A stretch of 64,000 nt of DNA from Deinococcales bacterium (GTDB taxonomy: Bacteria; Deinococcota; Deinococci; Deinococcales; JAAFIG01), in NCBI GenBank assembly GCA_043778225.1, contig JAYWGM010000092.1:4842-68841 (forward strand), read 5' to 3'. Shown here piece after piece: positions 1 to 64,000 of this stretch. Within the stretch, counting starts at the first letter, position 1; each line of letters opens with the position of its first letter. The translations under genes and the position numbers were made by a program. Below the pieces are notes generated by a model. It searched no databases. It saw nothing but the letters and a program-made list of their open reading frames with translations, and was not told the origin of the DNA.

Positions 1-1926
1 GCCCTCAAAAGCGTCACGGATTTTGGTGGAATTACCACAACCTCGAGTAACCTACGCCTTGCCACAGTTGCGACCTATGCCCAATCGGTGCGCCCTAGCC
101 AAGCCATGAGTGGTAACGGCACAGTTGCTGTGGTCGCAGGACAAGAGGATTTGGCATTATTTACCGAATACGACCTGAACGCCATGACCACAACCGCAGG
201 AGCAGCCCTTGCAAGCGGTGAATACCTTTTGCCTTATGGCTTTACAGTGCGTGATTTAGCCGCCCCAACTGCTGCCACCCAACGCACGATTACTGCCAGC
301 AACAGCGCTGACACTGGAACGGTCACACTGGCAATGGGTGTGAATGGCACGAACGAACCAACTGTTCCAACTGCCTACCGTTTTAGTTACACCGCACTGG
401 TTTTTGAAAATCCAACACCAGTTACCCAAGTTTCGGCTAGTCTCGAGGAAAAACCAAGTGCTTCTGTGGTTTCACGCCGTGGTGGACTTGCCCCTGCCGA
501 AGCGGTAACGCTGTACTCTTCGAGCCAGAATCAATTGGCAGACTTTGCTTTGCATCAAAACGGAGAGTACGCCAATGCTTGCCAAGTGCGAATTGCTGGA
601 ACTGCCACAGTCCCAGAAGCCTACTTAGAAAGTGTTGCCCCAAGTGTTATCTCGAGTCAACTTAATCCTTGCTTTGGCGGTGGCGGTTTACACACGGTTA
701 ATAATGGTCAACGCTACATCAACACCGACGTTGCGGTTCTATCCGATGGTCGAATTGCCACTGTAGGACAGTACGGTTCTGGTACGACCACGACTGGTTC
801 GTATGCCAGTATGGTTTTGCCAGATGGTTCACGCCAAGCCCTGCGTTCAATTAACGCGCACACCACCAGCACAGGCAATACCTTTTACACCAGTATTGCC
901 GTAGATTCACAAAACCGCATTATTCGGGCGGGCTACACCGAGGATTTAGGCGTGACAGCACTGGTGATTGGACGCAATTTGCCCGATGCAACCCTTTCTA
1001 ACGATACGACCTTCTCGAGCATTGACCATGTAATCACCACAATTCATGCTGCAACAGGTTCAGAACACGTGATTAACGACATTGCCGTGCAATCCGATGA
1101 TAAAATTGTGGCTGTCGGACGAGTCAAAAATGGTACGGCTGGCAATAACGATGTATTCCTGATACGGTACAACACCAATGGTACACTCGATACCACATTT
1201 AACACCACGGGCTATGTGATAGACGATGTGGATGGCGGTAGCTTAGACAACCAAGCGCTCAGTGTGCTGATAGACTCGAGCGGAAAAATTATTTTGGGTG
1301 GTAAACAAAATAATCCTGGTGCTTTTTTAATGATGCGGTTCACCAGTGCAGGCGCTCGAGACAATACTTTTAACAGCATTGGGCATAAAATTCAAGGCAT
1401 TACCAACGGCACGGATGATGCCGCTAATAGTATTGCGCTGCAAGGCACAAAAATCTTGTTTTCTGGATACACCAATCCAAATTCAACCCAAACGGGTTTG
1501 GCGGTGCTGCGAATCAATAATGATGGTACTTTAGACACAACTTTTGGCACAGGTGGCGAACTGATTTACACCAGCATCAATCCTTCTCGAGTCCGTGCCA
1601 ATAAAATTGTTGTTCAGCCCAATAATCGCTTTCTTATTGCCGGAACTTTAGAAGGACCCGGTAATTTAGCTTCGGCTTTTGTAGCTCGTTACTTAGCTGA
1701 TGGCGCACCCGAAAATACGTTTAACAGCACTGGAGTCCCTGCATTATATATCCAAAAATACGAATTTATGACCAATCAAAATGCGTATAAAGCAGGGGTT
1801 CATTCAGCCTTGCTTCTTGGAACACCGACCAATGGCAAATTGTTAATCGCTGGCTACTTCATGGATTCAAACATTCTAGGAAATCGTCGGGGAATGTTAG
1901 CTCAAGTCAACCTTGGCGCGAACTAA
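1..1926 (+). CDS. delta-60 repeat domain protein; 5' end probably lies outside the window
   Basis: Frame 1 is open from nt 1, with no stop before GTG 88 or ATG 106, and the in-window starts have no signal peptide. The C-terminal half carries repeated 'DGTLDTTFxxxG' and 'NTFNSxG' units typical of delta-60 repeats. A hairpin terminator follows. Confidence 0.6.
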   Translation, partial: ALKSVTDFGGITTTSSNLRLATVATYAQSVRPSQAMSGNGTVAVVAGQEDLALFTEYDLNAMTTTAGAALASGEYLLPYGFTVRDLAAPTAATQRTITASNSADTGTVTLAMGVNGTNEPTVPTAYRFSYTALVFENPTPVTQVSASLEEKPSASVVSRRGGLAPAEAVTLYSSSQNQLADFALHQNGEYANACQVRIAGTATVPEAYLESVAPSVISSQLNPCFGGGGLHTVNNGQRYINTDVAVLSDGRIATVGQYGSGTTTTGSYASMVLPDGSRQALRSINAHTTSTGNTFYTSIAVDSQNRIIRAGYTEDLGVTALVIGRNLPDATLSNDTTFSSIDHVITTIHAATGSEHVINDIAVQSDDKIVAVGRVKNGTAGNNDVFLIRYNTNGTLDTTFNTTGYVIDDVDGGSLDNQALSVLIDSSGKIILGGKQNNPGAFLMMRFTSAGARDNTFNSIGHKIQGITNGTDDAANSIALQGTKILFSGYTNPNSTQTGLAVLRINNDGTLDTTFGTGGELIYTSINPSRVRANKIVVQPNNRFLIAGTLEGPGNLASAFVARYLADGAPENTFNSTGVPALYIQKYEFMTNQNAYKAGVHSALLLGTPTNGKLLIAGYFMDSNILGNRRGMLAQVNLGAN

Positions 1927-1945
1927 AAAAATAAATTCTCGAGTG

Positions 1946-1982
1946 GGTCATTGGATTTATCCAATGACCTATTATTTTTTTG
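1946..1982 (+). terminator. rho-independent terminator (possibly bidirectional)
   Basis: 10-bp stem GGTCATTGGA/TCCAATGACC with a TTTA loop, followed by TATTATTTTTTT. An A-run precedes it. Confidence 0.7.
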
Positions 1983-1992
1983 AAGGGTTTTT

Positions 1993-2340
1993 TTAATCGG
2001 CAGCCTCAGCCAAACCAGTATTGACCACCACACCGTCTACAAATAAAACCCCAGTCCCGTGTTCAATATCCCAAGTGCATTCAAACTCGAGACCCCAAGA
2101 ATTAGATTTGTGCAATAAAAGGCGCGGAAAACTCAGCAGCGCCTCGAACTCGGTTATGTTTTGAACCTTCGGAGCAAGTTCTGGCACTCCAAAATAATCC
2201 AAAGCGGAAGAATGGTAATACTCGAGCAGTGCCTCGAGTGCCAATTGTTTGTACTTTTCTGGCTGATGAATGGTACAACGTGATAAATTGAAAGCCATGA
2301 ACTCAAGTGCTGCTAAACCTAAGGACATAGACCAGTACAT
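1993..2340 (-). CDS. hypothetical protein (start uncertain; ATG 2340, 2328 or 2298)
   Basis: 115-aa ORF with no motif I recognise. The longest form overlaps the divergent DUF1801 gene, so the ATG at 2298 may be the real start. Confidence 0.4.
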   Translation of the reverse strand: MYWSMSLGLAALEFMAFNLSRCTIHQPEKYKQLALEALLEYYHSSALDYFGVPELAPKVQNITEFEALLSFPRLLLHKSNSWGLEFECTWDIEHGTGVLFVDGVVVNTGLAEAAD

Positions 2341-2665
2341 TGCTGGTTTCCCAGCAGAAATTCAAATAATTCTCGAGCAAGTCCGAAAAGTCATTGCAAA
2401 AGCTGCTCCAGACGCAAAAGAAATCATCAGCTATGGAATGCCAACCTTTACCCTGAACGGAAATTTAGTGCATTTTGCAGCCTTTAAGAACCACATCGGT
2501 TTGTATTCTATGCCAAGTGCCACAACCGAATTTCAGCAAGAACTCCTTATTTACAAAAGTGGTAAAGGTTCAATTCAATTTCTGCTCGAGAAACCCATGC
2601 CACTCGAGTTGATTCGGCGCATTGTTATGTTACGAATCCAAGAAAATTTGGCAAAGAAAAAATAG
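2297..2665 (+). CDS. DUF1801 (YdhG-like) domain protein
   Basis: 'DIDQYIAGFPAEIQIILEQVRKVI...ISYGMPTF...LVHFAAFKNHIGLY' matches the DUF1801/YdhG pattern. The internal ATG at 2297 is preferred to the ORF-track start at 2270. Confidence 0.6.
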   Translation: MNSSAAKPKDIDQYIAGFPAEIQIILEQVRKVIAKAAPDAKEIISYGMPTFTLNGNLVHFAAFKNHIGLYSMPSATTEFQQELLIYKSGKGSIQFLLEKPMPLELIRRIVMLRIQENLAKKK

Positions 2666-2968
2666 GCAACAAGAATTTTGTTGTGAAGTAAGCCCATGAA
2701 ACTTTGTAGCGTGGCAGATGGACAAGAGCGCAACCATCTAGCCAATTACCAACGAGTTTTAGTCGAAGTCTGCCGAAAGTATGCCAAACAACGTCAGCCT
2801 CGTTCAGCATGGCAAAAGTTCTGGCTCGAGTGCTGTATTAAGCTGCAAGTGTTCATCAACCTCAAAAAAATGTATTCATCAAGCAAACACTACTTTGGTA
2901 CTTTGAACAAGCAGAAATGAGAATACAAACCTTAAAAATATCATGTTGGTTTGGGATTCGCACTGCTT

Positions 2969-2998
2969 GACTCGAGCCACCAGCTTTCAAGCATGATG
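2969..2998. repeat. partial copy (C) of the 44-bp cassette-associated repeat
   Basis: Shares the 15-nt core CTCGAGCCACCAGCT (2971-2985) and a ..AAGCATGA tail with copies A and B. Confidence 0.6.
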
Positions 2999-3021
2999 AT
3001 TTGAAAAGAGGTAAACCCAGA

Positions 3022-3261
3022 TTACGCCAGTACATCCTCAGCATCAGGGGCGACATTAGGCACAGATTGCAAAGCAGCTAAGAATTTTTCTCGAGAACCA
3101 CGTTGGCTGCGTTCCTCGAGAATGGTTTGAGTCTCAAGGGCGCTTAGTTTCTCAGCAACAGCCGTAGCAATTAAAGAATTAAGACTAATACCTTCATGTT
3201 CAGATAATTTCTTTAATTCCCGATGAACCGTGGTTGGTAAACGAACACTTAAAGTTGTCAT
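3022..3261 (-). CDS. ribbon-helix-helix/HicB-like antitoxin
   Basis: 'MTTLSVRLPTTVHRELKKLSEHEGISLNSLIATAV' is an RHH-type N-terminus. There is a 4-nt overlap with the upstream PIN gene. Confidence 0.65.
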   Translation of the reverse strand: MTTLSVRLPTTVHRELKKLSEHEGISLNSLIATAVAEKLSALETQTILEERSQRGSREKFLAALQSVPNVAPDAEDVLA

Positions 3262-3671
3262 GATTTGCTCCTTTGCAAAAACTCAAACGGACGAATGGTT
3301 TTAACTCCAAATTTATCTGAATCACGAAAGTCTCGGATATTGTAAGTCACAATGTAATCAGACCTAGCGTGCCATGCCAACTCGAGCAAGTGATCGTCTT
3401 TTGGGTCGCGCACGGCTGGTCGCCAAGTATAATAAAGACGTGGTTTAGTGGCAACACTGGCAAGATAATCGAGGACATCTTCAATGCTTTCATGACTAAG
3501 AGGAATTTTCATTTCTGGGCGTTTAAGAACATCTTCGTACTCGAGAATTAGGGCAGTCGAAAGGGCAATAGTAAATTCTTGTTGATACAGCTTAGTCAGG
3601 ATTTGAAAAGCACTTCCTTGGTTTGAACGTAAGCCTGAAACTAAGATGTTGGTGTCAAGCACAACTTGCAT
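3258..3671 (-). CDS. PIN-domain toxin (VapC-like)
   Basis: 'VVLDTNILVSGL' is an N-terminal acidic PIN motif. The protein is 137 aa and is translationally coupled to the antitoxin ORF. Confidence 0.7.
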   Translation of the reverse strand: MQVVLDTNILVSGLRSNQGSAFQILTKLYQQEFTIALSTALILEYEDVLKRPEMKIPLSHESIEDVLDYLASVATKPRLYYTWRPAVRDPKDDHLLELAWHARSDYIVTYNIRDFRDSDKFGVKTIRPFEFLQRSKS

Positions 3672-3728
3672 AAATTATGGTAGCACAGATAGTACCAATC
3701 TACAAGTGCTTCAAGATTCTCGAGAATA

Positions 3729-3772
3729 GGCTTTTATGGCTCAAGCTACCAGCCAAAAGCGTGATGCTCGAG
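3729..3772. repeat. 44-bp cassette-associated repeat, copy A
   Basis: GGCTTTTATGGCTCAAGCTACCAGCCAAAAGCGTGATGCTCGAG is 39/44 identical to copy B. It starts 2 nt past the RelE/ParE-like stop codon. Confidence 0.8.
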
Positions 3773-3776
3773 TGGA

Positions 3777-4037
3777 TTAACCGCGTTTAAGCAAGCGCTC
3801 GTACTCGTTGTGTCGTCCTATCCAAAACCAAACAATTCCAATTTTGTCATCTAAACCAAGAGCGCGATAATCATCCGTGATTCTAACCGACCATAAACGC
3901 CCAATGGGTTTTAACTGCAAACTTGGATGACGTGGATTTTCTTTGAGTAAGGCATAATTTTTGTCTGCCAGCATTTGAATTTCGGGCGGTAATTGATGAT
4001 AAAAATCCCAGAAACTTGGACGGGTAAAGTGATTCAC
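3777..4037 (-). CDS. RelE/ParE-family type II toxin
   Basis: 86 aa; 'HPSLQLKPI...WSVRITDDYRALG...IVWFWIGRHNEYERLL' is the typical toxin-fold signature. There is a 4-nt overlap with the upstream small acidic ORF. Confidence 0.65.
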   Translation of the reverse strand: MNHFTRPSFWDFYHQLPPEIQMLADKNYALLKENPRHPSLQLKPIGRLWSVRITDDYRALGLDDKIGIVWFWIGRHNEYERLLKRG

Positions 4038-4249
4038 AGGGCTTTGATATTTCCAGAGTCAATATCGGTTTTTACAGCTTGGAGCAAAGCATCAAAATGA
4101 CCTGCTTCTAGGTCGGCTGCAATTTGTGCATCCCAAGTGTCTGCCTCGAGTTGCCGAATCCAACGGGCAAATTCAAGCAATTCGGTGCTTTCAAGTTTTT
4201 TGGTATTTTCTTTGAGTTCAACTAAGCTCATGAATGTATCGTACAACAT
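4034..4249 (-). CDS. putative antitoxin (addiction module component)
   Basis: 71-aa acidic protein placed immediately upstream of, and overlapping, the RelE/ParE-like toxin. Confidence 0.5.
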   Translation of the reverse strand: MLYDTFMSLVELKENTKKLESTELLEFARWIRQLEADTWDAQIAADLEAGHFDALLQAVKTDIDSGNIKAL

Positions 4250-4287
4250 AAATTACAGATTGGAAGTTTGTGTTACTTTTGAGGACT

Positions 4288-4331
4288 GGGTTTTATGGCT
4301 CGAGCCACCAGCTAAAAGCGTGAAGCTCGAG
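4288..4331. repeat. 44-bp cassette-associated repeat, copy B
   Basis: GGGTTTTATGGCTCGAGCCACCAGCTAAAAGCGTGAAGCTCGAG contains the 12-bp perfect palindrome TGGCTCGAGCCA. It lies about 25 nt past the nucleotidyltransferase stop. Confidence 0.8.
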
Positions 4332-4355
4332 GCAGTGGGTCTGCCTTTTGAATAA

Positions 4356-5069
4356 CTAATCGAGTACAGTTTGTTTTTGGCTTTTGTACTCGATTGATTG
4401 CAATGGTGTAACCACACAAGCCAAAGCCTCAAGCGCTAGTTGCTTTTGCTGACGGCTGGAGTCTTCTAAGACGACTTTTGCCAAATCAGCAAGTTCTGAA
4501 TTTCGTCCTCGCAAATCCTGCAAAATGCTTTTTGGTCTTACTTCCCACCACCCCAATGTTTGATAAATCGCTTTAAGGATAAACACCAAAGCCTGAGGCA
4601 GAATATAATTATATGCCTCCGTCATTATGACACTGCGTGTCTCGAGGACGCATTCCATTGTGTTAAAGCGTATAAACTCGAGTTCGCTCGGGTCAACCAC
4701 TGGTGGCTTAGACAAAATCTCTTGAGCTAAATTCTGTAGCTTCTCGAGTTCTGGGTGCGCCAAAATTGTCACACCAGTGGCAAGCATATGCAGCGCAGCA
4801 GCGTCTGTGACGATGGTTTTCTGTAAAAATTTGGTCGGGTTAAAAAAGTATTCTACTGGCGTTTGTTCGAGCAGCCAGCAACCTCGCCAGCGCTTTTTGC
4901 CATTGGTAACGATGTAAAAATCGAGGTCGGAAAATTCGTTGGCACTACCACTTGCCACAGAGCCAGCCAAGACAAAGCCAAGCACTTCGGGATGTTCACG
5001 AATTTTGGCAATTGCAGTCTCGGCGGCTTTGGCAAAACGTGGTGGCAGACTTTCAAAAAGCTTTTTCAA
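4356..5069 (-). CDS. nucleotidyltransferase-domain protein (KNTase/aminoglycoside NTase-like)
   Basis: 'GFVLAGSVASGSANEFSDLDFYIV' is the G[SG]-x9-12-DhD polymerase-beta-type NTase motif. The C-terminal half is helical. Confidence 0.65.
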   Translation of the reverse strand: MKKLFESLPPRFAKAAETAIAKIREHPEVLGFVLAGSVASGSANEFSDLDFYIVTNGKKRWRGCWLLEQTPVEYFFNPTKFLQKTIVTDAAALHMLATGVTILAHPELEKLQNLAQEILSKPPVVDPSELEFIRFNTMECVLETRSVIMTEAYNYILPQALVFILKAIYQTLGWWEVRPKSILQDLRGRNSELADLAKVVLEDSSRQQKQLALEALACVVTPLQSIEYKSQKQTVLD

Positions 5070-5075
5070 TGTTGA

Positions 5076-5099
5076 ACCCCTCGAGAATTCTCGAGGGGT
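5076..5099. repeat. perfect 24-bp palindrome ACCCCTCGAGAATTCTCGAGGGGT
   Basis: Contains two CTCGAG copies around a GAATTC centre. It sits between the rplI stop (5118) and the NTase start (5069) and is a possible hairpin/terminator. Confidence 0.8.
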
Positions 5100-5117
5100 A
5101 TTGTACTGCTTTTATCT

Positions 5118-5573
5118 TTATAACGCGGTTACATTCAACTTCAAAGGAATCGGCACTTCTGGATGTGGCTTGTAAACCACGCCGTATTCGCCTAGGTCTT
5201 TGATGGCTTTGCCCATTTCAATTTTGCGCTTGTCTATTGCCAAGCCTGTTTGTTGTTCTACAGCATCAGCTACCATTTGATTGGTGACAGCGCCGTAAAT
5301 TTTACCTTCGCCAGCTTTGACTTTCAGTTCCACGACAATTTCGGCAAATTGACCAGCCAATTTTTCGGCATCGGTCTTAATCGCTTCTAAGCGCTTGACT
5401 TTGGCGCGTAGCTGCATCTCGAGGTTCTTGAGATTGCTTGGGGTTGCATAGGCTACCAAGCCACGTGGCACAAGGAAATTACGGGCGTAGCCGGGGCGTA
5501 CTTCGATGATGTTGCCAGTTGTTCCGAGCTTATTAACTGGCTCGAGAAGAATCACTTTGGAGTTCTTAGACAT
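5118..5573 (-). CDS. rplI: 50S ribosomal protein L9
   Basis: '[34 protein letters not shown]' is the L9 N-domain. It is the last gene of the rpsF-ssb-rpsR-rplI operon. Confidence 0.95.
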   Translation of the reverse strand: [151 protein letters not shown]

Positions 5574-5585
5574 AATGATTCCTCC

Positions 5586-5945
5586 TTATTTCCGCACGAG
5601 CTTGTCGGTGAATGGCAGTAAAGCAATCATCCGAGCGCGTTTAATCGTCAGCGCCAAACGGCGTTGGTTCTTGGCGTTGACCCCAGTGCGGCGGCGCGGC
5701 AGAATCCGACCAGTGTCGGAAACAAAGCGGCGCAGCATTTTGGCATCGTGGTAGTCCGTGACCTCGAGTTCACCCGTTTTGAAGGGGTCAACTTTCGGCT
5801 TGCGAGGACGCTTTGCGCCCTTGCCACCAGCTGCTCCGCCGCGCTTGTCGCCACGGTCGTTGTCGCGGTCGTTGCGGTCAGAACTGCGGTCTGAATTGCG
5901 GTCTCGAGAACCGCTGTTGCGATTGTTGGGTTTTCCTGCGGGCAT
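5586..5945 (-). CDS. rpsR: 30S ribosomal protein S18 with a long low-complexity N-terminal extension
   Basis: The C-terminal 'DYHDAKMLRRFVSDTGRILPRRRTGVNAKNQRRLALTIKRARMIALLPF' is the S18 core. The first ~50 aa are R/D/N/S/G-rich. Confidence 0.9.
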   Translation of the reverse strand: MPAGKPNNRNSGSRDRNSDRSSDRNDRDNDRGDKRGGAAGGKGAKRPRKPKVDPFKTGELEVTDYHDAKMLRRFVSDTGRILPRRRTGVNAKNQRRLALTIKRARMIALLPFTDKLVRK

Positions 5946-5954
5946 ATAAAACTC

Positions 5955-6848
5955 CTAAAATGGTAAATCTTCTTCTGGCGGGAAATCTTGTAAGCCGTCA
6001 TCAATGTCTGGTTTTGCACGGGACCCTGCGACTGGCGCAGACTGCTGTTGGGCAGCTGCGGCGGTGCGCGTCGGAGCGTAACCGCCGGCTTGGCGATTCG
6101 ACCCAGAGGTGGTTCCTAAACTGCCAGCAGTTCCGGGACCGCGAGCCAGTATTTCAATACGTCTTCCTTCAACACGGGTGGTTGATCTTTTATTACCTTC
6201 ACGGTCAGTCCAAGATTCGTTGACAAGTCTGCCCAAGACCATAATCGGGTCGCCTTTTTTGAGTTCTCCGGCGGCTTCGGCGAGGTCGCGCCACAAATTA
6301 ACCTCGACATAATGGGTTTTTTCTTGCCAGTTTCCAGTCTTGTCTTTCCAAGATTCATTGACAGCAATCGAAATGGTGGTAACAGCATCGCCATTTGGGG
6401 TGTAACGAAGTTCGGAATCTCGGGTTAAATTGCCGATTAAGACCACTTCGTTGAGGGCATTGGTCAAGCGCTTTCCACCAACACTGTCGGTCACAAGTGG
6501 TTCGGCGCGGTTGCCATAATTGGCGACCTCGACCCTAAGCGCTTTGACATTGACGGCGCTGCGTTTTTGACCTTCTGGGGTTTCCCAAGTGCGAAACTCC
6601 AAAGAACCTTCGACCAGCACAGCATCGCCAGCTTTCATATTGCCATCGGTTAAACGTTCGGCTTGTTGTCCAAGAATACTGACGCGGTGATACCACGGCA
6701 AAACTCTGGCTCGCCCATCGTTGCCCATCACATTATCTTCGCCAGCCACCGTTAAATCTGCTACGGCGATACCACTTGGGGTATAACGTAAGTCGGGGTC
6801 TTTTGCCAACGCGCCCATCAAATAAACGTGATTTAAGCCTCTTGCCAT
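5955..6848 (-). CDS. ssb: single-stranded DNA-binding protein with two OB folds per chain
   Basis: Two SSB OB modules ('LNHVYLMGALAKDPDLRYTPSG..' and 'LNEVVLIGNLTRDSELRYTPNG..'), then a Gly/Ala/Gln linker and the acidic tail 'DDGLQDFPPEEDLPF'. Confidence 0.95.
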   Translation of the reverse strand: MARGLNHVYLMGALAKDPDLRYTPSGIAVADLTVAGEDNVMGNDGRARVLPWYHRVSILGQQAERLTDGNMKAGDAVLVEGSLEFRTWETPEGQKRSAVNVKALRVEVANYGNRAEPLVTDSVGGKRLTNALNEVVLIGNLTRDSELRYTPNGDAVTTISIAVNESWKDKTGNWQEKTHYVEVNLWRDLAEAAGELKKGDPIMVLGRLVNESWTDREGNKRSTTRVEGRRIEILARGPGTAGSLGTTSGSNRQAGGYAPTRTAAAAQQQSAPVAGSRAKPDIDDGLQDFPPEEDLPF

Positions 6849-6937
6849 GTCTTTTCCTCTTCTCGAGCCTTAGCTCTACTGGTTACTTGCCAAAATCGTC
6901 TCGAGTCTGGGTTTTGTGCTTGCTCGAGGAAAGTGCC

Positions 6938-7249
6938 TTATGCCGCCTTTTTGGTGCGCCATTCGGGACGTTGTTTAACCACCATCACACGGCGCACATG
7001 GTCGCGTAAACGCAACGATGTTTGAATCGTGTTGGTGGCAGCTTCGGGCAGGTCTAAGCGGTAGACCAAAAAGTAGGCTTGCGTGTCCTTTTTGATCGTG
7101 TAAGCCAGCTTGCGATTACCCCACTCCTCGAGTGTTGCAACGCTTCCGCCACCGTTTTTAACTGCGTTTTCGATGTACTCTTTCTCGATTGCGATTTGAC
7201 TCTGGTCAAGATTTGGGTTGAGTAGCACGTTTAAGTCGTAATTTGCCAT
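6938..7249 (-). CDS. rpsF: 30S ribosomal protein S6
   Basis: 'YDLNVLLNPNLDQSQ...WGNRKLAYTIKKDTQAYFLVY' is the S6 signature. It is the first gene of the operon. Confidence 0.95.
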   Translation of the reverse strand: MANYDLNVLLNPNLDQSQIAIEKEYIENAVKNGGGSVATLEEWGNRKLAYTIKKDTQAYFLVYRLDLPEAATNTIQTSLRLRDHVRRVMVVKQRPEWRTKKAA

Positions 7250-7307
7250 TTGTTTTTCACCTCCTTATAGACATAAAATCACACCGCGAAGAGCGGCGCG
7301 AGGCGAA

Positions 7308-7336
7308 ACTATAACAGGTCTGGCATTTTCATACAA
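7308..7336 (-). promoter_or_regulatory. candidate sigma-70 promoter of the rpsF operon
   Basis: On the minus strand: TTGTAT (7336-7331), a 17-nt spacer, then TATAGT (7313-7308). This gives a ~55-nt leader with a small GC hairpin and an AAGGAGG SD before the ATG at 7249. Confidence 0.5.
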
Positions 7337-7436
7337 GAGAGTACGCAAACCGATGCAACTTATGTTAAACTCTTCTCAATGCTAAAAGCTGTGAAATCTT
7401 TTCAAGAGCGAGCGTTATCAAAGGAGGCTACACCGA

Positions 7437-7823
7437 GTGTCAATTGAGTCTGGGGCAGTGGTAGAGGGCAAAGTCACGCGAGTTACCGATTTCGGCGCGT
7501 TCGTAGAAATTAAAGATACTGGCGAAACTGGCTTAGTTCATATTTCGCAAATCGCCCATGAATTTGTGCGGTCAGTCTCTGAACACCTCCGCGACGGTCA
7601 GGAAATAACCGTGAAAGTTCTTGGAAGGGACGAGAAGGGGAGACTGGATTTAAGCATCAAAGAACTCCAAGACACCCCCGAGGAAATCCCCAAGCCCAAA
7701 CGCATCGGCAAGCAAGCACCTGCTTTTGAAGCCAAACTCCGTGCATTTATGCGCGACGCGAAAGACCGAACCACCAGTGGCATGGGTGGCGGCGGAACGG
7801 ATAAGAAAAAGAAAAAGAAATAA
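7437..7823 (+). CDS. S1 RNA-binding domain protein (YabR / general stress protein 13-like)
   Basis: 'GAVVEGKVTRVTDFGAFVEI...GLVHISQIAHEFV' is an S1 domain. GTG start 7 nt after AAGGAGG; Lys-rich tail. Confidence 0.85.
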   Translation: MSIESGAVVEGKVTRVTDFGAFVEIKDTGETGLVHISQIAHEFVRSVSEHLRDGQEITVKVLGRDEKGRLDLSIKELQDTPEEIPKPKRIGKQAPAFEAKLRAFMRDAKDRTTSGMGGGGTDKKKKKK

Positions 7824-7830
7824 ATGTTAA

Positions 7831-7862
7831 AAGCGCCAGGCAATTTGCTTGGCGCTTTTTTT
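7831..7862. terminator. bidirectional rho-independent terminator (S1 gene / ftsY)
   Basis: Stem AAGCGCCA/TGGCGCTT followed by a T-run, placed between convergent genes. Confidence 0.65.
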
Positions 7863-7871
7863 GGCTCGAGT

Positions 7872-8822
7872 TTAACCCAGTAAGGCTTCAACAAATTCTT
7901 TGGCATCAAATGGTTGTAAATCTTCGGCTTTCTCGCCGACACCAATAAATTTAAGTGGCACACCCAATTCGCGCACAATTGGAATCACAATGCCGCCCTT
8001 AGAAGTCCCATCGAGTTTGGTCACAATTACCCCAGTTAGACCAACCGCTTCATGAAACTTTTTGGCTTGCTCGAGTCCGTTTTGCCCAGTTATTGCATCC
8101 AAAACCAACCAAATTTCGGCAGGTTCTTTGGCATCGGCTTTTTCGATTGTGCGTTTGACCTTCTTGAGTTCTTCCATCAAGTTATGTTTATTGTGTAAGC
8201 GTCCGGCGGTGTCCACAAACAACAAATCTATGGCTCGAGCTTTGCGGGCGGTTGTGGCATCAAAGGCAACGGCGGCGGGGTCAGAACCGTCCAAGCCTTG
8301 CACAACGCTAATCCCAAGGCGTTCACCCCAAACCCCAAGCTGTGTGCCAGCCGCCGCACGGAAGGTATCGCCGGCGGCAAACATCACGGTTTTACCTTTT
8401 TCGGTGTAATACTGCCCAAGTTTAGCGATGGTCGTGGTTTTACCAACACCATTGACCCCAATCATCAAAATGACCTTGCCTTTTAATTCAACGGTACTTT
8501 TTTTGGCATCGGGGGTAAAACCAGCTTGGCGCAGTTTGGCTCTAAAGGCATCTGGCTCGAGTTGAATGGCTAGGGCTTGGGCTAGGGCTTCGCGCAGGTC
8601 GCGTTTCCCAGATTGCTTCATGTATTGGCGCACATCATCTAAAATCTCGGCAGCGTATTTTGCGCCAACATCTGCGCCGATTAAGGCAAATTCTAAATCC
8701 TCGAGTGTGCTTAGGTCTGATTTTTCGGGGATAATTTCGATCGCTCCGAGCGGACCTGCCATTTGGTTAATTGCCGAGCGGGTTTTGGATAATCCGTCTT
8801 TTAAGCGCTGAAGCCAACTCAC
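7872..8822 (-). CDS. ftsY: signal recognition particle receptor FtsY
   Basis: 'ILMIGVNGVGKTTTIAKLG', 'DTAGRLHNK' and 'TKLDGTSKGG' are SRP-GTPase G motifs. GTG start. Confidence 0.95.
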   Translation of the reverse strand: MSWLQRLKDGLSKTRSAINQMAGPLGAIEIIPEKSDLSTLEDLEFALIGADVGAKYAAEILDDVRQYMKQSGKRDLREALAQALAIQLEPDAFRAKLRQAGFTPDAKKSTVELKGKVILMIGVNGVGKTTTIAKLGQYYTEKGKTVMFAAGDTFRAAAGTQLGVWGERLGISVVQGLDGSDPAAVAFDATTARKARAIDLLFVDTAGRLHNKHNLMEELKKVKRTIEKADAKEPAEIWLVLDAITGQNGLEQAKKFHEAVGLTGVIVTKLDGTSKGGIVIPIVRELGVPLKFIGVGEKAEDLQPFDAKEFVEALLG

Positions 8823-8863
8823 AATCCCACTGTAGCAGATATAAAACGGGATTCATGCTTAGG

Positions 8864-8892
8864 TTGTGATTCTTACTTTTTTTTGCTACTAT
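8864..8892 (+). promoter_or_regulatory. promoter giving a leaderless mRNA for the MazEF-like module
   Basis: TTGTGA (8864-8869), a 17-nt spacer, TACTAT (8887-8892), then 5 nt to ATG 8898. No SD. Confidence 0.55.
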
Positions 8893-8897
8893 CTGGT

Positions 8898-9137
8898 ATG
8901 CAATCTGAGTCGCAACAATCTGGTAAATTGAGTATTAGCTTACAGCCCGATTTACTCGAGTTTGTTCATCATTACCAAATAGAACATCAATTGCCGAGTC
9001 GCAGTCAAGTTTTTGCAGATGCCTTAGGGTTGCTGCGCGAACAAGAATTGCGTCGTGCTTACCGTCAAGCCAGTCTGGAGTGGGATAGCAGTCAAGATTC
9101 GGTTCTTTGGGAAAGAACGATTAGGGACGGCTTATGA
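8898..9137 (+). CDS. ribbon-helix-helix (CopG/MazE-like) antitoxin
   Basis: 'KLSISLQPDLLEFVHHYQ...SRSQVFADALGLL' is an RHH fold signature. The stop overlaps the mazF-like start. ATG 8898 is preferred to TTG 8883. Confidence 0.6.
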   Translation: MQSESQQSGKLSISLQPDLLEFVHHYQIEHQLPSRSQVFADALGLLREQELRRAYRQASLEWDSSQDSVLWERTIRDGL

Positions 9138-9478
9138 AGCCTTCGATTCGACGCGGTGATATTTGGTTGGTGAATCTGAATCCTGCTCGAGACCACGAAG
9201 CCAATGATATTCGCCCAGCCGTGGTTGTGACCAATAATTTTGCCAACGAGGAAGGAACAATGCTGACCGTCGTTCCACTGACCAGCAACACCGAAAAAAT
9301 TTATCCGTTTCAGGTTCTACTACCGAATCAACGCACAAATTTAGACTTTGACAGCAAGGCGCAAATCGAACAAATTCGCAGTATCGCTTTGGGTCGTTTG
9401 CAAAAATACCTTGGATGTATTCCAGACGATCTGATGCAGCAAATCAACTCGAGAATTCGCTTACACTTAGCGCTGTAA
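9134..9478 (+). CDS. mazF: MazF/PemK-family endoribonuclease toxin
   Basis: 'RRGDIWLVNLNPARDHEANDIRPAVVV...VVPLTSN' is the canonical MazF/PemK N-terminal signature. Confidence 0.85.
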   Translation: MKPSIRRGDIWLVNLNPARDHEANDIRPAVVVTNNFANEEGTMLTVVPLTSNTEKIYPFQVLLPNQRTNLDFDSKAQIEQIRSIALGRLQKYLGCIPDDLMQQINSRIRLHLAL

Positions 9479-9484
9479 ACTTTT

Positions 9485-9883
9485 ATGACCACGCTGCTCG
9501 AGACCCCAGAAGCCCTTGAAAGCTACGCAAACGCCTATGCCCAAACCCTCGAGGCTGGTGCGGTGCTGATTTTATCTGGTCTGATGGGCGCGGGTAAAAC
9601 CACCTTTGTCAAAGGGCTGGCTAAAGGCTTAGGGGCAACCAGTCCAGTCTCGAGTCCGACTTATACGTATATTCATGAGTATGCCACGCCACGTGGGATG
9701 CTGATTCATATTGATGCCTACCGCCTCGAGACCCCCAGTAAACTTTGGCAGATGGGTTTAGCCGAATACCTCGAGACCAGTTTTGTGACCGTGATTGAAT
9801 GGGGACAAGGCTTGGATATTCCTGAATCAAAATATTTGCAGCTTGAAATTCTCGAGACTGGTAGGCTGTTAAAGCATGATTGA
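9485..9883 (+). CDS. tsaE: tRNA t6A37 biosynthesis ATPase TsaE
   Basis: 'LSGLMGAGKTTFVKGLAKGLG...SPTYTYIHEY' contains a Walker A motif and the YjeE signature. Confidence 0.85.
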   Translation: MTTLLETPEALESYANAYAQTLEAGAVLILSGLMGAGKTTFVKGLAKGLGATSPVSSPTYTYIHEYATPRGMLIHIDAYRLETPSKLWQMGLAEYLETSFVTVIEWGQGLDIPESKYLQLEILETGRLLKHD

Positions 9884-9920
9884 CGAATTGCACAGTCCAG
9901 TGATTGACGAATTGCACAGT
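9876..9920 (+). repeat. direct duplication of the birA start (21 nt, 24-nt period)
   Basis: ATGATTGACGAATTGCACAGT (9876-9896) and GTGATTGACGAATTGCACAGT (9900-9920). The duplication is in frame and gives MIDELHSPVIDELHS. Confidence 0.9.
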
Positions 9921-10640
9921 TTTCAGCCTATAGATTACCGTCAGTCAGTTGGCAGTACCCAAGATGAAATGCGAATTTTAGCTCGAGCAGGAGCGCCAGA
10001 ATACAGCCTTGTGTTGTCCGAAACACAAACGGCTGGGCGTGGGCGGCGTGGCAAAGTCTGGCAAGCTGCGCCTTATTCTGGCTTGTATTTTACCTTGCTG
10101 CTGCGCCCAGATTTGAACTTTGCCGCTTTTGCTTTACTGCCGCTTTTGATTGGGGCTTGTGTTGCCAAAAGTATCAACCTCGAGACTGGAATCAGCACGA
10201 TGCTAAAATGGAGCAACGATATTTTGAGTGCTGATGCTCGAAAATTTGCTGGTATTTTACTCGAGTCTGAATTGAGCCAAAAAAAAAGAATTGCTCTGGT
10301 TGGCATTGGTATCAATGTGCGAAACCAGGACTTTCCAGCCGAATTTAAGGCGGCGGCTTTAGAAGAATTTGCACCAGTTCATCGGCGTAATTTGCTGACC
10401 CAAATTCTACAAACCATCCAAGCTGAGTATCCACTTTTTCTCGAGCAACCAAGTCATGCAATAACTTTTTGGAAAGCCCAACCCAACTTTTTAGGGCAAG
10501 CTGTTCAGATTCTCGAGCCAAACGGTACGGTCAGCACAGGCATTGCCCAAGACCTCGACTCGAGTGGAGGTTTAATTATACAAACAGCCACTGGCTCGAG
10601 GCTACTTTATGCTGGGGAAGTTAGTTTGAAACGCGGTTAA
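9876..10640 (+). CDS. birA: biotin--[acetyl-CoA-carboxylase] ligase (no N-terminal HTH)
   Basis: 'TQTAGRGRRGKVWQAAP' is the biotin ligase GRGRxGR motif, and 'KWSNDI' is also present. The start overlaps the tsaE stop. Confidence 0.85.
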   Translation: MIDELHSPVIDELHSFQPIDYRQSVGSTQDEMRILARAGAPEYSLVLSETQTAGRGRRGKVWQAAPYSGLYFTLLLRPDLNFAAFALLPLLIGACVAKSINLETGISTMLKWSNDILSADARKFAGILLESELSQKKRIALVGIGINVRNQDFPAEFKAAALEEFAPVHRRNLLTQILQTIQAEYPLFLEQPSHAITFWKAQPNFLGQAVQILEPNGTVSTGIAQDLDSSGGLIIQTATGSRLLYAGEVSLKRG

Positions 10641-10702
10641 TTTTCTTCTAAAGTGCTGATTAAGTTGTGTTTGACAATTAGACTTGTGATAAAAAAACCG
10701 CC

Positions 10703-10731
10703 TTGCGTCGCGCCTCGAGAAACCCTAGACT
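10703..10731 (+). promoter_or_regulatory. promoter giving a leaderless mRNA for the VOC gene
   Basis: TTGCGT (10703-10708), a 17-nt spacer, TAGACT (10726-10731), then 6 nt to ATG 10738. Confidence 0.5.
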
Positions 10732-10737
10732 CGAGGT

Positions 10738-11088
10738 ATGGAACTTTTCATCAGCCGAGTGATTATTTTTGTCAATAACCTACCAGTGGTTGCCGCCTTC
10801 TACCAAGATATTCTGGGTTTAGTGCCTAAAATTTGCCCCGACGACCCCAAAGAATGGCAAGAATTTCAGGCGGGAGGTCTCACGATTGCGCTGCACCTGT
10901 CCAATGCCCCCAAGCCACGGCGAATCGCCACAAAATTGGTTTTTTACAGCCCCGACGTGAAAGCCACTAAGCAACTGCTCGAGTCTCGAGGAGTTAAACT
11001 TGGGCGAGTGCTGAAAACCGAGTTTTTTGAGTTTTGCAATGGCACAGACCCCGAAGGCAATCCGTTTTCAATCTCGAGCCGCTTATAG
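10738..11088 (+). CDS. VOC (glyoxalase/bleomycin-resistance) family protein
   Basis: 116 aa; 'VIIFVNNLPVVAAFYQDILGL' is a VOC beta-alpha-beta-beta-beta N-terminus, and 'DPEGNPFSI' is a typical C-terminal motif. Confidence 0.7.
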   Translation: MELFISRVIIFVNNLPVVAAFYQDILGLVPKICPDDPKEWQEFQAGGLTIALHLSNAPKPRRIATKLVFYSPDVKATKQLLESRGVKLGRVLKTEFFEFCNGTDPEGNPFSISSRL

Positions 11089-12309
11089 CCCAACCCATGC
11101 TTTGCCGTTCCACTGGCGGACATAGACCCGTTGTTGGGTTTGGGTAATTTCTTCGCTCCAAGCCACCACTGGCACACCGCTCCATGTGACTGCAAGGCTT
11201 GGGGTGGCGGCATAGGACTTGGGAGAGATGTTTAAGAATGTGCCGAGTTTTTTCCAAGCGTTGTTTTCCCAGCGCACGACCATGACTTTTAATGAACCAG
11301 CATTTTCGACCCAAGCCACATATGGGCGGTTGTTCGGGTCAAGGCGCAACCTTGGGCTGCTGGCTAAACCAGTGGCATTGTTGATGGTTTTTCCAAGGCG
11401 CTGCCAAGTTGTACCATCCCAGCGTTTGGCTGCCACATCAAAACCTAGGGTTGCCTCGAGCCACGCAATCACGGGGTAATCGTTGCTGTCTAAGTCAAAC
11501 GAAGGTTGGGCGGCATAACGTTCTTTATTGAGATTCAAGGAAGTTTCGCCAAGTGGCGACCAGTGTGCGCCGTCCCAGCCGCCAATATAGACGTTAAAAT
11601 CCTGTGGTCCTTTGTTGGGGATGTATTTTTGGACGCTCCAAGCCAAAATCGGCTGGTCTTTGGAATTGACACTCAGTTCTCTCGAGCGCGAGGCATGGGA
11701 AATGTCTGAACTGAGCGAACCGGGGTCAATATTCAGCCATTGTGTCCCATCCCAACGTTCGACAAAGTAACTATCGGCGTTAAAATCTGGGGTCAGTTCG
11801 CTCCAAGCTAAAACAGGATAGCCTTTGGAATCCACCCGCAGACTGGGTAAATCGCCAGCCGAATTTTCTTTTTTGCTGGGCGATGGATAGGCGTTCCAAC
11901 TCGAGCCAGTCCAACGTGCGACATAGACTTTACCGGGTCCTTTGCCTTTGCCATCAAACCCGGAATTGATGTTGCTGCGCTCTGTCCAAGATACATAAGG
12001 TGCGTCGTCTTTGGAAATGGCTAAAGAAACATTGAACGAATTAAAACTGGCATCGCGGTTTAACCGCCCACCAAGCGGTTGCCATTTTGTGCCAGTCCAG
12101 CGTTTGACAAACACATGGTAGACTCCACTGACATTCTCGAGCCATGCGACAATCGGTGTGCCGTTTTTCTCGAGAACCAACGAAGGGCGAATCGCATCGG
12201 CTTTGGGGTTGTTGTTGACTTGGGTAAAGGCGTTCTGGGTTTGACTTGTACCAACGCTCAAGAGTCCAAAGAATAGCAACAAACTCGAGATGATCAACTT
12301 TTTTATCAT
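11083..12309 (-). CDS. secreted protein with seven W-x-G-x-x-W repeats (putative 7-bladed beta-propeller)
   Basis: Signal peptide MIKKLIISSLLLFFGLLSVG. There are seven units of the type 'V(x)RW(D/T)G(x)xW(x)xLG'. An AGGAG SD precedes ATG 12309. Confidence 0.6.
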   Translation of the reverse strand: MIKKLIISSLLLFFGLLSVGTSQTQNAFTQVNNNPKADAIRPSLVLEKNGTPIVAWLENVSGVYHVFVKRWTGTKWQPLGGRLNRDASFNSFNVSLAISKDDAPYVSWTERSNINSGFDGKGKGPGKVYVARWTGSSWNAYPSPSKKENSAGDLPSLRVDSKGYPVLAWSELTPDFNADSYFVERWDGTQWLNIDPGSLSSDISHASRSRELSVNSKDQPILAWSVQKYIPNKGPQDFNVYIGGWDGAHWSPLGETSLNLNKERYAAQPSFDLDSNDYPVIAWLEATLGFDVAAKRWDGTTWQRLGKTINNATGLASSPRLRLDPNNRPYVAWVENAGSLKVMVVRWENNAWKKLGTFLNISPKSYAATPSLAVTWSGVPVVAWSEEITQTQQRVYVRQWNGKAWVGL

Positions 12310-12317
12310 GGATACTC

Positions 12318-13163
12318 CTATGGGCAAACATCGGTGATGATTTGGTCTGGAATCGGGTAGAGCGTTGGTTTCCCAGCGCCAAGACGGTACTGAATCACGG
12401 GCTGAGAAATAAACGTGTCATAACGCTTATTGGCATCTCTGAGGCGCGGACTCCCTTTGCAACTGAGTTTGATGCTCGAGCCAACAATGGCTACCCCAAA
12501 ACCACGTGAAGGCAAGATTTTAAGGTTAAGCGCATTGGAACTCACCAAACTCGAGCCTTCGGGCAGGCTTGGACTGCTGCCCGACATCCACTGCTCGAGT
12601 TTTCTAAAAAAAGTGCTGTCGTAACGCGGATTCATTAAAATTTTATCGTTCGAGACCCCTTTTGGTGCAAAGAGAATTTTGTCTACAAAAATCGTTTCGG
12701 GGGAATCGTTAAAAATCTGCATTGCTAAAAATAAGCGCTCGTTGGGTTGTTGTTGTAGCCGCTCATAAGAAAGAGGGTATTTCTGCAAAGGCTTTAGGTA
12801 CAAGACCCGAGAAGACGCAACCGCCACACTCGAGCCATTGATTTTGAGGCTGCTAAAAGTCGTGTCTAAACCAGCTTTAACATTCACCTCGAGTTCAAGG
12901 TTGCGCTTGCCAAAGGCATCCATGATGCGCCAGCTTTTTAAGGGTAAGCCAGTCACCGCAACCGTTTTTATATTATCCCCTGTGTTTGGGCTGGGCTTAC
13001 CACCAAAAGGATCGTTGGGGACAAGTGGCTGGGGGATTTCGTAATACAGCCGCAATGGGTCGCCGCCTTCCCATTCGTGGACAAAATGGACTCGAGGCTC
13101 GAGTTTTGGGGCTGGTGCAGCTAAGGCAGTCATGCCGAGCAGAACAAAAAATAATCTTTTCAT
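12318..13163 (-). CDS. secreted hypothetical protein
   Basis: Signal peptide MKRLFFVLLGMTALAAPAP. No recognisable domain. Co-oriented with pyrE, with a 4-nt overlap. Confidence 0.55.
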   Translation of the reverse strand: MKRLFFVLLGMTALAAPAPKLEPRVHFVHEWEGGDPLRLYYEIPQPLVPNDPFGGKPSPNTGDNIKTVAVTGLPLKSWRIMDAFGKRNLELEVNVKAGLDTTFSSLKINGSSVAVASSRVLYLKPLQKYPLSYERLQQQPNERLFLAMQIFNDSPETIFVDKILFAPKGVSNDKILMNPRYDSTFFRKLEQWMSGSSPSLPEGSSLVSSNALNLKILPSRGFGVAIVGSSIKLSCKGSPRLRDANKRYDTFISQPVIQYRLGAGKPTLYPIPDQIITDVCP

Positions 13164-13684
13164 ATCCCTAAACTGGTTTTACTGAACAGCGCTGTGCCAC
13201 TAAAACCAGCCGCCGCGATGTTTTCCTGTGCGCCTTGTTCACGGTTGACGACATAAACGATTTTTTGGACACTCGCCCCAAGTTCAGTCAATAAATTGGC
13301 GGCTCGAATTGCTTGGGCAGCTGTGGTCAGCACATCTTCAATCAGTGCAACCTTGGCATTTTCGGGCAGTAGACCTTCGATTAACTTGCTTGTGCCGTAT
13401 TCTTTTGCGCCTTTACGGACAATCACAAACGGTAGCCCAGTCTCGAGCGAGACCGCCGTTGCCAGTGGTACAGCCCCAAGTTCGACCCCAGCCAGACAAG
13501 TAATGCCTTGGGGCAGCAATCCCGCCAAGCCAATCGCAATATCGCGCAGCAGTTTTGGCTCGGTCGAAAAACGGTACTTATCCATGTAGTACCGACTGCG
13601 TTGTCCACTCGAGAGCAGAAAATCCCCCTCGAGATAAGCGGCTTGTACTAAGCGTTGCCCTACGGTTTTTGCGTCAAATGCCAT
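13160..13684 (-). CDS. pyrE: orotate phosphoribosyltransferase
   Basis: 'KVALIEDVLTTAAQ' is the PRPP-binding motif and 'FLLSSGQRSRYYMD' is also present. TATGAT lies 6 nt before the ATG (leaderless). Confidence 0.9.
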   Translation of the reverse strand: MAFDAKTVGQRLVQAAYLEGDFLLSSGQRSRYYMDKYRFSTEPKLLRDIAIGLAGLLPQGITCLAGVELGAVPLATAVSLETGLPFVIVRKGAKEYGTSKLIEGLLPENAKVALIEDVLTTAAQAIRAANLLTELGASVQKIVYVVNREQGAQENIAAAGFSGTALFSKTSLGI

Positions 13685-13705
13685 ACATTTATCATACCCT
13701 GACTC

Positions 13706-14206
13706 ATGTTACAATTGCTTCGTTCAGACAATTTAATCAGAGCGCTTGGCGCTCGAGGAGGCGTTCTTTTGCAACTTGAGGGAAACAACATCATTCAGGC
13801 GACTCCAGAACAGATTTTTATTGCCCTGCAAGACCCTGCGGTGCTGGCAAAGTGTGTCCCGGGGGTCAAAAAACTCGAGGTTGAATCCGAAGGGGTTTTT
13901 AAGACCACGCTCGAGGTGGCGGTCGGACCAGTCAAAGGCACATTCAACGGTAAAGTCAGTGTGCTTGAAAAACTCGAGAACACTGCCCTGACCTTAAAAG
14001 TCGAAATGCGTGCCCCAGTTGGAATTGCCAGTGCCATCGGGCGAGTGACGTTTCACCCCGAAGAAGGCGCAACCAGAGTCCATTGGAGTGGTGAACCACA
14101 ACTAGGCGGTATGATTGCCAGTGTTGGTGCGCGTCTGATTGGCGGCGTTGCCAAAGCCCAAGCTGATTTATTTTTCTCAAAACTCGAGCAAGAATTACGT
14201 CAATAA
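13706..14206 (+). CDS. coxG: CoxG/SRPBCC family protein
   Basis: 'PEQIFIALQDPAVLAKCVPGVKKLE...GPVKGTFNGKVSV' is the CoxG signature. The start position is uncertain. Confidence 0.7.
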   Translation: MLQLLRSDNLIRALGARGGVLLQLEGNNIIQATPEQIFIALQDPAVLAKCVPGVKKLEVESEGVFKTTLEVAVGPVKGTFNGKVSVLEKLENTALTLKVEMRAPVGIASAIGRVTFHPEEGATRVHWSGEPQLGGMIASVGARLIGGVAKAQADLFFSKLEQELRQ

Positions 14207-14294
14207 TTTTTTACGACTCATCGCGGGGTTGGAGGTGCAAATTTTTTAAGATAAGCAGCAATGGCAAACGTTTTTAGCTTAAAAGGAGATTTTT

Positions 14295-14771
14295 ATGGCA
14301 GACAAAGTTCCAATTACCCTGACCGTCAACGGCATCAAGCACAGCGCTCATGTCGAGCCACGCACCCTGTTGGTGCAATTTTTGCGCGAACAACTTTTTT
14401 TAACCGGCACGCACGTCGGTTGTGACACCAGCCAGTGCGGTTCTTGTACGATTCACATGGATGGTATGGCGGTCAAATCCTGCACGATGTTTGCGGTGCA
14501 AGCCAATGGCTCGAGCCTGACCACGATTGAAGGGCTTGGTGAGATTGGCAACCTCCACCCACTCCAAGAAGGTTTCTGGGAAATGCACGGTTTGCAATGC
14601 GGCTACTGCACCCCCGGGATGATCATGAGCGCCGCCGATTTGTTGCAGCACAACCCTCAGCCCACCGAAGCCGAAATCCGCCATGGACTCGAGGGAAATT
14701 TTTGCCGTTGCACTGGCTATCATAATATCATTAAAGCTGTTCAATACGCCGCCGATAAGATGGCAGGGTGA
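14295..14771 (+). CDS. coxS: (2Fe-2S)-binding small subunit of a CODH/xanthine dehydrogenase-family enzyme
   Basis: '[16 protein letters not shown]' and '[13 protein letters not shown]...CRCTGYHNI' are the two [2Fe-2S] motifs. Confidence 0.9.
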
Positions 14772-14823
14772 AAGGGTCAAAAGGTTAAAAGTTTTTCACA
14801 TTTAACCTTTTGACCCTTTCACC
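14767..14823 (+). repeat. perfect 23-bp-stem hairpin of the GGTNAAAAGG family (an 'empty' site)
   Basis: GGTGAAAGGGTCAAAAGGTTAAA (14767-14789), an 11-nt loop, then TTTAACCTTTTGACCCTTTCACC (14801-14823). It overlaps the coxS stop codon. Confidence 0.9.
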
Positions 14824-14851
14824 TTTTCACCTTCGCTTTTAAGGAGTTTCT

Positions 14852-17215
14852 ATGACCGAGAAGTATTTTGGTAAAGCCATGAAGCGCGTTGAAGACCCGC
14901 GTTTTATCACTGGGGCGGGGAATTATACCGATGACCTTGCGGTGCTGCACATGACCCATGCGGCGATGGTTCGCAGTCCGTATCCTCATGCGACGATTAA
15001 GAGCATTGACTCGAGTGTCGCGCTTGCGCTGCCGGGCGTGCTGGCGGTTCTGACGGGTAAGGATTTGGTTGGGGCGGGGATTAACCCAATTCCTACCGGT
15101 TGGTTGTTGCCAGACTTAAAAATCTCGGCACACCATGCGATTCAGCCCAACGAAGTCAATCATGTTGGCGATATTGTGGCAGCCGTCGTGGCAGAATCTC
15201 GAGCCATTGCCGAAGATGCCGTGGCTTTAATAGACGTGGATTACGAGGTTCTCGAGAGTTTATCTTTGGGTTCGGATGCCTTAGCCGAAGGCGCAGTTCA
15301 GGTTCATCCAGAAGCGCCGGGTAATTTGGCGTTTGACTGGACAATTGGCGATAGCGCCGCCGTAGATGCCGAATTTGCTAAGGCAGATAAAATCATTAAG
15401 CTCGAGCTTCGCAACCACCGCCTTGTGCCAAATGCGATCGAGCCTCGAGCCAGTCTTGCTGAGTACAAACGTGCCTCGGACGAGTACACACTGCACACCA
15501 CCAGCCAGAATCCGCACATTCACCGCGTCATGATTGGTGCGTTTGTGATGGGGATTCCAGAACATAAACTGCGAATTGTCAGCCCCGACGTTGGCGGCGG
15601 CTTTGGCAGTAAAATTTTCCAGTATCCCGAAGAAGTGATTGTGCTGTTTGCTGCTAAACGCTTAAACCGCCCAGTCAAATGGACTGCCCGCCGCTCGGAA
15701 TCGTTTGTCTCCGATGCTCATGGGCGCGACCACGAATCTGTTGCCGAAGCTGCAATTTCTAATGACGGAATGCTGCTGGCTTTGCGGGTCAGTACAATTG
15801 CCAACATGGGCGCATACCTGACCACCTTTGCGCCGGCTGTGCCAACTTATTTGTACGGCACACTCTTAAACGGCACATACAAATGGAAAGCCATTCATGC
15901 CCACGTGCGCGGGGTTTACACCAATACGGTGGGTGTGGATGCCTACCGTGGCGCAGGTCGCCCAGAAGCCACCTATTTGGTCGAGCGGATTGTCAGCATG
16001 GCAGCCCTCGAGCTAGGCATGGATGCCGCCGAGTTGCGCCGTAAAAACTTTATTCAACCCGATGAATTTCCGTACCAAACCCCAGTGGCGCTGCAATACG
16101 ACAGTGGCAATTATGAACCCGCGATGGACAAAGCCCTCGAGAAATTGGGTTATAAGCAGTTGCGGCTCGAGCAAGCCGAAATGCGAAAACAGGGCAAATA
16201 TATTGGGATAGGTGTCTCCACCTTTGTTGAAGCCTGTGGACTTGCGCCCAGTGCCTTGGTTGGTTCTTTAGGCGCACAAGCCGGGCAATGGGAATCTGCC
16301 TTAGTGCGCGTGGCTGCGACTGGCAAAGTCGAAGTTTTAACAGGCAGCCACAGCCACGGACAAGGACACGAAACCGCTTTTGCCCAAGTGGTTGCCGACG
16401 AACTACAAATCCCAGTTGAGGATGTGATGCTGGTACACGGCGATACCGCCCGTCTACCGCACGGATGGGGCAGTTATGGCTCGAGAAGTGCGCCAGTCGG
16501 ATTAAGCGCGATTACTTTAGCGTGTCGCAAAATTACTGATAAAGCCAAGAAAATCGCTGCCCATTTGCTCGAGGCTTCAAGCGAAGACATGGAACACGTC
16601 GGCGGAAATTTCCAAGTCAAAGGCGTTCCAGAACGCTCAAAATCCTTTTTTGAAGTCTCTTTGATGGCGCACCTTGCTCATAATTACCCAGCCGACCTAG
16701 AACCCGGACTCGAGGCAACCCATTTTTATGACCCGAAAAACTTTGTCTACCCATTTGGTACGCATTTAGCCGTGGTCGAAGTTGATGCCGATACTGGACG
16801 CACCAAACTGATTCGTTACGTCAGCGTGGATGACTGCGGACCTCGAGTCAATCCATTAATTGTGGATGGACAACTGCACGGCGGAATTGCCCAAGGCATG
16901 GGACAAGCCTTGCTCGAGAACACGGTTTACGATAAAAGTGGGCAACTGGTCAGTGGTTCATACCTTGAGTACACCATGCCTCGAGCCGATGACATGGTAC
17001 AAGTTGAACTTGACCACACCGTTACACCCAGCCCGCACAATCCACTCGGCTTAAAAGGCATTGGTGAAGCTGGCACAATCGCCAGTACCGCCGCCGTCGC
17101 CAATGCCGTCATGGATGCCCTCGAGCCATTTGGGGTTAAGCATCTGGATATGCCATTTACTGCCGAGAAAGTCTGGCGAATCATGCAGCCTAAACTGCTC
17201 GAAGCCGCAGATTAA
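14852..17215 (+). CDS. coxL: molybdopterin-binding large subunit, form-II CoxL-like
   Basis: 787 aa. 'GGGFGSK' is present, and the active-site loop reads 'VDAYRGAGRPEA', which is the AYRGAGR form-II motif rather than the form-I VAYRCSFR. Confidence 0.85.
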   Translation: MTEKYFGKAMKRVEDPRFITGAGNYTDDLAVLHMTHAAMVRSPYPHATIKSIDSSVALALPGVLAVLTGKDLVGAGINPIPTGWLLPDLKISAHHAIQPNEVNHVGDIVAAVVAESRAIAEDAVALIDVDYEVLESLSLGSDALAEGAVQVHPEAPGNLAFDWTIGDSAAVDAEFAKADKIIKLELRNHRLVPNAIEPRASLAEYKRASDEYTLHTTSQNPHIHRVMIGAFVMGIPEHKLRIVSPDVGGGFGSKIFQYPEEVIVLFAAKRLNRPVKWTARRSESFVSDAHGRDHESVAEAAISNDGMLLALRVSTIANMGAYLTTFAPAVPTYLYGTLLNGTYKWKAIHAHVRGVYTNTVGVDAYRGAGRPEATYLVERIVSMAALELGMDAAELRRKNFIQPDEFPYQTPVALQYDSGNYEPAMDKALEKLGYKQLRLEQAEMRKQGKYIGIGVSTFVEACGLAPSALVGSLGAQAGQWESALVRVAATGKVEVLTGSHSHGQGHETAFAQVVADELQIPVEDVMLVHGDTARLPHGWGSYGSRSAPVGLSAITLACRKITDKAKKIAAHLLEASSEDMEHVGGNFQVKGVPERSKSFFEVSLMAHLAHNYPADLEPGLEATHFYDPKNFVYPFGTHLAVVEVDADTGRTKLIRYVSVDDCGPRVNPLIVDGQLHGGIAQGMGQALLENTVYDKSGQLVSGSYLEYTMPRADDMVQVELDHTVTPSPHNPLGLKGIGEAGTIASTAAVANAVMDALEPFGVKHLDMPFTAEKVWRIMQPKLLEAAD

Positions 17216-17220
17216 GAGCA

Positions 17221-17683
17221 GGGGTAAAAGGTCAAAAGGAGAAAAGGTAAAAAGTGGATGTCCGAGATAGGGTTGAACGATTTGAAGACTTGATGGTTTG
17301 GCAAAAAGCTCGAGTTTTGACTAAGGAAGTTTACCGAATGACAAGTATAGGACAGTTCGCTCGAGATTTTGGGCTGAGTCAACAGATTCAGCGTGCTTCT
17401 GTGTCCATGATGTCAAATTTAGCCGAGGGATTTGAACGAGGAGGACGTGCAGAGTTTCATCAGTTTATTGTGATTGCTAAGGCATCATGTGCAGAAGTTC
17501 GTTGTCAACTCTACATTGCCTTAGATGTTGGCTACATCAATCAACTTGAGTTTGATGCCTTAAAAATCAAAGCCGAAGAAATCTCCAAACTCCTAAGCCG
17601 CCTAAAATCTTCTGTCGCCGCCCAACTCAAAAAGAACTAACCACCACAACCTTTTAACCTTTTTCCCCTTTGCCCTTTTCACC
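17221..17683 (+). other. hairpin-bounded insertion carrying the four-helix-bundle gene (IVS-like element)
   Basis: Left arm GGGGTAAAAGGTCAAAAGGAGAAAAGGTAAAAAGTGG (17221-17257). Right arm CCACCACAACCTTTTAACCTTTTTCCCCTTTGCCCTTTTCACC (17641-17683). The arms are imperfectly complementary and belong to the same word family as 14767-14823. Confidence 0.6.
17254..17640 (+). CDS. four-helix-bundle protein ('23S rRNA intervening sequence protein' family, Avd-like)
   Basis: '[21 protein letters not shown]...[47 protein letters not shown]' is the characteristic signature. GTG start inside the left arm. Confidence 0.8.
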
Positions 17684-17700
17684 TCTCCGAAGGAGTCTCC

Positions 17701-18489
17701 ATGTACACAGCCGAATTTGATTACCACAAAGTCTCGAGTGTTGCCGATGCACTGGCAGCCTTGGCAGCCAATCCAGATGCCAAATTATTAGCCGGTGGGC
17801 ATTCGCTAATTCCTACTATGAAGTTACGCCTTGCCGCCCCAAGTGCTTTAATAGATGTCTCGAGTATCGCGGGGCTAAAAGGCATTCGACTCGAGGGTGA
17901 CAGCATCATCATTGGTGCGATGACCACCCACCGCGAGCTTGAACACTCGAGTTTGCTCAAAGAAAAATGCCGTATTCTGCCTGAGCAAGCTGCCCTGATT
18001 GGCGACCCGATGGTTCGCAACAAAGGTACAATCGGTGGGGCATTGGCGCACGCCGACCCAGCTGCCGATTATCCAGCCAGTATGCTAGCACTTGGTGCGA
18101 AAATGAAAATCGAAGGCTCGAGTGGGGCTAGGGTTGTGAATGCTGACGAGTTCTTCGTTGGGATGTTCCAAACAGCCGTTCTCGAGGGTGAGATGCTGAC
18201 CGAAATTCATATCCCGAGCAACACGCTAGGCAGTGCTTATGAAAAGTTCGCTCACCCTGCCAGTCGCTATGCAATTGTTGGCGTGGCAGTGGTCAAGCAC
18301 TCAGATGGTTCAACTCGAGCCGCCCTGACAGGTGCAGGAGCTTGTGCTGTGCGTTTACCGAAACTCGAGGCAGGGGAGACCACGGGTTTGATTGCCGCTT
18401 CGGAGTTGCTGTCTGACCATTTTGCCAGTGCCGAATACAGAGCGCATTTGGTGGATGTGATGGCGCGAAAAGCCTTGGCTCGAGTTTAA
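17701..18489 (+). CDS. coxM: FAD-binding medium subunit (CoxM-like)
   Basis: 'LLAGGHSLIPTMKLRL' and 'TIGGALAHADPAADYP' are FAD-binding PCMH-type motifs. Confidence 0.85.
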   Translation: MYTAEFDYHKVSSVADALAALAANPDAKLLAGGHSLIPTMKLRLAAPSALIDVSSIAGLKGIRLEGDSIIIGAMTTHRELEHSSLLKEKCRILPEQAALIGDPMVRNKGTIGGALAHADPAADYPASMLALGAKMKIEGSSGARVVNADEFFVGMFQTAVLEGEMLTEIHIPSNTLGSAYEKFAHPASRYAIVGVAVVKHSDGSTRAALTGAGACAVRLPKLEAGETTGLIAASELLSDHFASAEYRAHLVDVMARKALARV

Positions 18490-18501
18490 GGTTTTGAATT
18501 G

Positions 18502-18534
18502 GCTGAGGCGGCTTTTTGTCGTCTCAGCTTTTCA
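18502..18534 (+). terminator. rho-independent terminator after coxM
   Basis: 9-bp stem GCTGAGGCG/CGTCTCAGC (one G-U pair) followed by TTTTC. Confidence 0.55.
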
Positions 18535-18649
18535 TTCTCAAGCCCGTCGTCTAAACCAACGTCTGCCCATTCCATTATTTCGCTTGGACTAAAATTTTGA
18601 ATTTCTTTTTCTATCGTCTCGAGACGGCTCATACTTGGTAGTATAGCGC

Positions 18650-20905
18650 ATGAGCGAATTTACCCACCTTGGTAAGGGTCGAAAAATTATTGATGGTCTC
18701 GAGAAAATTCTGGGTCAAGCGCAGTACGTGGCTGACCTTGAGTTCGCTGGAATGCTGCATATCAAATTGGTGCTGAGTGTTTATGCTCATGCCAAAATTA
18801 GGGCGTTGCATCTCGAGGCGGCAAAAGCCATGGATGGAGTCGTGGCGGTGCTCACTTTTGATGATTTACCAACCCGCCATAAAATTATCAATTCGCGTTC
18901 CAGTGCGGTTTTGGCGCGGGATGTGGTGCTGTTTGCGGGTCAACCGATTGTGGCTGTGGTGGCAAAAACCGCCGAACTGGCTGCCGATGCTGCTAGCTTG
19001 ATTGACATCGAGTATGAAGAATTGCCAGTTGTGCCAGACATGGCAGCTTCTCGAGCCGAGCAGATTATTGTGTGGCAAAACGGTGTGCCAAAAGAAGGAG
19101 CGGATTTAACCTCTTTGCATGGCGATACGGCGGTTGGAGCATCACAACAGATTACGGGGTCAAACATTCTTGAGTCAAAAACCTTCTCGAGGGGTGATGT
19201 GGGGGCTGCTTTTGCCAGTGCCGATATTATTCTCGAGCAGACGTTTTCTACGCCGTGGGTGCATCAGGCATACCTCGAGCCTCATGCAGCTGTGGTTGTG
19301 CCGGGGACAGAATTAACAGTCTACTCGAGTACCCAAGGGCAGTTTGCGGTGCGTTCCGAAGTGGCACGGCTTTTGGGGATGCCCGAACGCAAGGTGCGGG
19401 TTGTACCAATGACGGTCGGCGGTGGTTTTGGGGCAAAATATGGGTTAATCGAACCGCTTGTGGCGGCAATTGCAGTGGCGCTGAATAGACCAGTCAAAAT
19501 GGTTTTAACCCGAAGTGAAGACATGATGACCACCACTCCTGCTCCAGCCACCGAATTTAAGGCACGGCTGGCAGCAAATTCAAATGGCGATTTATTGGCG
19601 CTCGAGACCGATGTGGATATGGACAATGGTGTTTTTCCATTTGGCTTTGGCAGTATTGTAGCCATGCTTTTTGGTGGCACGTACAAATGCCCGAGTTTCC
19701 GAGCTACGATTCGGCAATTGGCAACCCATAAGCCGCAAGGCGGAGCATACCGTGCGCCCGGAGCGCCCCAAGTCGCCTTTGTTCTCGAGAGTTTAGTAGA
19801 TGAACTGGTGCGTCGCGTCAAAGCCGACCCAATCACATGGCGGCTGCGTCATGCGGTTGTGGCTGGCGACCCAACTGGAACAGGGGCAACTTGGGGTGGA
19901 ATTGGTATGCGCGATGTTCTCGAGGCAGCCCAAAAACATCCAATCTTGACTGCGCCTCGAGAACCAAATGTGGGTCTTGGCATTGCCGTTGGCGCGTGGG
20001 GTGGGGCATTTTCCCCGGCTGGTGCGGTTTGCCGCATTGAACCAGACGGCACAGTGCGGCTTCAAGTGGGCAGCGTGGACATCAGTGGGGTGCATAGTTC
20101 CTTGGTGTTGGTGGTTGCTGAAACGTTAAGCATTGAACCCGAAAGTATCGAACTGGTGCAGGGCGATACCAACATGGGTCCATATGCCCCTGCTTCGGGC
20201 GGTTCGCAAGTCACGGTTAGTGTCTCGGGCGCGGTGCTGGATGCCTCGAATAGTGTTAAACAACAACTTCTTAAACTGGCAGCCTCCGAACTCGAGGCGC
20301 ACATCGAAGATTTAGAACTTAAAAACGGTCAAGCCCAAGTCAAAGGCGTGCCAGACCGTGGTATCACGATTGCCAAACTGGCTGGAATTGCCCAACGCAA
20401 AGCTGGTGGCGATGGTCCAATTGTCGCCCAAGGACGCAGTGCCATGAAATCTGGTGCGCCCGGCTTTGCGGTTCACTTGGCAAAAGTTCACGTTGACCCA
20501 GAGACTGGTTTTGTTACACCACTCCAGCAAGTTGCTATTCAAGATGTTGGTTTTGCCTTAAATCCAACCCTTGTCCAAGGGCAAATGCACGGCGGTACAG
20601 CCCAAGGCATCGGCATGGGTTTATACGAAGCTATGCGTCACGACCAAGTTGGTGGTCACAGCACCGCCAATTTTCTCGAGTACGCTTTTCCACGCGCCAC
20701 TGATATTCCGCCACTCGAGACGACGATGGTACAAAACCCGTCTGACGCTGCTCCGTTTGGCGCTCGAGTGGTTGGCGAACCGCCACTTGTGCCGGGTGCA
20801 GCCGCGATTTGCAATGCGATTTTTGATGCCGTCGGGGTGCGGATTCTCGAGCTACCCGCCAAGCCCGAAACCATTTGGCGTGAGATGAAAAGGTTAAAAG
20901 GTTAA
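18650..20905 (+). CDS. second xanthine dehydrogenase-family molybdopterin-binding subunit
   Basis: 751 aa with 'GGGFGAKYG' and 'GGAYRAPGAPQ'. It has its own -10 box (TAGTAT, 18639-18644) 5 nt before the ATG. Confidence 0.8.
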   Translation: MSEFTHLGKGRKIIDGLEKILGQAQYVADLEFAGMLHIKLVLSVYAHAKIRALHLEAAKAMDGVVAVLTFDDLPTRHKIINSRSSAVLARDVVLFAGQPIVAVVAKTAELAADAASLIDIEYEELPVVPDMAASRAEQIIVWQNGVPKEGADLTSLHGDTAVGASQQITGSNILESKTFSRGDVGAAFASADIILEQTFSTPWVHQAYLEPHAAVVVPGTELTVYSSTQGQFAVRSEVARLLGMPERKVRVVPMTVGGGFGAKYGLIEPLVAAIAVALNRPVKMVLTRSEDMMTTTPAPATEFKARLAANSNGDLLALETDVDMDNGVFPFGFGSIVAMLFGGTYKCPSFRATIRQLATHKPQGGAYRAPGAPQVAFVLESLVDELVRRVKADPITWRLRHAVVAGDPTGTGATWGGIGMRDVLEAAQKHPILTAPREPNVGLGIAVGAWGGAFSPAGAVCRIEPDGTVRLQVGSVDISGVHSSLVLVVAETLSIEPESIELVQGDTNMGPYAPASGGSQVTVSVSGAVLDASNSVKQQLLKLAASELEAHIEDLELKNGQAQVKGVPDRGITIAKLAGIAQRKAGGDGPIVAQGRSAMKSGAPGFAVHLAKVHVDPETGFVTPLQQVAIQDVGFALNPTLVQGQMHGGTAQGIGMGLYEAMRHDQVGGHSTANFLEYAFPRATDIPPLETTMVQNPSDAAPFGARVVGEPPLVPGAAAICNAIFDAVGVRILELPAKPETIWREMKRLKG

Positions 20906-21029
20906 AAGGGGGAGTAGGTTTTTACTTCTTGACCATATACACGCACCCATCTTGGGCAGCACCTTCTTGCTCACAAGACAGCACCTATCGGGCTGCTTGC
21001 GCTTCGTGCATGGTCGCTTTTAACCTTTT
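20888..21029. repeat. third GGTTAAAAGG-family inverted repeat, enclosing ~100 bp of non-coding DNA
   Basis: AAAAGGTTAAAAG occurs in tandem (20888-20900 and 20896-20908), and its exact complement CTTTTAACCTTTT lies at 21017-21029. The site is between convergent genes. Confidence 0.7.
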
Positions 21030-21047
21030 CTACTTTTCCCCTAGACC

Positions 21048-22493
21048 TCAGTCTAGATTAAACTCCATGCTATCAAAGACATCCTGAGTGGCATGGCGGA
21101 CGGTGGGGGTGTCTGGGGCTTGATAAAACTCGCCTTGAAAAAAGCCTCGAGTCAGTTTTTGCACCACGGGCATCAGAATAAATAAAGCGATGATGTTTGG
21201 CACTGCCATGATAGCCAATAAAAATTCGGCACTCGAGAGAAAGCTGCCATATTCGACCACAATAAATGGCGCAAGAAAAACCATCCCGACCCAGACCAAA
21301 CGCAACGACCAACGCAAGCCATCGCCAAATAAATGCCCAAAGGCTTCTTCGGCATAGAGCGCCCATGCGATGGTGGTGGCGATGGCAAATAGCGTAATCA
21401 CGACGGCTAATGTGCCTGTGCCTAAGCCTGCCAGTTGCTCGTTAAAGTTTGTGCCAACCACCCCAAGGCTACGAAAAGCACTGGTCACGGTTTCGGCTGG
21501 AATGGCTTCACCCATGCCTTGCCAAACGGCTGGCACGGTTAAAACCGCCAGAGCCGTTAAACTCGAGACCATCAGTGCCACAAAAACCTCGACCACGCCC
21601 CAAAAACCTTGACGCACAGGATGATCAACTTGGGCTTGAGCGTGAGCGATACTCGAGACCCCTAAGCCCGCCCCAGTGGCAAAAATACTGCGGGCAAAAC
21701 CTTGCGAAACAATTGCAAAAAGTGCATAGCCCGTGCCGCCAGCCGCCGCCGCATTAAAAGAAATTACGCCTGTAAAAATACTGGCAAAAGCACTGGGGAG
21801 AACCGCAAAATTTTTAATGATTAAACCAATCGCTAAAACTGCATAAATACCCAGCATTAAAGGAAATAATACTTGTGCCACTCGAGCAATTCGGGTTGCG
21901 CCACCGCCGATAATCAGCAGCACAATAATTGCCATCACCAGACTCGAGAAGACTGGGCGCAGTTCAAAACTGGCTTCAAGGGCGGTGGTTGCCCCCGAAA
22001 TTTGCGCTAAATTGCCAAGTGCAAAAGCGGCAATAATTGCCAAGACCGAAAAAGCTGCTCCTAAAAACTTGCCAATCGGGGCTGGAAAAACGCCTCGAGC
22101 AATGTACAAAAACGGACCACCCAAAATACTGCCATCGCTGTAGATTCGCCGTAAATGCTGTGCCAAGACAACCTCGCCGTATTTGAGTGCCATTGCCAGC
22201 AGACCAAAAACCCACATCCATAAAATTGCACCCGGACCACCCAGTAAAATGCCAGCCGTGACCCCGACAATGCTGCCCGTGCCAACTGTGCCGCACAGGG
22301 CAATCATGGTGGCTTGATAGGCTGTGATTTGACCACTCGAGCCAAAGTGTCGTTCACGGATTGCGCCAATCGTTTCGGTAATAATCAGACCAAGTTTTGA
22401 GAACTGGATTCCACCACTGATAACCGTATATAAAATGGCTGCCAGCAGTAGTGGCACAACAAGGATTAAGGTGCGGAGCAAATCTGGACTCAT
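21048..22493 (-). CDS. alanine/glycine:cation symporter (AGCS family)
   Basis: 481-aa polytopic protein; 'GGPGAILWMWVFGLLAMALKYGEVVLA' is the AGCS signature. Confidence 0.85.
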   Translation of the reverse strand: MSPDLLRTLILVVPLLLAAILYTVISGGIQFSKLGLIITETIGAIRERHFGSSGQITAYQATMIALCGTVGTGSIVGVTAGILLGGPGAILWMWVFGLLAMALKYGEVVLAQHLRRIYSDGSILGGPFLYIARGVFPAPIGKFLGAAFSVLAIIAAFALGNLAQISGATTALEASFELRPVFSSLVMAIIVLLIIGGGATRIARVAQVLFPLMLGIYAVLAIGLIIKNFAVLPSAFASIFTGVISFNAAAAGGTGYALFAIVSQGFARSIFATGAGLGVSSIAHAQAQVDHPVRQGFWGVVEVFVALMVSSLTALAVLTVPAVWQGMGEAIPAETVTSAFRSLGVVGTNFNEQLAGLGTGTLAVVITLFAIATTIAWALYAEEAFGHLFGDGLRWSLRLVWVGMVFLAPFIVVEYGSFLSSAEFLLAIMAVPNIIALFILMPVVQKLTRGFFQGEFYQAPDTPTVRHATQDVFDSMEFNLD

Positions 22494-22564
22494 GACTCTA
22501 CTGTATCAGGATTCAGGCTGTGCTGCACTTTCTGGAGTTATCTTGTTGCATCCGATGGGAGACA

Positions 22565-23401
22565 TCAGCGTGTTCCACCCGATGGGACGACCCGAATTTT
22601 CATGCCTCGAGCCACTTTGAGTTTTTTCATCGCCACTTCTGCCATTTGTATCCGCCCAAGGCTATTTTCTCGACCACGCACCCGAAACATTTGCCGCTCA
22701 CCTTTTGGGGTGATAATTGTGGCTAAGACCGTGCCATAAATTGCTTTCCACTGGTCATAAAGGCTTTGGTCAACAAAAATCGTGGCTTCGTCGGGACTAT
22801 AAATCGGTAAGACCATCAACTCGAGCGGTTCGGTAATCTGGCTGGCAGAACCGAGTAAAATTTGCCGTTCGTTGGTCAATTCGACCAGGATTTCGGCAGT
22901 TCGGCGCGGTGGTAAGTCGCAACCATGAATAATTTCCTCGATATTGCTTTTCCCATTGACCAAGCCAATCACCTCAAGCCGTTCGGGGTTGGTGCTGCTT
23001 GGTGCGACCCCAGCCCACTGTGGCGAGAGCATCCAGTTTTTTAAGCGCCCACGAATTTTTTTCCACTCGAGGTTTTCGCTGTGCAGTTCTAAAAGTAAAA
23101 GTTGGGTGGGACGGTCAATGCTCTGTTCGTTGGGTAATTTATTTTCAAAAAACTCAAAAGCAGCACTGGGAAAGCTCGAGATGATACTGAGCGCCCGTTC
23201 ACCCTTGGATGGTGGATAGACGGCATGGACAATTCGCCCATTGATGACGCTAATCAGTCCGCCTTGGGCATACTCGAGTCGCACCGAACCCGTGCGGGCA
23301 TCGCGTTGCAGCATTTGCAGCACCCCAACCAAGGGAAAATCTGCGACATTTCCTTTTAGCACAACGCTGCTCTCATGGATGGCGATTATGACACGCTTCA
23401 C
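22565..23401 (-). CDS. DUF4388 (PatA-N-like) domain protein
   Basis: 'LKGNVADFPLVGVLQMLQRDARTGSVRL' is the DUF4388 signature. GTG 23401 is preferred as start; the longer ATG starts (23433 and 23455) lie inside the 22-bp tandem repeat. Confidence 0.55.
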   Translation of the reverse strand: MKRVIIAIHESSVVLKGNVADFPLVGVLQMLQRDARTGSVRLEYAQGGLISVINGRIVHAVYPPSKGERALSIISSFPSAAFEFFENKLPNEQSIDRPTQLLLLELHSENLEWKKIRGRLKNWMLSPQWAGVAPSSTNPERLEVIGLVNGKSNIEEIIHGCDLPPRRTAEILVELTNERQILLGSASQITEPLELMVLPIYSPDEATIFVDQSLYDQWKAIYGTVLATIITPKGERQMFRVRGRENSLGRIQMAEVAMKKLKVARGMKIRVVPSGGTR

Positions 23402-23417
23402 TTCAAATGCAAATATC

Positions 23418-23466
23418 GTATGGCACAGTTCATGGTGTTGTATGGCACAGTTCATGGTGTTGTATG
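23418..23466. repeat. 22-bp tandem repeat, 2.2 copies
   Basis: GTATGGCACAGTTCATGGTGTT occurs twice (23418-23439 and 23440-23461), followed by GTATG. It lies in the divergent region between the DUF4388 and thioesterase genes. Confidence 0.9.
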
Positions 23467-23475
23467 CTTTGTTTT

Positions 23476-23877
23476 ATGCCAGTTAAACAATCACAGACTC
23501 GGTTTCGGGTACGTTACGCCGAAACCGATGCCATGGGTATCGCCCATCACAGTAATTATTTGATTTGGCTCGAGATGGGCAGGGTAGAATTTTTGACCCA
23601 ACTTGGGCTGCCATACCGCGAAGTCGAAAAGCGTGGGGTCTTGTTGGTGGTCAGTGGCGCAGCCGTCAAATACCGCCGCCCAGCGATATTTGACGATGAG
23701 CTTTTATTGACCACTCGAGTCGGCGCACTCAAATCGCGTTTGATTCGTTTTGAATACGCCATCGAACGCACCCACGACTCAGCTTTAATTGCCGAAGGTT
23801 CGACCGAGCATATCGCTACCGATTTTGAGAAGCGTGCCATTCCAATTCCACAGTATTTGCGCGAATTGCTCGAGTAA
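23476..23877 (+). CDS. acyl-CoA thioesterase, 4HBT/YbgC family
   Basis: 'RVRYAETDAMGIAHHSNYLIWLEMGRVEFL' is the hot-dog fold 4HBT signature. Confidence 0.8.
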   Translation: MPVKQSQTRFRVRYAETDAMGIAHHSNYLIWLEMGRVEFLTQLGLPYREVEKRGVLLVVSGAAVKYRRPAIFDDELLLTTRVGALKSRLIRFEYAIERTHDSALIAEGSTEHIATDFEKRAIPIPQYLRELLE

Positions 23878-24087
23878 TCTATGCTATACTTAAAGTCGTG
23901 GTTAGCCAATTGTCAGTCTGCAACCCTTAATTTACCAACCAAAAAATGTGCATTTGGTCGCCCTGCGCTAGACTAATGTGCCGCCCAAGGAGTCATCATT
24001 AGCACGTCATCTCGTCCTGTTCGTCCACGCCGCAGCAAAAACTTTTCCGAAATAGCGCCGCTTTTTGAAGCCCCAGCCCCAGAACCC

Positions 24088-27048
24088 ATGCCAAAGGTGG
24101 TCAAGCCGCGCAAAGTTGCGGTCAAGCCAAGTCAAATTTCTGAAATAGAGGTCGTTCCAAAAACCAAACGGCGCAAACTGGTTGCTCCATTGGTTGAGAT
24201 TTTGGTGCAGCCTGAACCAGTGCAGCTTGCAGTCCCAAGCGAGCCAGTCAAAAAAGGGCGACCCAAAAAGGCAGTGGTTAGCCAACCCGAGCCAGAGCCA
24301 GTTGTGTTGCTCGAGCCAGAGCCTGTTATTTTGCCCGAGCCAGAGCCAGTTCTCGAGCCAACTGTGGAAGCTTTACAAAAAGCGCCAGCCAAAACTCGTG
24401 GCAGACCCAAAAAAGTTTTGGTTGCGGCAAATCTGCCCGAAGTTGTTAAGCCCAAAGCTCGAGGTCGGGCTGCCAAACTTGCTGTTGTCATAACTCCAAG
24501 TGTTGAACTTCTTGAACCGCTCGAGCCAGCCCGAAATCCTGAAACGCTTGAAGTCATTCCAGATGCCCCAGTTGCCCCAAAGTTGGTGCGTTTACGGCGT
24601 GAAGCTCGAGAACACGTTTTTTCACATCAGGGCGCGTTGTACAACCCATTTGAAGCCTTGCTTGAGCATTTTCGAGCCACGCCTAGTGGCTTCAACAGCC
24701 GCGAGTTGGCGGCAGACCTCGACCAAGCCTTGCTTGACCGCCTTGGTGGACGCAAAGGACTCGAGGAAGCGATTGCCAACTTGGAGCGCAGTGGTTATTT
24801 GATTGCTCCCAAGCGGGGTATTCACCAATCAAGCCGAGAATTTGTGCCAACCGTCGGGCGGCTCGAGCTTCGCAGTGATGGTTCTGGCTGGTTTACGCCA
24901 GACACGCCGGGTTTGCGTTCGATGTTGATTCCCAAAGGCTCGCTGTTGTTTGCTTGGCACGGTGACCGCGTGGTGGCACGTGAATTGCGCCGCAATGGAC
25001 AAAGCGAAGGCGAAGTTATTCGGGTGCTTGAACGTGCCAGAAATTCTTTGACGGGGACTTTGGAACACCAGCGCGGCTATGCACTTTTGCGCCCCGACGA
25101 AAGCCATTTGCCAAGCATCGCGCTCGAGTCTGATGGGCTCAGTTCAGGAACACGCTTGGTTGCTACGCTGGTCTACCCAGAAGATTCTGGCGAAGACGAG
25201 GCGCTGGCTCGAGTTAAGAATGTGCTGGGCGATGCCAGTTCGCTCGAGTCTGAACGGGCGGCGGTGATTGCTCGTTTTGGGCTACCCGAGACATTCCCCG
25301 AGGTCGCCCAAAAACAAGCCCTAAAACTTGGTTCGATGACTGCCAAAGACCTCAAAGGACGAATTGACCTGCGTGGCAAACGGGTTTATGCCCTAAGTGG
25401 TCTGGAGATGGCATTGCAAATCGAGCCGCTTGGCAATGGCAATGTGCTTTTGGCAGTCCACTATGCCGATGCTGCCCATTGGATAGATGAGGCTACGCCG
25501 CTCGAGGCAGCCATGTTTGAGCGCGGTGCAGCCTGTCATTTACAAGGTCAAAACCTAGCATTGTTCCCGCAAAACCTGCTTCAGACCATGCAGTTTGTGG
25601 TCAATACCGAGCGTTTGGCGCTGTCAGTCTTAATCGAAACCAGCAACACTGGCAATTTAGTCAACTATGTGGTGCGTCCTAGTGTGATTGGCGTGGTTGG
25701 ACTTTTGGGCAACGCGACCGAAACAGAACAAGCCCTGATTACCCAAATTGGCGGTTTAGAAAGCGCTCTGACGCTGGCAACTCGACTTTGCGCCGCCACA
25801 ATCACTGCTTCGGATGTGATGGCGTTGTACCGTGTGGCTGGCGAAACCAGCCCCGAACTCCCATCGGCACTTGAGCGCTCGAGTGGTTTTGACCCAGCCA
25901 GTGTGGTGATTAAAACCTTGCGTCAAAAATTAACCCAGCCCAGCACCTTAAAAGCCATTCACTCAGCCACAGCAACCGAAGGGTTAAGCCTCACAAGCCC
26001 ATTGACTCGAGCGGCTGATTTTATCAACATTCGGATTTTATCGTGGTGCGCTACTAAACTCTCGATTCGCAAGCGCCAACAATTGCTCGAAACCTTGCCA
26101 AGCCTTGCCACTAATTTGGCGCGTCTCGAGCAACGGGCATTGGCTAGCGAACAGAACCTCGAACAATTTCGGGCTATTCAAAATCTCACCCAAACCTATC
26201 CTCTGCGCGGTGTGGTGGTTGCGATTAACGAATTTGCCCTCGAAATCGTTCTCGAGAATGGTGCAGTTGGTCAATTAGCGCTCGAAGATTTGGGTGAAGA
26301 AGCCACCTATTCGCCTAACCAATGGAAAACCCGTCTCGGCAGGGTCTTTAAGCCGGGTAGCATCGTGCGTGTGGTCGTAGAAAAAACCCGACCCGCCACC
26401 CGCGAGGCACAACTTGCCTTGCATCAAAAGGAGTCCCATATGAGCAGATTGCGCCGCCGTAAACCGGGCGCAAACGCCAGCAGCACCACCCCAGGTGTAA
26501 AGCCGAGCGTAGGCAAAACAGTAGCTCGTCGTGGTGTGGTTGTTTTAGGCAACCGCCCCCGAGCCGAATATCCGCGTCCCGTCCGAATTACCGCCCGTAA
26601 ATTGTATTTTGGTGAATGGAGCAAAGAGCGCTTTGCCGAACTCGAGGGCGACAACCCCGAATTTGAGATGGCACGCCCAGCCCCACGCCCAAATCGTCCA
26701 CTGCCCAAAGGTAATGCCGAAGTGCGAGGCAACCGTCCGCACGAACCGCGTCCGCCTCGCCCGCCCCAAGCCAATCAGCCCCGCCCCGAGGCAGCGCCAG
26801 CCGCTCAGCCGCGCCGTGCGCCCCACCCCCATGCTGCCCAACCAGACACAGCCCGCAACTCGAGAATCGAAGCCCTGCGCCAACGCCAGATGCAAGCCCT
26901 CGAGCGCAATGCCAACCGCGCCCAGAGCGCCCCAGCCCCAGTCACTGCTGTAATCCCAGTCGCCCTCGAGACCAGCGAAGCCAGCCCTGTCAACAGCAAA
27001 CCCGCCTACCGCTCACGCCGTCGCCCAAACCGTACTTCAGCCGCTTAA
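24088..27048 (+). CDS. RNase II/R-family protein with a degenerate catalytic centre, AT-hook-like N-terminus and Arg/Pro-rich tail
   Basis: RNase R architecture (CSD-like, RNB-like 'LAVHYADAAHWI' and 'TSPLTRAADF', then an S1-like 'GVVVAINEFALEIVLENGAVGQL'). The motif-I Asp cluster is absent ('VYALSGLEMALQIE'). The N-terminus has GRPKK repeats. A strong SD at 23987-23992 suggests a possible upstream ATC/ATT start. Confidence 0.7.
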   Translation: MPKVVKPRKVAVKPSQISEIEVVPKTKRRKLVAPLVEILVQPEPVQLAVPSEPVKKGRPKKAVVSQPEPEPVVLLEPEPVILPEPEPVLEPTVEALQKAPAKTRGRPKKVLVAANLPEVVKPKARGRAAKLAVVITPSVELLEPLEPARNPETLEVIPDAPVAPKLVRLRREAREHVFSHQGALYNPFEALLEHFRATPSGFNSRELAADLDQALLDRLGGRKGLEEAIANLERSGYLIAPKRGIHQSSREFVPTVGRLELRSDGSGWFTPDTPGLRSMLIPKGSLLFAWHGDRVVARELRRNGQSEGEVIRVLERARNSLTGTLEHQRGYALLRPDESHLPSIALESDGLSSGTRLVATLVYPEDSGEDEALARVKNVLGDASSLESERAAVIARFGLPETFPEVAQKQALKLGSMTAKDLKGRIDLRGKRVYALSGLEMALQIEPLGNGNVLLAVHYADAAHWIDEATPLEAAMFERGAACHLQGQNLALFPQNLLQTMQFVVNTERLALSVLIETSNTGNLVNYVVRPSVIGVVGLLGNATETEQALITQIGGLESALTLATRLCAATITASDVMALYRVAGETSPELPSALERSSGFDPASVVIKTLRQKLTQPSTLKAIHSATATEGLSLTSPLTRAADFINIRILSWCATKLSIRKRQQLLETLPSLATNLARLEQRALASEQNLEQFRAIQNLTQTYPLRGVVVAINEFALEIVLENGAVGQLALEDLGEEATYSPNQWKTRLGRVFKPGSIVRVVVEKTRPATREAQLALHQKESHMSRLRRRKPGANASSTTPGVKPSVGKTVARRGVVVLGNRPRAEYPRPVRITARKLYFGEWSKERFAELEGDNPEFEMARPAPRPNRPLPKGNAEVRGNRPHEPRPPRPPQANQPRPEAAPAAQPRRAPHPHAAQPDTARNSRIEALRQRQMQALERNANRAQSAPAPVTAVIPVALETSEASPVNSKPAYRSRRRPNRTSAA

Positions 27049-27057
27049 AGTGGTCAA

Positions 27058-27092
27058 ATGACAAACACCAAGTTGGTGTTTGTCATTTTTAA
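27058..27092. terminator. rho-independent terminator
   Basis: Perfect 13-bp stem ATGACAAACACCA/TGGTGTTTGTCAT with a 3-nt loop and a T-run. Confidence 0.8.
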
Positions 27093-27105
27093 TTTTGGGA
27101 TAGAT

Positions 27106-27642
27106 TTAGCTTTTTTTCTTTATGGTTTTCTCAACAGTGCGTAACACTTCACGCCAGTCTATGTTTTTCGCCAGTTGTTTGCCCTGCTCGAGCAGTGTTT
27201 GGTTGAGTTGGTTCTCGAGTGGTGGCAATTCTGGTCGTCGGGCGCGAAAATAGCGCTCTGCCACAGCCCCCAAAGCAAAAGTGCTGGCGTAGACCATCGG
27301 GGTATTTAGAACCATGCCCAAGACTGGAATGGCTTTTAAGGCGCTTCTCGAGGCAATGCGGCTGGCATAACTCAGTGCCACCGTACCCGCCAACTCGAGC
27401 GCGATTTCTTTGGCACGTTCTTTGGTCAGCGCAAAGCCATAAATCTCGCCGATTTCCCAAACCATTTTGATGTGCAACGGCAAAATCACGGCTAGGTCCA
27501 AAAATGGCACTGGCTCGAGCGAAATTCCCGCGCACCAGAGGGCGCGTTGCTGAATCAGGCGCTGGCTTTCTTGGTGTTCTTGGCTGCCAGTAGCGATATT
27601 CAGCACCGTGACTTTTTGGTCGTAAAGCTCGAGTTCATTCAT
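27106..27642 (-). CDS. DUF697 domain protein
   Basis: 'EPVPFLDLAVILPLHIKMVWEIGEIYG' matches the DUF697 'P.P..D...l...Q..Mv..ia..YG' pattern. Confidence 0.55.
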   Translation of the reverse strand: MNELELYDQKVTVLNIATGSQEHQESQRLIQQRALWCAGISLEPVPFLDLAVILPLHIKMVWEIGEIYGFALTKERAKEIALELAGTVALSYASRIASRSALKAIPVLGMVLNTPMVYASTFALGAVAERYFRARRPELPPLENQLNQTLLEQGKQLAKNIDWREVLRTVEKTIKKKS

Positions 27643-27691
27643 AATTCTATATTACGCGCCCAAAGCCAGATGAGTTGCAAGTCTCTACAAC

Positions 27692-28036
27692 TTAAATTTC
27701 TTTATCGTCTGGGGTTGGAGGGGCTGCGCCGACTTGAATCAGCATCGCAATGGCAATCATGCTCAGACCAGCCACCGCCAAAGCCGGAAAAGGACTGCCT
27801 TGAATCATCCGAATCATAAAAAAGATTGCTAAAAAGCCACTGACCGCAAAGCCAAGTGGACGCGCCCATTTTGCTTCTTGGGCGAGACCATAGCCAGATA
27901 AAGCGGCAAGGCTACCAAAAATTCCACCAGTCACCAAAGAAATCAGGCTGCCCGAAGTCATCAGCCCAATAAACCCAGCAATCAGCACCACCACGCCGTA
28001 GAGCATCATGTATCTGGCGGGAGTAATTTTTTTCAT
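27692..28036 (-). CDS. small 4-TM membrane protein (TMEM14/UPF0136-like)
   Basis: 114 aa with four hydrophobic Gly-rich helices. There is a 4-nt overlap with the upstream peptidase gene. Confidence 0.5.
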   Translation of the reverse strand: MKKITPARYMMLYGVVVLIAGFIGLMTSGSLISLVTGGIFGSLAALSGYGLAQEAKWARPLGFAVSGFLAIFFMIRMIQGSPFPALAVAGLSMIAIAMLIQVGAAPPTPDDKEI

Positions 28037-29238
28037 GGTGTCTCGATCTGTTTAATTGCGGCTTCGAGCAAGGGGTCAGTGCCTTTGGTCAGGGCTTGGA
28101 GGTCGTCCTTGATGGCTAAATCTGGAATTATTTTCTCTAATAAAGGTTCTTCGGAAGGGTATAAATGGCGAATCACCGCCAAACGCAATTCGCTGCCCTC
28201 GAGTAAACGCAATGGTAGGGTCGCATATTTTGAACGTCCAGCCGTGGATTCACCAATAAATTTGGTGTACGAAGCCCGTTGCCACGCCAAGCCCATGACT
28301 TCGGCAGCACTCGAGGTCTGGTTATTGACCAAGACAACCACTTTGCCCGTAAATACACTTGGAAACTCGAGTGTAACTTTGTTGCTGTTGCCAATTGCCT
28401 CGAGCATCCCATTTTTTAAGGTATAGGTCAGAATGCCAACTCTGGAGCGCATTTTAAGCACTTCACCTTGGAAAAAAGCACTCAGTGTTAGCAGCGTTTC
28501 GTCAAGGTAGCCACCGGTGTTGAAGCGCAAATCTAAAACCAAACTTTTTGCACCGCGAGACACCAAATTCGAGAGCAAATTATGGACTTTTTGGGCTGTG
28601 CCAATGGCTTTGAAACTTGGAATACGAACATAGGCTGTGCCATGCTCGAGTAATTTTCCTTCTGGACTCAGTAGCCCCATCAGCAACCCCGAAGCTGGAA
28701 CAACTGTTAAATCAAAAACTTGCCCAGCCCGCTCGAGCCGTAACACCACAGGTGTGGCATCTGGAAAAGTGTTTTGTGAAACCGACCACGGCTTATTTTC
28801 GCGGCTCATGCTTAGGATTTTATCGCCGCGCTTGAGACCCATTTCTGCCGCACTCGAGCCAGCCAATACACGATAAACAATGTTCTCGCGCAATTCTATG
28901 CCAAGCCCAAAGCGGGTATCCAGACTGGCATCGCCAAGTTGCTCGAGTCGAATGCGCTCAAGGTCTGGCAGCGCCACAAAGCTCGAACTGGCATCGAGGT
29001 TTTGGGTGATGCGTTTGAGGTCATCATAGATTTTGATTGCAGCGCAAGTTGCTTCTGTGCCACAGCGTTCTTGCAAGGCGTTTTGGACTCGGGTTTTAAG
29101 GCTACTGACATCGAGCGTATCAGCATCCACATGGTATTCGGTCACAAACTCGAGGTATTGTTTGACCAAATCACTGGCAGGCGAAGCCGCCGCCACCGAG
29201 CCGAATAAAAACCAGACCAGAAAGAAAATTTTGAACAT
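28033..29238 (-). CDS. S41-family (C-terminal processing) peptidase
   Basis: Signal peptide, a PDZ-like segment, 'DLRFNTGGYLDE' and 'VLVNNQTSSAAEV' (catalytic Ser region). Confidence 0.8.
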   Translation of the reverse strand: MFKIFFLVWFLFGSVAAASPASDLVKQYLEFVTEYHVDADTLDVSSLKTRVQNALQERCGTEATCAAIKIYDDLKRITQNLDASSSFVALPDLERIRLEQLGDASLDTRFGLGIELRENIVYRVLAGSSAAEMGLKRGDKILSMSRENKPWSVSQNTFPDATPVVLRLERAGQVFDLTVVPASGLLMGLLSPEGKLLEHGTAYVRIPSFKAIGTAQKVHNLLSNLVSRGAKSLVLDLRFNTGGYLDETLLTLSAFFQGEVLKMRSRVGILTYTLKNGMLEAIGNSNKVTLEFPSVFTGKVVVLVNNQTSSAAEVMGLAWQRASYTKFIGESTAGRSKYATLPLRLLEGSELRLAVIRHLYPSEEPLLEKIIPDLAIKDDLQALTKGTDPLLEAAIKQIETP

Positions 29239-29293
29239 CGTGCGCCTATTCTGCCCTAAAACCAGGCTCGACTCAAGAGGGTAGACTTATTCT

Positions 29294-29992
29294 ATGCTCG
29301 AGGACACTTGGAATCTAGTTCGATTAGGCTTAGGCGCATTGTCGCGCCCTGCGGTTCAGGTACTCAATACCAGCCAATTTGAAATGACTGCCGCAGTGGC
29401 ACTTGAACTGGCAAAAGATGGTCACTTTAAGCGCTTATCTCAAGCTAAATTTGTCGTTCCAGCCGACCGAAACGAGGCTCGAGCCTTTTGGATGAACCTT
29501 TATAATGCCCAGACTCTGCACGCCATGCAGCAAGCCCAAATTAAGGATACGGTGCTTGAATCGTTGGGCTTTTATGCTCGGTTTGCTTATTTGGTCAATG
29601 GCTTGGTTTTTAGCCTTAACGACATCGAACATGGTGTGCTGCGTGAAAATCGGGCTGGTTTAGGCAGAATGCCCTTTGCCAAGACCGACCCCCGAGCCGC
29701 CTATACCTTGCCACTCGAGCCTCGAATTCATTTTGCGCTCAATTGTGGAGCGCTGTCTTGTCCGCCAATTCGGGTCTATGTCGGCAGTCAACTCGAGGCA
29801 CAGCTTGAACTTGCGACCGCCAGTTATTTGCAAGATTGTCGGCTCGAGAACAACGTCGTCTGGTTGCCAAGGCTTTTATCGTATTACCCACACGATTTTG
29901 GGCAGCCACTCGAGTTTGTACGGCGTTATCGCTCAGACTTACCAGCCACGGCTCGAGTTAAGTATTTGCCGTATTCTTGGAAAAAACTTTAG
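29294..29992 (+). CDS. DUF547 domain protein
   Basis: 'AFWMNLYNAQTLH' and 'HFALNCGALSCPPIRVY' are DUF547 signatures. TAGACT lies 6 nt before the ATG. Confidence 0.75.
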   Translation: MLEDTWNLVRLGLGALSRPAVQVLNTSQFEMTAAVALELAKDGHFKRLSQAKFVVPADRNEARAFWMNLYNAQTLHAMQQAQIKDTVLESLGFYARFAYLVNGLVFSLNDIEHGVLRENRAGLGRMPFAKTDPRAAYTLPLEPRIHFALNCGALSCPPIRVYVGSQLEAQLELATASYLQDCRLENNVVWLPRLLSYYPHDFGQPLEFVRRYRSDLPATARVKYLPYSWKKL

Positions 29993-30037
29993 TATTGTCA
30001 CAAAAATGTCATCTCAACTTTCATAAAAAGCCCTACA

Positions 30038-30778
30038 ATGATATTCACCGTGAAAGCCATTCTCGAGACCGTTTCACACGATAAGTGCCATGTCATTCAT
30101 GACCTTGCGGCTGCCAGTTTTTTGACTGACCCCCGCACCAGTGTGTTGATAGAGCCATTTATTGAGCAAGAAAGCACGATTACGGGTGCAGCCGAGCGGG
30201 TTGGAATCTCGAGTTTACGAATGTTTCGGGCGGTGCAGCGCATGGAAAACCTTGGTTTGATTCGGGTCTCCAAAGCCACCCCTCGGCGCGGACGACCCCA
30301 AAAGCACTATCGGGCGGTGGCAGACCGATTTTTTGTGCCGTACAACACCATCAGTTCGGACACCCTCGAGGACTTTTTACTCGAGCAAGATGACCGTGTG
30401 CGCCGGGTGTTGTTTCGTTGCCTAGCCGCCCATATGCACGAAATTCTAGGCGATGAATCCCAACCCGGACGGGTGATTCGCCGTGCGGCTGGCACACTCG
30501 AGCAAATCGGCAGAATCGAAGCCTATTCGGTGGCAAACTTAGGCGAAGCCAATGCCGAGAAGCCCAAGCCGCTCCTCTCGAGTGAACACAGCCTAGGCTG
30601 GAGCGATTATGCTGCCCTGACGCTTGACCGTGAATCGGCACTCGAGTTGCGCCGCGAATTGACGACCCTGTTTGCCAAGTACGCTAAGCCGCGTGGCAAG
30701 CAACAATTCTTGTTTCGCAGTGGGCTAACCCCAGTCCGTGAATCGCTGGCAGATTTGCTTGATAAACCTAAACGGTAG
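30038..30778 (+). CDS. putative winged-helix transcriptional regulator
   Basis: 'ITGAAERVGISSLRMFRAVQRMENLGLIRV' is an HTH-like segment. The remainder is uncharacterised. Confidence 0.45.
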   Translation: MIFTVKAILETVSHDKCHVIHDLAAASFLTDPRTSVLIEPFIEQESTITGAAERVGISSLRMFRAVQRMENLGLIRVSKATPRRGRPQKHYRAVADRFFVPYNTISSDTLEDFLLEQDDRVRRVLFRCLAAHMHEILGDESQPGRVIRRAAGTLEQIGRIEAYSVANLGEANAEKPKPLLSSEHSLGWSDYAALTLDRESALELRRELTTLFAKYAKPRGKQQFLFRSGLTPVRESLADLLDKPKR

Positions 30779-30876
30779 ATTGTCGGTCTGCCAAAGTACG
30801 TTATTCTCAGAATTCTGGCAGTACAATACCAGAGCTGACGCTACTAAAGCGTCTTGAATTTTGGAGGAAAACGCTA

Positions 30877-31239
30877 ATGGGTAAATATATCAACTTAACC
30901 GACGCTGATTTTGAACAACAAATCTCGAGTGGCTTAACCCTTGTGGATTTTTGGGCAGAATGGTGTCCGCCGTGCAAAGCCGTTGCACCGACCATCGAAA
31001 AACTGGCAGAAGAATACGAAGGGCAGGTCACTGTCGCTAAAATGGACATTGACTCAAATCAGCAGACTCCCCCAAAATTTCGTATTATGAGTATCCCGAC
31101 AGTGATTCTGTTTAAGGATGGTCAGCCTGTAGAATTTTATACAGGCGCGGACATGAGCGGCAATAAATACCGTGCCATGATTGCTAAGCACAACATCGTC
31201 AGCCCAGCCACTGAAAAAACCTTGCAGCCCACAGCTTAG
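30877..31239 (+). CDS. trxA: thioredoxin (CPPC active site)
   Basis: 'LVDFWAEWCPPCKAVAPTIE...FRIMSIPTVILFKDG' is a thioredoxin fold with WCPPC in place of WCGPC. Confidence 0.85.
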   Translation: MGKYINLTDADFEQQISSGLTLVDFWAEWCPPCKAVAPTIEKLAEEYEGQVTVAKMDIDSNQQTPPKFRIMSIPTVILFKDGQPVEFYTGADMSGNKYRAMIAKHNIVSPATEKTLQPTA

Positions 31240-31247
31240 GCTCGAGC

Positions 31248-31748
31248 CTAGAAAGTCCTTCCAGACTTATACTCTGGAAGGTTTTCTTTTGGTTGGTGCA
31301 GCACTTCTTGCAGTTCCTCGAGCCAAAAAGGTTCTCGAATCAGGCTTCTGGCAGCTTGAAAGATGATCGTTTGTGGTTTGCTGTGTTCATCGAGATACTT
31401 GATATAAACGGTCTTTGGTCGGGTGATACTCGATAACTTGGTTGTCTGAATCGTGATAATGTTCTGAAAACGAATGGTTTTTTGTAACCCAAGGCGCGAA
31501 ATGACAAACGACTGTTTACCGCGCTGAACGTGATAAAGACTGAATGTGTACCAAAGTGCATAGATTGCGATGACGCTAAAAATAGCCACCATAAACCAAC
31601 GCTCTTGTGGTGTTGCTAAACGCCTCAATACCCCACGCCCAGTGGTTAGGGCTGGAGATGTGGCAAAATAAATGGTCAGTGCCAGAAATCCAAAGCCAAT
31701 CAGTCTTAAAAAGTCGGTCAGGCGAGTCGAAATTCTTTGCATGACCAC
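31248..31748 (-). CDS. membrane protein (two N-terminal TM helices, PH-like C-terminal region)
   Basis: 166-aa ORF with hydrophobic segments 'LIGFGFLALTIYF' and 'WFMVAIFSVIAIYALWY'. No known motif. Confidence 0.45.
   Translation of the reverse strand: MVMQRISTRLTDFLRLIGFGFLALTIYFATSPALTTGRGVLRRLATPQERWFMVAIFSVIAIYALWYTFSLYHVQRGKQSFVISRLGLQKTIRFQNIITIQTTKLSSITRPKTVYIKYLDEHSKPQTIIFQAARSLIREPFWLEELQEVLHQPKENLPEYKSGRTF
31257..31290 (+). terminator. rho-independent terminator after trxA
   Basis: Stem CCTTCCAGA/TCTGGAAGG with a 7-nt loop, followed by TTTTCTTTT. Confidence 0.7.
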
Positions 31749-31768
31749 ACTGTAGCAACAAAAAGTTA

Positions 31769-35238
<3,470 letters not shown>

Positions 35239-35242
<4 letters not shown>

Positions 35243-35523
35243 GTCAAATTAAATTGGATGTCAAAGTTGTCCTAAATGATCAACATTGGGTTCAAGCTCC
35301 AAATGGCGATGTCTTGTACATGATGAATGTTAAAACGGGCAAATACTTGTACCTGAACGAAGTTGCCACTGAAATTTGGCGGCATATTAAAACCCCAATT
35401 ACGGTTCAAGAAATCTGCTTAAAACTCGAGGCGGCTTTTGATGTGGATGCAGCCCAGTGCCAAAATGAAGTGATTGGTTTTTTGAATAAACTCAAGCAAG
35501 AAGGCAATCTCGAGATTTGCTAA
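35239..35523 (+). CDS. PqqD-family lasso peptide chaperone (B1 / RRE)
   Basis: 94 aa; 'YMMNVKTGKYLYLNEVATEIWRHIKTPITVQEICLKLEAAFDVD...VIGFLNKLKQEGNL' is the PqqD/RRE pattern. Confidence 0.85.
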
Positions 35524-37446
35524 ATGAGTGGAATTTACGGGGTGGTGCGTTTTGATGGTAAACCCATTAACCAAGACTTGGCTGCCATGCAAGCGGCAAT
35601 GGCGCATTGGGGAATGGACGGGCATAGACACTGGCTGGATGACTCAGTGGCATTTGGACAGGCATTACTAAAAACCACGCCAGAAGCCAGTTTTGAACAG
35701 TTACCAAGGTTGGTCTGTGGTGGGACGGCTGTTTTAACGGCGGCGGCTCGGCTTGATAATCGGGTTGAATTAGCCAAAGAATTGGGTTTAGACCTAAGTC
35801 AACAAGTTATTACCGCCGATGGAACTTTGGTGGCACTGTCTTTTGAAAAATGGGGTCAGGATTGCGTGCATCGGTTGCTTGGCGATTGGGCTTTTGCGGT
35901 TTGGAATAAGAATCAGCGCAGTCTTTTTTTGGCTCGAGACCATTTTGGGAACACTGGACTGCATTTTTGTTTGTGGCAGGATGGTTTTGCTTTTTCTTCA
36001 GGCATTGAAGGGATTCTTGCACTAGAGGATGTTCAGCCAAAAATCAATCAGCCACGAATTGTTGCGTTGCTGACTTTGGCAGTAGAAGATAGCTCGAGTA
36101 CCTATTACGAAAATATTTTCCGCTTAGAAACAGCCCATAGCCTAACTTTGCAAAATCAGAAACTGCATTTTAAACGGTACTGGAAACTCGAGGAAACACC
36201 GCAACTTAAATTGGGTTCAGATGCCGAGTATGTTGAAGCATTTGTCTCCATTTACAAAACAGCCGTCCATGACCGAATGCGCTCGAGTCGTCCAATTGCC
36301 AGTACCCTTTCGGCTGGGCTGGATTCTGGGGCGGTCACGGCATTTGCCGCCGAGTTGTTGCGTGGGCGCGGTCAAGAACTGACCGCGTTTACTTCTGTGC
36401 CAGTGTACCCAACCTTTGATTTGGTGCAACGTGGAATTGCCAATGAATGGGATTTGGCGCATCAGTCGGCACAATGGATTGGCAATGTCAAACACATGGC
36501 TTTACCTGCCGATAATTGGACACCACTGGCTGGTATTCGGCAAGCAACAAAAATTCTGCAAGAACCCGAATTTGCGACTGGCAACAGTTACTGGATTCAA
36601 GCCTTGTTATCAGAACTTCGTCAGCAAGGTTTTGGGGTTTTACTGACAGGGCAGTGCGGAAACTTAGCCGCTTCTTGGGAAGGTGGTATGTACCGTACTT
36701 GGTCGGCTTTGCGTCAAGGTCAGCTTGGGTTAGTGTTTGGGCAGTTGCGTTCTGGGGCAATACAACGCCATTCTTGGACTCGAGCCGTGCTGGGTGAAAT
36801 TGCCAAACCCGCTTTTTTATCGCTTCAAGCCCATTGGCTACAATTGACTCGAGCGCCACAAAAACCGTATTGGACTAAACATTCGGTGATTTCACCAATT
36901 CTGGTGCATCAACTTAAACTTCTCGAGCCAAGCCAATATAAATTTAGTATTTCAGAGCAACCTTTTTTGTATTCGGTTAAGCAGCAATTACGGCAAGTTG
37001 TTTCTATTCCGACTCGACTAGGGGCGACTTGGCACACCATGGGAGCAGGCTATGGACTCGAGGTGCGTGACCCAACGATGGACAAACGCTTACTCGAATT
37101 TTGTTTTTCAATTCCGCTAGGGCAGTTTTCTGGCGCGGGTCATGACCGTTGGCTGATGCGTCGGGCTGTGCAGGGTCTATTACCGCCAGCCGTACAATGG
37201 AACACCAAGCGTGGTCAGCAAGGAAAAGACATTGGGCAACGGCTTTTGGCTTCTCGAGATGAGGTCGAAGAATTGCTGGAGCGTTTAAGCTCGAGTCAGA
37301 GTACAAGGTATTTGAATGTTCATAAAGTAAAAAATGCTTGGATTCGTTTGCAGCAAGAACAAGTCAATCCCGCTCAGGAAGACGGAATTATGATTTTGGG
37401 GGCTTTGGGTTTGGGGTTGTTTTTAGAACAGGCAGAGATACGATAA
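35524..37446 (+). CDS. asparagine synthetase-like lasso peptide cyclase (C)
   Basis: N-terminus 'MSGIYGVV' (Ntn-like but lacking Cys2) and the PP-loop 'STLSAGLDSGAVTA'. 640 aa. Confidence 0.85.
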   Translation: MSGIYGVVRFDGKPINQDLAAMQAAMAHWGMDGHRHWLDDSVAFGQALLKTTPEASFEQLPRLVCGGTAVLTAAARLDNRVELAKELGLDLSQQVITADGTLVALSFEKWGQDCVHRLLGDWAFAVWNKNQRSLFLARDHFGNTGLHFCLWQDGFAFSSGIEGILALEDVQPKINQPRIVALLTLAVEDSSSTYYENIFRLETAHSLTLQNQKLHFKRYWKLEETPQLKLGSDAEYVEAFVSIYKTAVHDRMRSSRPIASTLSAGLDSGAVTAFAAELLRGRGQELTAFTSVPVYPTFDLVQRGIANEWDLAHQSAQWIGNVKHMALPADNWTPLAGIRQATKILQEPEFATGNSYWIQALLSELRQQGFGVLLTGQCGNLAASWEGGMYRTWSALRQGQLGLVFGQLRSGAIQRHSWTRAVLGEIAKPAFLSLQAHWLQLTRAPQKPYWTKHSVISPILVHQLKLLEPSQYKFSISEQPFLYSVKQQLRQVVSIPTRLGATWHTMGAGYGLEVRDPTMDKRLLEFCFSIPLGQFSGAGHDRWLMRRAVQGLLPPAVQWNTKRGQQGKDIGQRLLASRDEVEELLERLSSSQSTRYLNVHKVKNAWIRLQQEQVNPAQEDGIMILGALGLGLFLEQAEIR

Positions 37447-37447
37447 A

Positions 37448-37477
37448 TTGCCGTGCCAAAGGTTTTTTGTGTATAAT
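37448..37477 (+). promoter_or_regulatory. dedicated promoter for the precursor gene
   Basis: TTGCCG (37448-37453), an 18-nt spacer, then TATAAT (37472-37477). An AAGGAG SD sits 8 nt before ATG 37502. Confidence 0.55.
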
Positions 37478-37501
37478 GAAACCTATCAAGGAGAAATAGT
37501 A

Positions 37502-37666
37502 ATGGAAAAAATTCAATCTGAGCAAGTAGAAATGCAAACAGAAGTTCTGACCCGTAAAGTGTGGGTAGCCCCGCAATTGGAAACGATTGAATTTTTAGAC
37601 ACAAGTCTGGCGATAAACCCCGGTGGAGTTTTTGATGCCATTTATAGTGCGAGTAGGTCATTTTAA
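37502..37666 (+). CDS. lasso peptide precursor (54 aa)
   Basis: MEKIQSEQVEMQTEVLTRKVWVAPQLETIEFLDTSLAINPGGVFDAIYSASRSF. The leader has an aromatic-x-x-P-x-L motif (WVAPQL). The putative core AINPGGVFDAIYSASRSF has Ala1 and Asp9. Confidence 0.75.
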   Translation: MEKIQSEQVEMQTEVLTRKVWVAPQLETIEFLDTSLAINPGGVFDAIYSASRSF

Positions 37667-37725
37667 CCATATCAATTGCTCTAAAAGTAGTATTGCTTTT
37701 AACTTTGTAACACAACTCAATTACG

Positions 37726-37753
37726 GCGGCTAAAGACCACAGTCGCTTTTTTT
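37726..37753 (+). terminator. weak (attenuating?) terminator after the precursor gene
   Basis: 5-bp stem GCGGC/GTCGC (one G-U pair) followed by T7. Confidence 0.35.
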
Positions 37754-37774
37754 GTTGACCTAAACTCTCGATTT

Positions 37775-38908
37775 ATGACTTACAAAATAAATTCCCACAC
37801 CCAATTTTTGAGAAGCCAACAAGTTTTGATGACTCAAAACACCAATAACATTGAGCTTCGGCATACTGTTTTTCAGACTTCTTGCCACATCAACCAAGTC
37901 GGGTATTCTGTTTGGCAACTTCTCGAGCAACCCCAAACCCTCGAGATGCTTGGTTCGCAGCTTGTCCACCAATACGATGTCAGTCCAGAAATTGCCAGCC
38001 GCACCCTAGAAAATCTGCTCGATCAATTGCATGGCTTGGGCTTTATAGGTGTGCAGTATGCAAATTTGCCCCCAGACCCAATGCGTCAACGGTATTTGGA
38101 ATTACTCCAAAAAGCCTTGATGAATTTGTTGTACCCCGAACATGAATTGCGAATTCGGCATTTGCTGATTGCCGAAAAACCAGCCAGTTCACTCGAGACA
38201 GACAGGTTTCTGCGTGATATTCGCAGCACACAACCAGAACAGTACGCCGAAGTTATGGCATCCAAACAAGTCGGTGGGGTGCTGTACAACGAAGTCACTC
38301 GGTATTCACACACCGCCATTGGGATTCGTCGCTTAGAGAATCTGCAAGCCTGTGCCGAAGCGGTCTTTGCCGATGGTATCAAAGGCGATTTTCTCGAGGC
38401 TGGAGTCTGCCAAGGTGGAGCATCTATTTTTATGCGGGCGTTGCAAGTGGCGTATGGGCAAGCCGAACGTCTCATGTGGGTGGCGGATTCATTTGCGGGT
38501 TTACCCGTGCCAACAGCCGACTTGGATGTGCAAAGTCAACTTGATTGGTCTGAACCTCGGCAACCGTGGTTGGCAATGAGTCTCGAGACGGTACAAGAAC
38601 ATTTTCGACGTTACGATATGCTGAGTGGTTCGGTACATTTTTTACAAGGTTGGTTTGCCGATACACTGCCTACAGCCCCGATTCAAAAACTGGCTATTTT
38701 GCGTCTCGATGCCGATTTATACAGTTCGACCACCGATATTTTAGAAGCCTTGTATAATCGGGTCTCGGCTGGTGGTTTTATTATCGTGGATGATTACGCG
38801 GGTATTAAAGCCTGCCGAGAAGCCGTGGATAACTTTAGAACCAAAAATAGTATTCTCGAGCCAATTCGCTCTGTGGATTGGAGTTGTGTCTACTGGCGTA
38901 AAGCCTAG
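37775..38908 (+). CDS. PqqD/RRE-like domain fused to a TylF (macrocin O-methyltransferase)-family methyltransferase
   Basis: The N-terminal 'HINQVGYSVWQLLEQPQTLEMLGSQLVHQYDVSPEIASRTLENLLDQLHGLGFI' is PqqD-like. The C-terminal 'GDFLEAGVCQGGASIFM', 'WVADSFAGLP' and 'LRLDADLYSSTTDILEALYNRVSAGGFIIVDDY' are TylF-family motifs. Confidence 0.75.
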   Translation: MTYKINSHTQFLRSQQVLMTQNTNNIELRHTVFQTSCHINQVGYSVWQLLEQPQTLEMLGSQLVHQYDVSPEIASRTLENLLDQLHGLGFIGVQYANLPPDPMRQRYLELLQKALMNLLYPEHELRIRHLLIAEKPASSLETDRFLRDIRSTQPEQYAEVMASKQVGGVLYNEVTRYSHTAIGIRRLENLQACAEAVFADGIKGDFLEAGVCQGGASIFMRALQVAYGQAERLMWVADSFAGLPVPTADLDVQSQLDWSEPRQPWLAMSLETVQEHFRRYDMLSGSVHFLQGWFADTLPTAPIQKLAILRLDADLYSSTTDILEALYNRVSAGGFIIVDDYAGIKACREAVDNFRTKNSILEPIRSVDWSCVYWRKA

Positions 38909-38910
38909 GT

Positions 38911-40428
38911 ATGGCTCACAGCATTGTTCATCTGTACGGCACTGACCCTGAAGGCGAAAACATTGGGCAATTCAAACACCGAGTTTTGAATCCGATAGCC
39001 TTGTTCGCCGACCACCCAGATTTTGGTGTTTTTGGACTATCTATTTTCGAGCCAGACTTTGAAGAAATTGCCCTGAATTGCGACCTTTTAATTATCCATG
39101 AACTGACTTACCCTGAACTCGAGTCACTGATTTTACTGCGTCGGTCAGGGCAAAAGCCAACACTGTACGAAATTGCCGATGATTTTCTGGCACTGGGTTC
39201 TTGGCTACCGGCAAATCATGGTTTGTTTAGCCCTATGAACCAATCAACTCGGTTGAACTTAGCGGCTTTGGCTGATGGAATTATTTTTTCTTCGCTTGGT
39301 TTAGAACAAAAATTTGCTGATGTGAACCAAAAAAAAACAGTCTTGTCCAACTATGTTGAACCACCGGCTAACGCTCCCAAAAAAGCCGATGGTTTTGTTT
39401 TTGGTTGGGCTGGAACAAGCACCCACAGCCAAGACTTGATGAGTGTTGCCCCAGAAATCACGGTATTTTGCCAAACGTACCCCCATGTTAAATTTGCCGT
39501 TATGGGGCAAAGAAGTCAACTCGAGCCGATGTTTAAGGACATTCCAAAGCATCAGCTGATTGTTCAAGATTTTGCTTCTTACAACACGTACCTTGGTTTT
39601 TTGCAAGGCTTGGATGTTGGGATTGCGCCATTATTGCCAAGCACATTTAATCAAAGCCGCACCGATGTAAAATTTGTGGAATATACTGTTTGCAACGTGG
39701 CTTGTCTTGTCTCAGCGCACAAAATCTACCAACCCCATCAAAGTTATACCAAGGTGTTTTCTAGCCCTTCGGAGTTTTTATCTTTACTCGAGCAACTGTA
39801 TGCCAATCCTCAAATCCGAACCGATTTGGTGACTCGAGCCACGGCTTGGGTGGAAGTAAATCGCAGCAAAAAAGCCATTTATGAGCAGCATCTACACTTG
39901 TACCGAAAGATGCTAGGTAAAACATTAGGCTCAAAAGTTTCTAAGCTAACCCTTCAAACAGACCTACGGCAGCAAATGTGCATGGCATGGCAAACTCGAG
40001 CCAAAGCTGACCATCAAAAAACCTTGGAATTGACGATGAATTTATTAAGCCAATATCCGCTCTGGCATCAGGCAAGGTATTTAGCGGTTTTATCGTTACA
40101 GGCTTTGGGGCAATTTAGGGAATTGGTATTGCTGGCAGAAACACATATAGATTCAATTTATGCAACCCTGATTGCCGAAATTGCGTATATCGCAACTGAA
40201 AAAACCCAACCCGAGCTTCAGCCCAATTTTTATGTCAGACTTTCGGAAATGGCACAATTAAGACTAAAAACACCAAGTCCACAGTCCCAATTTGAAATCA
40301 TTTTACAGCACCGTCCATACGACTTTTTTGCGCTGCACGGCATGGTTCATTGGCTCGAGCCTACCGACCCACAATTGGCAATTTTGCGGCAGCGTTTAGC
40401 CTTATTAAACCCTTTAGAAAAATCATGA
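38911..40428 (+). CDS. putative GT-B-fold glycosyltransferase-like protein with a helical (TPR-like) C-terminal domain
   Basis: 'GFVFGWAGTSTHSQDL' and 'PLLPSTFNQSRTDVKFVEYTVCNVACLVS' resemble the GT-B C-domain K/E-x-EY region. The assignment is tentative. Confidence 0.4.
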   Translation: MAHSIVHLYGTDPEGENIGQFKHRVLNPIALFADHPDFGVFGLSIFEPDFEEIALNCDLLIIHELTYPELESLILLRRSGQKPTLYEIADDFLALGSWLPANHGLFSPMNQSTRLNLAALADGIIFSSLGLEQKFADVNQKKTVLSNYVEPPANAPKKADGFVFGWAGTSTHSQDLMSVAPEITVFCQTYPHVKFAVMGQRSQLEPMFKDIPKHQLIVQDFASYNTYLGFLQGLDVGIAPLLPSTFNQSRTDVKFVEYTVCNVACLVSAHKIYQPHQSYTKVFSSPSEFLSLLEQLYANPQIRTDLVTRATAWVEVNRSKKAIYEQHLHLYRKMLGKTLGSKVSKLTLQTDLRQQMCMAWQTRAKADHQKTLELTMNLLSQYPLWHQARYLAVLSLQALGQFRELVLLAETHIDSIYATLIAEIAYIATEKTQPELQPNFYVRLSEMAQLRLKTPSPQSQFEIILQHRPYDFFALHGMVHWLEPTDPQLAILRQRLALLNPLEKS

Positions 40429-41378
40429 CAAAAGATTACTTATTATTTGGCTGGCGAGTACGTGCCAATATCAGATTGCCTTGTTTTGAATTATTCAAGA
40501 CGGGTGAACCAGACTGCTGCATCAATTTTTTACCTCCGCTCGAGTCACCTCAACTCTCCCTGCCAAATTTTGCGACCTTACTCGAAACCGATGGCGTACA
40601 GTCGGTTTGGCGGATAGACCAAGACACTTGGCGCATAGAAATGTTTAATCAAATCACCAATCAGTGGTTACAACTCAATTTTCGTCAATCTGGCAAAAAT
40701 ATCGAAGTAATCTACAGCCAAAACACGATTGTCGAAAACATCCTACCAATGCTGCTCACAAGGTTATTTACAACAATTTTATGGAATTCTGGACTCGTCT
40801 GCTTACACGGAGGTGTGGTCAATACCGAACAAGGTGGCGTTCTGCTGCTCGGGGATTCTGGCGATGGTAAATCCAGTACCTTAACCGCACTTTGGCAACA
40901 AGGTTGTACTGTGTTGAGCGATGATATTGCGGTTCTCGAGCCAAACGAACCTTGTCTGGTACATATTGGACCAAGGTATTTGCGCTTACACGACGACTCT
41001 GCCTCTGTACTGGGCATCAATCCAGAATCCCTACCAACCATATTTTTACCCGCCGAAACGATTGGCAATAAGCGTTACATCAACCTCGAACATCAAGTGT
41101 GTCCTGTCTCGGTGGCAGTGCAACAAATTTTTATTCTTGCTGGACGAGAAAATATCGAACAAACCAAATTGACTCGCCTTGCACCGTACATGGCTGTGGC
41201 AGAATTACTAAAATACCAATTTCGAGGTCAGCAACTCGAGCCACAAATTTACCCGCAACTCCTAAAAGTAGCTGTTGCCTTAGCGCACCAATGCCATGTC
41301 TACTTGGTTCACACGCCAGCTAACCTTGAGAAATTACCTGAAATAGCCCAAACGATACTTGGGCAGCCACTTGTATAA
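40425..41378 (+). CDS. HPr kinase-like protein (lasso peptide kinase family)
   Basis: 'GGVLLLGDSGDGKSSTLTAL' is an HprK-type P-loop. There is an ATGA start/stop overlap with the preceding gene. ATG 40425 is preferred to the ORF-track start at 40350. Confidence 0.7.
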   Translation: MTKDYLLFGWRVRANIRLPCFELFKTGEPDCCINFLPPLESPQLSLPNFATLLETDGVQSVWRIDQDTWRIEMFNQITNQWLQLNFRQSGKNIEVIYSQNTIVENILPMLLTRLFTTILWNSGLVCLHGGVVNTEQGGVLLLGDSGDGKSSTLTALWQQGCTVLSDDIAVLEPNEPCLVHIGPRYLRLHDDSASVLGINPESLPTIFLPAETIGNKRYINLEHQVCPVSVAVQQIFILAGRENIEQTKLTRLAPYMAVAELLKYQFRGQQLEPQIYPQLLKVAVALAHQCHVYLVHTPANLEKLPEIAQTILGQPLV

Positions 41379-41385
41379 TTGATTT

Positions 41386-42531
41386 ATGACCTTAACCGAA
41401 GACCAACGAGCGATTCTCGAGACAGTGACTGATTTTTGCAAAAAAGAAATTGCACCACTTGCGGCTCAGTACGATAGAAACAGTGAATTTCCGTGGGTGC
41501 AACTAAATAAATTAGGCGAAATTGGTTTGCTTGGTGCAACTGTGCCAGAAGCCTACGGTGGCTCTGGTTTGGATGCCGTGACTTACGCACTTTGTCTCGA
41601 GCAAATTTGTAAAGCCGATGCTAGTGTGGGCGTGATTGTCAGTGTCACCAACGGGCTACCGCAGCAAATGCTTTTGAATCATGGTACTGAAGCCCAAAAA
41701 CAGCGTTGGCTCGTGCCATTGGCTCGAGGGCAAAAAATTGGCGCGTTTTGTCTGACCGAAGCCAATAGCGGCTCGGATGCTGCCAGCTTACGAAGTCGTG
41801 CCACCCAAGAAGGTAACGACTGGATTCTCGAGGGGCAAAAGGTTTGGATTACCTCTGGCGGACAAGCCCAGACCTATTTGGTTATGGTGCGAACCAACGA
41901 TGAACGCGGCTCGAGAGGGATTAGCTGCTTTGTTCTCGAAAAAGGTATGGCGGGTTTATCTTTTGGTAAACCCGAAGAGAAAATGGGGCTTCATGCAGCC
42001 CATACCACCACGGTCAATATGGATGCGGTAAGAGTCTCGAGCGACCACATGATTGGTACTGAAGGACAAGGGCTGATTATTGCTTTATCCAGCCTTGACG
42101 GCGGAAGAATTGGTATTGCGATGCAAGCCATTGGCATTGCCCAAGCGGCTTTTGAAGCTGCCAGAGATTACGCTTTTGCCCGTGAGCAATTTGGCTCGAG
42201 ACTGTCCGAGTTTGAAGGGATTAGTTTCAAGATTGCGGACATGGCGACCCGAATTCACGCCTCGAGACTGCTGGCTTTGGATGCCGCCAGTCTAAAAGAA
42301 GCTGGTAAACCCTACAGCAAAGAAGCCAGCATGGCAAAATTATTTGCCTCAGAAACCGCCAATTTTGTAGCCAAAGAAGCGATTCAGATTTTTGGTGGCA
42401 ACGGCTACAGCCGAGAATACCCAGTCGAGCGCCATTACCGCGATGCAAAAATCACCGAGATTTACGAAGGCACATCTGAAATTCAGCGCCTTGTTATCTC
42501 GAGACAAGTGTTTAAGGACTCGAGACAATAA
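41386..42531 (+). CDS. acyl-CoA dehydrogenase (short-chain type)
   Basis: 'CLTEANSGSDAASL' and 'QIFGGNGYSREYPVERHYRDAKITEIYEGTSEIQRLVI' are ACAD signatures. It has its own TGTATAAT box (41372-41379) 6 nt before the ATG. Confidence 0.9.
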   Translation: MTLTEDQRAILETVTDFCKKEIAPLAAQYDRNSEFPWVQLNKLGEIGLLGATVPEAYGGSGLDAVTYALCLEQICKADASVGVIVSVTNGLPQQMLLNHGTEAQKQRWLVPLARGQKIGAFCLTEANSGSDAASLRSRATQEGNDWILEGQKVWITSGGQAQTYLVMVRTNDERGSRGISCFVLEKGMAGLSFGKPEEKMGLHAAHTTTVNMDAVRVSSDHMIGTEGQGLIIALSSLDGGRIGIAMQAIGIAQAAFEAARDYAFAREQFGSRLSEFEGISFKIADMATRIHASRLLALDAASLKEAGKPYSKEASMAKLFASETANFVAKEAIQIFGGNGYSREYPVERHYRDAKITEIYEGTSEIQRLVISRQVFKDSRQ

Positions 42532-43908
42532 TTAGCGGTAATAATTTTTTAACATCTCTTGGTACTCTGGCGGCAAACGCGGGTCAAGCACCGCCGATTC
42601 AGCCGCACGGCGGTACGAGGCGCTGCCAGTCGGGCTGGTAAAGCCATTTGTCGGGTCGCCGGGCAGTTGTAATGCGCCACTGCGAACATTATTGCCTTTG
42701 GCTGTGCCTTGAAGGTATTCGAGCTTGCCTTTGCCACTCTGGCGGTTGGCAGCCACAGGATTCCCATTGGCATCCTTTGCGCCATTTCCGGGGCTGGTGC
42801 TGCGATTGCCTTGGCTGTTGGGGTTTTGTGGGTCAAAACCTTGGGTATCTTCGCCACGGTCGAGGTTGTTGCCTCGAGGGTCGCGTTTTGGTTGATTGCC
42901 CTGTGTGCCATTGCCAGCTTGATTTGCGCCAGATTGCCCGTTTTGTCCATTTTGATCGCCCTGAGCGCCAGACTGCCCGTTTTGGTTATTGGGCTGCCCA
43001 TTTTGCCCATTTTGATTGTTGGGCTGTCCATTTTGTCCGTTTTGGTTTGCACTTTGCTGCCCATTTTGATCGTTTTGGTTGTTGCCACTGCCATTCTGAC
43101 CATCGCTCTTGCCGTCTTCTGAGCCAGACTGACCGGCGGTCGGTGGGTTGGCATCTTCGACTTGACCATCGGGGCTGCCCTCTTTATTGGGGTCGCGGTC
43201 ACGGACTGCACCGCGCTCGAGGGCTTCGAGAAATTCTTTAGAAATGGCTTCTGGACTTTCGGTGGCACTGCCACCACCGGGTTTTAATTCCCCCAGATTC
43301 TGCTCTGAAGCACTGCCCCCCGAGGCTGCTTGTCCGGGTTTGGCATCTGCGCCAGCCGGCGGTGCATCGCGGCTTGGCGCATCAAGGATTGGTTCGGCAG
43401 AACTAGAACTCGAGCCATTGGGTGTATTTGGATTCTCGAGTGATTCGCGGCTGATGGTACGGTCTTCGGCACTGATTTGGCTACCCAGTCCTCGAGTCGG
43501 CAAAACCAAAAGTAAACTCAGCAGTACCGCCATACCAAGCGTCTCGAGCCAAGGCAGTGGCGGCAACTCGGTGTTTTTTTGCACCGTCAGTGCCATGTTG
43601 TCCAACCGATTTTTGAAGCCGTGCATATCGGTTTGGGCGGTTAGGGCGGTGGTGTAAGCTGCGCCTGTTGTTTTTTCGATTTCTTGCAGCGTACTTTGGT
43701 AGCTCGAGCTTGGCATCAAAAGACCCAACAGCGCCAACAGCAACCAAAATGGCGAAGCCCCCAATATCCAAATTGCCAAGAGTAACCCAGCCACAGCAAT
43801 CAGCACGGCTCGAGCTTTGATTTGAAAAGCCCGTCTCGAGAACCACTGGCGATGCAGCTTGAGGTTTGGATGTTGCCACCAAGTTGGTAGGGAAGGGGTA
43901 CGAATCAT
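42532..43908 (-). CDS. membrane protein with a long Asn/Gln/Gly-rich low-complexity region
   Basis: N-terminal TM helices, an (NGQ)n-type repeat region and a conserved-looking tail 'RLPPEYQEMLKNYYR'. It is third in a three-gene overlapping operon. Confidence 0.55.
   Translation of the reverse strand: MIRTPSLPTWWQHPNLKLHRQWFSRRAFQIKARAVLIAVAGLLLAIWILGASPFWLLLALLGLLMPSSSYQSTLQEIEKTTGAAYTTALTAQTDMHGFKNRLDNMALTVQKNTELPPLPWLETLGMAVLLSLLLVLPTRGLGSQISAEDRTISRESLENPNTPNGSSSSSAEPILDAPSRDAPPAGADAKPGQAASGGSASEQNLGELKPGGGSATESPEAISKEFLEALERGAVRDRDPNKEGSPDGQVEDANPPTAGQSGSEDGKSDGQNGSGNNQNDQNGQQSANQNGQNGQPNNQNGQNGQPNNQNGQSGAQGDQNGQNGQSGANQAGNGTQGNQPKRDPRGNNLDRGEDTQGFDPQNPNSQGNRSTSPGNGAKDANGNPVAANRQSGKGKLEYLQGTAKGNNVRSGALQLPGDPTNGFTSPTGSASYRRAAESAVLDPRLPPEYQEMLKNYYR
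42890..43105 (-). repeat. imperfect coding tandem repeats (CCCATTTTG-type units encoding NGQ/NQNGQ)
   Basis: Encodes 'QNGSGNNQNDQNGQQSANQNGQNGQPNNQNGQNGQPNNQNGQSGAQGDQNGQNGQSGANQ'. Confidence 0.75.
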
Positions 43909-44405
43909 GAGCGAACTCCTTGTGGCTGAAATAATACCAGCAGTAAACCCAGCATACTTGAGCCGAGCAAAAGCAGCAAAGGCAAAGAATAGACACTGGG
44001 CTGAAAACCATTAAAAAAAAGCGCTGTTACGCCCAAGACAGGGAAAATCTGTGAAGCACTGGGGAAGATTCTGGCAAAAGTATATGAACCACAACCAGCT
44101 ACAAAACTTGAAATTAAACTTGGCGGAAATCCTTCTCGAGCCTCCAAAGAAAATGCCCAAAGCTCGGGCGGAGACAGAATAACCGCCCATAAAAAGAGCG
44201 TACTCAATCCCAAGCGTGGTGCAGCCTCGTATAAAAACGCGCCCAGCAGCAGCAAACCAATCAGGCGCAGGCTGCCAATCGCATGAAAGCCCAAAGGCTC
44301 GAGTCCAGAGGTACGTGGGCTGAGGGCAGCCAAGGTTAGTAACTCGAGCGCCAGCACAACGCTCAAAATCTGATACAGAATTTCTTTCTCGAGTATCTCT
44401 TTCAT
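43905..44405 (-). CDS. polytopic membrane protein, unknown function
   Basis: 166 aa with four or five hydrophobic helices. It has 4-nt overlaps with both neighbours. Confidence 0.5.
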   Translation of the reverse strand: MKEILEKEILYQILSVVLALELLTLAALSPRTSGLEPLGFHAIGSLRLIGLLLLGAFLYEAAPRLGLSTLFLWAVILSPPELWAFSLEAREGFPPSLISSFVAGCGSYTFARIFPSASQIFPVLGVTALFFNGFQPSVYSLPLLLLLGSSMLGLLLVLFQPQGVRS

Positions 44406-45646
44406 GGTGTACCCGCTAAAGCAATCAACAGTGTGCCATTGGGTTGCTGTGCCATGACCGCGTTTTCTGGCAGCAGTTTCATCAGTTCGGTATATTCATC
44501 CCACGGCAGGGTTTCGTAAATCTGGGCAGTTATCGTGCGGCTCGCACCAACTGCCAGTGGTTCTTGTCTTCCCATACCACGAATAAAAATTTTCTCGAGG
44601 CTTGTCTGGCTCTCGTTGATTAGTTTGCCATTTTCAATTCGCATCGGAACGCGGCTGGCGGTGGGCGGTATGAGATAGCGAATTTCTCGCCAACCGCTTG
44701 CCACAAAAATCGTCTCGGTTTGGCGGTGCTGGCGCTCGAAGCGCTCGAGCGGTAACGCACCTGCCGGAAGTTTCCAATCTGGACGCAAGGCATAGCGAGC
44801 ATGGATTGTCCAGCGTATCCCCCAGCCATTTGCACCAATCAGAACTTGGCGTTGTGCCTCGAGAAATGGCGCTTTGGGTTGACTTGCCCACCAGCCTAAG
44901 CCAGCTAAAAAAGTGCTGCACATTGCCAAGCCAATGGTGTAACGTGGCTCGGTTCGTTTGAGGCTGTACAAGCCAAGCAGCACAATAAAAACACCGACCG
45001 ACCAAAAACCAAGTAAAGTATGGCGACGTTCTGGCGGGCGGACAGTCGGTGCAAATTCTTTGAGCATCTCCAAAAACTTTAAGGGTAAAATACTGCCTTG
45101 AACGCTGCCAAGCCCTAAGCTGCCGCGTGGTAAACCAATTGGTGTTTGGCTCAGGTTTGCCCCACCAGCCACGACTGCCAAAGCCAGACTTGGCTCGAGC
45201 CGCCCAAGAATGGTGTGACCTGCCAAGTACAGACTTGGGTCTGGCGGTAAACGGCTGCCGTCTAATTCGAGCCGTCCAGCACTTGGCTCAAAGCGTTTTG
45301 TGACTGTGCCAGTTGCGCCGCTTAGTGTTACCCGAACAAGGCGGGTGCTGACAATGGGGATTAGAAGCCGTGCTTCACGAATCCCAGCCCCTTCAGGTAA
45401 CTCGAGTAAAGCCGAGACGGGTGTTAAGCCTTCCAACACTTTTCCTTCGGAAGTCTCGAGCTTGGCGCTAAATGCTCCGCCACTGGTTGCCACCAAGCGA
45501 AATTCGACCCAGCCGCCACTCGAGAAACGCCCATTCCAGCCAACTTCGGCAAACGCGCCGGGGATGTGTACTTGACCTTCTTCTTCGGCTCGAGCCACAG
45601 CCAAAAGCAGCCAGAAAGCCGCCACCAAAAACCATGCTCGAGACAT
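44402..45646 (-). CDS. secreted/membrane-anchored hypothetical protein
   Basis: Signal peptide MSRAWFLVAAFWLLLAVARA and two internal TM helices (~aa 215-260). No known motif. Confidence 0.5.
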   Translation of the reverse strand: MSRAWFLVAAFWLLLAVARAEEEGQVHIPGAFAEVGWNGRFSSGGWVEFRLVATSGGAFSAKLETSEGKVLEGLTPVSALLELPEGAGIREARLLIPIVSTRLVRVTLSGATGTVTKRFEPSAGRLELDGSRLPPDPSLYLAGHTILGRLEPSLALAVVAGGANLSQTPIGLPRGSLGLGSVQGSILPLKFLEMLKEFAPTVRPPERRHTLLGFWSVGVFIVLLGLYSLKRTEPRYTIGLAMCSTFLAGLGWWASQPKAPFLEAQRQVLIGANGWGIRWTIHARYALRPDWKLPAGALPLERFERQHRQTETIFVASGWREIRYLIPPTASRVPMRIENGKLINESQTSLEKIFIRGMGRQEPLAVGASRTITAQIYETLPWDEYTELMKLLPENAVMAQQPNGTLLIALAGTP

Positions 45647-45697
45647 GGGGTATTCTACAAGCGGCGGGCGTTAGAAGGGTGTCAAGGCTGTGACTTT

Positions 45698-46474
45698 TTA
45701 ATGATTTCTGGCTTGGGCATTTTTAACCATACTTGGCACAAAAGCTCGAGGCATTAGGCGTGGGCTAAACGCCAGAACTTGGTTGATGATGCCTGGAATG
45801 ACGACTCGAGCCTTATTCTCGAGGGCAGCCACAGCTTGGCTGGCGACTTCTTGGCTGGTCATCATTGGGTTCATTGGGCTTTGTAGCAATTTAGAGTCGT
45901 TCATATCAGCACGGTCTTGGAAACCAGTTTTGACTGGACCGGGGCAAAGGGTCGTAACGCTCACACCTGTGCCGCGCAGTTCTTCATCCAGCGCTTCGCC
46001 AAACGAAAGTACATAGGCTTTAGAAGCATAGTAAACCGCCATCAACGGACCGGGCATAAAAGCGGCGGTACTGGCAACGTTGAGAATTTTGCCCTGCTTG
46101 GCGGCAATCATCTTTGGCAATAAGGCTCGAGTTAGCATCGTTAGCGTGTTGATGTTCAAAAAAATCATTTGCTCGAGTTTTTGCGGACTGGACAAGTGAA
46201 ATTCGCCGTATTCGCCAAAGCCAGCATTATTGACCAGCACCTCGATTTCTAAACCTCGAGCCTCGAGTTGTGCCATCAGTTGTTGGGTTGCGTCGGGGGC
46301 AGCTAAATCCAGAGCAATGACTTCTGCTCCGCCTAATTCTTTAGAAAGTGCCTCGAGTTTGTCTTGATTGCGAGCCACCAAAACCAAGCGGTATTTGTGG
46401 CTGAGTTGCTTGGCGATTTCTTCGCCGATACCGCCCGAAGCACCAGTGACGAGTGCCAGTGGTTTATGATTCAT
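45698..46474 (-). CDS. SDR-family oxidoreductase
   Basis: 'TGASGGIGEEIA', 'NNAGF' and 'YYASKAYV' are classical SDR motifs. Confidence 0.85.
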   Translation of the reverse strand: MNHKPLALVTGASGGIGEEIAKQLSHKYRLVLVARNQDKLEALSKELGGAEVIALDLAAPDATQQLMAQLEARGLEIEVLVNNAGFGEYGEFHLSSPQKLEQMIFLNINTLTMLTRALLPKMIAAKQGKILNVASTAAFMPGPLMAVYYASKAYVLSFGEALDEELRGTGVSVTTLCPGPVKTGFQDRADMNDSKLLQSPMNPMMTSQEVASQAVAALENKARVVIPGIINQVLAFSPRLMPRAFVPSMVKNAQARNH

Positions 46475-47118
46475 AATTTTCCTTTTGAAGCCAATCCCAT
46501 AAAAAGGGTCGAGAGGCTATGCTCGAGTGCAACCGCAAACGAGACGTGCATGGCTGCAATTTCAGGGCGTTGTAAGACCAATTGCATTGTGCCAACAGGG
46601 CGCGACATCTGGGCTAAACCAATTACCAAGGCATTGATGGTTTGCAGCATCTCGAGTCCGTTGCTGTTTGGAAATATGGCTTCGAGTTTTGGAATGACGC
46701 TGCTGCTTTGCTCGAGTAGAAAAGTCTTAAATTTAAGGGCGGCTTCGTAACTTAAATTTTGCTCGAGGATACTGACTTGGACAGCAAATAAGCTAACCAG
46801 CGTTTGGCGGCTCGAGATGCTGTTGGCAATTTGTATTGCCAAGTTTTTTGATGGCTCGAGAGCGAGGGCTGGCTCGAGGATGTGGTGTAATTCTACAAAC
46901 CAAGCCTCGAGTTCTTGGCTTAAAAGTTCGAGTAACAATTCCTCCTTGGTGGCAAAATATAAATAGGTTGTGCCTTTGGCAAGACTGGCTTTCTGCGCCA
47001 CTTCAAGCATCGAAAATGCCATAGCGCATTGTTCAAAAAGTTCTCGAGCCACAGCCAGCAACAAGTTGCGACGGTCTTCTTTGGCGCTTTGGCTTCTGGC
47101 TCGAGTCTTAATGACCAT
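46471..47118 (-). CDS. TetR-family transcriptional regulator
   Basis: 'MLEVAQKASLAKGTTYLYFATKEELLLELL' is the TetR HTH. There is a 4-nt overlap with the downstream SDR gene. Confidence 0.85.
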   Translation of the reverse strand: MVIKTRARSQSAKEDRRNLLLAVARELFEQCAMAFSMLEVAQKASLAKGTTYLYFATKEELLLELLSQELEAWFVELHHILEPALALEPSKNLAIQIANSISSRQTLVSLFAVQVSILEQNLSYEAALKFKTFLLEQSSSVIPKLEAIFPNSNGLEMLQTINALVIGLAQMSRPVGTMQLVLQRPEIAAMHVSFAVALEHSLSTLFMGLASKGKL

Positions 47119-47148
47119 AAGTCAGATATTAAATGACTTATGGTCATT
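47110..47148. promoter_or_regulatory. probable TetR operator (15-bp inverted repeat)
   Basis: AATGACCATAAGTCA (47110-47124), a 9-nt spacer, then TGACTTATGGTCATT (47134-47148). It overlaps the tetR start codon (47118). Confidence 0.65.
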
Positions 47149-47159
47149 TGTCAAGACCT

Positions 47160-47188
47160 AAAAAAAAGGGCAGCATCCTGCCCTTTTT
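47160..47188 (-). terminator. rho-independent terminator of the lipoprotein gene
   Basis: GGGCAG/CTGCCC stem flanked by an A8 and a T5 run. Confidence 0.7.
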
Positions 47189-47204
47189 GCTCGAGATTTG
47201 TATT

Positions 47205-47597
47205 TTAGTAGGTGTTCAAAACAAATTTGATATTCAAATCGTTGGTAAAAACCTGTGCATAATCGCCGCACCCGGACTTGGCTGGCGTACAGCTTGCGTC
47301 CACGGCAGCAACGGTGGCGTTTTCGCGCTTGACAAAAGTCCAAGCCAACCGAATTTTGGCGTTGGGAGCAAATATGCCAAAGGCTGGAAGCGGTGTTGCC
47401 TCGAGAATCAAAGAAGTCTCGGTGATCACCACAGGCGAATAAAAGTTATACGAGAAACTTGGCTGGGTTTGTAGCCCTTTGGCGACGATCGCATCCTGAA
47501 GTTGTTGGACTGTGGCTTTGTAGACCGACAGAGGACGCGATTGTGGAATACAACTGACCGAGACCAAAAGTAGGAGCAATAAAGAAAGCCTTTTCAT
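47205..47597 (-). CDS. putative lipoprotein
   Basis: 'MKRLSLLLLLLVSVSC' is a lipobox-type signal when translation starts at ATG 47597. Confidence 0.55.
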   Translation of the reverse strand: MKRLSLLLLLLVSVSCIPQSRPLSVYKATVQQLQDAIVAKGLQTQPSFSYNFYSPVVITETSLILEATPLPAFGIFAPNAKIRLAWTFVKRENATVAAVDASCTPAKSGCGDYAQVFTNDLNIKFVLNTY

Positions 47598-47691
47598 AAT
47601 TCGAGCATAACAAATAGTTTTAAGGCAAGAAAAGGACATTGGTTTATTCTGCCAGCTGTAACTGCATCTCAACCTGCGCTCGGCTTGGCGG

Positions 47692-47886
47692 TCAATTGTC
47701 GAGCATCACGGTAAGCGTTAAATTTGCTAAAATCGCGGCTCGTGCTACCTCAATTGCCATCAGGCGCTTATTGACCCTGCGACCAGTGGCATAAGCAATT
47801 TCGATGCTCGAGTCTGGCGAATTGCGTGGAAAAATAAATTGGTCGGCGTGTAAGTAAACCAGTTCGCTTGATGATAAATTTTTCAT
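47692..47886 (-). CDS. hypothetical small protein
   Basis: 64-aa ORF 24 nt downstream of, and co-oriented with, the CxxC-rich gene. Confidence 0.3.
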   Translation of the reverse strand: MKNLSSSELVYLHADQFIFPRNSPDSSIEIAYATGRRVNKRLMAIEVARAAILANLTLTVMLDN

Positions 47887-47909
47887 GTTGGCAGTTTAAG
47901 ACATAATTG

Positions 47910-48668
47910 TCAGCTTTCCAATTTGAGAATTTGGGCTTCAAGTCGGGCTTTTTGCTCGAGATTTTTGGCTTTGTTTTTTGCACGGCGCAAAAATATCAAG
48001 GCTCGAGGGTCAGAAAACTCGAGTAAGATTTGGCTGGCTTGGTATAGGTTGTCGAAAGTTGGATTGGCAGGAATCAAGATATGCTCGAGCCAATGCTGCC
48101 GAATTTTAGATTTTTGGCAATCTGGGCAGTTGTGCCGTTTTGCGTCGCTAGAAATAATGTACTGCTGATGTGCCCAACGCTGCCAACTTTTTGTAACCAA
48201 AAATTCTTTGAGGCAAGTATGACAAATCATGGTTTGATCAAAATAAAAATACGGACGATGCCCACCAGCAGACTGGAGATTTAGTAAAAAAATTGTTTCA
48301 AAATTTGCCAGTTCAGCCCGTCCAGCCTTGACGCAATTATCACAAGCCCAAATTCGCAGCGTAAAAGGAATTTTGACCCAATGAAATAGATCGCCATTCA
48401 GATAGCTAAACCAGACAACTCGAGCCTGACGTGCCAAAACCTCAACGGCGCTGACAAAGGCTTCGTTTAAGTCCTGCAAACTGCGCTGCTCGAGAATCCG
48501 AACTTTAAGACCACAACAAGGACAGGTCACTTGAAAATCATGGCGTTCATATTGCTTTAAGTTTGGACGATACAAATCTAAGATGCGTTTTTGGCGTTGT
48601 TGAAAGACTTTGCGCCATTCTGGGATCCAGTCAGCCTCGAGTAAATGTTTGTCTGATTTGGCTGCCAT
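47910..48668 (-). CDS. hypothetical protein with four CxxC pairs (two zinc-ribbon-like units)
   Basis: The four pairs are 'CPCCG', 'CDNC', 'CHTC' and 'CPDC', spaced through 252 aa. No family recognised. Confidence 0.5.
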
Positions 48669-48786
48669 GAGCTTATTTTACTCGAGTTTTGTCACCTTCA
48701 CAGGCACAACCGTTCTCGAGCGCTGCAAAGGTGTAAACTTGGTACGTTTTGTGCCGTTGGGAGACACCCAAGGTATTAGGAGGAAC

Positions 48787-49941
48787 ATGAAACTTCATGA
48801 GTACCAAGCTAAGGAATTACTAGCCAGTTATGGTGTGCCAGTGCCGATGGGAAAAATTGCCCGCACCCCAGAAGAAGCCAAAGCAATTGCTAACGAATAC
48901 GCTGCCATGACTGTGATTAAAGCCCAAGTTCATGTCGGTGGGCGTGGCAAGGCTGGCGGCGTGAAACTGGCTAAGGATGCCAATGATGCCTTTGAAAAAG
49001 CCCAAGCGATTCTGGGCATGGACATTAAAGGCTTAACGGTTAAAAAAGTCTTGGTCGCTAAAGCCGTGGATATTGCCAAGGAATACTACTGTGGCTTAAT
49101 TCATGACCGTAATGTCCAATCTTTTACTTTAATGGTCTCTAAAGAAGGCGGTGTGGACATCGAAGAGGTGGCTGCCACCAATCCAGAAGCGATTACCCGA
49201 TTTGCAATTGACCCAATCAAAGGCTTACGGGCTTTCGAAGCCCGCCAAATTGCCTTGGACGCTGGACTCGAGGGCAACCTTAACAAGATTGCTGCAATGA
49301 TGGTCGGCTTGTGGCAAGCGGCGGCTGGCTCGGACGCGACCTTAGCCGAAATTAACCCGCTTGTGATTACCACCACAGGCGAAGTGATTGCTGCTGACGC
49401 AAAAATAGACATTGATGACAACGCCATGTACCGCCATCCAGACCTCGAGGCGTACCGTGAAGTTGAAGCCGAGCATCCGCTCGAGGTCGAAGCCAAAGCC
49501 TTTGGTTTTAGTTACGTTAAACTCGATGGGCATATTGGCGTGATTGGTAATGGCGCGGGTTTGGTCATGACCAGCTTGGATGTCGTCTCGAGGGTTGGGG
49601 GCAAAGCTGCCAACTTCTTGGACATCGGCGGTGGCGCAAAAGCCGATATTGTTTATAACGCCGTTAAACTGGTCTGCAAAGACCCAGATGTAAAGGGCAT
49701 TTTAATTAACATTTTTGGTGGGATTACTCGCGCCGACGAAGTGGCTAAGGGTGTGATTCGCGCCCTCGAGGACGGGATTCTCAATAAGCCCCTCGCCATG
49801 CGTGTGGCTGGAACAGCCGTAGCCGAAGCTAACGAACTCTTAAAAGATAAACCAATCAACATTTATCCAACCATGATGGAAGCTGCTACAGCCGTCGTGG
49901 CTGAAGCCGCTCCCGTACCTGTATCGGAGGCAGCGTTATGA
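48787..49941 (+). CDS. sucC: succinate--CoA ligase (ADP-forming) beta subunit
   Basis: '[20 protein letters not shown]' and '[15 protein letters not shown]'. An AGGAGG SD lies 4 nt before ATG 48787. Confidence 0.95.
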
Positions 49942-50828
49942 GCATCCTAATCAATAAAAGCACCAAAGTCTTAGTGCAAGGCATCACTGGGCGCGAAGGC
50001 GCTTATCACACCGAGAAAATGCTCGAGTACGGTACACAAGTCGTGGCTGGTAGCACCCCCGGCAAAGGCGGACAAACCCTCAACGTGCTTGGCAAAAGTA
50101 TTCCAGTCTATAACAGTGTTCAAGAAGCCAAAGCGGCTCATCCAGACATCGATGCCAGCATTATTTTTGTACCACCGCCTGCGGCTGCCGATGCAACCCT
50201 CGAGGCGGCTCACGCTGGAATTGCGCTAATTGTCAATATCGCTGAAGGAATGCCGGTCTTTGACATGATGAAAGTGGTCAAAGAGTTAAAAGAAATGCCA
50301 AATGTGCGCTTAATTGGTGGGAACTGCCCCGGTTTAATTACGCCAGGTGAATGTAAGCTCGGAATTATGCCCGCCAGCACTTTCAAAGCTGGGCGGGTCG
50401 GGATGATCTCGAGAAGCGGTACTTTGACCTACGAAGCCAGTGCGATGCTCGCGGCGGCTGATATTGGTTGCAGCACTGTGGTTGGCATTGGTGGCGACCC
50501 CATGATCGGTACGACTTTTATAGATTTACTGCCAATGTTCAACGAAGACCCAAATACCGATGCCGTGGTCATGATTGGTGAAATTGGTGGCGCAGACGAA
50601 GAACAAGCCGCCGAGTGGATTAGTAAAAACATGAAAAAACCCGTGATTGCTTTTATCAGTGGGCGCACTGCACCAAAAGGAAAGCGCATGGGTCACGCTG
50701 GAGCGCTGATTATGGGCAATGTCGGCACAGCTGAATCCAAGCTCGAGGCGATGGCGAAAGCCAATGTACCAGTGGCAGATACGATGGAAGATATTATTGT
50801 ATTGACCAAAAAAGCTCTTGGGTTATAA
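49938..50828 (+). CDS. sucD: succinate--CoA ligase alpha subunit
   Basis: '[11 protein letters not shown]', 'SRSGTLTYE' and 'MGHAGALI' (phosphohistidine loop). Confidence 0.95.
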
Positions 50829-50842
50829 GGTTTTCTCGAGTC

Positions 50843-50873
50843 AAAAAGCGCGGTTAATCGCCGCGTTTTTTTT
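50843..50873 (+). terminator. rho-independent terminator after sucD
   Basis: Stem AAAGCGCGG/CCGCGTTT followed by T8. Confidence 0.75.
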
Positions 50874-50906
50874 GATGTCAATAACTTTTCGATCTACATT
50901 TAGCGT

Positions 50907-51002
50907 ATCAACAAAACACAAGTTATACCGTCTTTACATAGATACTCTGTATTCCGCAAAAAGCGCGAAATACGCCGTATCCGTCAAAGACGGTCTTTTT
51001 TT
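50907..51002 (+). ncRNA. candidate small RNA (promoter plus long hairpin plus U-tract)
   Basis: TTGATG (50872-50877), a 17-nt spacer, then TACATT (50895-50900). A long imperfect hairpin follows, with outer stem ACCGTCTTT (50927-50935) / AAAGACGGT (50986-50994) and then C-T7. No ORF. Confidence 0.25.
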
Positions 51003-51102
51003 CACTCCCTTTGGTCGGGAAGTTCTTACGAACTTCCTCAATTTGGTATTATTACGCCAACACTGGCATTACCCGAAAAGAAAGCCAGAGGCTTTACATA
51101 GA

Positions 51103-51330
51103 TTAAGGCTGATTTGAAACTTTGTCAGTGTGAGCGCGTAAGCGGCTATGGAGCATCACCTCGAATTCCTCGCGGGTAGCGTAAGCTCGTACTTCATTAC
51201 CTGTTTGGATTTGACTGATTGCCTTGGTGGTTTCAAGTTCGAGTTCTTTTTCAAATTCAATGGCTTGCTGTTCGAGTAGGCTTTTTTCTACTTGAGTTAA
51301 TTCTCGAGGCTGGTTTATTACTGCGTTCAT
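51103..51330 (-). CDS. hypothetical small acidic coiled-coil protein
   Basis: 75 aa from ATG 51330, 20 nt downstream of the dus stop. No known motif. Confidence 0.35.
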   Translation of the reverse strand: MNAVINQPRELTQVEKSLLEQQAIEFEKELELETTKAISQIQTGNEVRAYATREEFEVMLHSRLRAHTDKVSNQP

Positions 51331-51349
51331 GTTCACGATGTTACACCTT

Positions 51350-52384
51350 TTAATCTCGAGCCGCGTGTCCATCTAAGCTGGCGGCTCGGTGTCCCTCAAA
51401 AGCTGCGCCCATGCTGACATTCTCGAGACTGACCTCTGGGAAAATTTCGCTAAATAGCACTCGTACACTTTCTAAACTCGAGACTTGGGTTATTTGTTGG
51501 CGGACTCGGTTTGCTCCAGCAAAACCCTTAAAATAATGCGGCAACACACCGCGCATTTGGCGCATTCCGGTTTGTTGTCCGTACCATTCGGCATTGAGTA
51601 AACAGTGTCGGTAGGCAAGTTGCACAATTTCTGGTAACTCGAGGCTCACCCCGCCCAGCACTTCTTGGAATATCCACGGTCTGCCAACTGCGCCGCGACC
51701 AATCATGATGCCACTGGCTTTGTGTTGGCGCTCAATAAACATGGCTTTGCTGGTGACATCGCCACTTCCAATCAAGGGAATAGACAGGTGGCTCGAGACT
51801 TCTTCAATTTTGTCCCAGTCGGCTTGTCCAGAGTACGCCTGGGCGCGGGTGCGTCCATGCAGGGCAATGCTGGCAGCGCCGCCACTCTCGAGGGCTTTGG
51901 CGACTTCAATGGCGTTGTATTTGTCCCAGCCTAAGCGAATTTTGGCGGATACTGGAATCGGAACGGCTTTGTCGAGGGCAGCAATCACATCATGCGCTAA
52001 ATCTGGGGTTTGCAATAAGCACGCGCCGCCGCCGTTCTTGACGATTTTTGGCACGGGGCAACCCATGTTAATGTCAAGGGCTACGGGCTTAAATTCTTCA
52101 TAAAGTTTTGCGCCTGCTTCTGCCATGATTTGCGGGTCAGAACCGAATAATTGAATGATTAGGTTTGGTTCGCCAAGGTAAGGTTCGCCGATTTCAAAAC
52201 TTTTCTTGCCATTCATGACCACGCCCATGCTCGAGACCATTTCGGTCACAGCCCAAGCTGCGCCGTATTCACGGCAGAGTAACCGAAATGGCGCGTCAGA
52301 AAAACCTGCCATTGGGGCGAGGACAGCCCCGCCAGACTCGAGTTGGGTGCGATGAAAACTGGTTTTAGAAGCTGTTACGGTCAT
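51350..52384 (-). CDS. dus: tRNA dihydrouridine synthase
   Basis: 'LAPMAGFSDAPFRLLCREYGA', 'DINMGCPVPKI' and 'HGRTRAQAYSGQADW' are Dus family motifs. Confidence 0.9.
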   Translation of the reverse strand: MTVTASKTSFHRTQLESGGAVLAPMAGFSDAPFRLLCREYGAAWAVTEMVSSMGVVMNGKKSFEIGEPYLGEPNLIIQLFGSDPQIMAEAGAKLYEEFKPVALDINMGCPVPKIVKNGGGACLLQTPDLAHDVIAALDKAVPIPVSAKIRLGWDKYNAIEVAKALESGGAASIALHGRTRAQAYSGQADWDKIEEVSSHLSIPLIGSGDVTSKAMFIERQHKASGIMIGRGAVGRPWIFQEVLGGVSLELPEIVQLAYRHCLLNAEWYGQQTGMRQMRGVLPHYFKGFAGANRVRQQITQVSSLESVRVLFSEIFPEVSLENVSMGAAFEGHRAASLDGHAARD

Positions 52385-52480
52385 AGCCTTGCAAGTCTAG
52401 CAGAATACAAGTAAAAGTCGAAAGCCAAAAGGCTTAGATTCTCACAGCTTTTTTTTAGTTTTTAGCTTAGACTGTTCAAC

Positions 52481-53290
52481 ATGAAACAAAGGCTGGTGCT
52501 GTTTTTGATGCTGTTCTCGAGCCTAGCGTTAAGTGCTGTGCCGGACGAAAAATCTTGGCTCGAGGTGGTCGTGCAACAAGCCAATCAGCCAAATGTGGCA
52601 ATGTATGATTTACAAAAGGTAGCTGACTTAAACCAAGGCACATTTTTGACCGACACCACACGGGCAACGTTAAGATTTCAAAAACGGATTACTTATGTTT
52701 TCCCTAACAGCTTTGATGTGATTGTGGATGGTCAAGATATTCGTTTGAATGCGCCAGTCTTACTTAAAGATAAACGTTGGCTTGCGCCACGTGTGCTGCT
52801 CGAGGCATTGCAACTTAAAGCCCCAACCGCCATCGAAGACGATGCGCCTTTACAAACCCTCGAGTTGCCTTGGGAAAACCTCGAGCTAAAATCTGGCGTG
52901 TCTGGTTTGCATCTTTTTTATACTTCTGAATATAATTCGGTGGATGACGCGAGTATTTTTTTGATGCCATTTGAACTGGTCTCGAGCTTAGACAAAGACT
53001 TGCAAACCTCGGTGCGAAATGTCTTGGCGAACCTCAACTTAAATCAAGCCGGTAAAATTTTATACTTCTCGGTAGCAACCGAAAAAGGCAGCAATCCGAT
53101 TGACCAACTCGAGTTTATTCAAGGAGCAACTCGCTATGCAGTCGAAAATGGGGCAGGGTTGTACAGTTTTTCTGGAGTTTTCCCAAAAGCCAGCCTAGGA
53201 GCGGTCAAACTCCCAAGCAGTTTTAATCTGCGCCAACCCATCCGAATTATTTGGGGCGATTCCAGCGCAGATTATGTGTTTGTTCGTTAG
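52481..53290 (+). CDS. secreted hypothetical protein
   Basis: Signal peptide MKQRLVLFLMLFSSLALSA. TAGACT (52468-52473) lies 7 nt before the ATG. Confidence 0.5.
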   Translation: MKQRLVLFLMLFSSLALSAVPDEKSWLEVVVQQANQPNVAMYDLQKVADLNQGTFLTDTTRATLRFQKRITYVFPNSFDVIVDGQDIRLNAPVLLKDKRWLAPRVLLEALQLKAPTAIEDDAPLQTLELPWENLELKSGVSGLHLFYTSEYNSVDDASIFLMPFELVSSLDKDLQTSVRNVLANLNLNQAGKILYFSVATEKGSNPIDQLEFIQGATRYAVENGAGLYSFSGVFPKASLGAVKLPSSFNLRQPIRIIWGDSSADYVFVR

Positions 53291-53425
53291 GAGTGCATCA
53301 CGAACGTGCTTTGGCTGAGTTGGCTTGGGATGCCTGTCAAAAATTTTGCTGCCATGTCGGCTTTCTTTGAAAATGCACTTGGTCTCGAGTTATAAAGTCG
53401 AGACCAGTTCAGTTCAAGGTTCTCT

Positions 53426-54733
53426 TTAGCGGCTGTTGCCACGTCCACGGCGTTGGATGCTCGAGGGTCGTGGGTGTTCACTGCGTGGTGTACCAGCCCC
53501 TTGTTGGGTTGTGGCAGTGCGTCCAGCTTGCGGTGAGCGCCTTGGGGCATTGCGACGTGGGTCGCCTTGTCTCGAGTCACCACGGTCTACGGTCATTTTT
53601 TCGCCAACCGCTTTGTAATTAAAGCCTTCGACCCATGAGCGCGGCAGTTTTTGTTGAATGGCACGTTCGATGTCGAATAATTGCCCTTCTTCTTCTTTGC
53701 TAAAAAAAGTCAGGGCTTCACCAGTCCGTTCGGCTCGAGCCGTGCGCCCAACACGGTGAATATAATCTTCGGGGATGGCTGGAACATCGAAGTTAATCAC
53801 ATATTCAAGGTCTTGAACATCAATACCTCGAGCCGCGATGTCGGTTGCCACCAAGACTCGGTACTTACCCGACTTAAAGCCTTTGAGGGCTTCGGTGCGC
53901 TGTGATTGGCTGCGGTTGCCATGAATTCGTTCGCAGTTTACGCCATACCCACTCAAGTATTTTTGTAACCCATTAGCACGGTGTTTGGTGCGGGTAAAGA
54001 CAATCACACTTTCCATTGGGTTTTGTGCCAGCATCTCGAGTAGCAGCGCAGGCTTGAGGCTTTGTGGCACAGGATAACAACTCTGGGTGATGCCCGTGGC
54101 GGGTTTGGCTTGGCGCTCGACGTTTAATGTAATCGGGCGGTTTAGTAAGTCCTTGGCGAGTTGCCCAATCTGGGTGGGCATGGTTGCTGAGAAAAACAGT
54201 GTTTGTTGCGGCTTTGGAATGTGCTGCAAAATCTTTTTGATGCTTGGTAAAAAACCCATGTCGAGCATACGGTCAGCTTCGTCAAAAACCAAGACCTCGA
54301 GACTATTTAATTTGGCGTAATTGTACTGAAAATGATCCATTAAACGCCCGGGGGTGGCAATCAAAATATCGATGCCGCGCTCGAATGCCTGAACCTGTCC
54401 TTTCATTGGTACACCACCAAAAATCGTGGCGCTTTTGACGGGTGCGTACTTACCTAGTTCTTGGATGGCTTCGTGAATCTGCATGGCGAGTTCTCGAGTT
54501 GGGCAAAGAATAAGCGCTCTGGTAACACCACGGGTTTTTTTGAATAAACGCTCTAAAATCGGCAACACAAAAGCGGCGGTCTTGCCACTGCCAGTCATGG
54601 CGCAACCCAGCACATCTCGACCCTCGAGGGCTGGTGGGAGGGCTTTTTCTTGAATATCGGTCGGGTTTTCGTAACCCGCGTCTTTAATTCCACGTAAGAG
54701 CGAGCCATGTAAGGCAAATTTTTCAAATGACAT
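53426..54733 (-). CDS. DEAD-box ATP-dependent RNA helicase
   Basis: Q motif, 'AMTGSGKTAAF', 'VFDEADRMLDMGF', 'SAT', 'HRVGRTARA' and an Arg/Gly-rich tail. Confidence 0.95.
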   Translation of the reverse strand: MSFEKFALHGSLLRGIKDAGYENPTDIQEKALPPALEGRDVLGCAMTGSGKTAAFVLPILERLFKKTRGVTRALILCPTRELAMQIHEAIQELGKYAPVKSATIFGGVPMKGQVQAFERGIDILIATPGRLMDHFQYNYAKLNSLEVLVFDEADRMLDMGFLPSIKKILQHIPKPQQTLFFSATMPTQIGQLAKDLLNRPITLNVERQAKPATGITQSCYPVPQSLKPALLLEMLAQNPMESVIVFTRTKHRANGLQKYLSGYGVNCERIHGNRSQSQRTEALKGFKSGKYRVLVATDIAARGIDVQDLEYVINFDVPAIPEDYIHRVGRTARAERTGEALTFFSKEEEGQLFDIERAIQQKLPRSWVEGFNYKAVGEKMTVDRGDSRQGDPRRNAPRRSPQAGRTATTQQGAGTPRSEHPRPSSIQRRGRGNSR

Positions 54734-55079
54734 ATTGTAATCCTGTAAACCACGAAACCTCGAGATTCAGGACGAGAGGCGTAGAAAAGAAAGAGGCGAA
54801 CTCGAGCGCAAGCAGCCGTCCTGATGAAAGGCTTGCAACAACTGTCTAGCATACACCAACAATAGTGAAAGTCATGGGCAAAATAGCCTAAGTATCTACC
54901 GCCTTTGTTTTAGATTTTTCAAAATACGGCAAATCTGTCACTTCAGCGGTAGATACGCTGTCCTTACTCCTTCTAGTCGCAAAATGTTTTAGGAAAAACA
55001 CCTAAAACATTTCGGGGAGATACTTAGGTGGTGATTTTGGGTTGACGAGCGGATACTTGACAAAAAATTGTGGACTTAA

Positions 55080-55679
55080 TTAACGCGAAGTCATATGAAC
55101 CAGAATTCCTAGGATAGCCTCGAGTTCGGTCAATGTATATTCACGAATATCCAAGGTGACTTGTGTTCCCTCGAGTTGTAAAAATCGCCAATCTGTACCA
55201 CTGGTGACAGCGCCAAAAATCTTTTCTCGAGCCTGATTACGGGCTTGATTAAAACGTTGTGCCGCGATCATCTCTGCTACACACTGGGCAATCCCGCCAG
55301 ATAAATCTTCACGTTTTGCCTCTACAAGCATCACCACAGGGGCTTGTACTTGAATTAAAAGTGGGTCTTGGCTGATTAAAAAGTCACAGAAACCATGTAA
55401 ACCAAGTTTTTTATCAACATTGAATGCTACGCCAGAAAAAACAGCAATTCGCTGCTCGAGGATTTCACGAATCTCGACTAGAATGGGGGCGATAATATGT
55501 TCGGAACGGGCTTTTTCTGTGCCTTTGCCAATCACAAGTGGTAAATTGCGTTTGAGTACAGCGGTTAGTAAATCGCTGGCTTTTTGAAGTTTGACTTGGG
55601 CAAATAAATCTTTATTCTGCACAATAGAAAGTGCAAATCGTTGTATCAGTAAATCCAAGGTGAAGCCTTCGTATGCCAT
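55080..55679 (-). CDS. PD-(D/E)xK nuclease-superfamily protein (HsdR-N-like)
   Basis: 'GFCDFLIS...VVMLVEAKRED' gives a D...ExK arrangement. CTCGAG density is native-like (4 copies in 600 bp). Confidence 0.5.
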   Translation of the reverse strand: MAYEGFTLDLLIQRFALSIVQNKDLFAQVKLQKASDLLTAVLKRNLPLVIGKGTEKARSEHIIAPILVEIREILEQRIAVFSGVAFNVDKKLGLHGFCDFLISQDPLLIQVQAPVVMLVEAKREDLSGGIAQCVAEMIAAQRFNQARNQAREKIFGAVTSGTDWRFLQLEGTQVTLDIREYTLTELEAILGILVHMTSR

Positions 55680-55708
55680 AGCGTTAGCCTAGCACAGCAT
55701 CTAGCTGT

Positions 55709-55784
55709 TTATAGATACTTTTCGAGCCAACCTAGATACTCTTTTAGCCTAAAGACCCGCCTATCTGGTCTGCCGCTTTTCGAG
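55709..55784 (-). pseudogene. orphan copy of the last 25 codons plus stop of the S9 peptidase gene (left direct repeat)
   Basis: Encodes ..SKSGRPDRRVFRLKEYLGWLEKYL*, versus ..SRSGRPDRRVFRLKEYLGWLEQHL* in the live gene at 58475-58550. The 63-nt core is 59/63 identical. Confidence 0.85.
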
Positions 55785-55860
55785 TTTATTTTATACCGAG
55801 TCTCAAGTCGCTCGAATAAAATCATTTACGCAACGAAATTGTTCGAGGTTGAACATAGCT

Positions 55861-55969
55861 GTGTCAATAATGCTAGTCTATGGATTGGGATTATATCACT
55901 CAAGAAGATTTGGCGGCAACACCTACATTTGGTGTCAATAATGCTAGTCTATGGATTGGGATTATATCA
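55861..55969 (+). repeat. perfect 38-bp direct repeat with a 33-bp spacer
   Basis: GTGTCAATAATGCTAGTCTATGGATTGGGATTATATCA occurs at 55861-55898 and 55932-55969, at the 5' end of the REase-like gene. Confidence 0.95.
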
Positions 55970-56896
55970 ATGGTCATTACAAGAAATCTTCATACCCAAA
56001 AAGCTGAAATTTTGCGCTATTTGCGAGACCGCGCCTCAGAAGCTTATGGCGAAATTGTGGTGGTTTATGGCGAGCGTGACTTCAAAAAAAGAGGCACAGC
56101 GATCAATCAAGCAATTGCAAAAACCATTTCAAATTTGAAGACCATTATTGTGCAACGGGCTGCAAGTCAAAATTGGAATCAAGAAGAGAAGTTAAAAAAT
56201 ATTCTTATTGTGACTTACTGTTCTTATGTTGTGATGATTGAATTTAGAAATATGGTTTGGGCATACGAATATATGGCTTTTTCTCGAAGAATTGGCGAAT
56301 TGTGGGATCCTTTTTGTAGACTTTGTTTTGATTATCCTGTACGCAGCGATATTGAACTTTATGAACCACCACTTTTTTCAGAAGTCAAAGAACAACTTCA
56401 AAATGAAATTCGGATTTATATTGCGAATCTTTATTTGACTCAAGAAGAAAAAAGTAGGCTTGTTTCTTACTATGATAAGGTTTGGAGCTTGGTGACTTCT
56501 GGCGAGATTCAGTTGGAACTTGACCTCCATTTTCGTATTGGAGATATTAATTTCAATGTTGATTTTAAGAGTGGGTTTCAATCAAATGAAAAAGGAAATA
56601 CAAATCGCCTACTTTTGGTGGCTTCAATTTATAAAAATATATTGAGTTCAAATAATGAGTGTCTTTTGCTTGTTCGAGCCAATGAAGATGAGAACAATAA
56701 TTATTTGCAAACACTCAAGAACTCGGGTATTTGGAGTGTCTATTGTGGTGCGCAAGCCTACGAGAAAATTTATCAGTACAGTGGTTTTGATTTGGCTGAT
56801 TGGATACAAAATAATGTTTCTTGGATAACAGATTTTCTGCCTGAAACACATCAATATCTCGAGCAAAATGACCTAGCGAAGTATTTAATATGGTAG
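55880..56896 (+). CDS. putative type II restriction endonuclease (start uncertain)
   Basis: 338-aa AT-rich ORF overlapping the MTase start by 7 nt, with a weak PD-(D/E)xK-like 'ELDLHF..GDINFNVDFK'. The call rests mainly on context. Because the 71-nt repeat period shifts the frame, an alternative ATG at 55970 is possible. Confidence 0.4.
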   Translation: MDWDYITQEDLAATPTFGVNNASLWIGIISMVITRNLHTQKAEILRYLRDRASEAYGEIVVVYGERDFKKRGTAINQAIAKTISNLKTIIVQRAASQNWNQEEKLKNILIVTYCSYVVMIEFRNMVWAYEYMAFSRRIGELWDPFCRLCFDYPVRSDIELYEPPLFSEVKEQLQNEIRIYIANLYLTQEEKSRLVSYYDKVWSLVTSGEIQLELDLHFRIGDINFNVDFKSGFQSNEKGNTNRLLLVASIYKNILSSNNECLLLVRANEDENNNYLQTLKNSGIWSVYCGAQAYEKIYQYSGFDLADWIQNNVSWITDFLPETHQYLEQNDLAKYLIW

Positions 56897-58395
56897 GGAC
56901 AGTCTCGAGAAAACGAAATGAGTTTCAGGCATTTTATACAAACTGCAATGATATTACTTCTTACATGGTTGGGTTATTGGACTGTCAAGCGGGAATGTCA
57001 ATTTTAGAGCCATGCGCTGGAGATGGGGCGATTATAGACGAATTGCTTAAGCAAAATTCTCGAGCGCAAATTTCTGCTTTTGAAATGAACAACCAAAGTG
57101 TAAGCAATCTTAAAAGAAAATATCGAATGGTCAACACAGTTCAAATTACTGGGGTCGATTTTACGCAATATCATTCGCAAAACACTTATGACAGAATTAT
57201 TGCCAATCCTCCATATGGTGCTTATCAAACCCTTGAAAAACGGGCAGAACTCAAAAATGAGTATCCAGATTTATATGCCAAAGAAACTTACGGAATCTTT
57301 TTGGCAAAAGCCATAGAAATGCTTTTGCCAAAAGGACGTTTAGTATTTATCGTTCCAGATACTTTTTTGACACTGCATATGCACCAAGGATTAAGAAAAA
57401 AACTACTTCTCGAGTGCAAAATTGAGTCTATTACACTATTCCCATCGCATTTTTTCCCCAGTGTTCATTTTGGCTATGCAGGACTTTGTATTATTTCGGC
57501 TTGCAAAGATGTGGCACATGAATGTGATTTTCCTGTTTATAAAGGTTTGACAAGTACCCAAGACCTCAAAATCTTACTGACACCACAAAAAGTCAGTTTT
57601 GAGATTTGTCAGCTTTCCTACAGGCAAATAAAAACGAATCCTGCCCATTCTTTTTATCTATCTAATGATTTACAGATTCAAACTTTGCTCGAACAAGGTT
57701 TACCGACGCTCGAAAATATCTGTGATGTTGTGACCGGATTTTATTCTGGAAACGATGCAATATATCTTAGGAGAGCCGAAAAAGTGAAACGTGGAGTTCA
57801 TAAATATAAAACTATTGAACTTGATTTGATTTATCAAGAACCCACGCCTTCGCTTGAGGGAATTGAAGCAGCAAACTATTGGATACCTATTGTTAAAGGT
57901 GGTAACAGGCGTTTCTATAAACCGTCTGAATGGTTTATGGACTGGAGTAAAAACGCGATTCACGACTATAAAGTGGTCAATAAGAAGAAAGCTAGATTTC
58001 AAAATTCGCAATTTTATTTTCGACAAGGAATTGCCGTACCAATGGTTTCGTCGAGTGCAATAACGGCGGCACTCATCAACAATAGATTATTTGACCAATC
58101 AATTGTTGGAATTTTCCCAAAAGAGGATTACCAGTTTTTACTGATGTATCTGCTTGGATTTTTTAACTCGAGTATCTGTAATCGTTTTATCCGAATCATT
58201 AACGCAAGCACCAATAACTCATCAAACTATATCAAAAAAATCCCATTTTTGATGCCCAATAAAGATCAAATTGATACTGTTTCTAGCTTAGTAGTTGGGC
58301 TGTGTGAACTTGCAAATTACAGAGAAATTAAGGCATCTGATTTACACACTCTGGATACAGTTTTTGAACAAATTTATCAACTCAAGAGCATCTAA
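56890..58395 (+). CDS. N6-adenine DNA methyltransferase, gamma class (TaqI/Eco57I-like)
   Basis: Motif I 'ILEPCAGDGAII', motif IV 'IIANPPYG', then 'YGIFLAKAIEMLLPKGRLVFIVPDTFL'. The C-terminal target-recognition region is unassigned. Confidence 0.85.
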   Translation: MVGTVSRKRNEFQAFYTNCNDITSYMVGLLDCQAGMSILEPCAGDGAIIDELLKQNSRAQISAFEMNNQSVSNLKRKYRMVNTVQITGVDFTQYHSQNTYDRIIANPPYGAYQTLEKRAELKNEYPDLYAKETYGIFLAKAIEMLLPKGRLVFIVPDTFLTLHMHQGLRKKLLLECKIESITLFPSHFFPSVHFGYAGLCIISACKDVAHECDFPVYKGLTSTQDLKILLTPQKVSFEICQLSYRQIKTNPAHSFYLSNDLQIQTLLEQGLPTLENICDVVTGFYSGNDAIYLRRAEKVKRGVHKYKTIELDLIYQEPTPSLEGIEAANYWIPIVKGGNRRFYKPSEWFMDWSKNAIHDYKVVNKKKARFQNSQFYFRQGIAVPMVSSSAITAALINNRLFDQSIVGIFPKEDYQFLLMYLLGFFNSSICNRFIRIINASTNNSSNYIKKIPFLMPNKDQIDTVSSLVVGLCELANYREIKASDLHTLDTVFEQIYQLKSI

Positions 58396-58474
58396 ATGCT
58401 TACTGAACTATGCACCACAAGTCAATTTTGTAGTGCATGCAAACTCAAGGATTGTGATTTCTCGAGCCGAACTT

Positions 58475-60394
58475 TTACAGGTGCTGCTCGAGCCAACCTA
58501 AATACTCTTTTAACCTAAAGACCCGCCTATCTGGTCTGCCACTTCTCGAGAGTTCGTGGTTCTCGGCTGGAAAACGCACCAAACGGGTTGGTACACCTAA
58601 ATTCTTGAGCGCCACAAACCACTGCTCGGCTTGCTCGATTGGGCAACGGTGGTCCTCCTCTGAATGCACAATTAAACATGGTGTCTTGACATTTTTAATG
58701 TGTTTAAGCGGCGATTTTTCCCAGAGCCGATCAAAATCTTCTGGGACTTTGCCGCGCAATTCTCGAGGCACAAAGCGGTAGCCAATGTCAGATGTGCCGT
58801 TAAACGAGACCCAATTGCAAATGCTGCGGTCGGTAATTGCTGCCTTAAAGCGTTGGCTGTGTGAAATTGCCCAGTTGACCATTAAGCCGCCGTAGCTTCC
58901 ACCAACAATCGCAATGCGTTTTGGGTCTAAATAAGTATGTTGATCTAAACAAGTGTCTAAAAACGCCATCAGGTCAGCATAGTCGCCGTTTAGGTAATCG
59001 CCACCAATTCCAGCCGTTTGGGCATCGCCGTAGCCCGTGCTGCCGCGAATGTTGCAAAATGCGACCGCATAGCCAGCCGCCGCGAGGGTCTGAAATTCGT
59101 TCATGTAGGCATAGCCCCAAGCCGTGGCAGGTCCGCCGTGGACATTTAAGACCATCGGGTACTTTTTGCCGCGTTTTTTCTCGAGTGGGTGCAGCAGCCA
59201 ACCTTCTATGGTGTAACCTTCGCGGATAAAGCGAAGATGCTCGAGGTCGCGTCCGGCGGCACTTTTGTTAAAATCCGAAAGCTGTTTACCGACAAAATGC
59301 AGTTCGCAAGGGTGGGCATGATGCTCGAGTAAATAGGCAATTCGACCATCTTTGGTGGCAGCAAAGGCTGGAACGCTTGAGGATTGCGGCTCGATTCGGG
59401 TTTTGAGCTTGCCATCCAAGGTCAGTTCATAAACGCCACTGCTGCCGCCTTTTTGGGCTAAGGTCAGAATTGTTTGGTCGTCGAGCCAGATTGGCGTAAG
59501 CGGGTAATTGCCAAGGTGCGAATCGGAATTGACGGTTTGTCCAATCCAGAGGTCGTGTTCTGCGCCAATTGGCTCGAGTTGAGATTTACTCTCGAGTTTG
59601 CCGACGTACAAATGCAGGTCGCCCGGCTGATCGGCAAAATCTGGGTCGGCAACCACGGCATAACGTAAGCCATCTGGCGAGACCGCAATTTGCCCAATAA
59701 AGCCACGAAAATCGGTCAAGCGCCGTGGTTTTTTCTTACCGAGCAACAACAAAAAGACTTCAGTTTGCCACTGCTGGGCTGCCTCGAGATTGCGGGCTGC
59801 CACAAAAACCAGTCCCCAACCATCGGGAAGCCAAGCAAAACTTTCGATGTCGGTGCTGTGGCTCGAGATGACCTCGAGTTTTTGAGTCTCGAGGTCAAGC
59901 ACATACAGCGCTAAGGGTTCGGTTGGCAGGAAACCGATATTGGGTATCCCATTGGATTTATAACGCAGATGCTCGACCACCCGAGGCAGCCCGTCTTCTT
60001 GGGCGGTGTCTGTCCAATCGCCACGCGATAAAAAAGCCACCCGAGTCCCATCGCTCGAGAATTGCGGATTTGCAACACCAGATTTGAGGTCGGTCAGTTT
60101 GCGAGGTTCGCCGCCGGTCATTGAAACTGTAAATAGTTGTGGTTTTTTATCCACGACTCGAGTAAAAATAAGCGCCGTGCCATCTGGAGAAAATCTGGGC
60201 TGGCTGTCTTTGTGTTCGCCAGACGTAAAGCGCTGTACGGCTTGGTCGTGGCTCGAGACAAAAATCCCCGAGGTATAGGATTTTTTATCGCTTGCCACTT
60301 CGGTCATCACACAAGCCACATACTGCCCATCGGCGGATACAATTGGTTCGGAGGCAATTTTTAAGCCATACAAAGATTCGGCAATTTGAGTCAT
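58475..60394 (-). CDS. S9-family serine peptidase (acylaminoacyl/prolyl oligopeptidase-like)
   Basis: Beta-propeller N-domain, 'IVGGSYGGLM' (GxSxGG nucleophile elbow) and 'HSEEDHRCP'. ATG 60394 is preferred to 60466. Confidence 0.85.
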   Translation of the reverse strand: MTQIAESLYGLKIASEPIVSADGQYVACVMTEVASDKKSYTSGIFVSSHDQAVQRFTSGEHKDSQPRFSPDGTALIFTRVVDKKPQLFTVSMTGGEPRKLTDLKSGVANPQFSSDGTRVAFLSRGDWTDTAQEDGLPRVVEHLRYKSNGIPNIGFLPTEPLALYVLDLETQKLEVISSHSTDIESFAWLPDGWGLVFVAARNLEAAQQWQTEVFLLLLGKKKPRRLTDFRGFIGQIAVSPDGLRYAVVADPDFADQPGDLHLYVGKLESKSQLEPIGAEHDLWIGQTVNSDSHLGNYPLTPIWLDDQTILTLAQKGGSSGVYELTLDGKLKTRIEPQSSSVPAFAATKDGRIAYLLEHHAHPCELHFVGKQLSDFNKSAAGRDLEHLRFIREGYTIEGWLLHPLEKKRGKKYPMVLNVHGGPATAWGYAYMNEFQTLAAAGYAVAFCNIRGSTGYGDAQTAGIGGDYLNGDYADLMAFLDTCLDQHTYLDPKRIAIVGGSYGGLMVNWAISHSQRFKAAITDRSICNWVSFNGTSDIGYRFVPRELRGKVPEDFDRLWEKSPLKHIKNVKTPCLIVHSEEDHRCPIEQAEQWFVALKNLGVPTRLVRFPAENHELSRSGRPDRRVFRLKEYLGWLEQHL

Positions 60395-60776
60395 GCCCAA
60401 TAGCATACCGCGTGGTAGGCTTGAAGACGTGCATCTCGACCCAATTTCGGCGGTCTGGCTGGTCATCAGTAACCAAATAGCGGCTGATGAGCGGATTACT
60501 TTGCAATCTGGAGAAGAAAAATACGCCCTAATTTTTACTGATTTGGCTGTAGCTCATGAGTTTATGCGCGATATGCAAGACCCAAATTTATTCCTTGAGC
60601 GGCTCGAGAACTGGGTTTTTAAGGAAACTTTTTTAACCACCCTGAGGCTTTTATCGGTCACTCGAGTGATGTTTGATTATGCCCAAGGTCAGCACAACGC
60701 ACTTTCCGCGCCGCTTGACTTGTTGCAGGCGCACTGCAAAGCCCAAATTGGCACACGCCCTCGAGCCGAAGCCTGA
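60393..60776 (+). CDS. hypothetical protein (start uncertain; GTG 60429 possible)
   Basis: 127-aa ORF divergent from the peptidase gene. 'YALIFTDLAVAHEFM' is faintly SseB-like, which is not enough for a call. Confidence 0.35.
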   Translation: MPNSIPRGRLEDVHLDPISAVWLVISNQIAADERITLQSGEEKYALIFTDLAVAHEFMRDMQDPNLFLERLENWVFKETFLTTLRLLSVTRVMFDYAQGQHNALSAPLDLLQAHCKAQIGTRPRAEA

Positions 60777-60778
60777 AT

Positions 60779-61513
60779 TTATAGCTTGACTGCGCCAACC
60801 CCAAGAACTTCAGTTGGGGTGCTTGAACCGCCAGTTGGCTCGAGTGAAATAGCCACCGCTACGGCATTGGCTGGAATACTGGTGTCAAGGCTTTGGCTAA
60901 AAGTCTCGAGCGGACGCGGGGCGCTTTCGCCTTTGGCGATAAACCAGGCTTGGTAGGTTTTGCCCGTTTGTGGAGTCGGTAACTTTAAGGCAATCACCAA
61001 TTTGCCTTCTGGGGTCAAAAAAGCCTGCCCGATGGGTGTGTTTTGATTGGAAGCCAATTTAACCAAGCTGCTCTGCGATAGGATTGAAATTCGAGCTTGA
61101 CTTTGAGTGCTGATTTGATTGACTTGGCTGGACAGCGCACTGACTTGGCTCTCGAGTTGTAGGCTGCGCCAACCAAAAAAAGCCGCTATGGCAAGGGCTG
61201 CCACAGGAAATGCCACGGCTCGAGTCCAGAATGTGGCGGAGCGCGATTGTGGGAGTTGGCGCGTTTTGATTGTTGGGGCTGGGCGCACGTTTGGCTGACG
61301 GATGCGCTCGAGAATTTTTGCCTCGAGGTTATTTGGTACATTGTGTTGCGGTACATCCAAGGCAAAAAGGCTTAAACTTTTTTGCCAAGCTGCCAATTCC
61401 AACGCCAACGCAGGAGATGCAATCACAGCCTCTTGTACTTGCCAAGCCAAGTCTGGCTCGAGTGTACCGAGTGCATATTGAATCAGGGTGTCGGGGTCGG
61501 GAATCGCTTTCAT
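60779..61513 (-). CDS. anti-sigma factor, RskA-like
   Basis: N-terminal anti-sigma helix region, one TM helix ('AVAFPVAALAIAAFFGW') and a C-terminal 'KTYQAWFI...ISLEPTGGSSTPT' RskA domain. Confidence 0.75.
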   Translation of the reverse strand: MKAIPDPDTLIQYALGTLEPDLAWQVQEAVIASPALALELAAWQKSLSLFALDVPQHNVPNNLEAKILERIRQPNVRPAPTIKTRQLPQSRSATFWTRAVAFPVAALAIAAFFGWRSLQLESQVSALSSQVNQISTQSQARISILSQSSLVKLASNQNTPIGQAFLTPEGKLVIALKLPTPQTGKTYQAWFIAKGESAPRPLETFSQSLDTSIPANAVAVAISLEPTGGSSTPTEVLGVGAVKL

Positions 61514-61603
61514 ACTTATAAATACGCAAGCAGTATAACATTCAGATGACGCTCAGCCGACACACAGCAACATCCAACCCCAAACTTGATAACGTATACT
61601 TTA

Positions 61604-62155
61604 ATGATGCTTCTCGAGTCGAACACCTCAACAGATGAATTCTTGCTGTTTAGCATTGCTGCTGCCCAAGAACAAGCGCTGCTCGAGTTGTACCAGCGCT
61701 ATTGCAAAGCGGTGCATAGCCTTGCCAAACGAATGCTGCGTACCGATGAGGATGCCGAAGAAGTGACCCAAGATGTGTTTGTCAAAATCTGGGCAAAAGC
61801 CCTCGAGTATTCGCCACAAAAAGGCAAAGTCAGCACTTGGGTTTTAACGATTGCTCACCACAGCGCGATAGATGCACTGCGGCGGCGCAATTCTCGAGCC
61901 ACGCTACCGATGTTTGAAGACGAACTTGAACACACCCCAGACATCCGCGAAACCCGTGACCCACTCGAGGTCAGCGCCATGCAGACCGCGATGCAAAAAC
62001 TCGAGCGAGAAGAAAAACACTGTATCGAATTGGCATATTTTGAAGGTCTAAGCCATGCCCAACTGGCAGCCAGACTCGAGATGCCGCTTGGGACGGTCAA
62101 AACCCGAATCCGAACTGGATTACAAAAACTGCGCGACGTGCTTGGCGATTGGTGA
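61604..62155 (+). CDS. ECF (sigma-70 family) RNA polymerase sigma factor
   Basis: Region 2 'DAEEVTQDVFVKIW' and region 4 'IELAYFEGLSHAQLAARLEMPLGTVKTRIRTGLQKL'. TATACT (61595-61600) lies 3-6 nt before the ATGATG. Confidence 0.85.
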   Translation: MMLLESNTSTDEFLLFSIAAAQEQALLELYQRYCKAVHSLAKRMLRTDEDAEEVTQDVFVKIWAKALEYSPQKGKVSTWVLTIAHHSAIDALRRRNSRATLPMFEDELEHTPDIRETRDPLEVSAMQTAMQKLEREEKHCIELAYFEGLSHAQLAARLEMPLGTVKTRIRTGLQKLRDVLGDW

Positions 62156-62170
62156 TTTAGTGTAAGTGTC

Positions 62171-62208
62171 GGTTAATCTCGAGAATTTAGTTATCCTCGA
62201 GATTAACC
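62171..62208. terminator. bidirectional hairpin between convergent genes
   Basis: GGTTAATCTCGAG / CTCGAGATTAACC forms a 13-bp perfect stem with a 12-nt loop. Each arm ends in CTCGAG. Confidence 0.6.
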
Positions 62209-62214
62209 AGCAAG

Positions 62215-62706
62215 CTAACGGGTAAACACATAGTCGTTCTCGGCTGTTTTTGTATGGCACTGGTTACATTTGGCAATTGCGCCTCGAGTTTGTGCGCCGT
62301 TTGCCTCAAGCGCAATTTTTCCAGTGGTTACATCCAACACAAACCATTCCCAGCCACCGCCGTCTGGATTAAAGCCAGCCCCACGTTTGACCATAGCAGT
62401 TGCACCGAGTAGCGTATTGCTTTTATCGGTGTACTGCTTGACCAGTGTTGTGCCGATTGGGAATTTGCCGTTGTCGGTGCGGTCAGCGTTGTTTTTAATA
62501 TAGATGGTGCGGGTCGTGTTTGGGTTATCTGACAAATGCGCTCCTTGGGTTAAGTCCGAATTCCCACTGACTTTATCAACCAAAGTCCATTTGCTGAAAT
62601 TGCTAAAATCTTCGTTTTGGGCAATATATCCAGCCCCAGATTTAGGCATACAAGCCACCGCAACCAGACCAATAACTGTCAGCACCAACATTTGCGTACT
62701 TTTCAT
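62215..62706 (-). CDS. cytochrome P460-family lipoprotein
   Basis: Lipobox 'LVAVAC' and a C-terminal heme motif 'CNQCHTKTAENDYVFT', as in the cytochrome P460 family. Confidence 0.6.
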   Translation of the reverse strand: MKSTQMLVLTVIGLVAVACMPKSGAGYIAQNEDFSNFSKWTLVDKVSGNSDLTQGAHLSDNPNTTRTIYIKNNADRTDNGKFPIGTTLVKQYTDKSNTLLGATAMVKRGAGFNPDGGGWEWFVLDVTTGKIALEANGAQTRGAIAKCNQCHTKTAENDYVFTR

Positions 62707-62875
62707 AATGACCTCCGAGTTTTTGAATCAATAAACATACGCAAAAAGTAGATTAAGAGTTCAGTTTTATGAGCTATGTCTCATGAATGGTTGTGTAAGC
62801 TCCTGCCATGCTCAGTGAAGACGAGAAAAAACAGATTCGACTCGAGTAGGAAATCCAAGCGAACAACTTTTGATA

Positions 62876-63952
62876 TTACGGCGAGATTTCGCGTTTACTC
62901 GAGGTAAAACTGAGTTTAGGATTGATTTTCTTAGCAATCCAAATGCCAACCCAAATTAGTCCAGTCAGCACAAAAACCAGTAAATAATCTATGGCGGGAA
63001 TCCGAATGATTTCGTTGAGTTTGCCCCAGCCTCGGATTGAATAAACATAGACCACTGCCGCGCAGTAGATTCCAAGAATCAGCCAGCGCGACCACTGTGG
63101 AATTTTAAGCCCATACAACTGCGTGACCACCAAAATACCAGCAAAGCCAAAAGCAAACATTGCCCAGATACCATTGCCTTGGGCAACCGCCACCAATGTG
63201 CCATGGATCAAGACGCTAAACTCGAGCGAAAATGTCCACCAGCGATTAACGTGCGCTCTGGTAAAGAACAAACTGCCTTGGAGCAGCAACAAAAACATAT
63301 AAATAAAGCCAATTAGATGCCCCGGTGTGCTGACCATTGGGTGATACCAAAAGGTATAAATCGTTGCCCAGGAAAAAAAGTAGCCGTGATGTTTTTTAAG
63401 AAAATCGATTACTTCGCTGTTTAAGGGGGCTTTTTTTCCAAAGAACATCCCTCGGCGTTTATTTTCCATAATCAGCACCATCACCAACAACAAAATCACG
63501 CTGCCTTGGCTCGAGAAAATGCTGACATCTTGGGCAAGTCCATCGTAAAAAAGGTGGGATTGCAATAAGTGCAGGCTAATAAATAGAGCATTAAAGCCCA
63601 GCGCCACAATGTTGATGCGGTGCAAACTGTTGGAATAGGTCTTGACCTTATTTTGGGCATACCAAATCGTCCACCAAATCGAGACTTGATGCAAAATATA
63701 CAAGCCCCAAACCGAGGCTCGAGTCCAAAAAGTCGGTTCGGTCAATTTCCAATAATAATGGTCTGCGCCTGTGTCTGGTGCTAGGTCAGTGCGGTTCAGG
63801 CGGTCGCCAAGAAACCAAATCAGGGCGGTAAATAAGAGGCTAAACAGAATCCCGCCCCATAAGGCGGTACTGCTCGAGGGCGGTTTTGGTTCAGATATTT
63901 TTGGTAATGCACTTTGCATCGGCTCATCCTGCGCCTTGGGGCGTAAAATCAA
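62876..63952 (-). CDS. polytopic membrane protein, unknown function
   Basis: 358 aa with about 9 TM helices. An alternative ATG lies at 63919. Confidence 0.5.
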   Translation of the reverse strand: MILRPKAQDEPMQSALPKISEPKPPSSSTALWGGILFSLLFTALIWFLGDRLNRTDLAPDTGADHYYWKLTEPTFWTRASVWGLYILHQVSIWWTIWYAQNKVKTYSNSLHRINIVALGFNALFISLHLLQSHLFYDGLAQDVSIFSSQGSVILLLVMVLIMENKRRGMFFGKKAPLNSEVIDFLKKHHGYFFSWATIYTFWYHPMVSTPGHLIGFIYMFLLLLQGSLFFTRAHVNRWWTFSLEFSVLIHGTLVAVAQGNGIWAMFAFGFAGILVVTQLYGLKIPQWSRWLILGIYCAAVVYVYSIRGWGKLNEIIRIPAIDYLLVFVLTGLIWVGIWIAKKINPKLSFTSSKREISP

Positions 63953-64000
63953 CGGGTGATAGCTTACAATTGAATTTCTTTTGGGCGAAAAATCGGCAAG

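Follow-up and report, generated by a model that had tools for sequence, protein, structure and literature searches.

A restriction-modification islet flanked by a 77-nt duplication of a peptidase gene 3′ end in an uncultured Deinococcales lineage

Introduction

Restriction-modification (R-M) units can enter a chromosome with long duplication of the target, a mode of insertion that Nobusato et al. reportedly described in 2000. Furuta et al. 2010 (PMC2853133) gave criteria by which such events are recognized: homologues of both the R and the M gene, an insert of <20 kb with no mobility gene, and a flanking direct repeat of >30 bp that is not multi-copy and that aligns to a single copy in an insert-free genome with similarity on both sides. 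Their cases were intraspecific comparisons with repeats typically 93–100% identical, and Deinococcota is already represented among them by Thermus (PMC2853133). The same study discusses integrase-type integration with repeats of a gene 3′ end. A separate body of work concerns HIP1 and the alternate highly iterated palindromes of cyanobacteria (Elhai 2015, PMC4390886), in which an iterated palindrome was associated with a cognate methyltransferase in the genome.

Here we analyzed a 64-kb stretch of a Deinococcales contig (hereafter the window), in which two R-M genes lie between two copies of the 3′ end of an S9 peptidase gene. A preliminary description of the locus, made from its letters and open reading frames, had likened it to the long-target-duplication cases.

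Results

A repeat finder returned a single direct-repeat family (D1), 55708–55784 versus 58474–58550, measuring 77 nt at 88% identity with a spacing of 2766. The copies were identical at 68 of 77 positions, the longest perfect run was 27 nt, and BLAST gave E = 1.5e-22 for the 63-nt core. Only two copies occurred within the window, and Logan depth over them equaled flank depth. Both are on the minus strand. The copy at 58474–58550 is live, forming the last 24 codons and stop of the S9 peptidase gene (..SRSGRPDRRVFRLKEYLGWLEQHL); the copy at 55708–55784 (..SKSGRPDRRVFRLKEYLGWLEKYL) is attached to no gene and would be the displaced original target. The preliminary description was right about the duplication but not about its length (76 bp) or its content (the last 25 codons and stop), since the repeat comprises 24 sense codons, the stop and one base. 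Similarity ended exactly at the outer hexamer on one side, as had been described, and at the stop codon plus one base on the other. All four hexamers were also where they had been placed: CTCGAG at 58487–58492 and 58545–58550 in the live copy, and TTCGAG at 55721–55726 and 55779–55784 in the orphan copy, where in coding orientation both CTCGAG sites have decayed to CTCGAA.

The target gene encodes a peptidase of the prolyl-oligopeptidase family (58475–60466, minus strand; Pfam Peptidase_S9 2.5e-46 plus PD40), and gene callers on L001 placed its start at 60406 (643 aa). The C-terminal tail is hypervariable in the family (EKYL, EQHL, EEHL, ETHL, ERWL and others). The orphan copy keeps the ancestral EKYL of the closest relatives, and the live tail is EQHL. 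When polarized against relatives, the 9 differences among 77 positions comprised five derived in the orphan, all of them transitions, three derived in the live copy, and one that was ambiguous. Divergence was higher in the last 13 nt of the repeat (4/13 vs 5/64, Fisher P = 0.04), owing to two amino-acid changes in the live gene where the C terminus is hypervariable. Both copies shared derived states relative to all relatives, namely GAT, GTC, AAA (K for N), TAT and GGT (G for N/D/A), together with a derived TAA stop where L007 and L005 have TGA. These shared lineage-specific substitutions indicated a true intragenomic target duplication. The inner hexamer was considered as a junction and rejected, because homology continues through the stop codon and the derived TAA is common to both copies; of the two hexamers, the outer one alone marks a real junction.

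We then compared the locus with four related Deinococcales lineages (L007, L143, L145, L146), none of which had R-M genes downstream of the peptidase. In L007, 48 nt separate the peptidase stop from a PD-DExK gene (90% aa identity), which is followed by a DEAD helicase gene (92% aa). L146 has the peptidase and then the PD-DExK gene; L143 has a remnant of the PD-DExK gene, mostly deleted, before DEAD; and in L145 the peptidase is followed by different genes. Thus, the empty site that the preliminary description predicted, a peptidase stop directly followed by the PD-(D/E)xK gene, was found in L007 and L146. It had also correctly named the neighbor in the window (55080–55679, minus strand, 199 aa; PADLOC PD_DExK 2.5e-49), a gene that varies among relatives and is 90% identical to the one directly after the L007 peptidase, marking it as the peptidase gene's original downstream neighbor. 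The orphan copy lies 29 nt upstream of the start of this gene; in L007 and L146 the peptidase gene ends at this position. The pre-insertion sequence would therefore be approximated by empty-site genomes that are distant ones (four-fold-site identity about 0.53, peptidase ≤79% aa; no closer relative was found). Four-fold-site identity to L007 was 0.52–0.56 for most genes on both sides of the insert (orf269, 0.46), suggesting that both flanks share one history.

The assembly of the locus was well supported. Two ENA scaffolds and the Logan contigs from two runs all showed the same arrangement, and a single contig spanned each repeat copy plus its unique flanks. Depth was even, about 13x for X1 and about 26x for X2; Logan depth roughly doubled over 55788–55971, in the left non-coding end. 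These data bear on whether the R-M genes are ancestral at this site and were lost in relatives through recombination between the repeats, or whether the arrangement is an artefact of assembly. Direct repeats can mediate precise deletion, and all genomes involved are metagenome assemblies. Against both stand the four separate lineages without R-M genes at the site, the low GC content and CTCGAG deficit that mark the insert as foreign, and the nine differences between copies, which preclude collapse or duplication by an assembler. We consider this pair of explanations extremely improbable. The preliminary description had raised two such outcomes itself. One was that relatives would all carry the same arrangement with host-like composition; instead, 4/4 lacked the R-M genes, and insert GC was 0.363. 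The other, an assembly artefact, was contradicted by the agreement of independent assemblies from two samples and by their even depth.

The insert spans 55785–58473 (2,689 nt) and has a GC content of 0.363, compared with 0.489 in the rest of the window, confirming the much lower G+C noted before. Its low GC and its deficit of CTCGAG mark it as being of foreign origin. Two ORFs only were substantial, those of the restriction endonuclease (REase) and methyltransferase (MTase); the others were short and mostly within or overlapping these two, on either strand. The ORF list thus agreed with the earlier statement that REase and MTase alone lie between the repeats, with no integrase or transposase. 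No recombinase fragment was present among the ORFs of the insert either, and ORFs, domain matches and gene calls revealed no tyrosine or serine recombinase gene between 55080 and 60466. Non-coding sequence amounted to only 185 + 78 nt. The left non-coding end (55785–55969, plus strand), upstream of the REase gene, holds a perfect 38-nt direct repeat (55861–55898 and 55932–55969), the second copy of which adjoins the REase ATG; it showed no similarity to upstream regions of homologous R-M units. The right end (58396–58473), from the MTase stop to the live peptidase stop, contains one CTCGAG (58461–58466), 7 nt from the junction, and a predicted hairpin that was no better than shuffles (z −0.94).

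The first gene (55970–56896, plus strand, 308 aa) is predicted to encode a Type II restriction endonuclease. It matched PADLOC PDLC03405 REase_II over its full length (E 6.8e-96), which backs the earlier call of a putative REase. The start at 55880 that had first been proposed was replaced by ATG 55970, in line with relatives of 308–310 aa; the 338-aa ORF owes its 30 extra N-terminal codons to the perfect 38-nt direct repeat. A search returned 2,336 homologues, and the best 120 listed were mostly 304–312 aa. Residues D198 and K200 were invariant in 53 sequences, and D185 was at least 90% conserved. In a confident AF2 model (pLDDT 92.3), D185 and D198-x-K200 sit on beta-strands of a PD-(D/E)xK-type core; fold matches of the model to PD-(D/E)xK nuclease domains were only local and weak. 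The REase sequence had no match in Pfam, NCBIfam or PDB.

The second gene (56890–58395, plus strand, 501 aa) encodes a predicted gamma-class N6-adenine DNA methyltransferase. Pfam matches were to Eco57I (1.6e-17), N6_Mtase (2.2e-10) and, weakly, TaqI_C; in PDB the N-domain matched M.TaqI and the C-part matched BREX PglX/BrxX, and NCBIfam and PADLOC gave PglX-like and MTase_II matches. The prior assignment as a TaqI/Eco57I-like N6A methyltransferase was thereby borne out. The SAM-binding and catalytic motifs are present in the translation (motif I, EPCAGDG; motif IV, NPPY). A 7-nt overlap with the REase stop suggests that the two genes may be translationally coupled, and the same R-to-M overlap was seen in 5/7 homologue loci read. 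Both ORFs are intact with conserved catalytic residues; together with the REase_II match, this predicts that the pair has retained its function.

The same R-M pair occurred at 56–76% aa identity in Chamaesiphon, in Desulfobacterales and Proteobacteria MAGs, and on further unassigned metagenome contigs, each time in a different genomic context. GC content of these units was 0.33–0.34 where measured (L136, L140, L141). No flanking duplication was found at the five other loci tested (L136, L137, L140–L142), indicating that the duplication mechanism is not a property of this R-M family, and no integrases lay nearby at the loci read. Imperfect direct repeats over a gene 3′ end, with the gene left intact, are typical of integrase-mediated islands, and the islet could in principle be the remnant of one that supplied a surrogate gene end (attL/attR), as prophages do in icd, and later lost its integrase and the rest by deletion. 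This would require that deletion left an insert with 185 + 78 nt of non-coding DNA and no integrase, recombinase fragment or further ORF. It also fits poorly with the host-lineage-specific substitutions in both copies and with homologous units elsewhere that have neither such repeats nor nearby integrases. We judged this history to be very improbable.

The hexamer CTCGAG was observed 403 times in the window compared with 8.0 expected, or one per 159 bp, and its density was similar inside (6.3/kb) and outside (6.2/kb) long ORFs. HIP1 is less dense than this. Nine loci of the Deinococcales clade had 4.3–6.5/kb, versus about 0.06/kb in Deinococcus, and the excess extended to relatives without an R-M unit at the peptidase locus. 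The hexamer is thus HIP-like, being over-represented by at least an order of magnitude, dispersed over coding and non-coding DNA, and common to the clade; no literature link of CTCGAG to an iterated palindrome was found in the library searched. As a by-product of this work, the clade-wide excess is more unusual than the islet itself. Because relatives sharing the excess lack the islet MTase at the locus, that enzyme is not an obvious candidate for a cognate methyltransferase of CTCGAG.

The insert contains the largest and third-largest CTCGAG-free gaps of the window. It has 6 sites, compared with 0.29 expected from its composition (P = 7e-7) and 17.4 at host density. None of its five coding sites (0/5) was present in homologues, and several required amino-acid changes. 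These comparisons show that the foreign DNA gained CTCGAG sites de novo.

The preliminary description had speculated that CTCGAG/TTCGAG marked recombination breakpoints. Our data did not uphold this: a coincidence means little where a site occurs every 159 bp, and the inner hexamer falls within the repeat rather than at its edge. A random junction would abut CTCGAG exactly with P = 0.013 and fall within 1 nt of it with P = 0.038, and two sites within 77 nt have P = 0.09; both hexamers of the peptidase 3′ end are old features that are present in relatives. A more specific version would have a CTCGAG-specific nuclease, this REase or another of the lineage, cutting both the chromosome and the incoming DNA, followed by ligation of the matching ends. 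Enzymes specific for TCGA and for CTCGAG fall within the broad gamma class, as do the islet MTase and M.TaqI, and the exact end of similarity at the outer hexamer and the further CTCGAG 7 nt inside the other insert end (58461–58466) would suit such an event. However, the coincidence was noticed post hoc, and the other junction is a stop codon with no site. Moreover, hosts of the homologous units have no CTCGAG excess (0–1 per locus), and the excess occurs in relatives without the unit, so that nothing links this R-M to CTCGAG. Cutting and joining at CTCGAG is accordingly improbable in our estimation. Because the genome carries the hexamer about every 160 bases, its presence at the insert edge is most likely incidental; at most, the genome's commonest hexamer was used there as microhomology.

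A broader idea is that CTCGAG is a HIP-like palindrome actively kept at about one per 160 bp and a preferred point for joining or recombining incoming DNA. The R-M unit would then have come in at a CTCGAG of the peptidase gene and have since been 'HIP-ified' by six new sites, several of them arising through substitutions that change an amino acid. A single junction speaks to the joining role, and we hold the whole idea to be doubtful. If true, the islet would offer a naturally dated view of the way in which iterated palindromes arise.

Discussion

Our results show that the R-M unit was inserted rather than ancestral, that the duplication arose within the lineage, and that the event is old, as judged from the 9 differences between the copies and from the 6 CTCGAG that the insert gained and its homologues lack. 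The reading that we favor, with a probability of roughly 0.7, is that a compact, horizontally acquired Type II R-M unit inserted into the peptidase 3′ end with a 77-nt target duplication. In this history, a unit without a mobility gene would have entered the S9 peptidase gene of an ancestor of this uncultured population, within the gene's final 76 nt, duplicating 77 nt from the C of CTCGAG in the ..LSRSG.. codons through the stop and one further base. The copy at the MTase end would complete the peptidase ORF, keeping the gene whole, and the copy at the REase end would be orphaned in front of the old downstream neighbor, the PD-(D/E)xK gene. As foreign DNA was taken up, break-and-join may have produced the duplication, acting either on staggered breaks or on two copies of the chromosome; mechanisms of this class have been proposed for insertion with long target duplication. 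Cultured Deinococcus is naturally transformable and polyploid, and by analogy this lineage plausibly is as well. Counting against staggered breaks, the duplicated segment starts exactly at CTCGAG and ends exactly at the stop +1, neither of which a random pair of breaks predicts. Afterwards, transitions eroded the orphan, which lost both CTCGAG sites; in the live copy, KY became QH at two hypervariable C-terminal positions; and the host's hyper-abundant CTCGAG started to appear in the insert. Since the longest perfect match between the repeats is now 27 nt, the unit is effectively locked in, and any spread would probably occur together with its flanks by homologous recombination.

Homology-facilitated illegitimate recombination offers another route. 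A near-relative donor with the R-M genes already downstream of its peptidase could have supplied DNA that anchored in the peptidase gene and whose far end joined illegitimately at a CTCGAG in the recipient's peptidase 3′ end; the live copy would then be donor-derived and the orphan the recipient's own. The EQHL tail of the live copy, versus EKYL in the orphan and all closest relatives, agrees with this, as does an outer junction adjoining the genome's commonest hexamer, the most available microhomology, and the natural transformability of Deinococcus. The population is also mosaic in the peptidase gene itself: run X2 has a patch with a divergent allele (31 differences in 59072–59258) and a low-depth contig with 18 differences in 58863–59032; the left boundary of the patch falls somewhere between 58632 and 58863. 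The islet and left flank were identical in X2. However, such a donor requires an earlier, unexplained insertion of its own and, given the five lineage-specific substitutions and TAA common to both copies, must have been of almost the same lineage; the Q and H of the tail are at hypervariable positions, and no donor-type arrangement was found among the relatives searched. We therefore regard a donor origin of the live copy as rather unlikely.

Comparison with known systems places the islet as follows. Its motif order and Pfam and PDB matches resemble those of Type IIP R-M systems with gamma-class (NPPY) Eco57I/TaqI/PglX-like MTases, and its REase resembles PADLOC REase_II PDLC03405 in full-length profile match and conserved D..DxK. 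In contrast to known Type IIP systems, the REase belongs to no Pfam or NCBIfam family and has no solved structural relative, and the R gene precedes the M gene, overlapping it by 7 nt, with no gene for a controller protein. The CTCGAG hexamer resembles HIP1 in being a short GC-containing palindrome, about 50-fold over-represented, even over coding and non-coding DNA, shared clade-wide and partly conserved in position; it differs in being a hexamer rather than an octamer and in occurring in Deinococcales rather than cyanobacteria.

Prophage e14 and phage 21 integrate into the 3′ end of a protein gene, icd, and provide a surrogate gene end. The islet shares with them the imperfect 3′-end duplication, the intact gene and the orphan at the other insert end, but it has no integrase or phage genes, and both of its copies come from the same host lineage. 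Integrase-mediated islands are recognized by a tyrosine or serine recombinase gene within or beside the element, and none lies between 55080 and 60466.

The closest likeness is to the long-target-duplication cases, as the preliminary description had supposed and as the published criteria (PMC2853133) bear out: we found homologues of R and M, a 2,689-nt insert without a mobility gene, a 77-nt repeat, and one peptidase 3′ end in L007 and L146, in what is an interspecific comparison at a four-fold-site identity of about 0.53. Like those cases, the islet consists of R and M alone, with insert GC below that of the host, and as in the H. influenzae cases, its repeat overlaps a flanking gene at the 3′ end. 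It differs in being compared between species or genera rather than within species, in having an uncultured host whose hyper-abundant hexamer is now accumulating in the insert, and in its repeats, which at 88% identity versus the typical 93–100% are much more diverged, indicating that the event is old and fixed and not a polymorphism of recent origin. The islet is a clean new example of an already known way of R-M movement.

Duplication of the peptidase 3' end

Repeat finding in the window revealed a 77-nt direct repeat (55708–55784 and 58474–58550, spacing 2,766 nt). The two copies were identical at 68 of 77 positions, with a longest perfect run of 27 nt, and the 63-nt core gave a BLAST E value of 1.5e-22 in a 3-kb search space. 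Similarity ended exactly after the outer hexamer on one side (TTCGAG at 55779–84, CTCGAG at 58545–50) and one base past the peptidase stop codon on the other. Read in the coding orientation of the minus-strand S9 peptidase gene (58475..60466), the repeat consisted of one base, 24 sense codons and the stop. The insert between the orphan copy (55708–55784) and the live copy measured 2,689 nt (55785–58473), had a GC of 0.363 versus 0.489 in the rest of the window, and contained only two substantial ORFs. Repeat finding, composition and ORF content thus confirmed the preliminary description of a duplicated peptidase 3' end flanking a low-GC R-M islet.

That description had named an assembly artefact as one possible source of the duplication. 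We ruled this out: two ENA scaffolds of two samples agreed with the window (L002 was 100% identical, and L001 differed at a single position out of 13,111 nt), Logan contigs from two runs spanned each repeat copy together with its unique flanks, and depth in two runs was even over the islet and flanks (~13x and ~26x).

Empty sites in related loci

The host is an uncultured Deinococcales bacterium, and the relatives proposed earlier as a check on the insertion provided empty sites. In the related Deinococcales locus L007, the peptidase gene ended at 9965, a homologue of the 199-aa gene (90% amino-acid identity) began 48 nt further on, and a DEAD helicase gene (92%) followed; neither REase nor MTase was present downstream of the peptidase gene. 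Locus L146 also carried the 199-aa gene directly after the peptidase gene, without an R-M unit. The supposition that this neighbouring gene (55080..55679 in the window, minus strand) encodes a PD-(D/E)xK protein was borne out by its PADLOC match (PD_DExK, 2.5e-49). The orphan copy lay 29 nt upstream of the start of this gene, which is the place of the peptidase 3' end in the empty-site genomes.

Other relatives were organized differently. Loci L143 and L144 had the peptidase gene, then only the last ~25 codons of the 199-aa gene, then the DEAD helicase gene; the remaining PD-(D/E)xK 3' end (L143:6933–7010, and likewise in L144; ..TLDIREYSLTELEAILGILVHMT) directly followed the peptidase stop. 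Locus L145 had other genes downstream of the peptidase gene. We concluded that the peptidase-gene neighbourhood is a hotspot of gene-content change, and that the PD-(D/E)xK gene is a variable passenger there. To look for nearer sites, with or without the insert, we scanned metagenomes with the PD-(D/E)xK protein; all relatives obtained were at ≤52% identity, and the nearest relative in a peptidase search was at 79%.

Further features of this region were recorded. The PD-(D/E)xK gene was present in the window, L007 and L146, deleted in L143 and absent in L145; L146 also carried a second 199-aa ORF, and the L143 deletion endpoint fell at a ACCTTGGAT motif that is found near both ends of the intact gene. 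In L007, ~5.4 kb including a 1,080-aa ORF (12078–17498) separated the DEAD helicase gene from the orf269 homologue, whereas these two genes were adjacent in the window (53290–53426). An RskA/ECF-sigma pair was present in the window, L007 and L005, and missing from L143, L145 and L146. A MITE-like element of ~140 nt (54887–55028), with terminal inverted repeats CCTAAGTATCT...AGATACTTAGG, lay between the DEAD helicase and PD-(D/E)xK genes. Its Logan depth was 115–299x versus 13–26x in the flanks, so that it is multi-copy in the genome or the community; no second copy was found in the window or in the relatives' loci.

Origin of the two repeat copies

Eight peptidase genes were aligned over their final 100 nt. 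Both copies in the window had five states that occur in no close relative, namely GAT, GTC, AAA (Lys for Asn), TAT and GGT (Gly for Asn/Asp/Ala), and both ended in TAA, where L007 and L005 have TGA. These shared derived states and the common stop place the two copies closest to each other, so the duplication arose within this lineage. Together with the empty sites, they support the earlier proposal that an R-M insertion duplicated the peptidase 3' end. Polarised with the relatives, the nine differences between copies comprised five derived in the orphan copy, three derived in the live copy and one ambiguous change. Each of the five orphan changes was a transition: both CTCGAG hexamers became CTCGAA (coding orientation), and the others were AGT to AGC, TAC to TAT and CTG to CTA. 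The three live changes were one synonymous substitution, K to Q and Y to H.

The last 13 nt of the repeat were more divergent (4/13 differences) than the core (5/64; Fisher P = 0.04). One reading is that the live tail (EQHL, versus EKYL in the orphan copy) came from another donor via the inner CTCGAG. We rejected this as the main reading because the copies have a common TAA stop and five common core substitutions, and because the replaced residues are hypervariable: the tail varies freely in the family (EKYL, EQHL, EEHL, ETHL, ERWL and others). The K-to-Q and Y-to-H positions are among these freely varying residues, which accounts for the greater divergence of the tail. We also considered whether the left and right flanks differ in origin, since amino-acid identity to L007 was 90–92% on the left and 57–77% on the right. 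Four-fold-site identity to L007, however, lay at 0.52–0.56 on the left and right alike for nearly every gene, orf269 being lower at 0.46. This equality ruled out different origins and indicated that the flanks have one history.

Variation within the population was examined in Logan contigs. Run X2 did not differ from the window in the islet, in the left flank or to the right of 59258. The dominant X2 contig of the peptidase gene showed 31 differences, all in 59072–59258, and a low-depth contig added 18 further differences at 58863–59032. The resulting divergent patch (about 58650–59260), with its left edge between 58632 and 58863, looks like a short imported recombination tract adjoining the islet, and suggests that homologous recombination shuffles the locus within the population. 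A search for excised or empty-site molecules in Logan contigs of X1–X4 and X6 found no junction that bypasses the islet, although such contigs are blind to rare forms and depth in X4 and X6 was ~2x.

The R-M unit and its homologues

A search with the putative REase gave 2,336 homologues. Because the best-listed members were mostly 304–312 aa long, we place the start at ATG 55970, for a protein of 308 aa. A perfect 38-nt direct repeat (55861–98 and 55932–69) lies upstream, and its second copy abuts this ATG. The repeat supplies an in-frame ATG, which explains the 338-aa ORF with its spurious 30-codon N-terminal extension. The window contains no other occurrence of this repeat, and homologous REase genes lack it upstream; it may be a promoter or operator duplication. 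The REase had no sequence match in Pfam, NCBIfam or PDB; in PADLOC it gave a full-length match to profile REase_II PDLC03405 (E = 6.8e-96). In an alignment of 53 members, D198 and K200 were invariant and D185 was conserved in at least 90%. The AlphaFold2 model was confident (pLDDT 92.3). Foldseek returned weak local matches of ~90 residues to the PD-(D/E)xK nuclease domains of Cdn1, Can2, NucS, OkrAI and SgrAI, none with E < 0.06.

The MTase ORF (56890–58395, 501 aa) follows downstream, with a 7-nt overlap with the REase stop. It matched the Pfam families Eco57I (1.6e-17), N6_Mtase and, weakly, TaqI_C; its N-domain resembles M.TaqI and its C-part BREX PglX/BrxX, and its translation contains the motifs EPCAGDG and NPPY. 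Scans for promoters and terminators gave nothing above background, and nor did folding of the 78-nt spacer. Both ORFs are intact, which argues for retained function of the predicted R-M unit.

The R-to-M pair recurs elsewhere, and five of the seven homologue loci that were read show the identical 7-nt overlap. In Chamaesiphon, as in a second metagenome contig (L140), the pair follows bipA at a distance of ~80 nt; it also occurs in Desulfobacterales and Proteobacteria MAGs and in further unassigned metagenome contigs, with a different context every time. GC was 0.33–0.34 in the units measured (L136, L137, L140–L142), and no flanking direct repeats were found around the units at the five loci L136 and L137 (both Chamaesiphon), L140 and L141/L142. 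The islet is a compact predicted Type II R-M unit that has been transferred widely. A T4-like phage contig (L138/L139:4057–6518, with RNR genes and Phage_T4_Y07C) encodes a homologue 61% identical to the islet MTase, without an REase; a second (N6_N4) MTase adjoins it in an operon-like overlap, and the two are probably an anti-restriction methylase pair.

Age and amelioration of the insert

The ~0.07 changes per site in the orphan copy can be set against a JC-corrected four-fold distance to L007 of ~0.74, or by our arithmetic ~0.37 per lineage. On this scale the insertion falls roughly within the most recent fifth to two-fifths of the period after the L007 lineage split off. R-M insertions can last, with both genes intact, long after their repeats have diverged too far for excision.

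The insert contained six CTCGAG sites, more than the 0.29 expected from its composition (P = 7e-7) and fewer than the 17.4 expected at host density (P = 0.0016). The largest and third-largest CTCGAG-free gaps of the whole window were both in the insert. Homologous units elsewhere contained no CTCGAG; the five coding sites of the insert corresponded to unrelated hexamers in the homologues, and several had needed amino-acid changes (e.g., VKRK to VSRK). By these measures the R-M unit is in conversion toward the sequence style of its host. A dated foreign insert of this kind makes the rate and mode at which palindromes arise directly accessible.

CTCGAG at the junction and in the clade

The preliminary description had tentatively suggested CTCGAG/TTCGAG as recombination breakpoints. 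The window contained 403 CTCGAG sites versus 8.0 expected, a ~50-fold excess equal to one per 159 bp, whereas each one-off variant occurred only 0–23 times. The sites were spread evenly (4–19 per 2 kb, with the minimum in the bin holding the islet), occurred at 6.3 per kb inside versus 6.2 outside long ORFs, and preferred the frame CTC-GAG. In relatives, 45–60% of the sites were at orthologous positions. Density was 4.3–6.5 per kb in nine loci of the uncultured Deinococcales clade, including a member with a GC of 0.61, and the excess was noted in L005–L009 and L143–L146; the excess was weaker in Trueperaceae and other Deinococcota MAGs (1.2–2.9 per kb) and absent in Deinococcus (~0.06 per kb).

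At this background, a random junction would abut CTCGAG exactly with P = 0.013 and fall within 1 nt of it with P = 0.038, and two sites would occur within 77 nt by chance with P = 0.09. Alignment with relatives showed that the peptidase gene has long had both repeat hexamers. The inner hexamer is internal to the repeat, and the second real junction coincides with the stop codon, its nearest CTCGAG being 7 nt away. The excess was the same in relatives without an R-M unit at the locus, and there was none in hosts of homologous units, so that nothing ties the unit to CTCGAG. For all of these reasons a mechanistic role for CTCGAG at the junction is possible but unproven, and support for the proposed breakpoints does not go beyond a marginal, post hoc coincidence. 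Readers working from sequence alone should be cautious, because a hexamer at a junction tells little before its genome-wide frequency is known.

Palindrome avoidance was counted over the whole window outside 55785–58473. GGCC was absent (352 expected). RCATGY was also absent among 209 CATG sites, versus ~30 expected from relatives, which had 2–15 per locus; CTTAAG was absent versus ~10 expected, with 17 in relatives. Also missing were GGCGCC, TGCGCA, GCGCGC, CCGCGG, GGTACC, GTGCAC, CTGCAG and others. Many palindromes were depleted everywhere, and the loci with homologous R-M units showed no depletion of RCATGY or CTTAAG; avoidance of these two is particular to this genome. The site counts thus singled out no candidate recognition sequence for the islet enzymes. 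The overall pattern suggests heavy, partly lineage-specific restriction pressure.

Comparison with known systems

Furuta et al. (PMC2853133) defined R-M insertions with long target duplication by an insert of less than 20 kb that contains R and M genes and no mobility genes, a duplication of more than 30 bp, and a repeat that aligns to a single copy in an insert-free genome; their examples include repeats overlapping a gene 3' end and a Thermus case. The islet shows each of these features, with empty-site genomes that are different species, and we therefore regard it as a case of such insertion. What makes it unusual is mainly its age, seen in the 88% repeat identity, and the iterated hexamer of its host. 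It represents a well-resolved R-M move without a mobility gene, in a phylum with few documented cases, and it comes with empty sites, polarised substitutions and an estimate of its age.

The most unusual observations are the excess of CTCGAG throughout the clade and the gain of new sites by a dated foreign insert. A search for CTCGAG as an iterated palindrome found none in the literature covered. The CTCGAG of this clade resembles HIP, here as a HIP-like element outside cyanobacteria. Combined with the near-total lack of GGCC and RCATGY, the excess extends the HIP phenomenon beyond cyanobacteria, and may outweigh the islet in importance.
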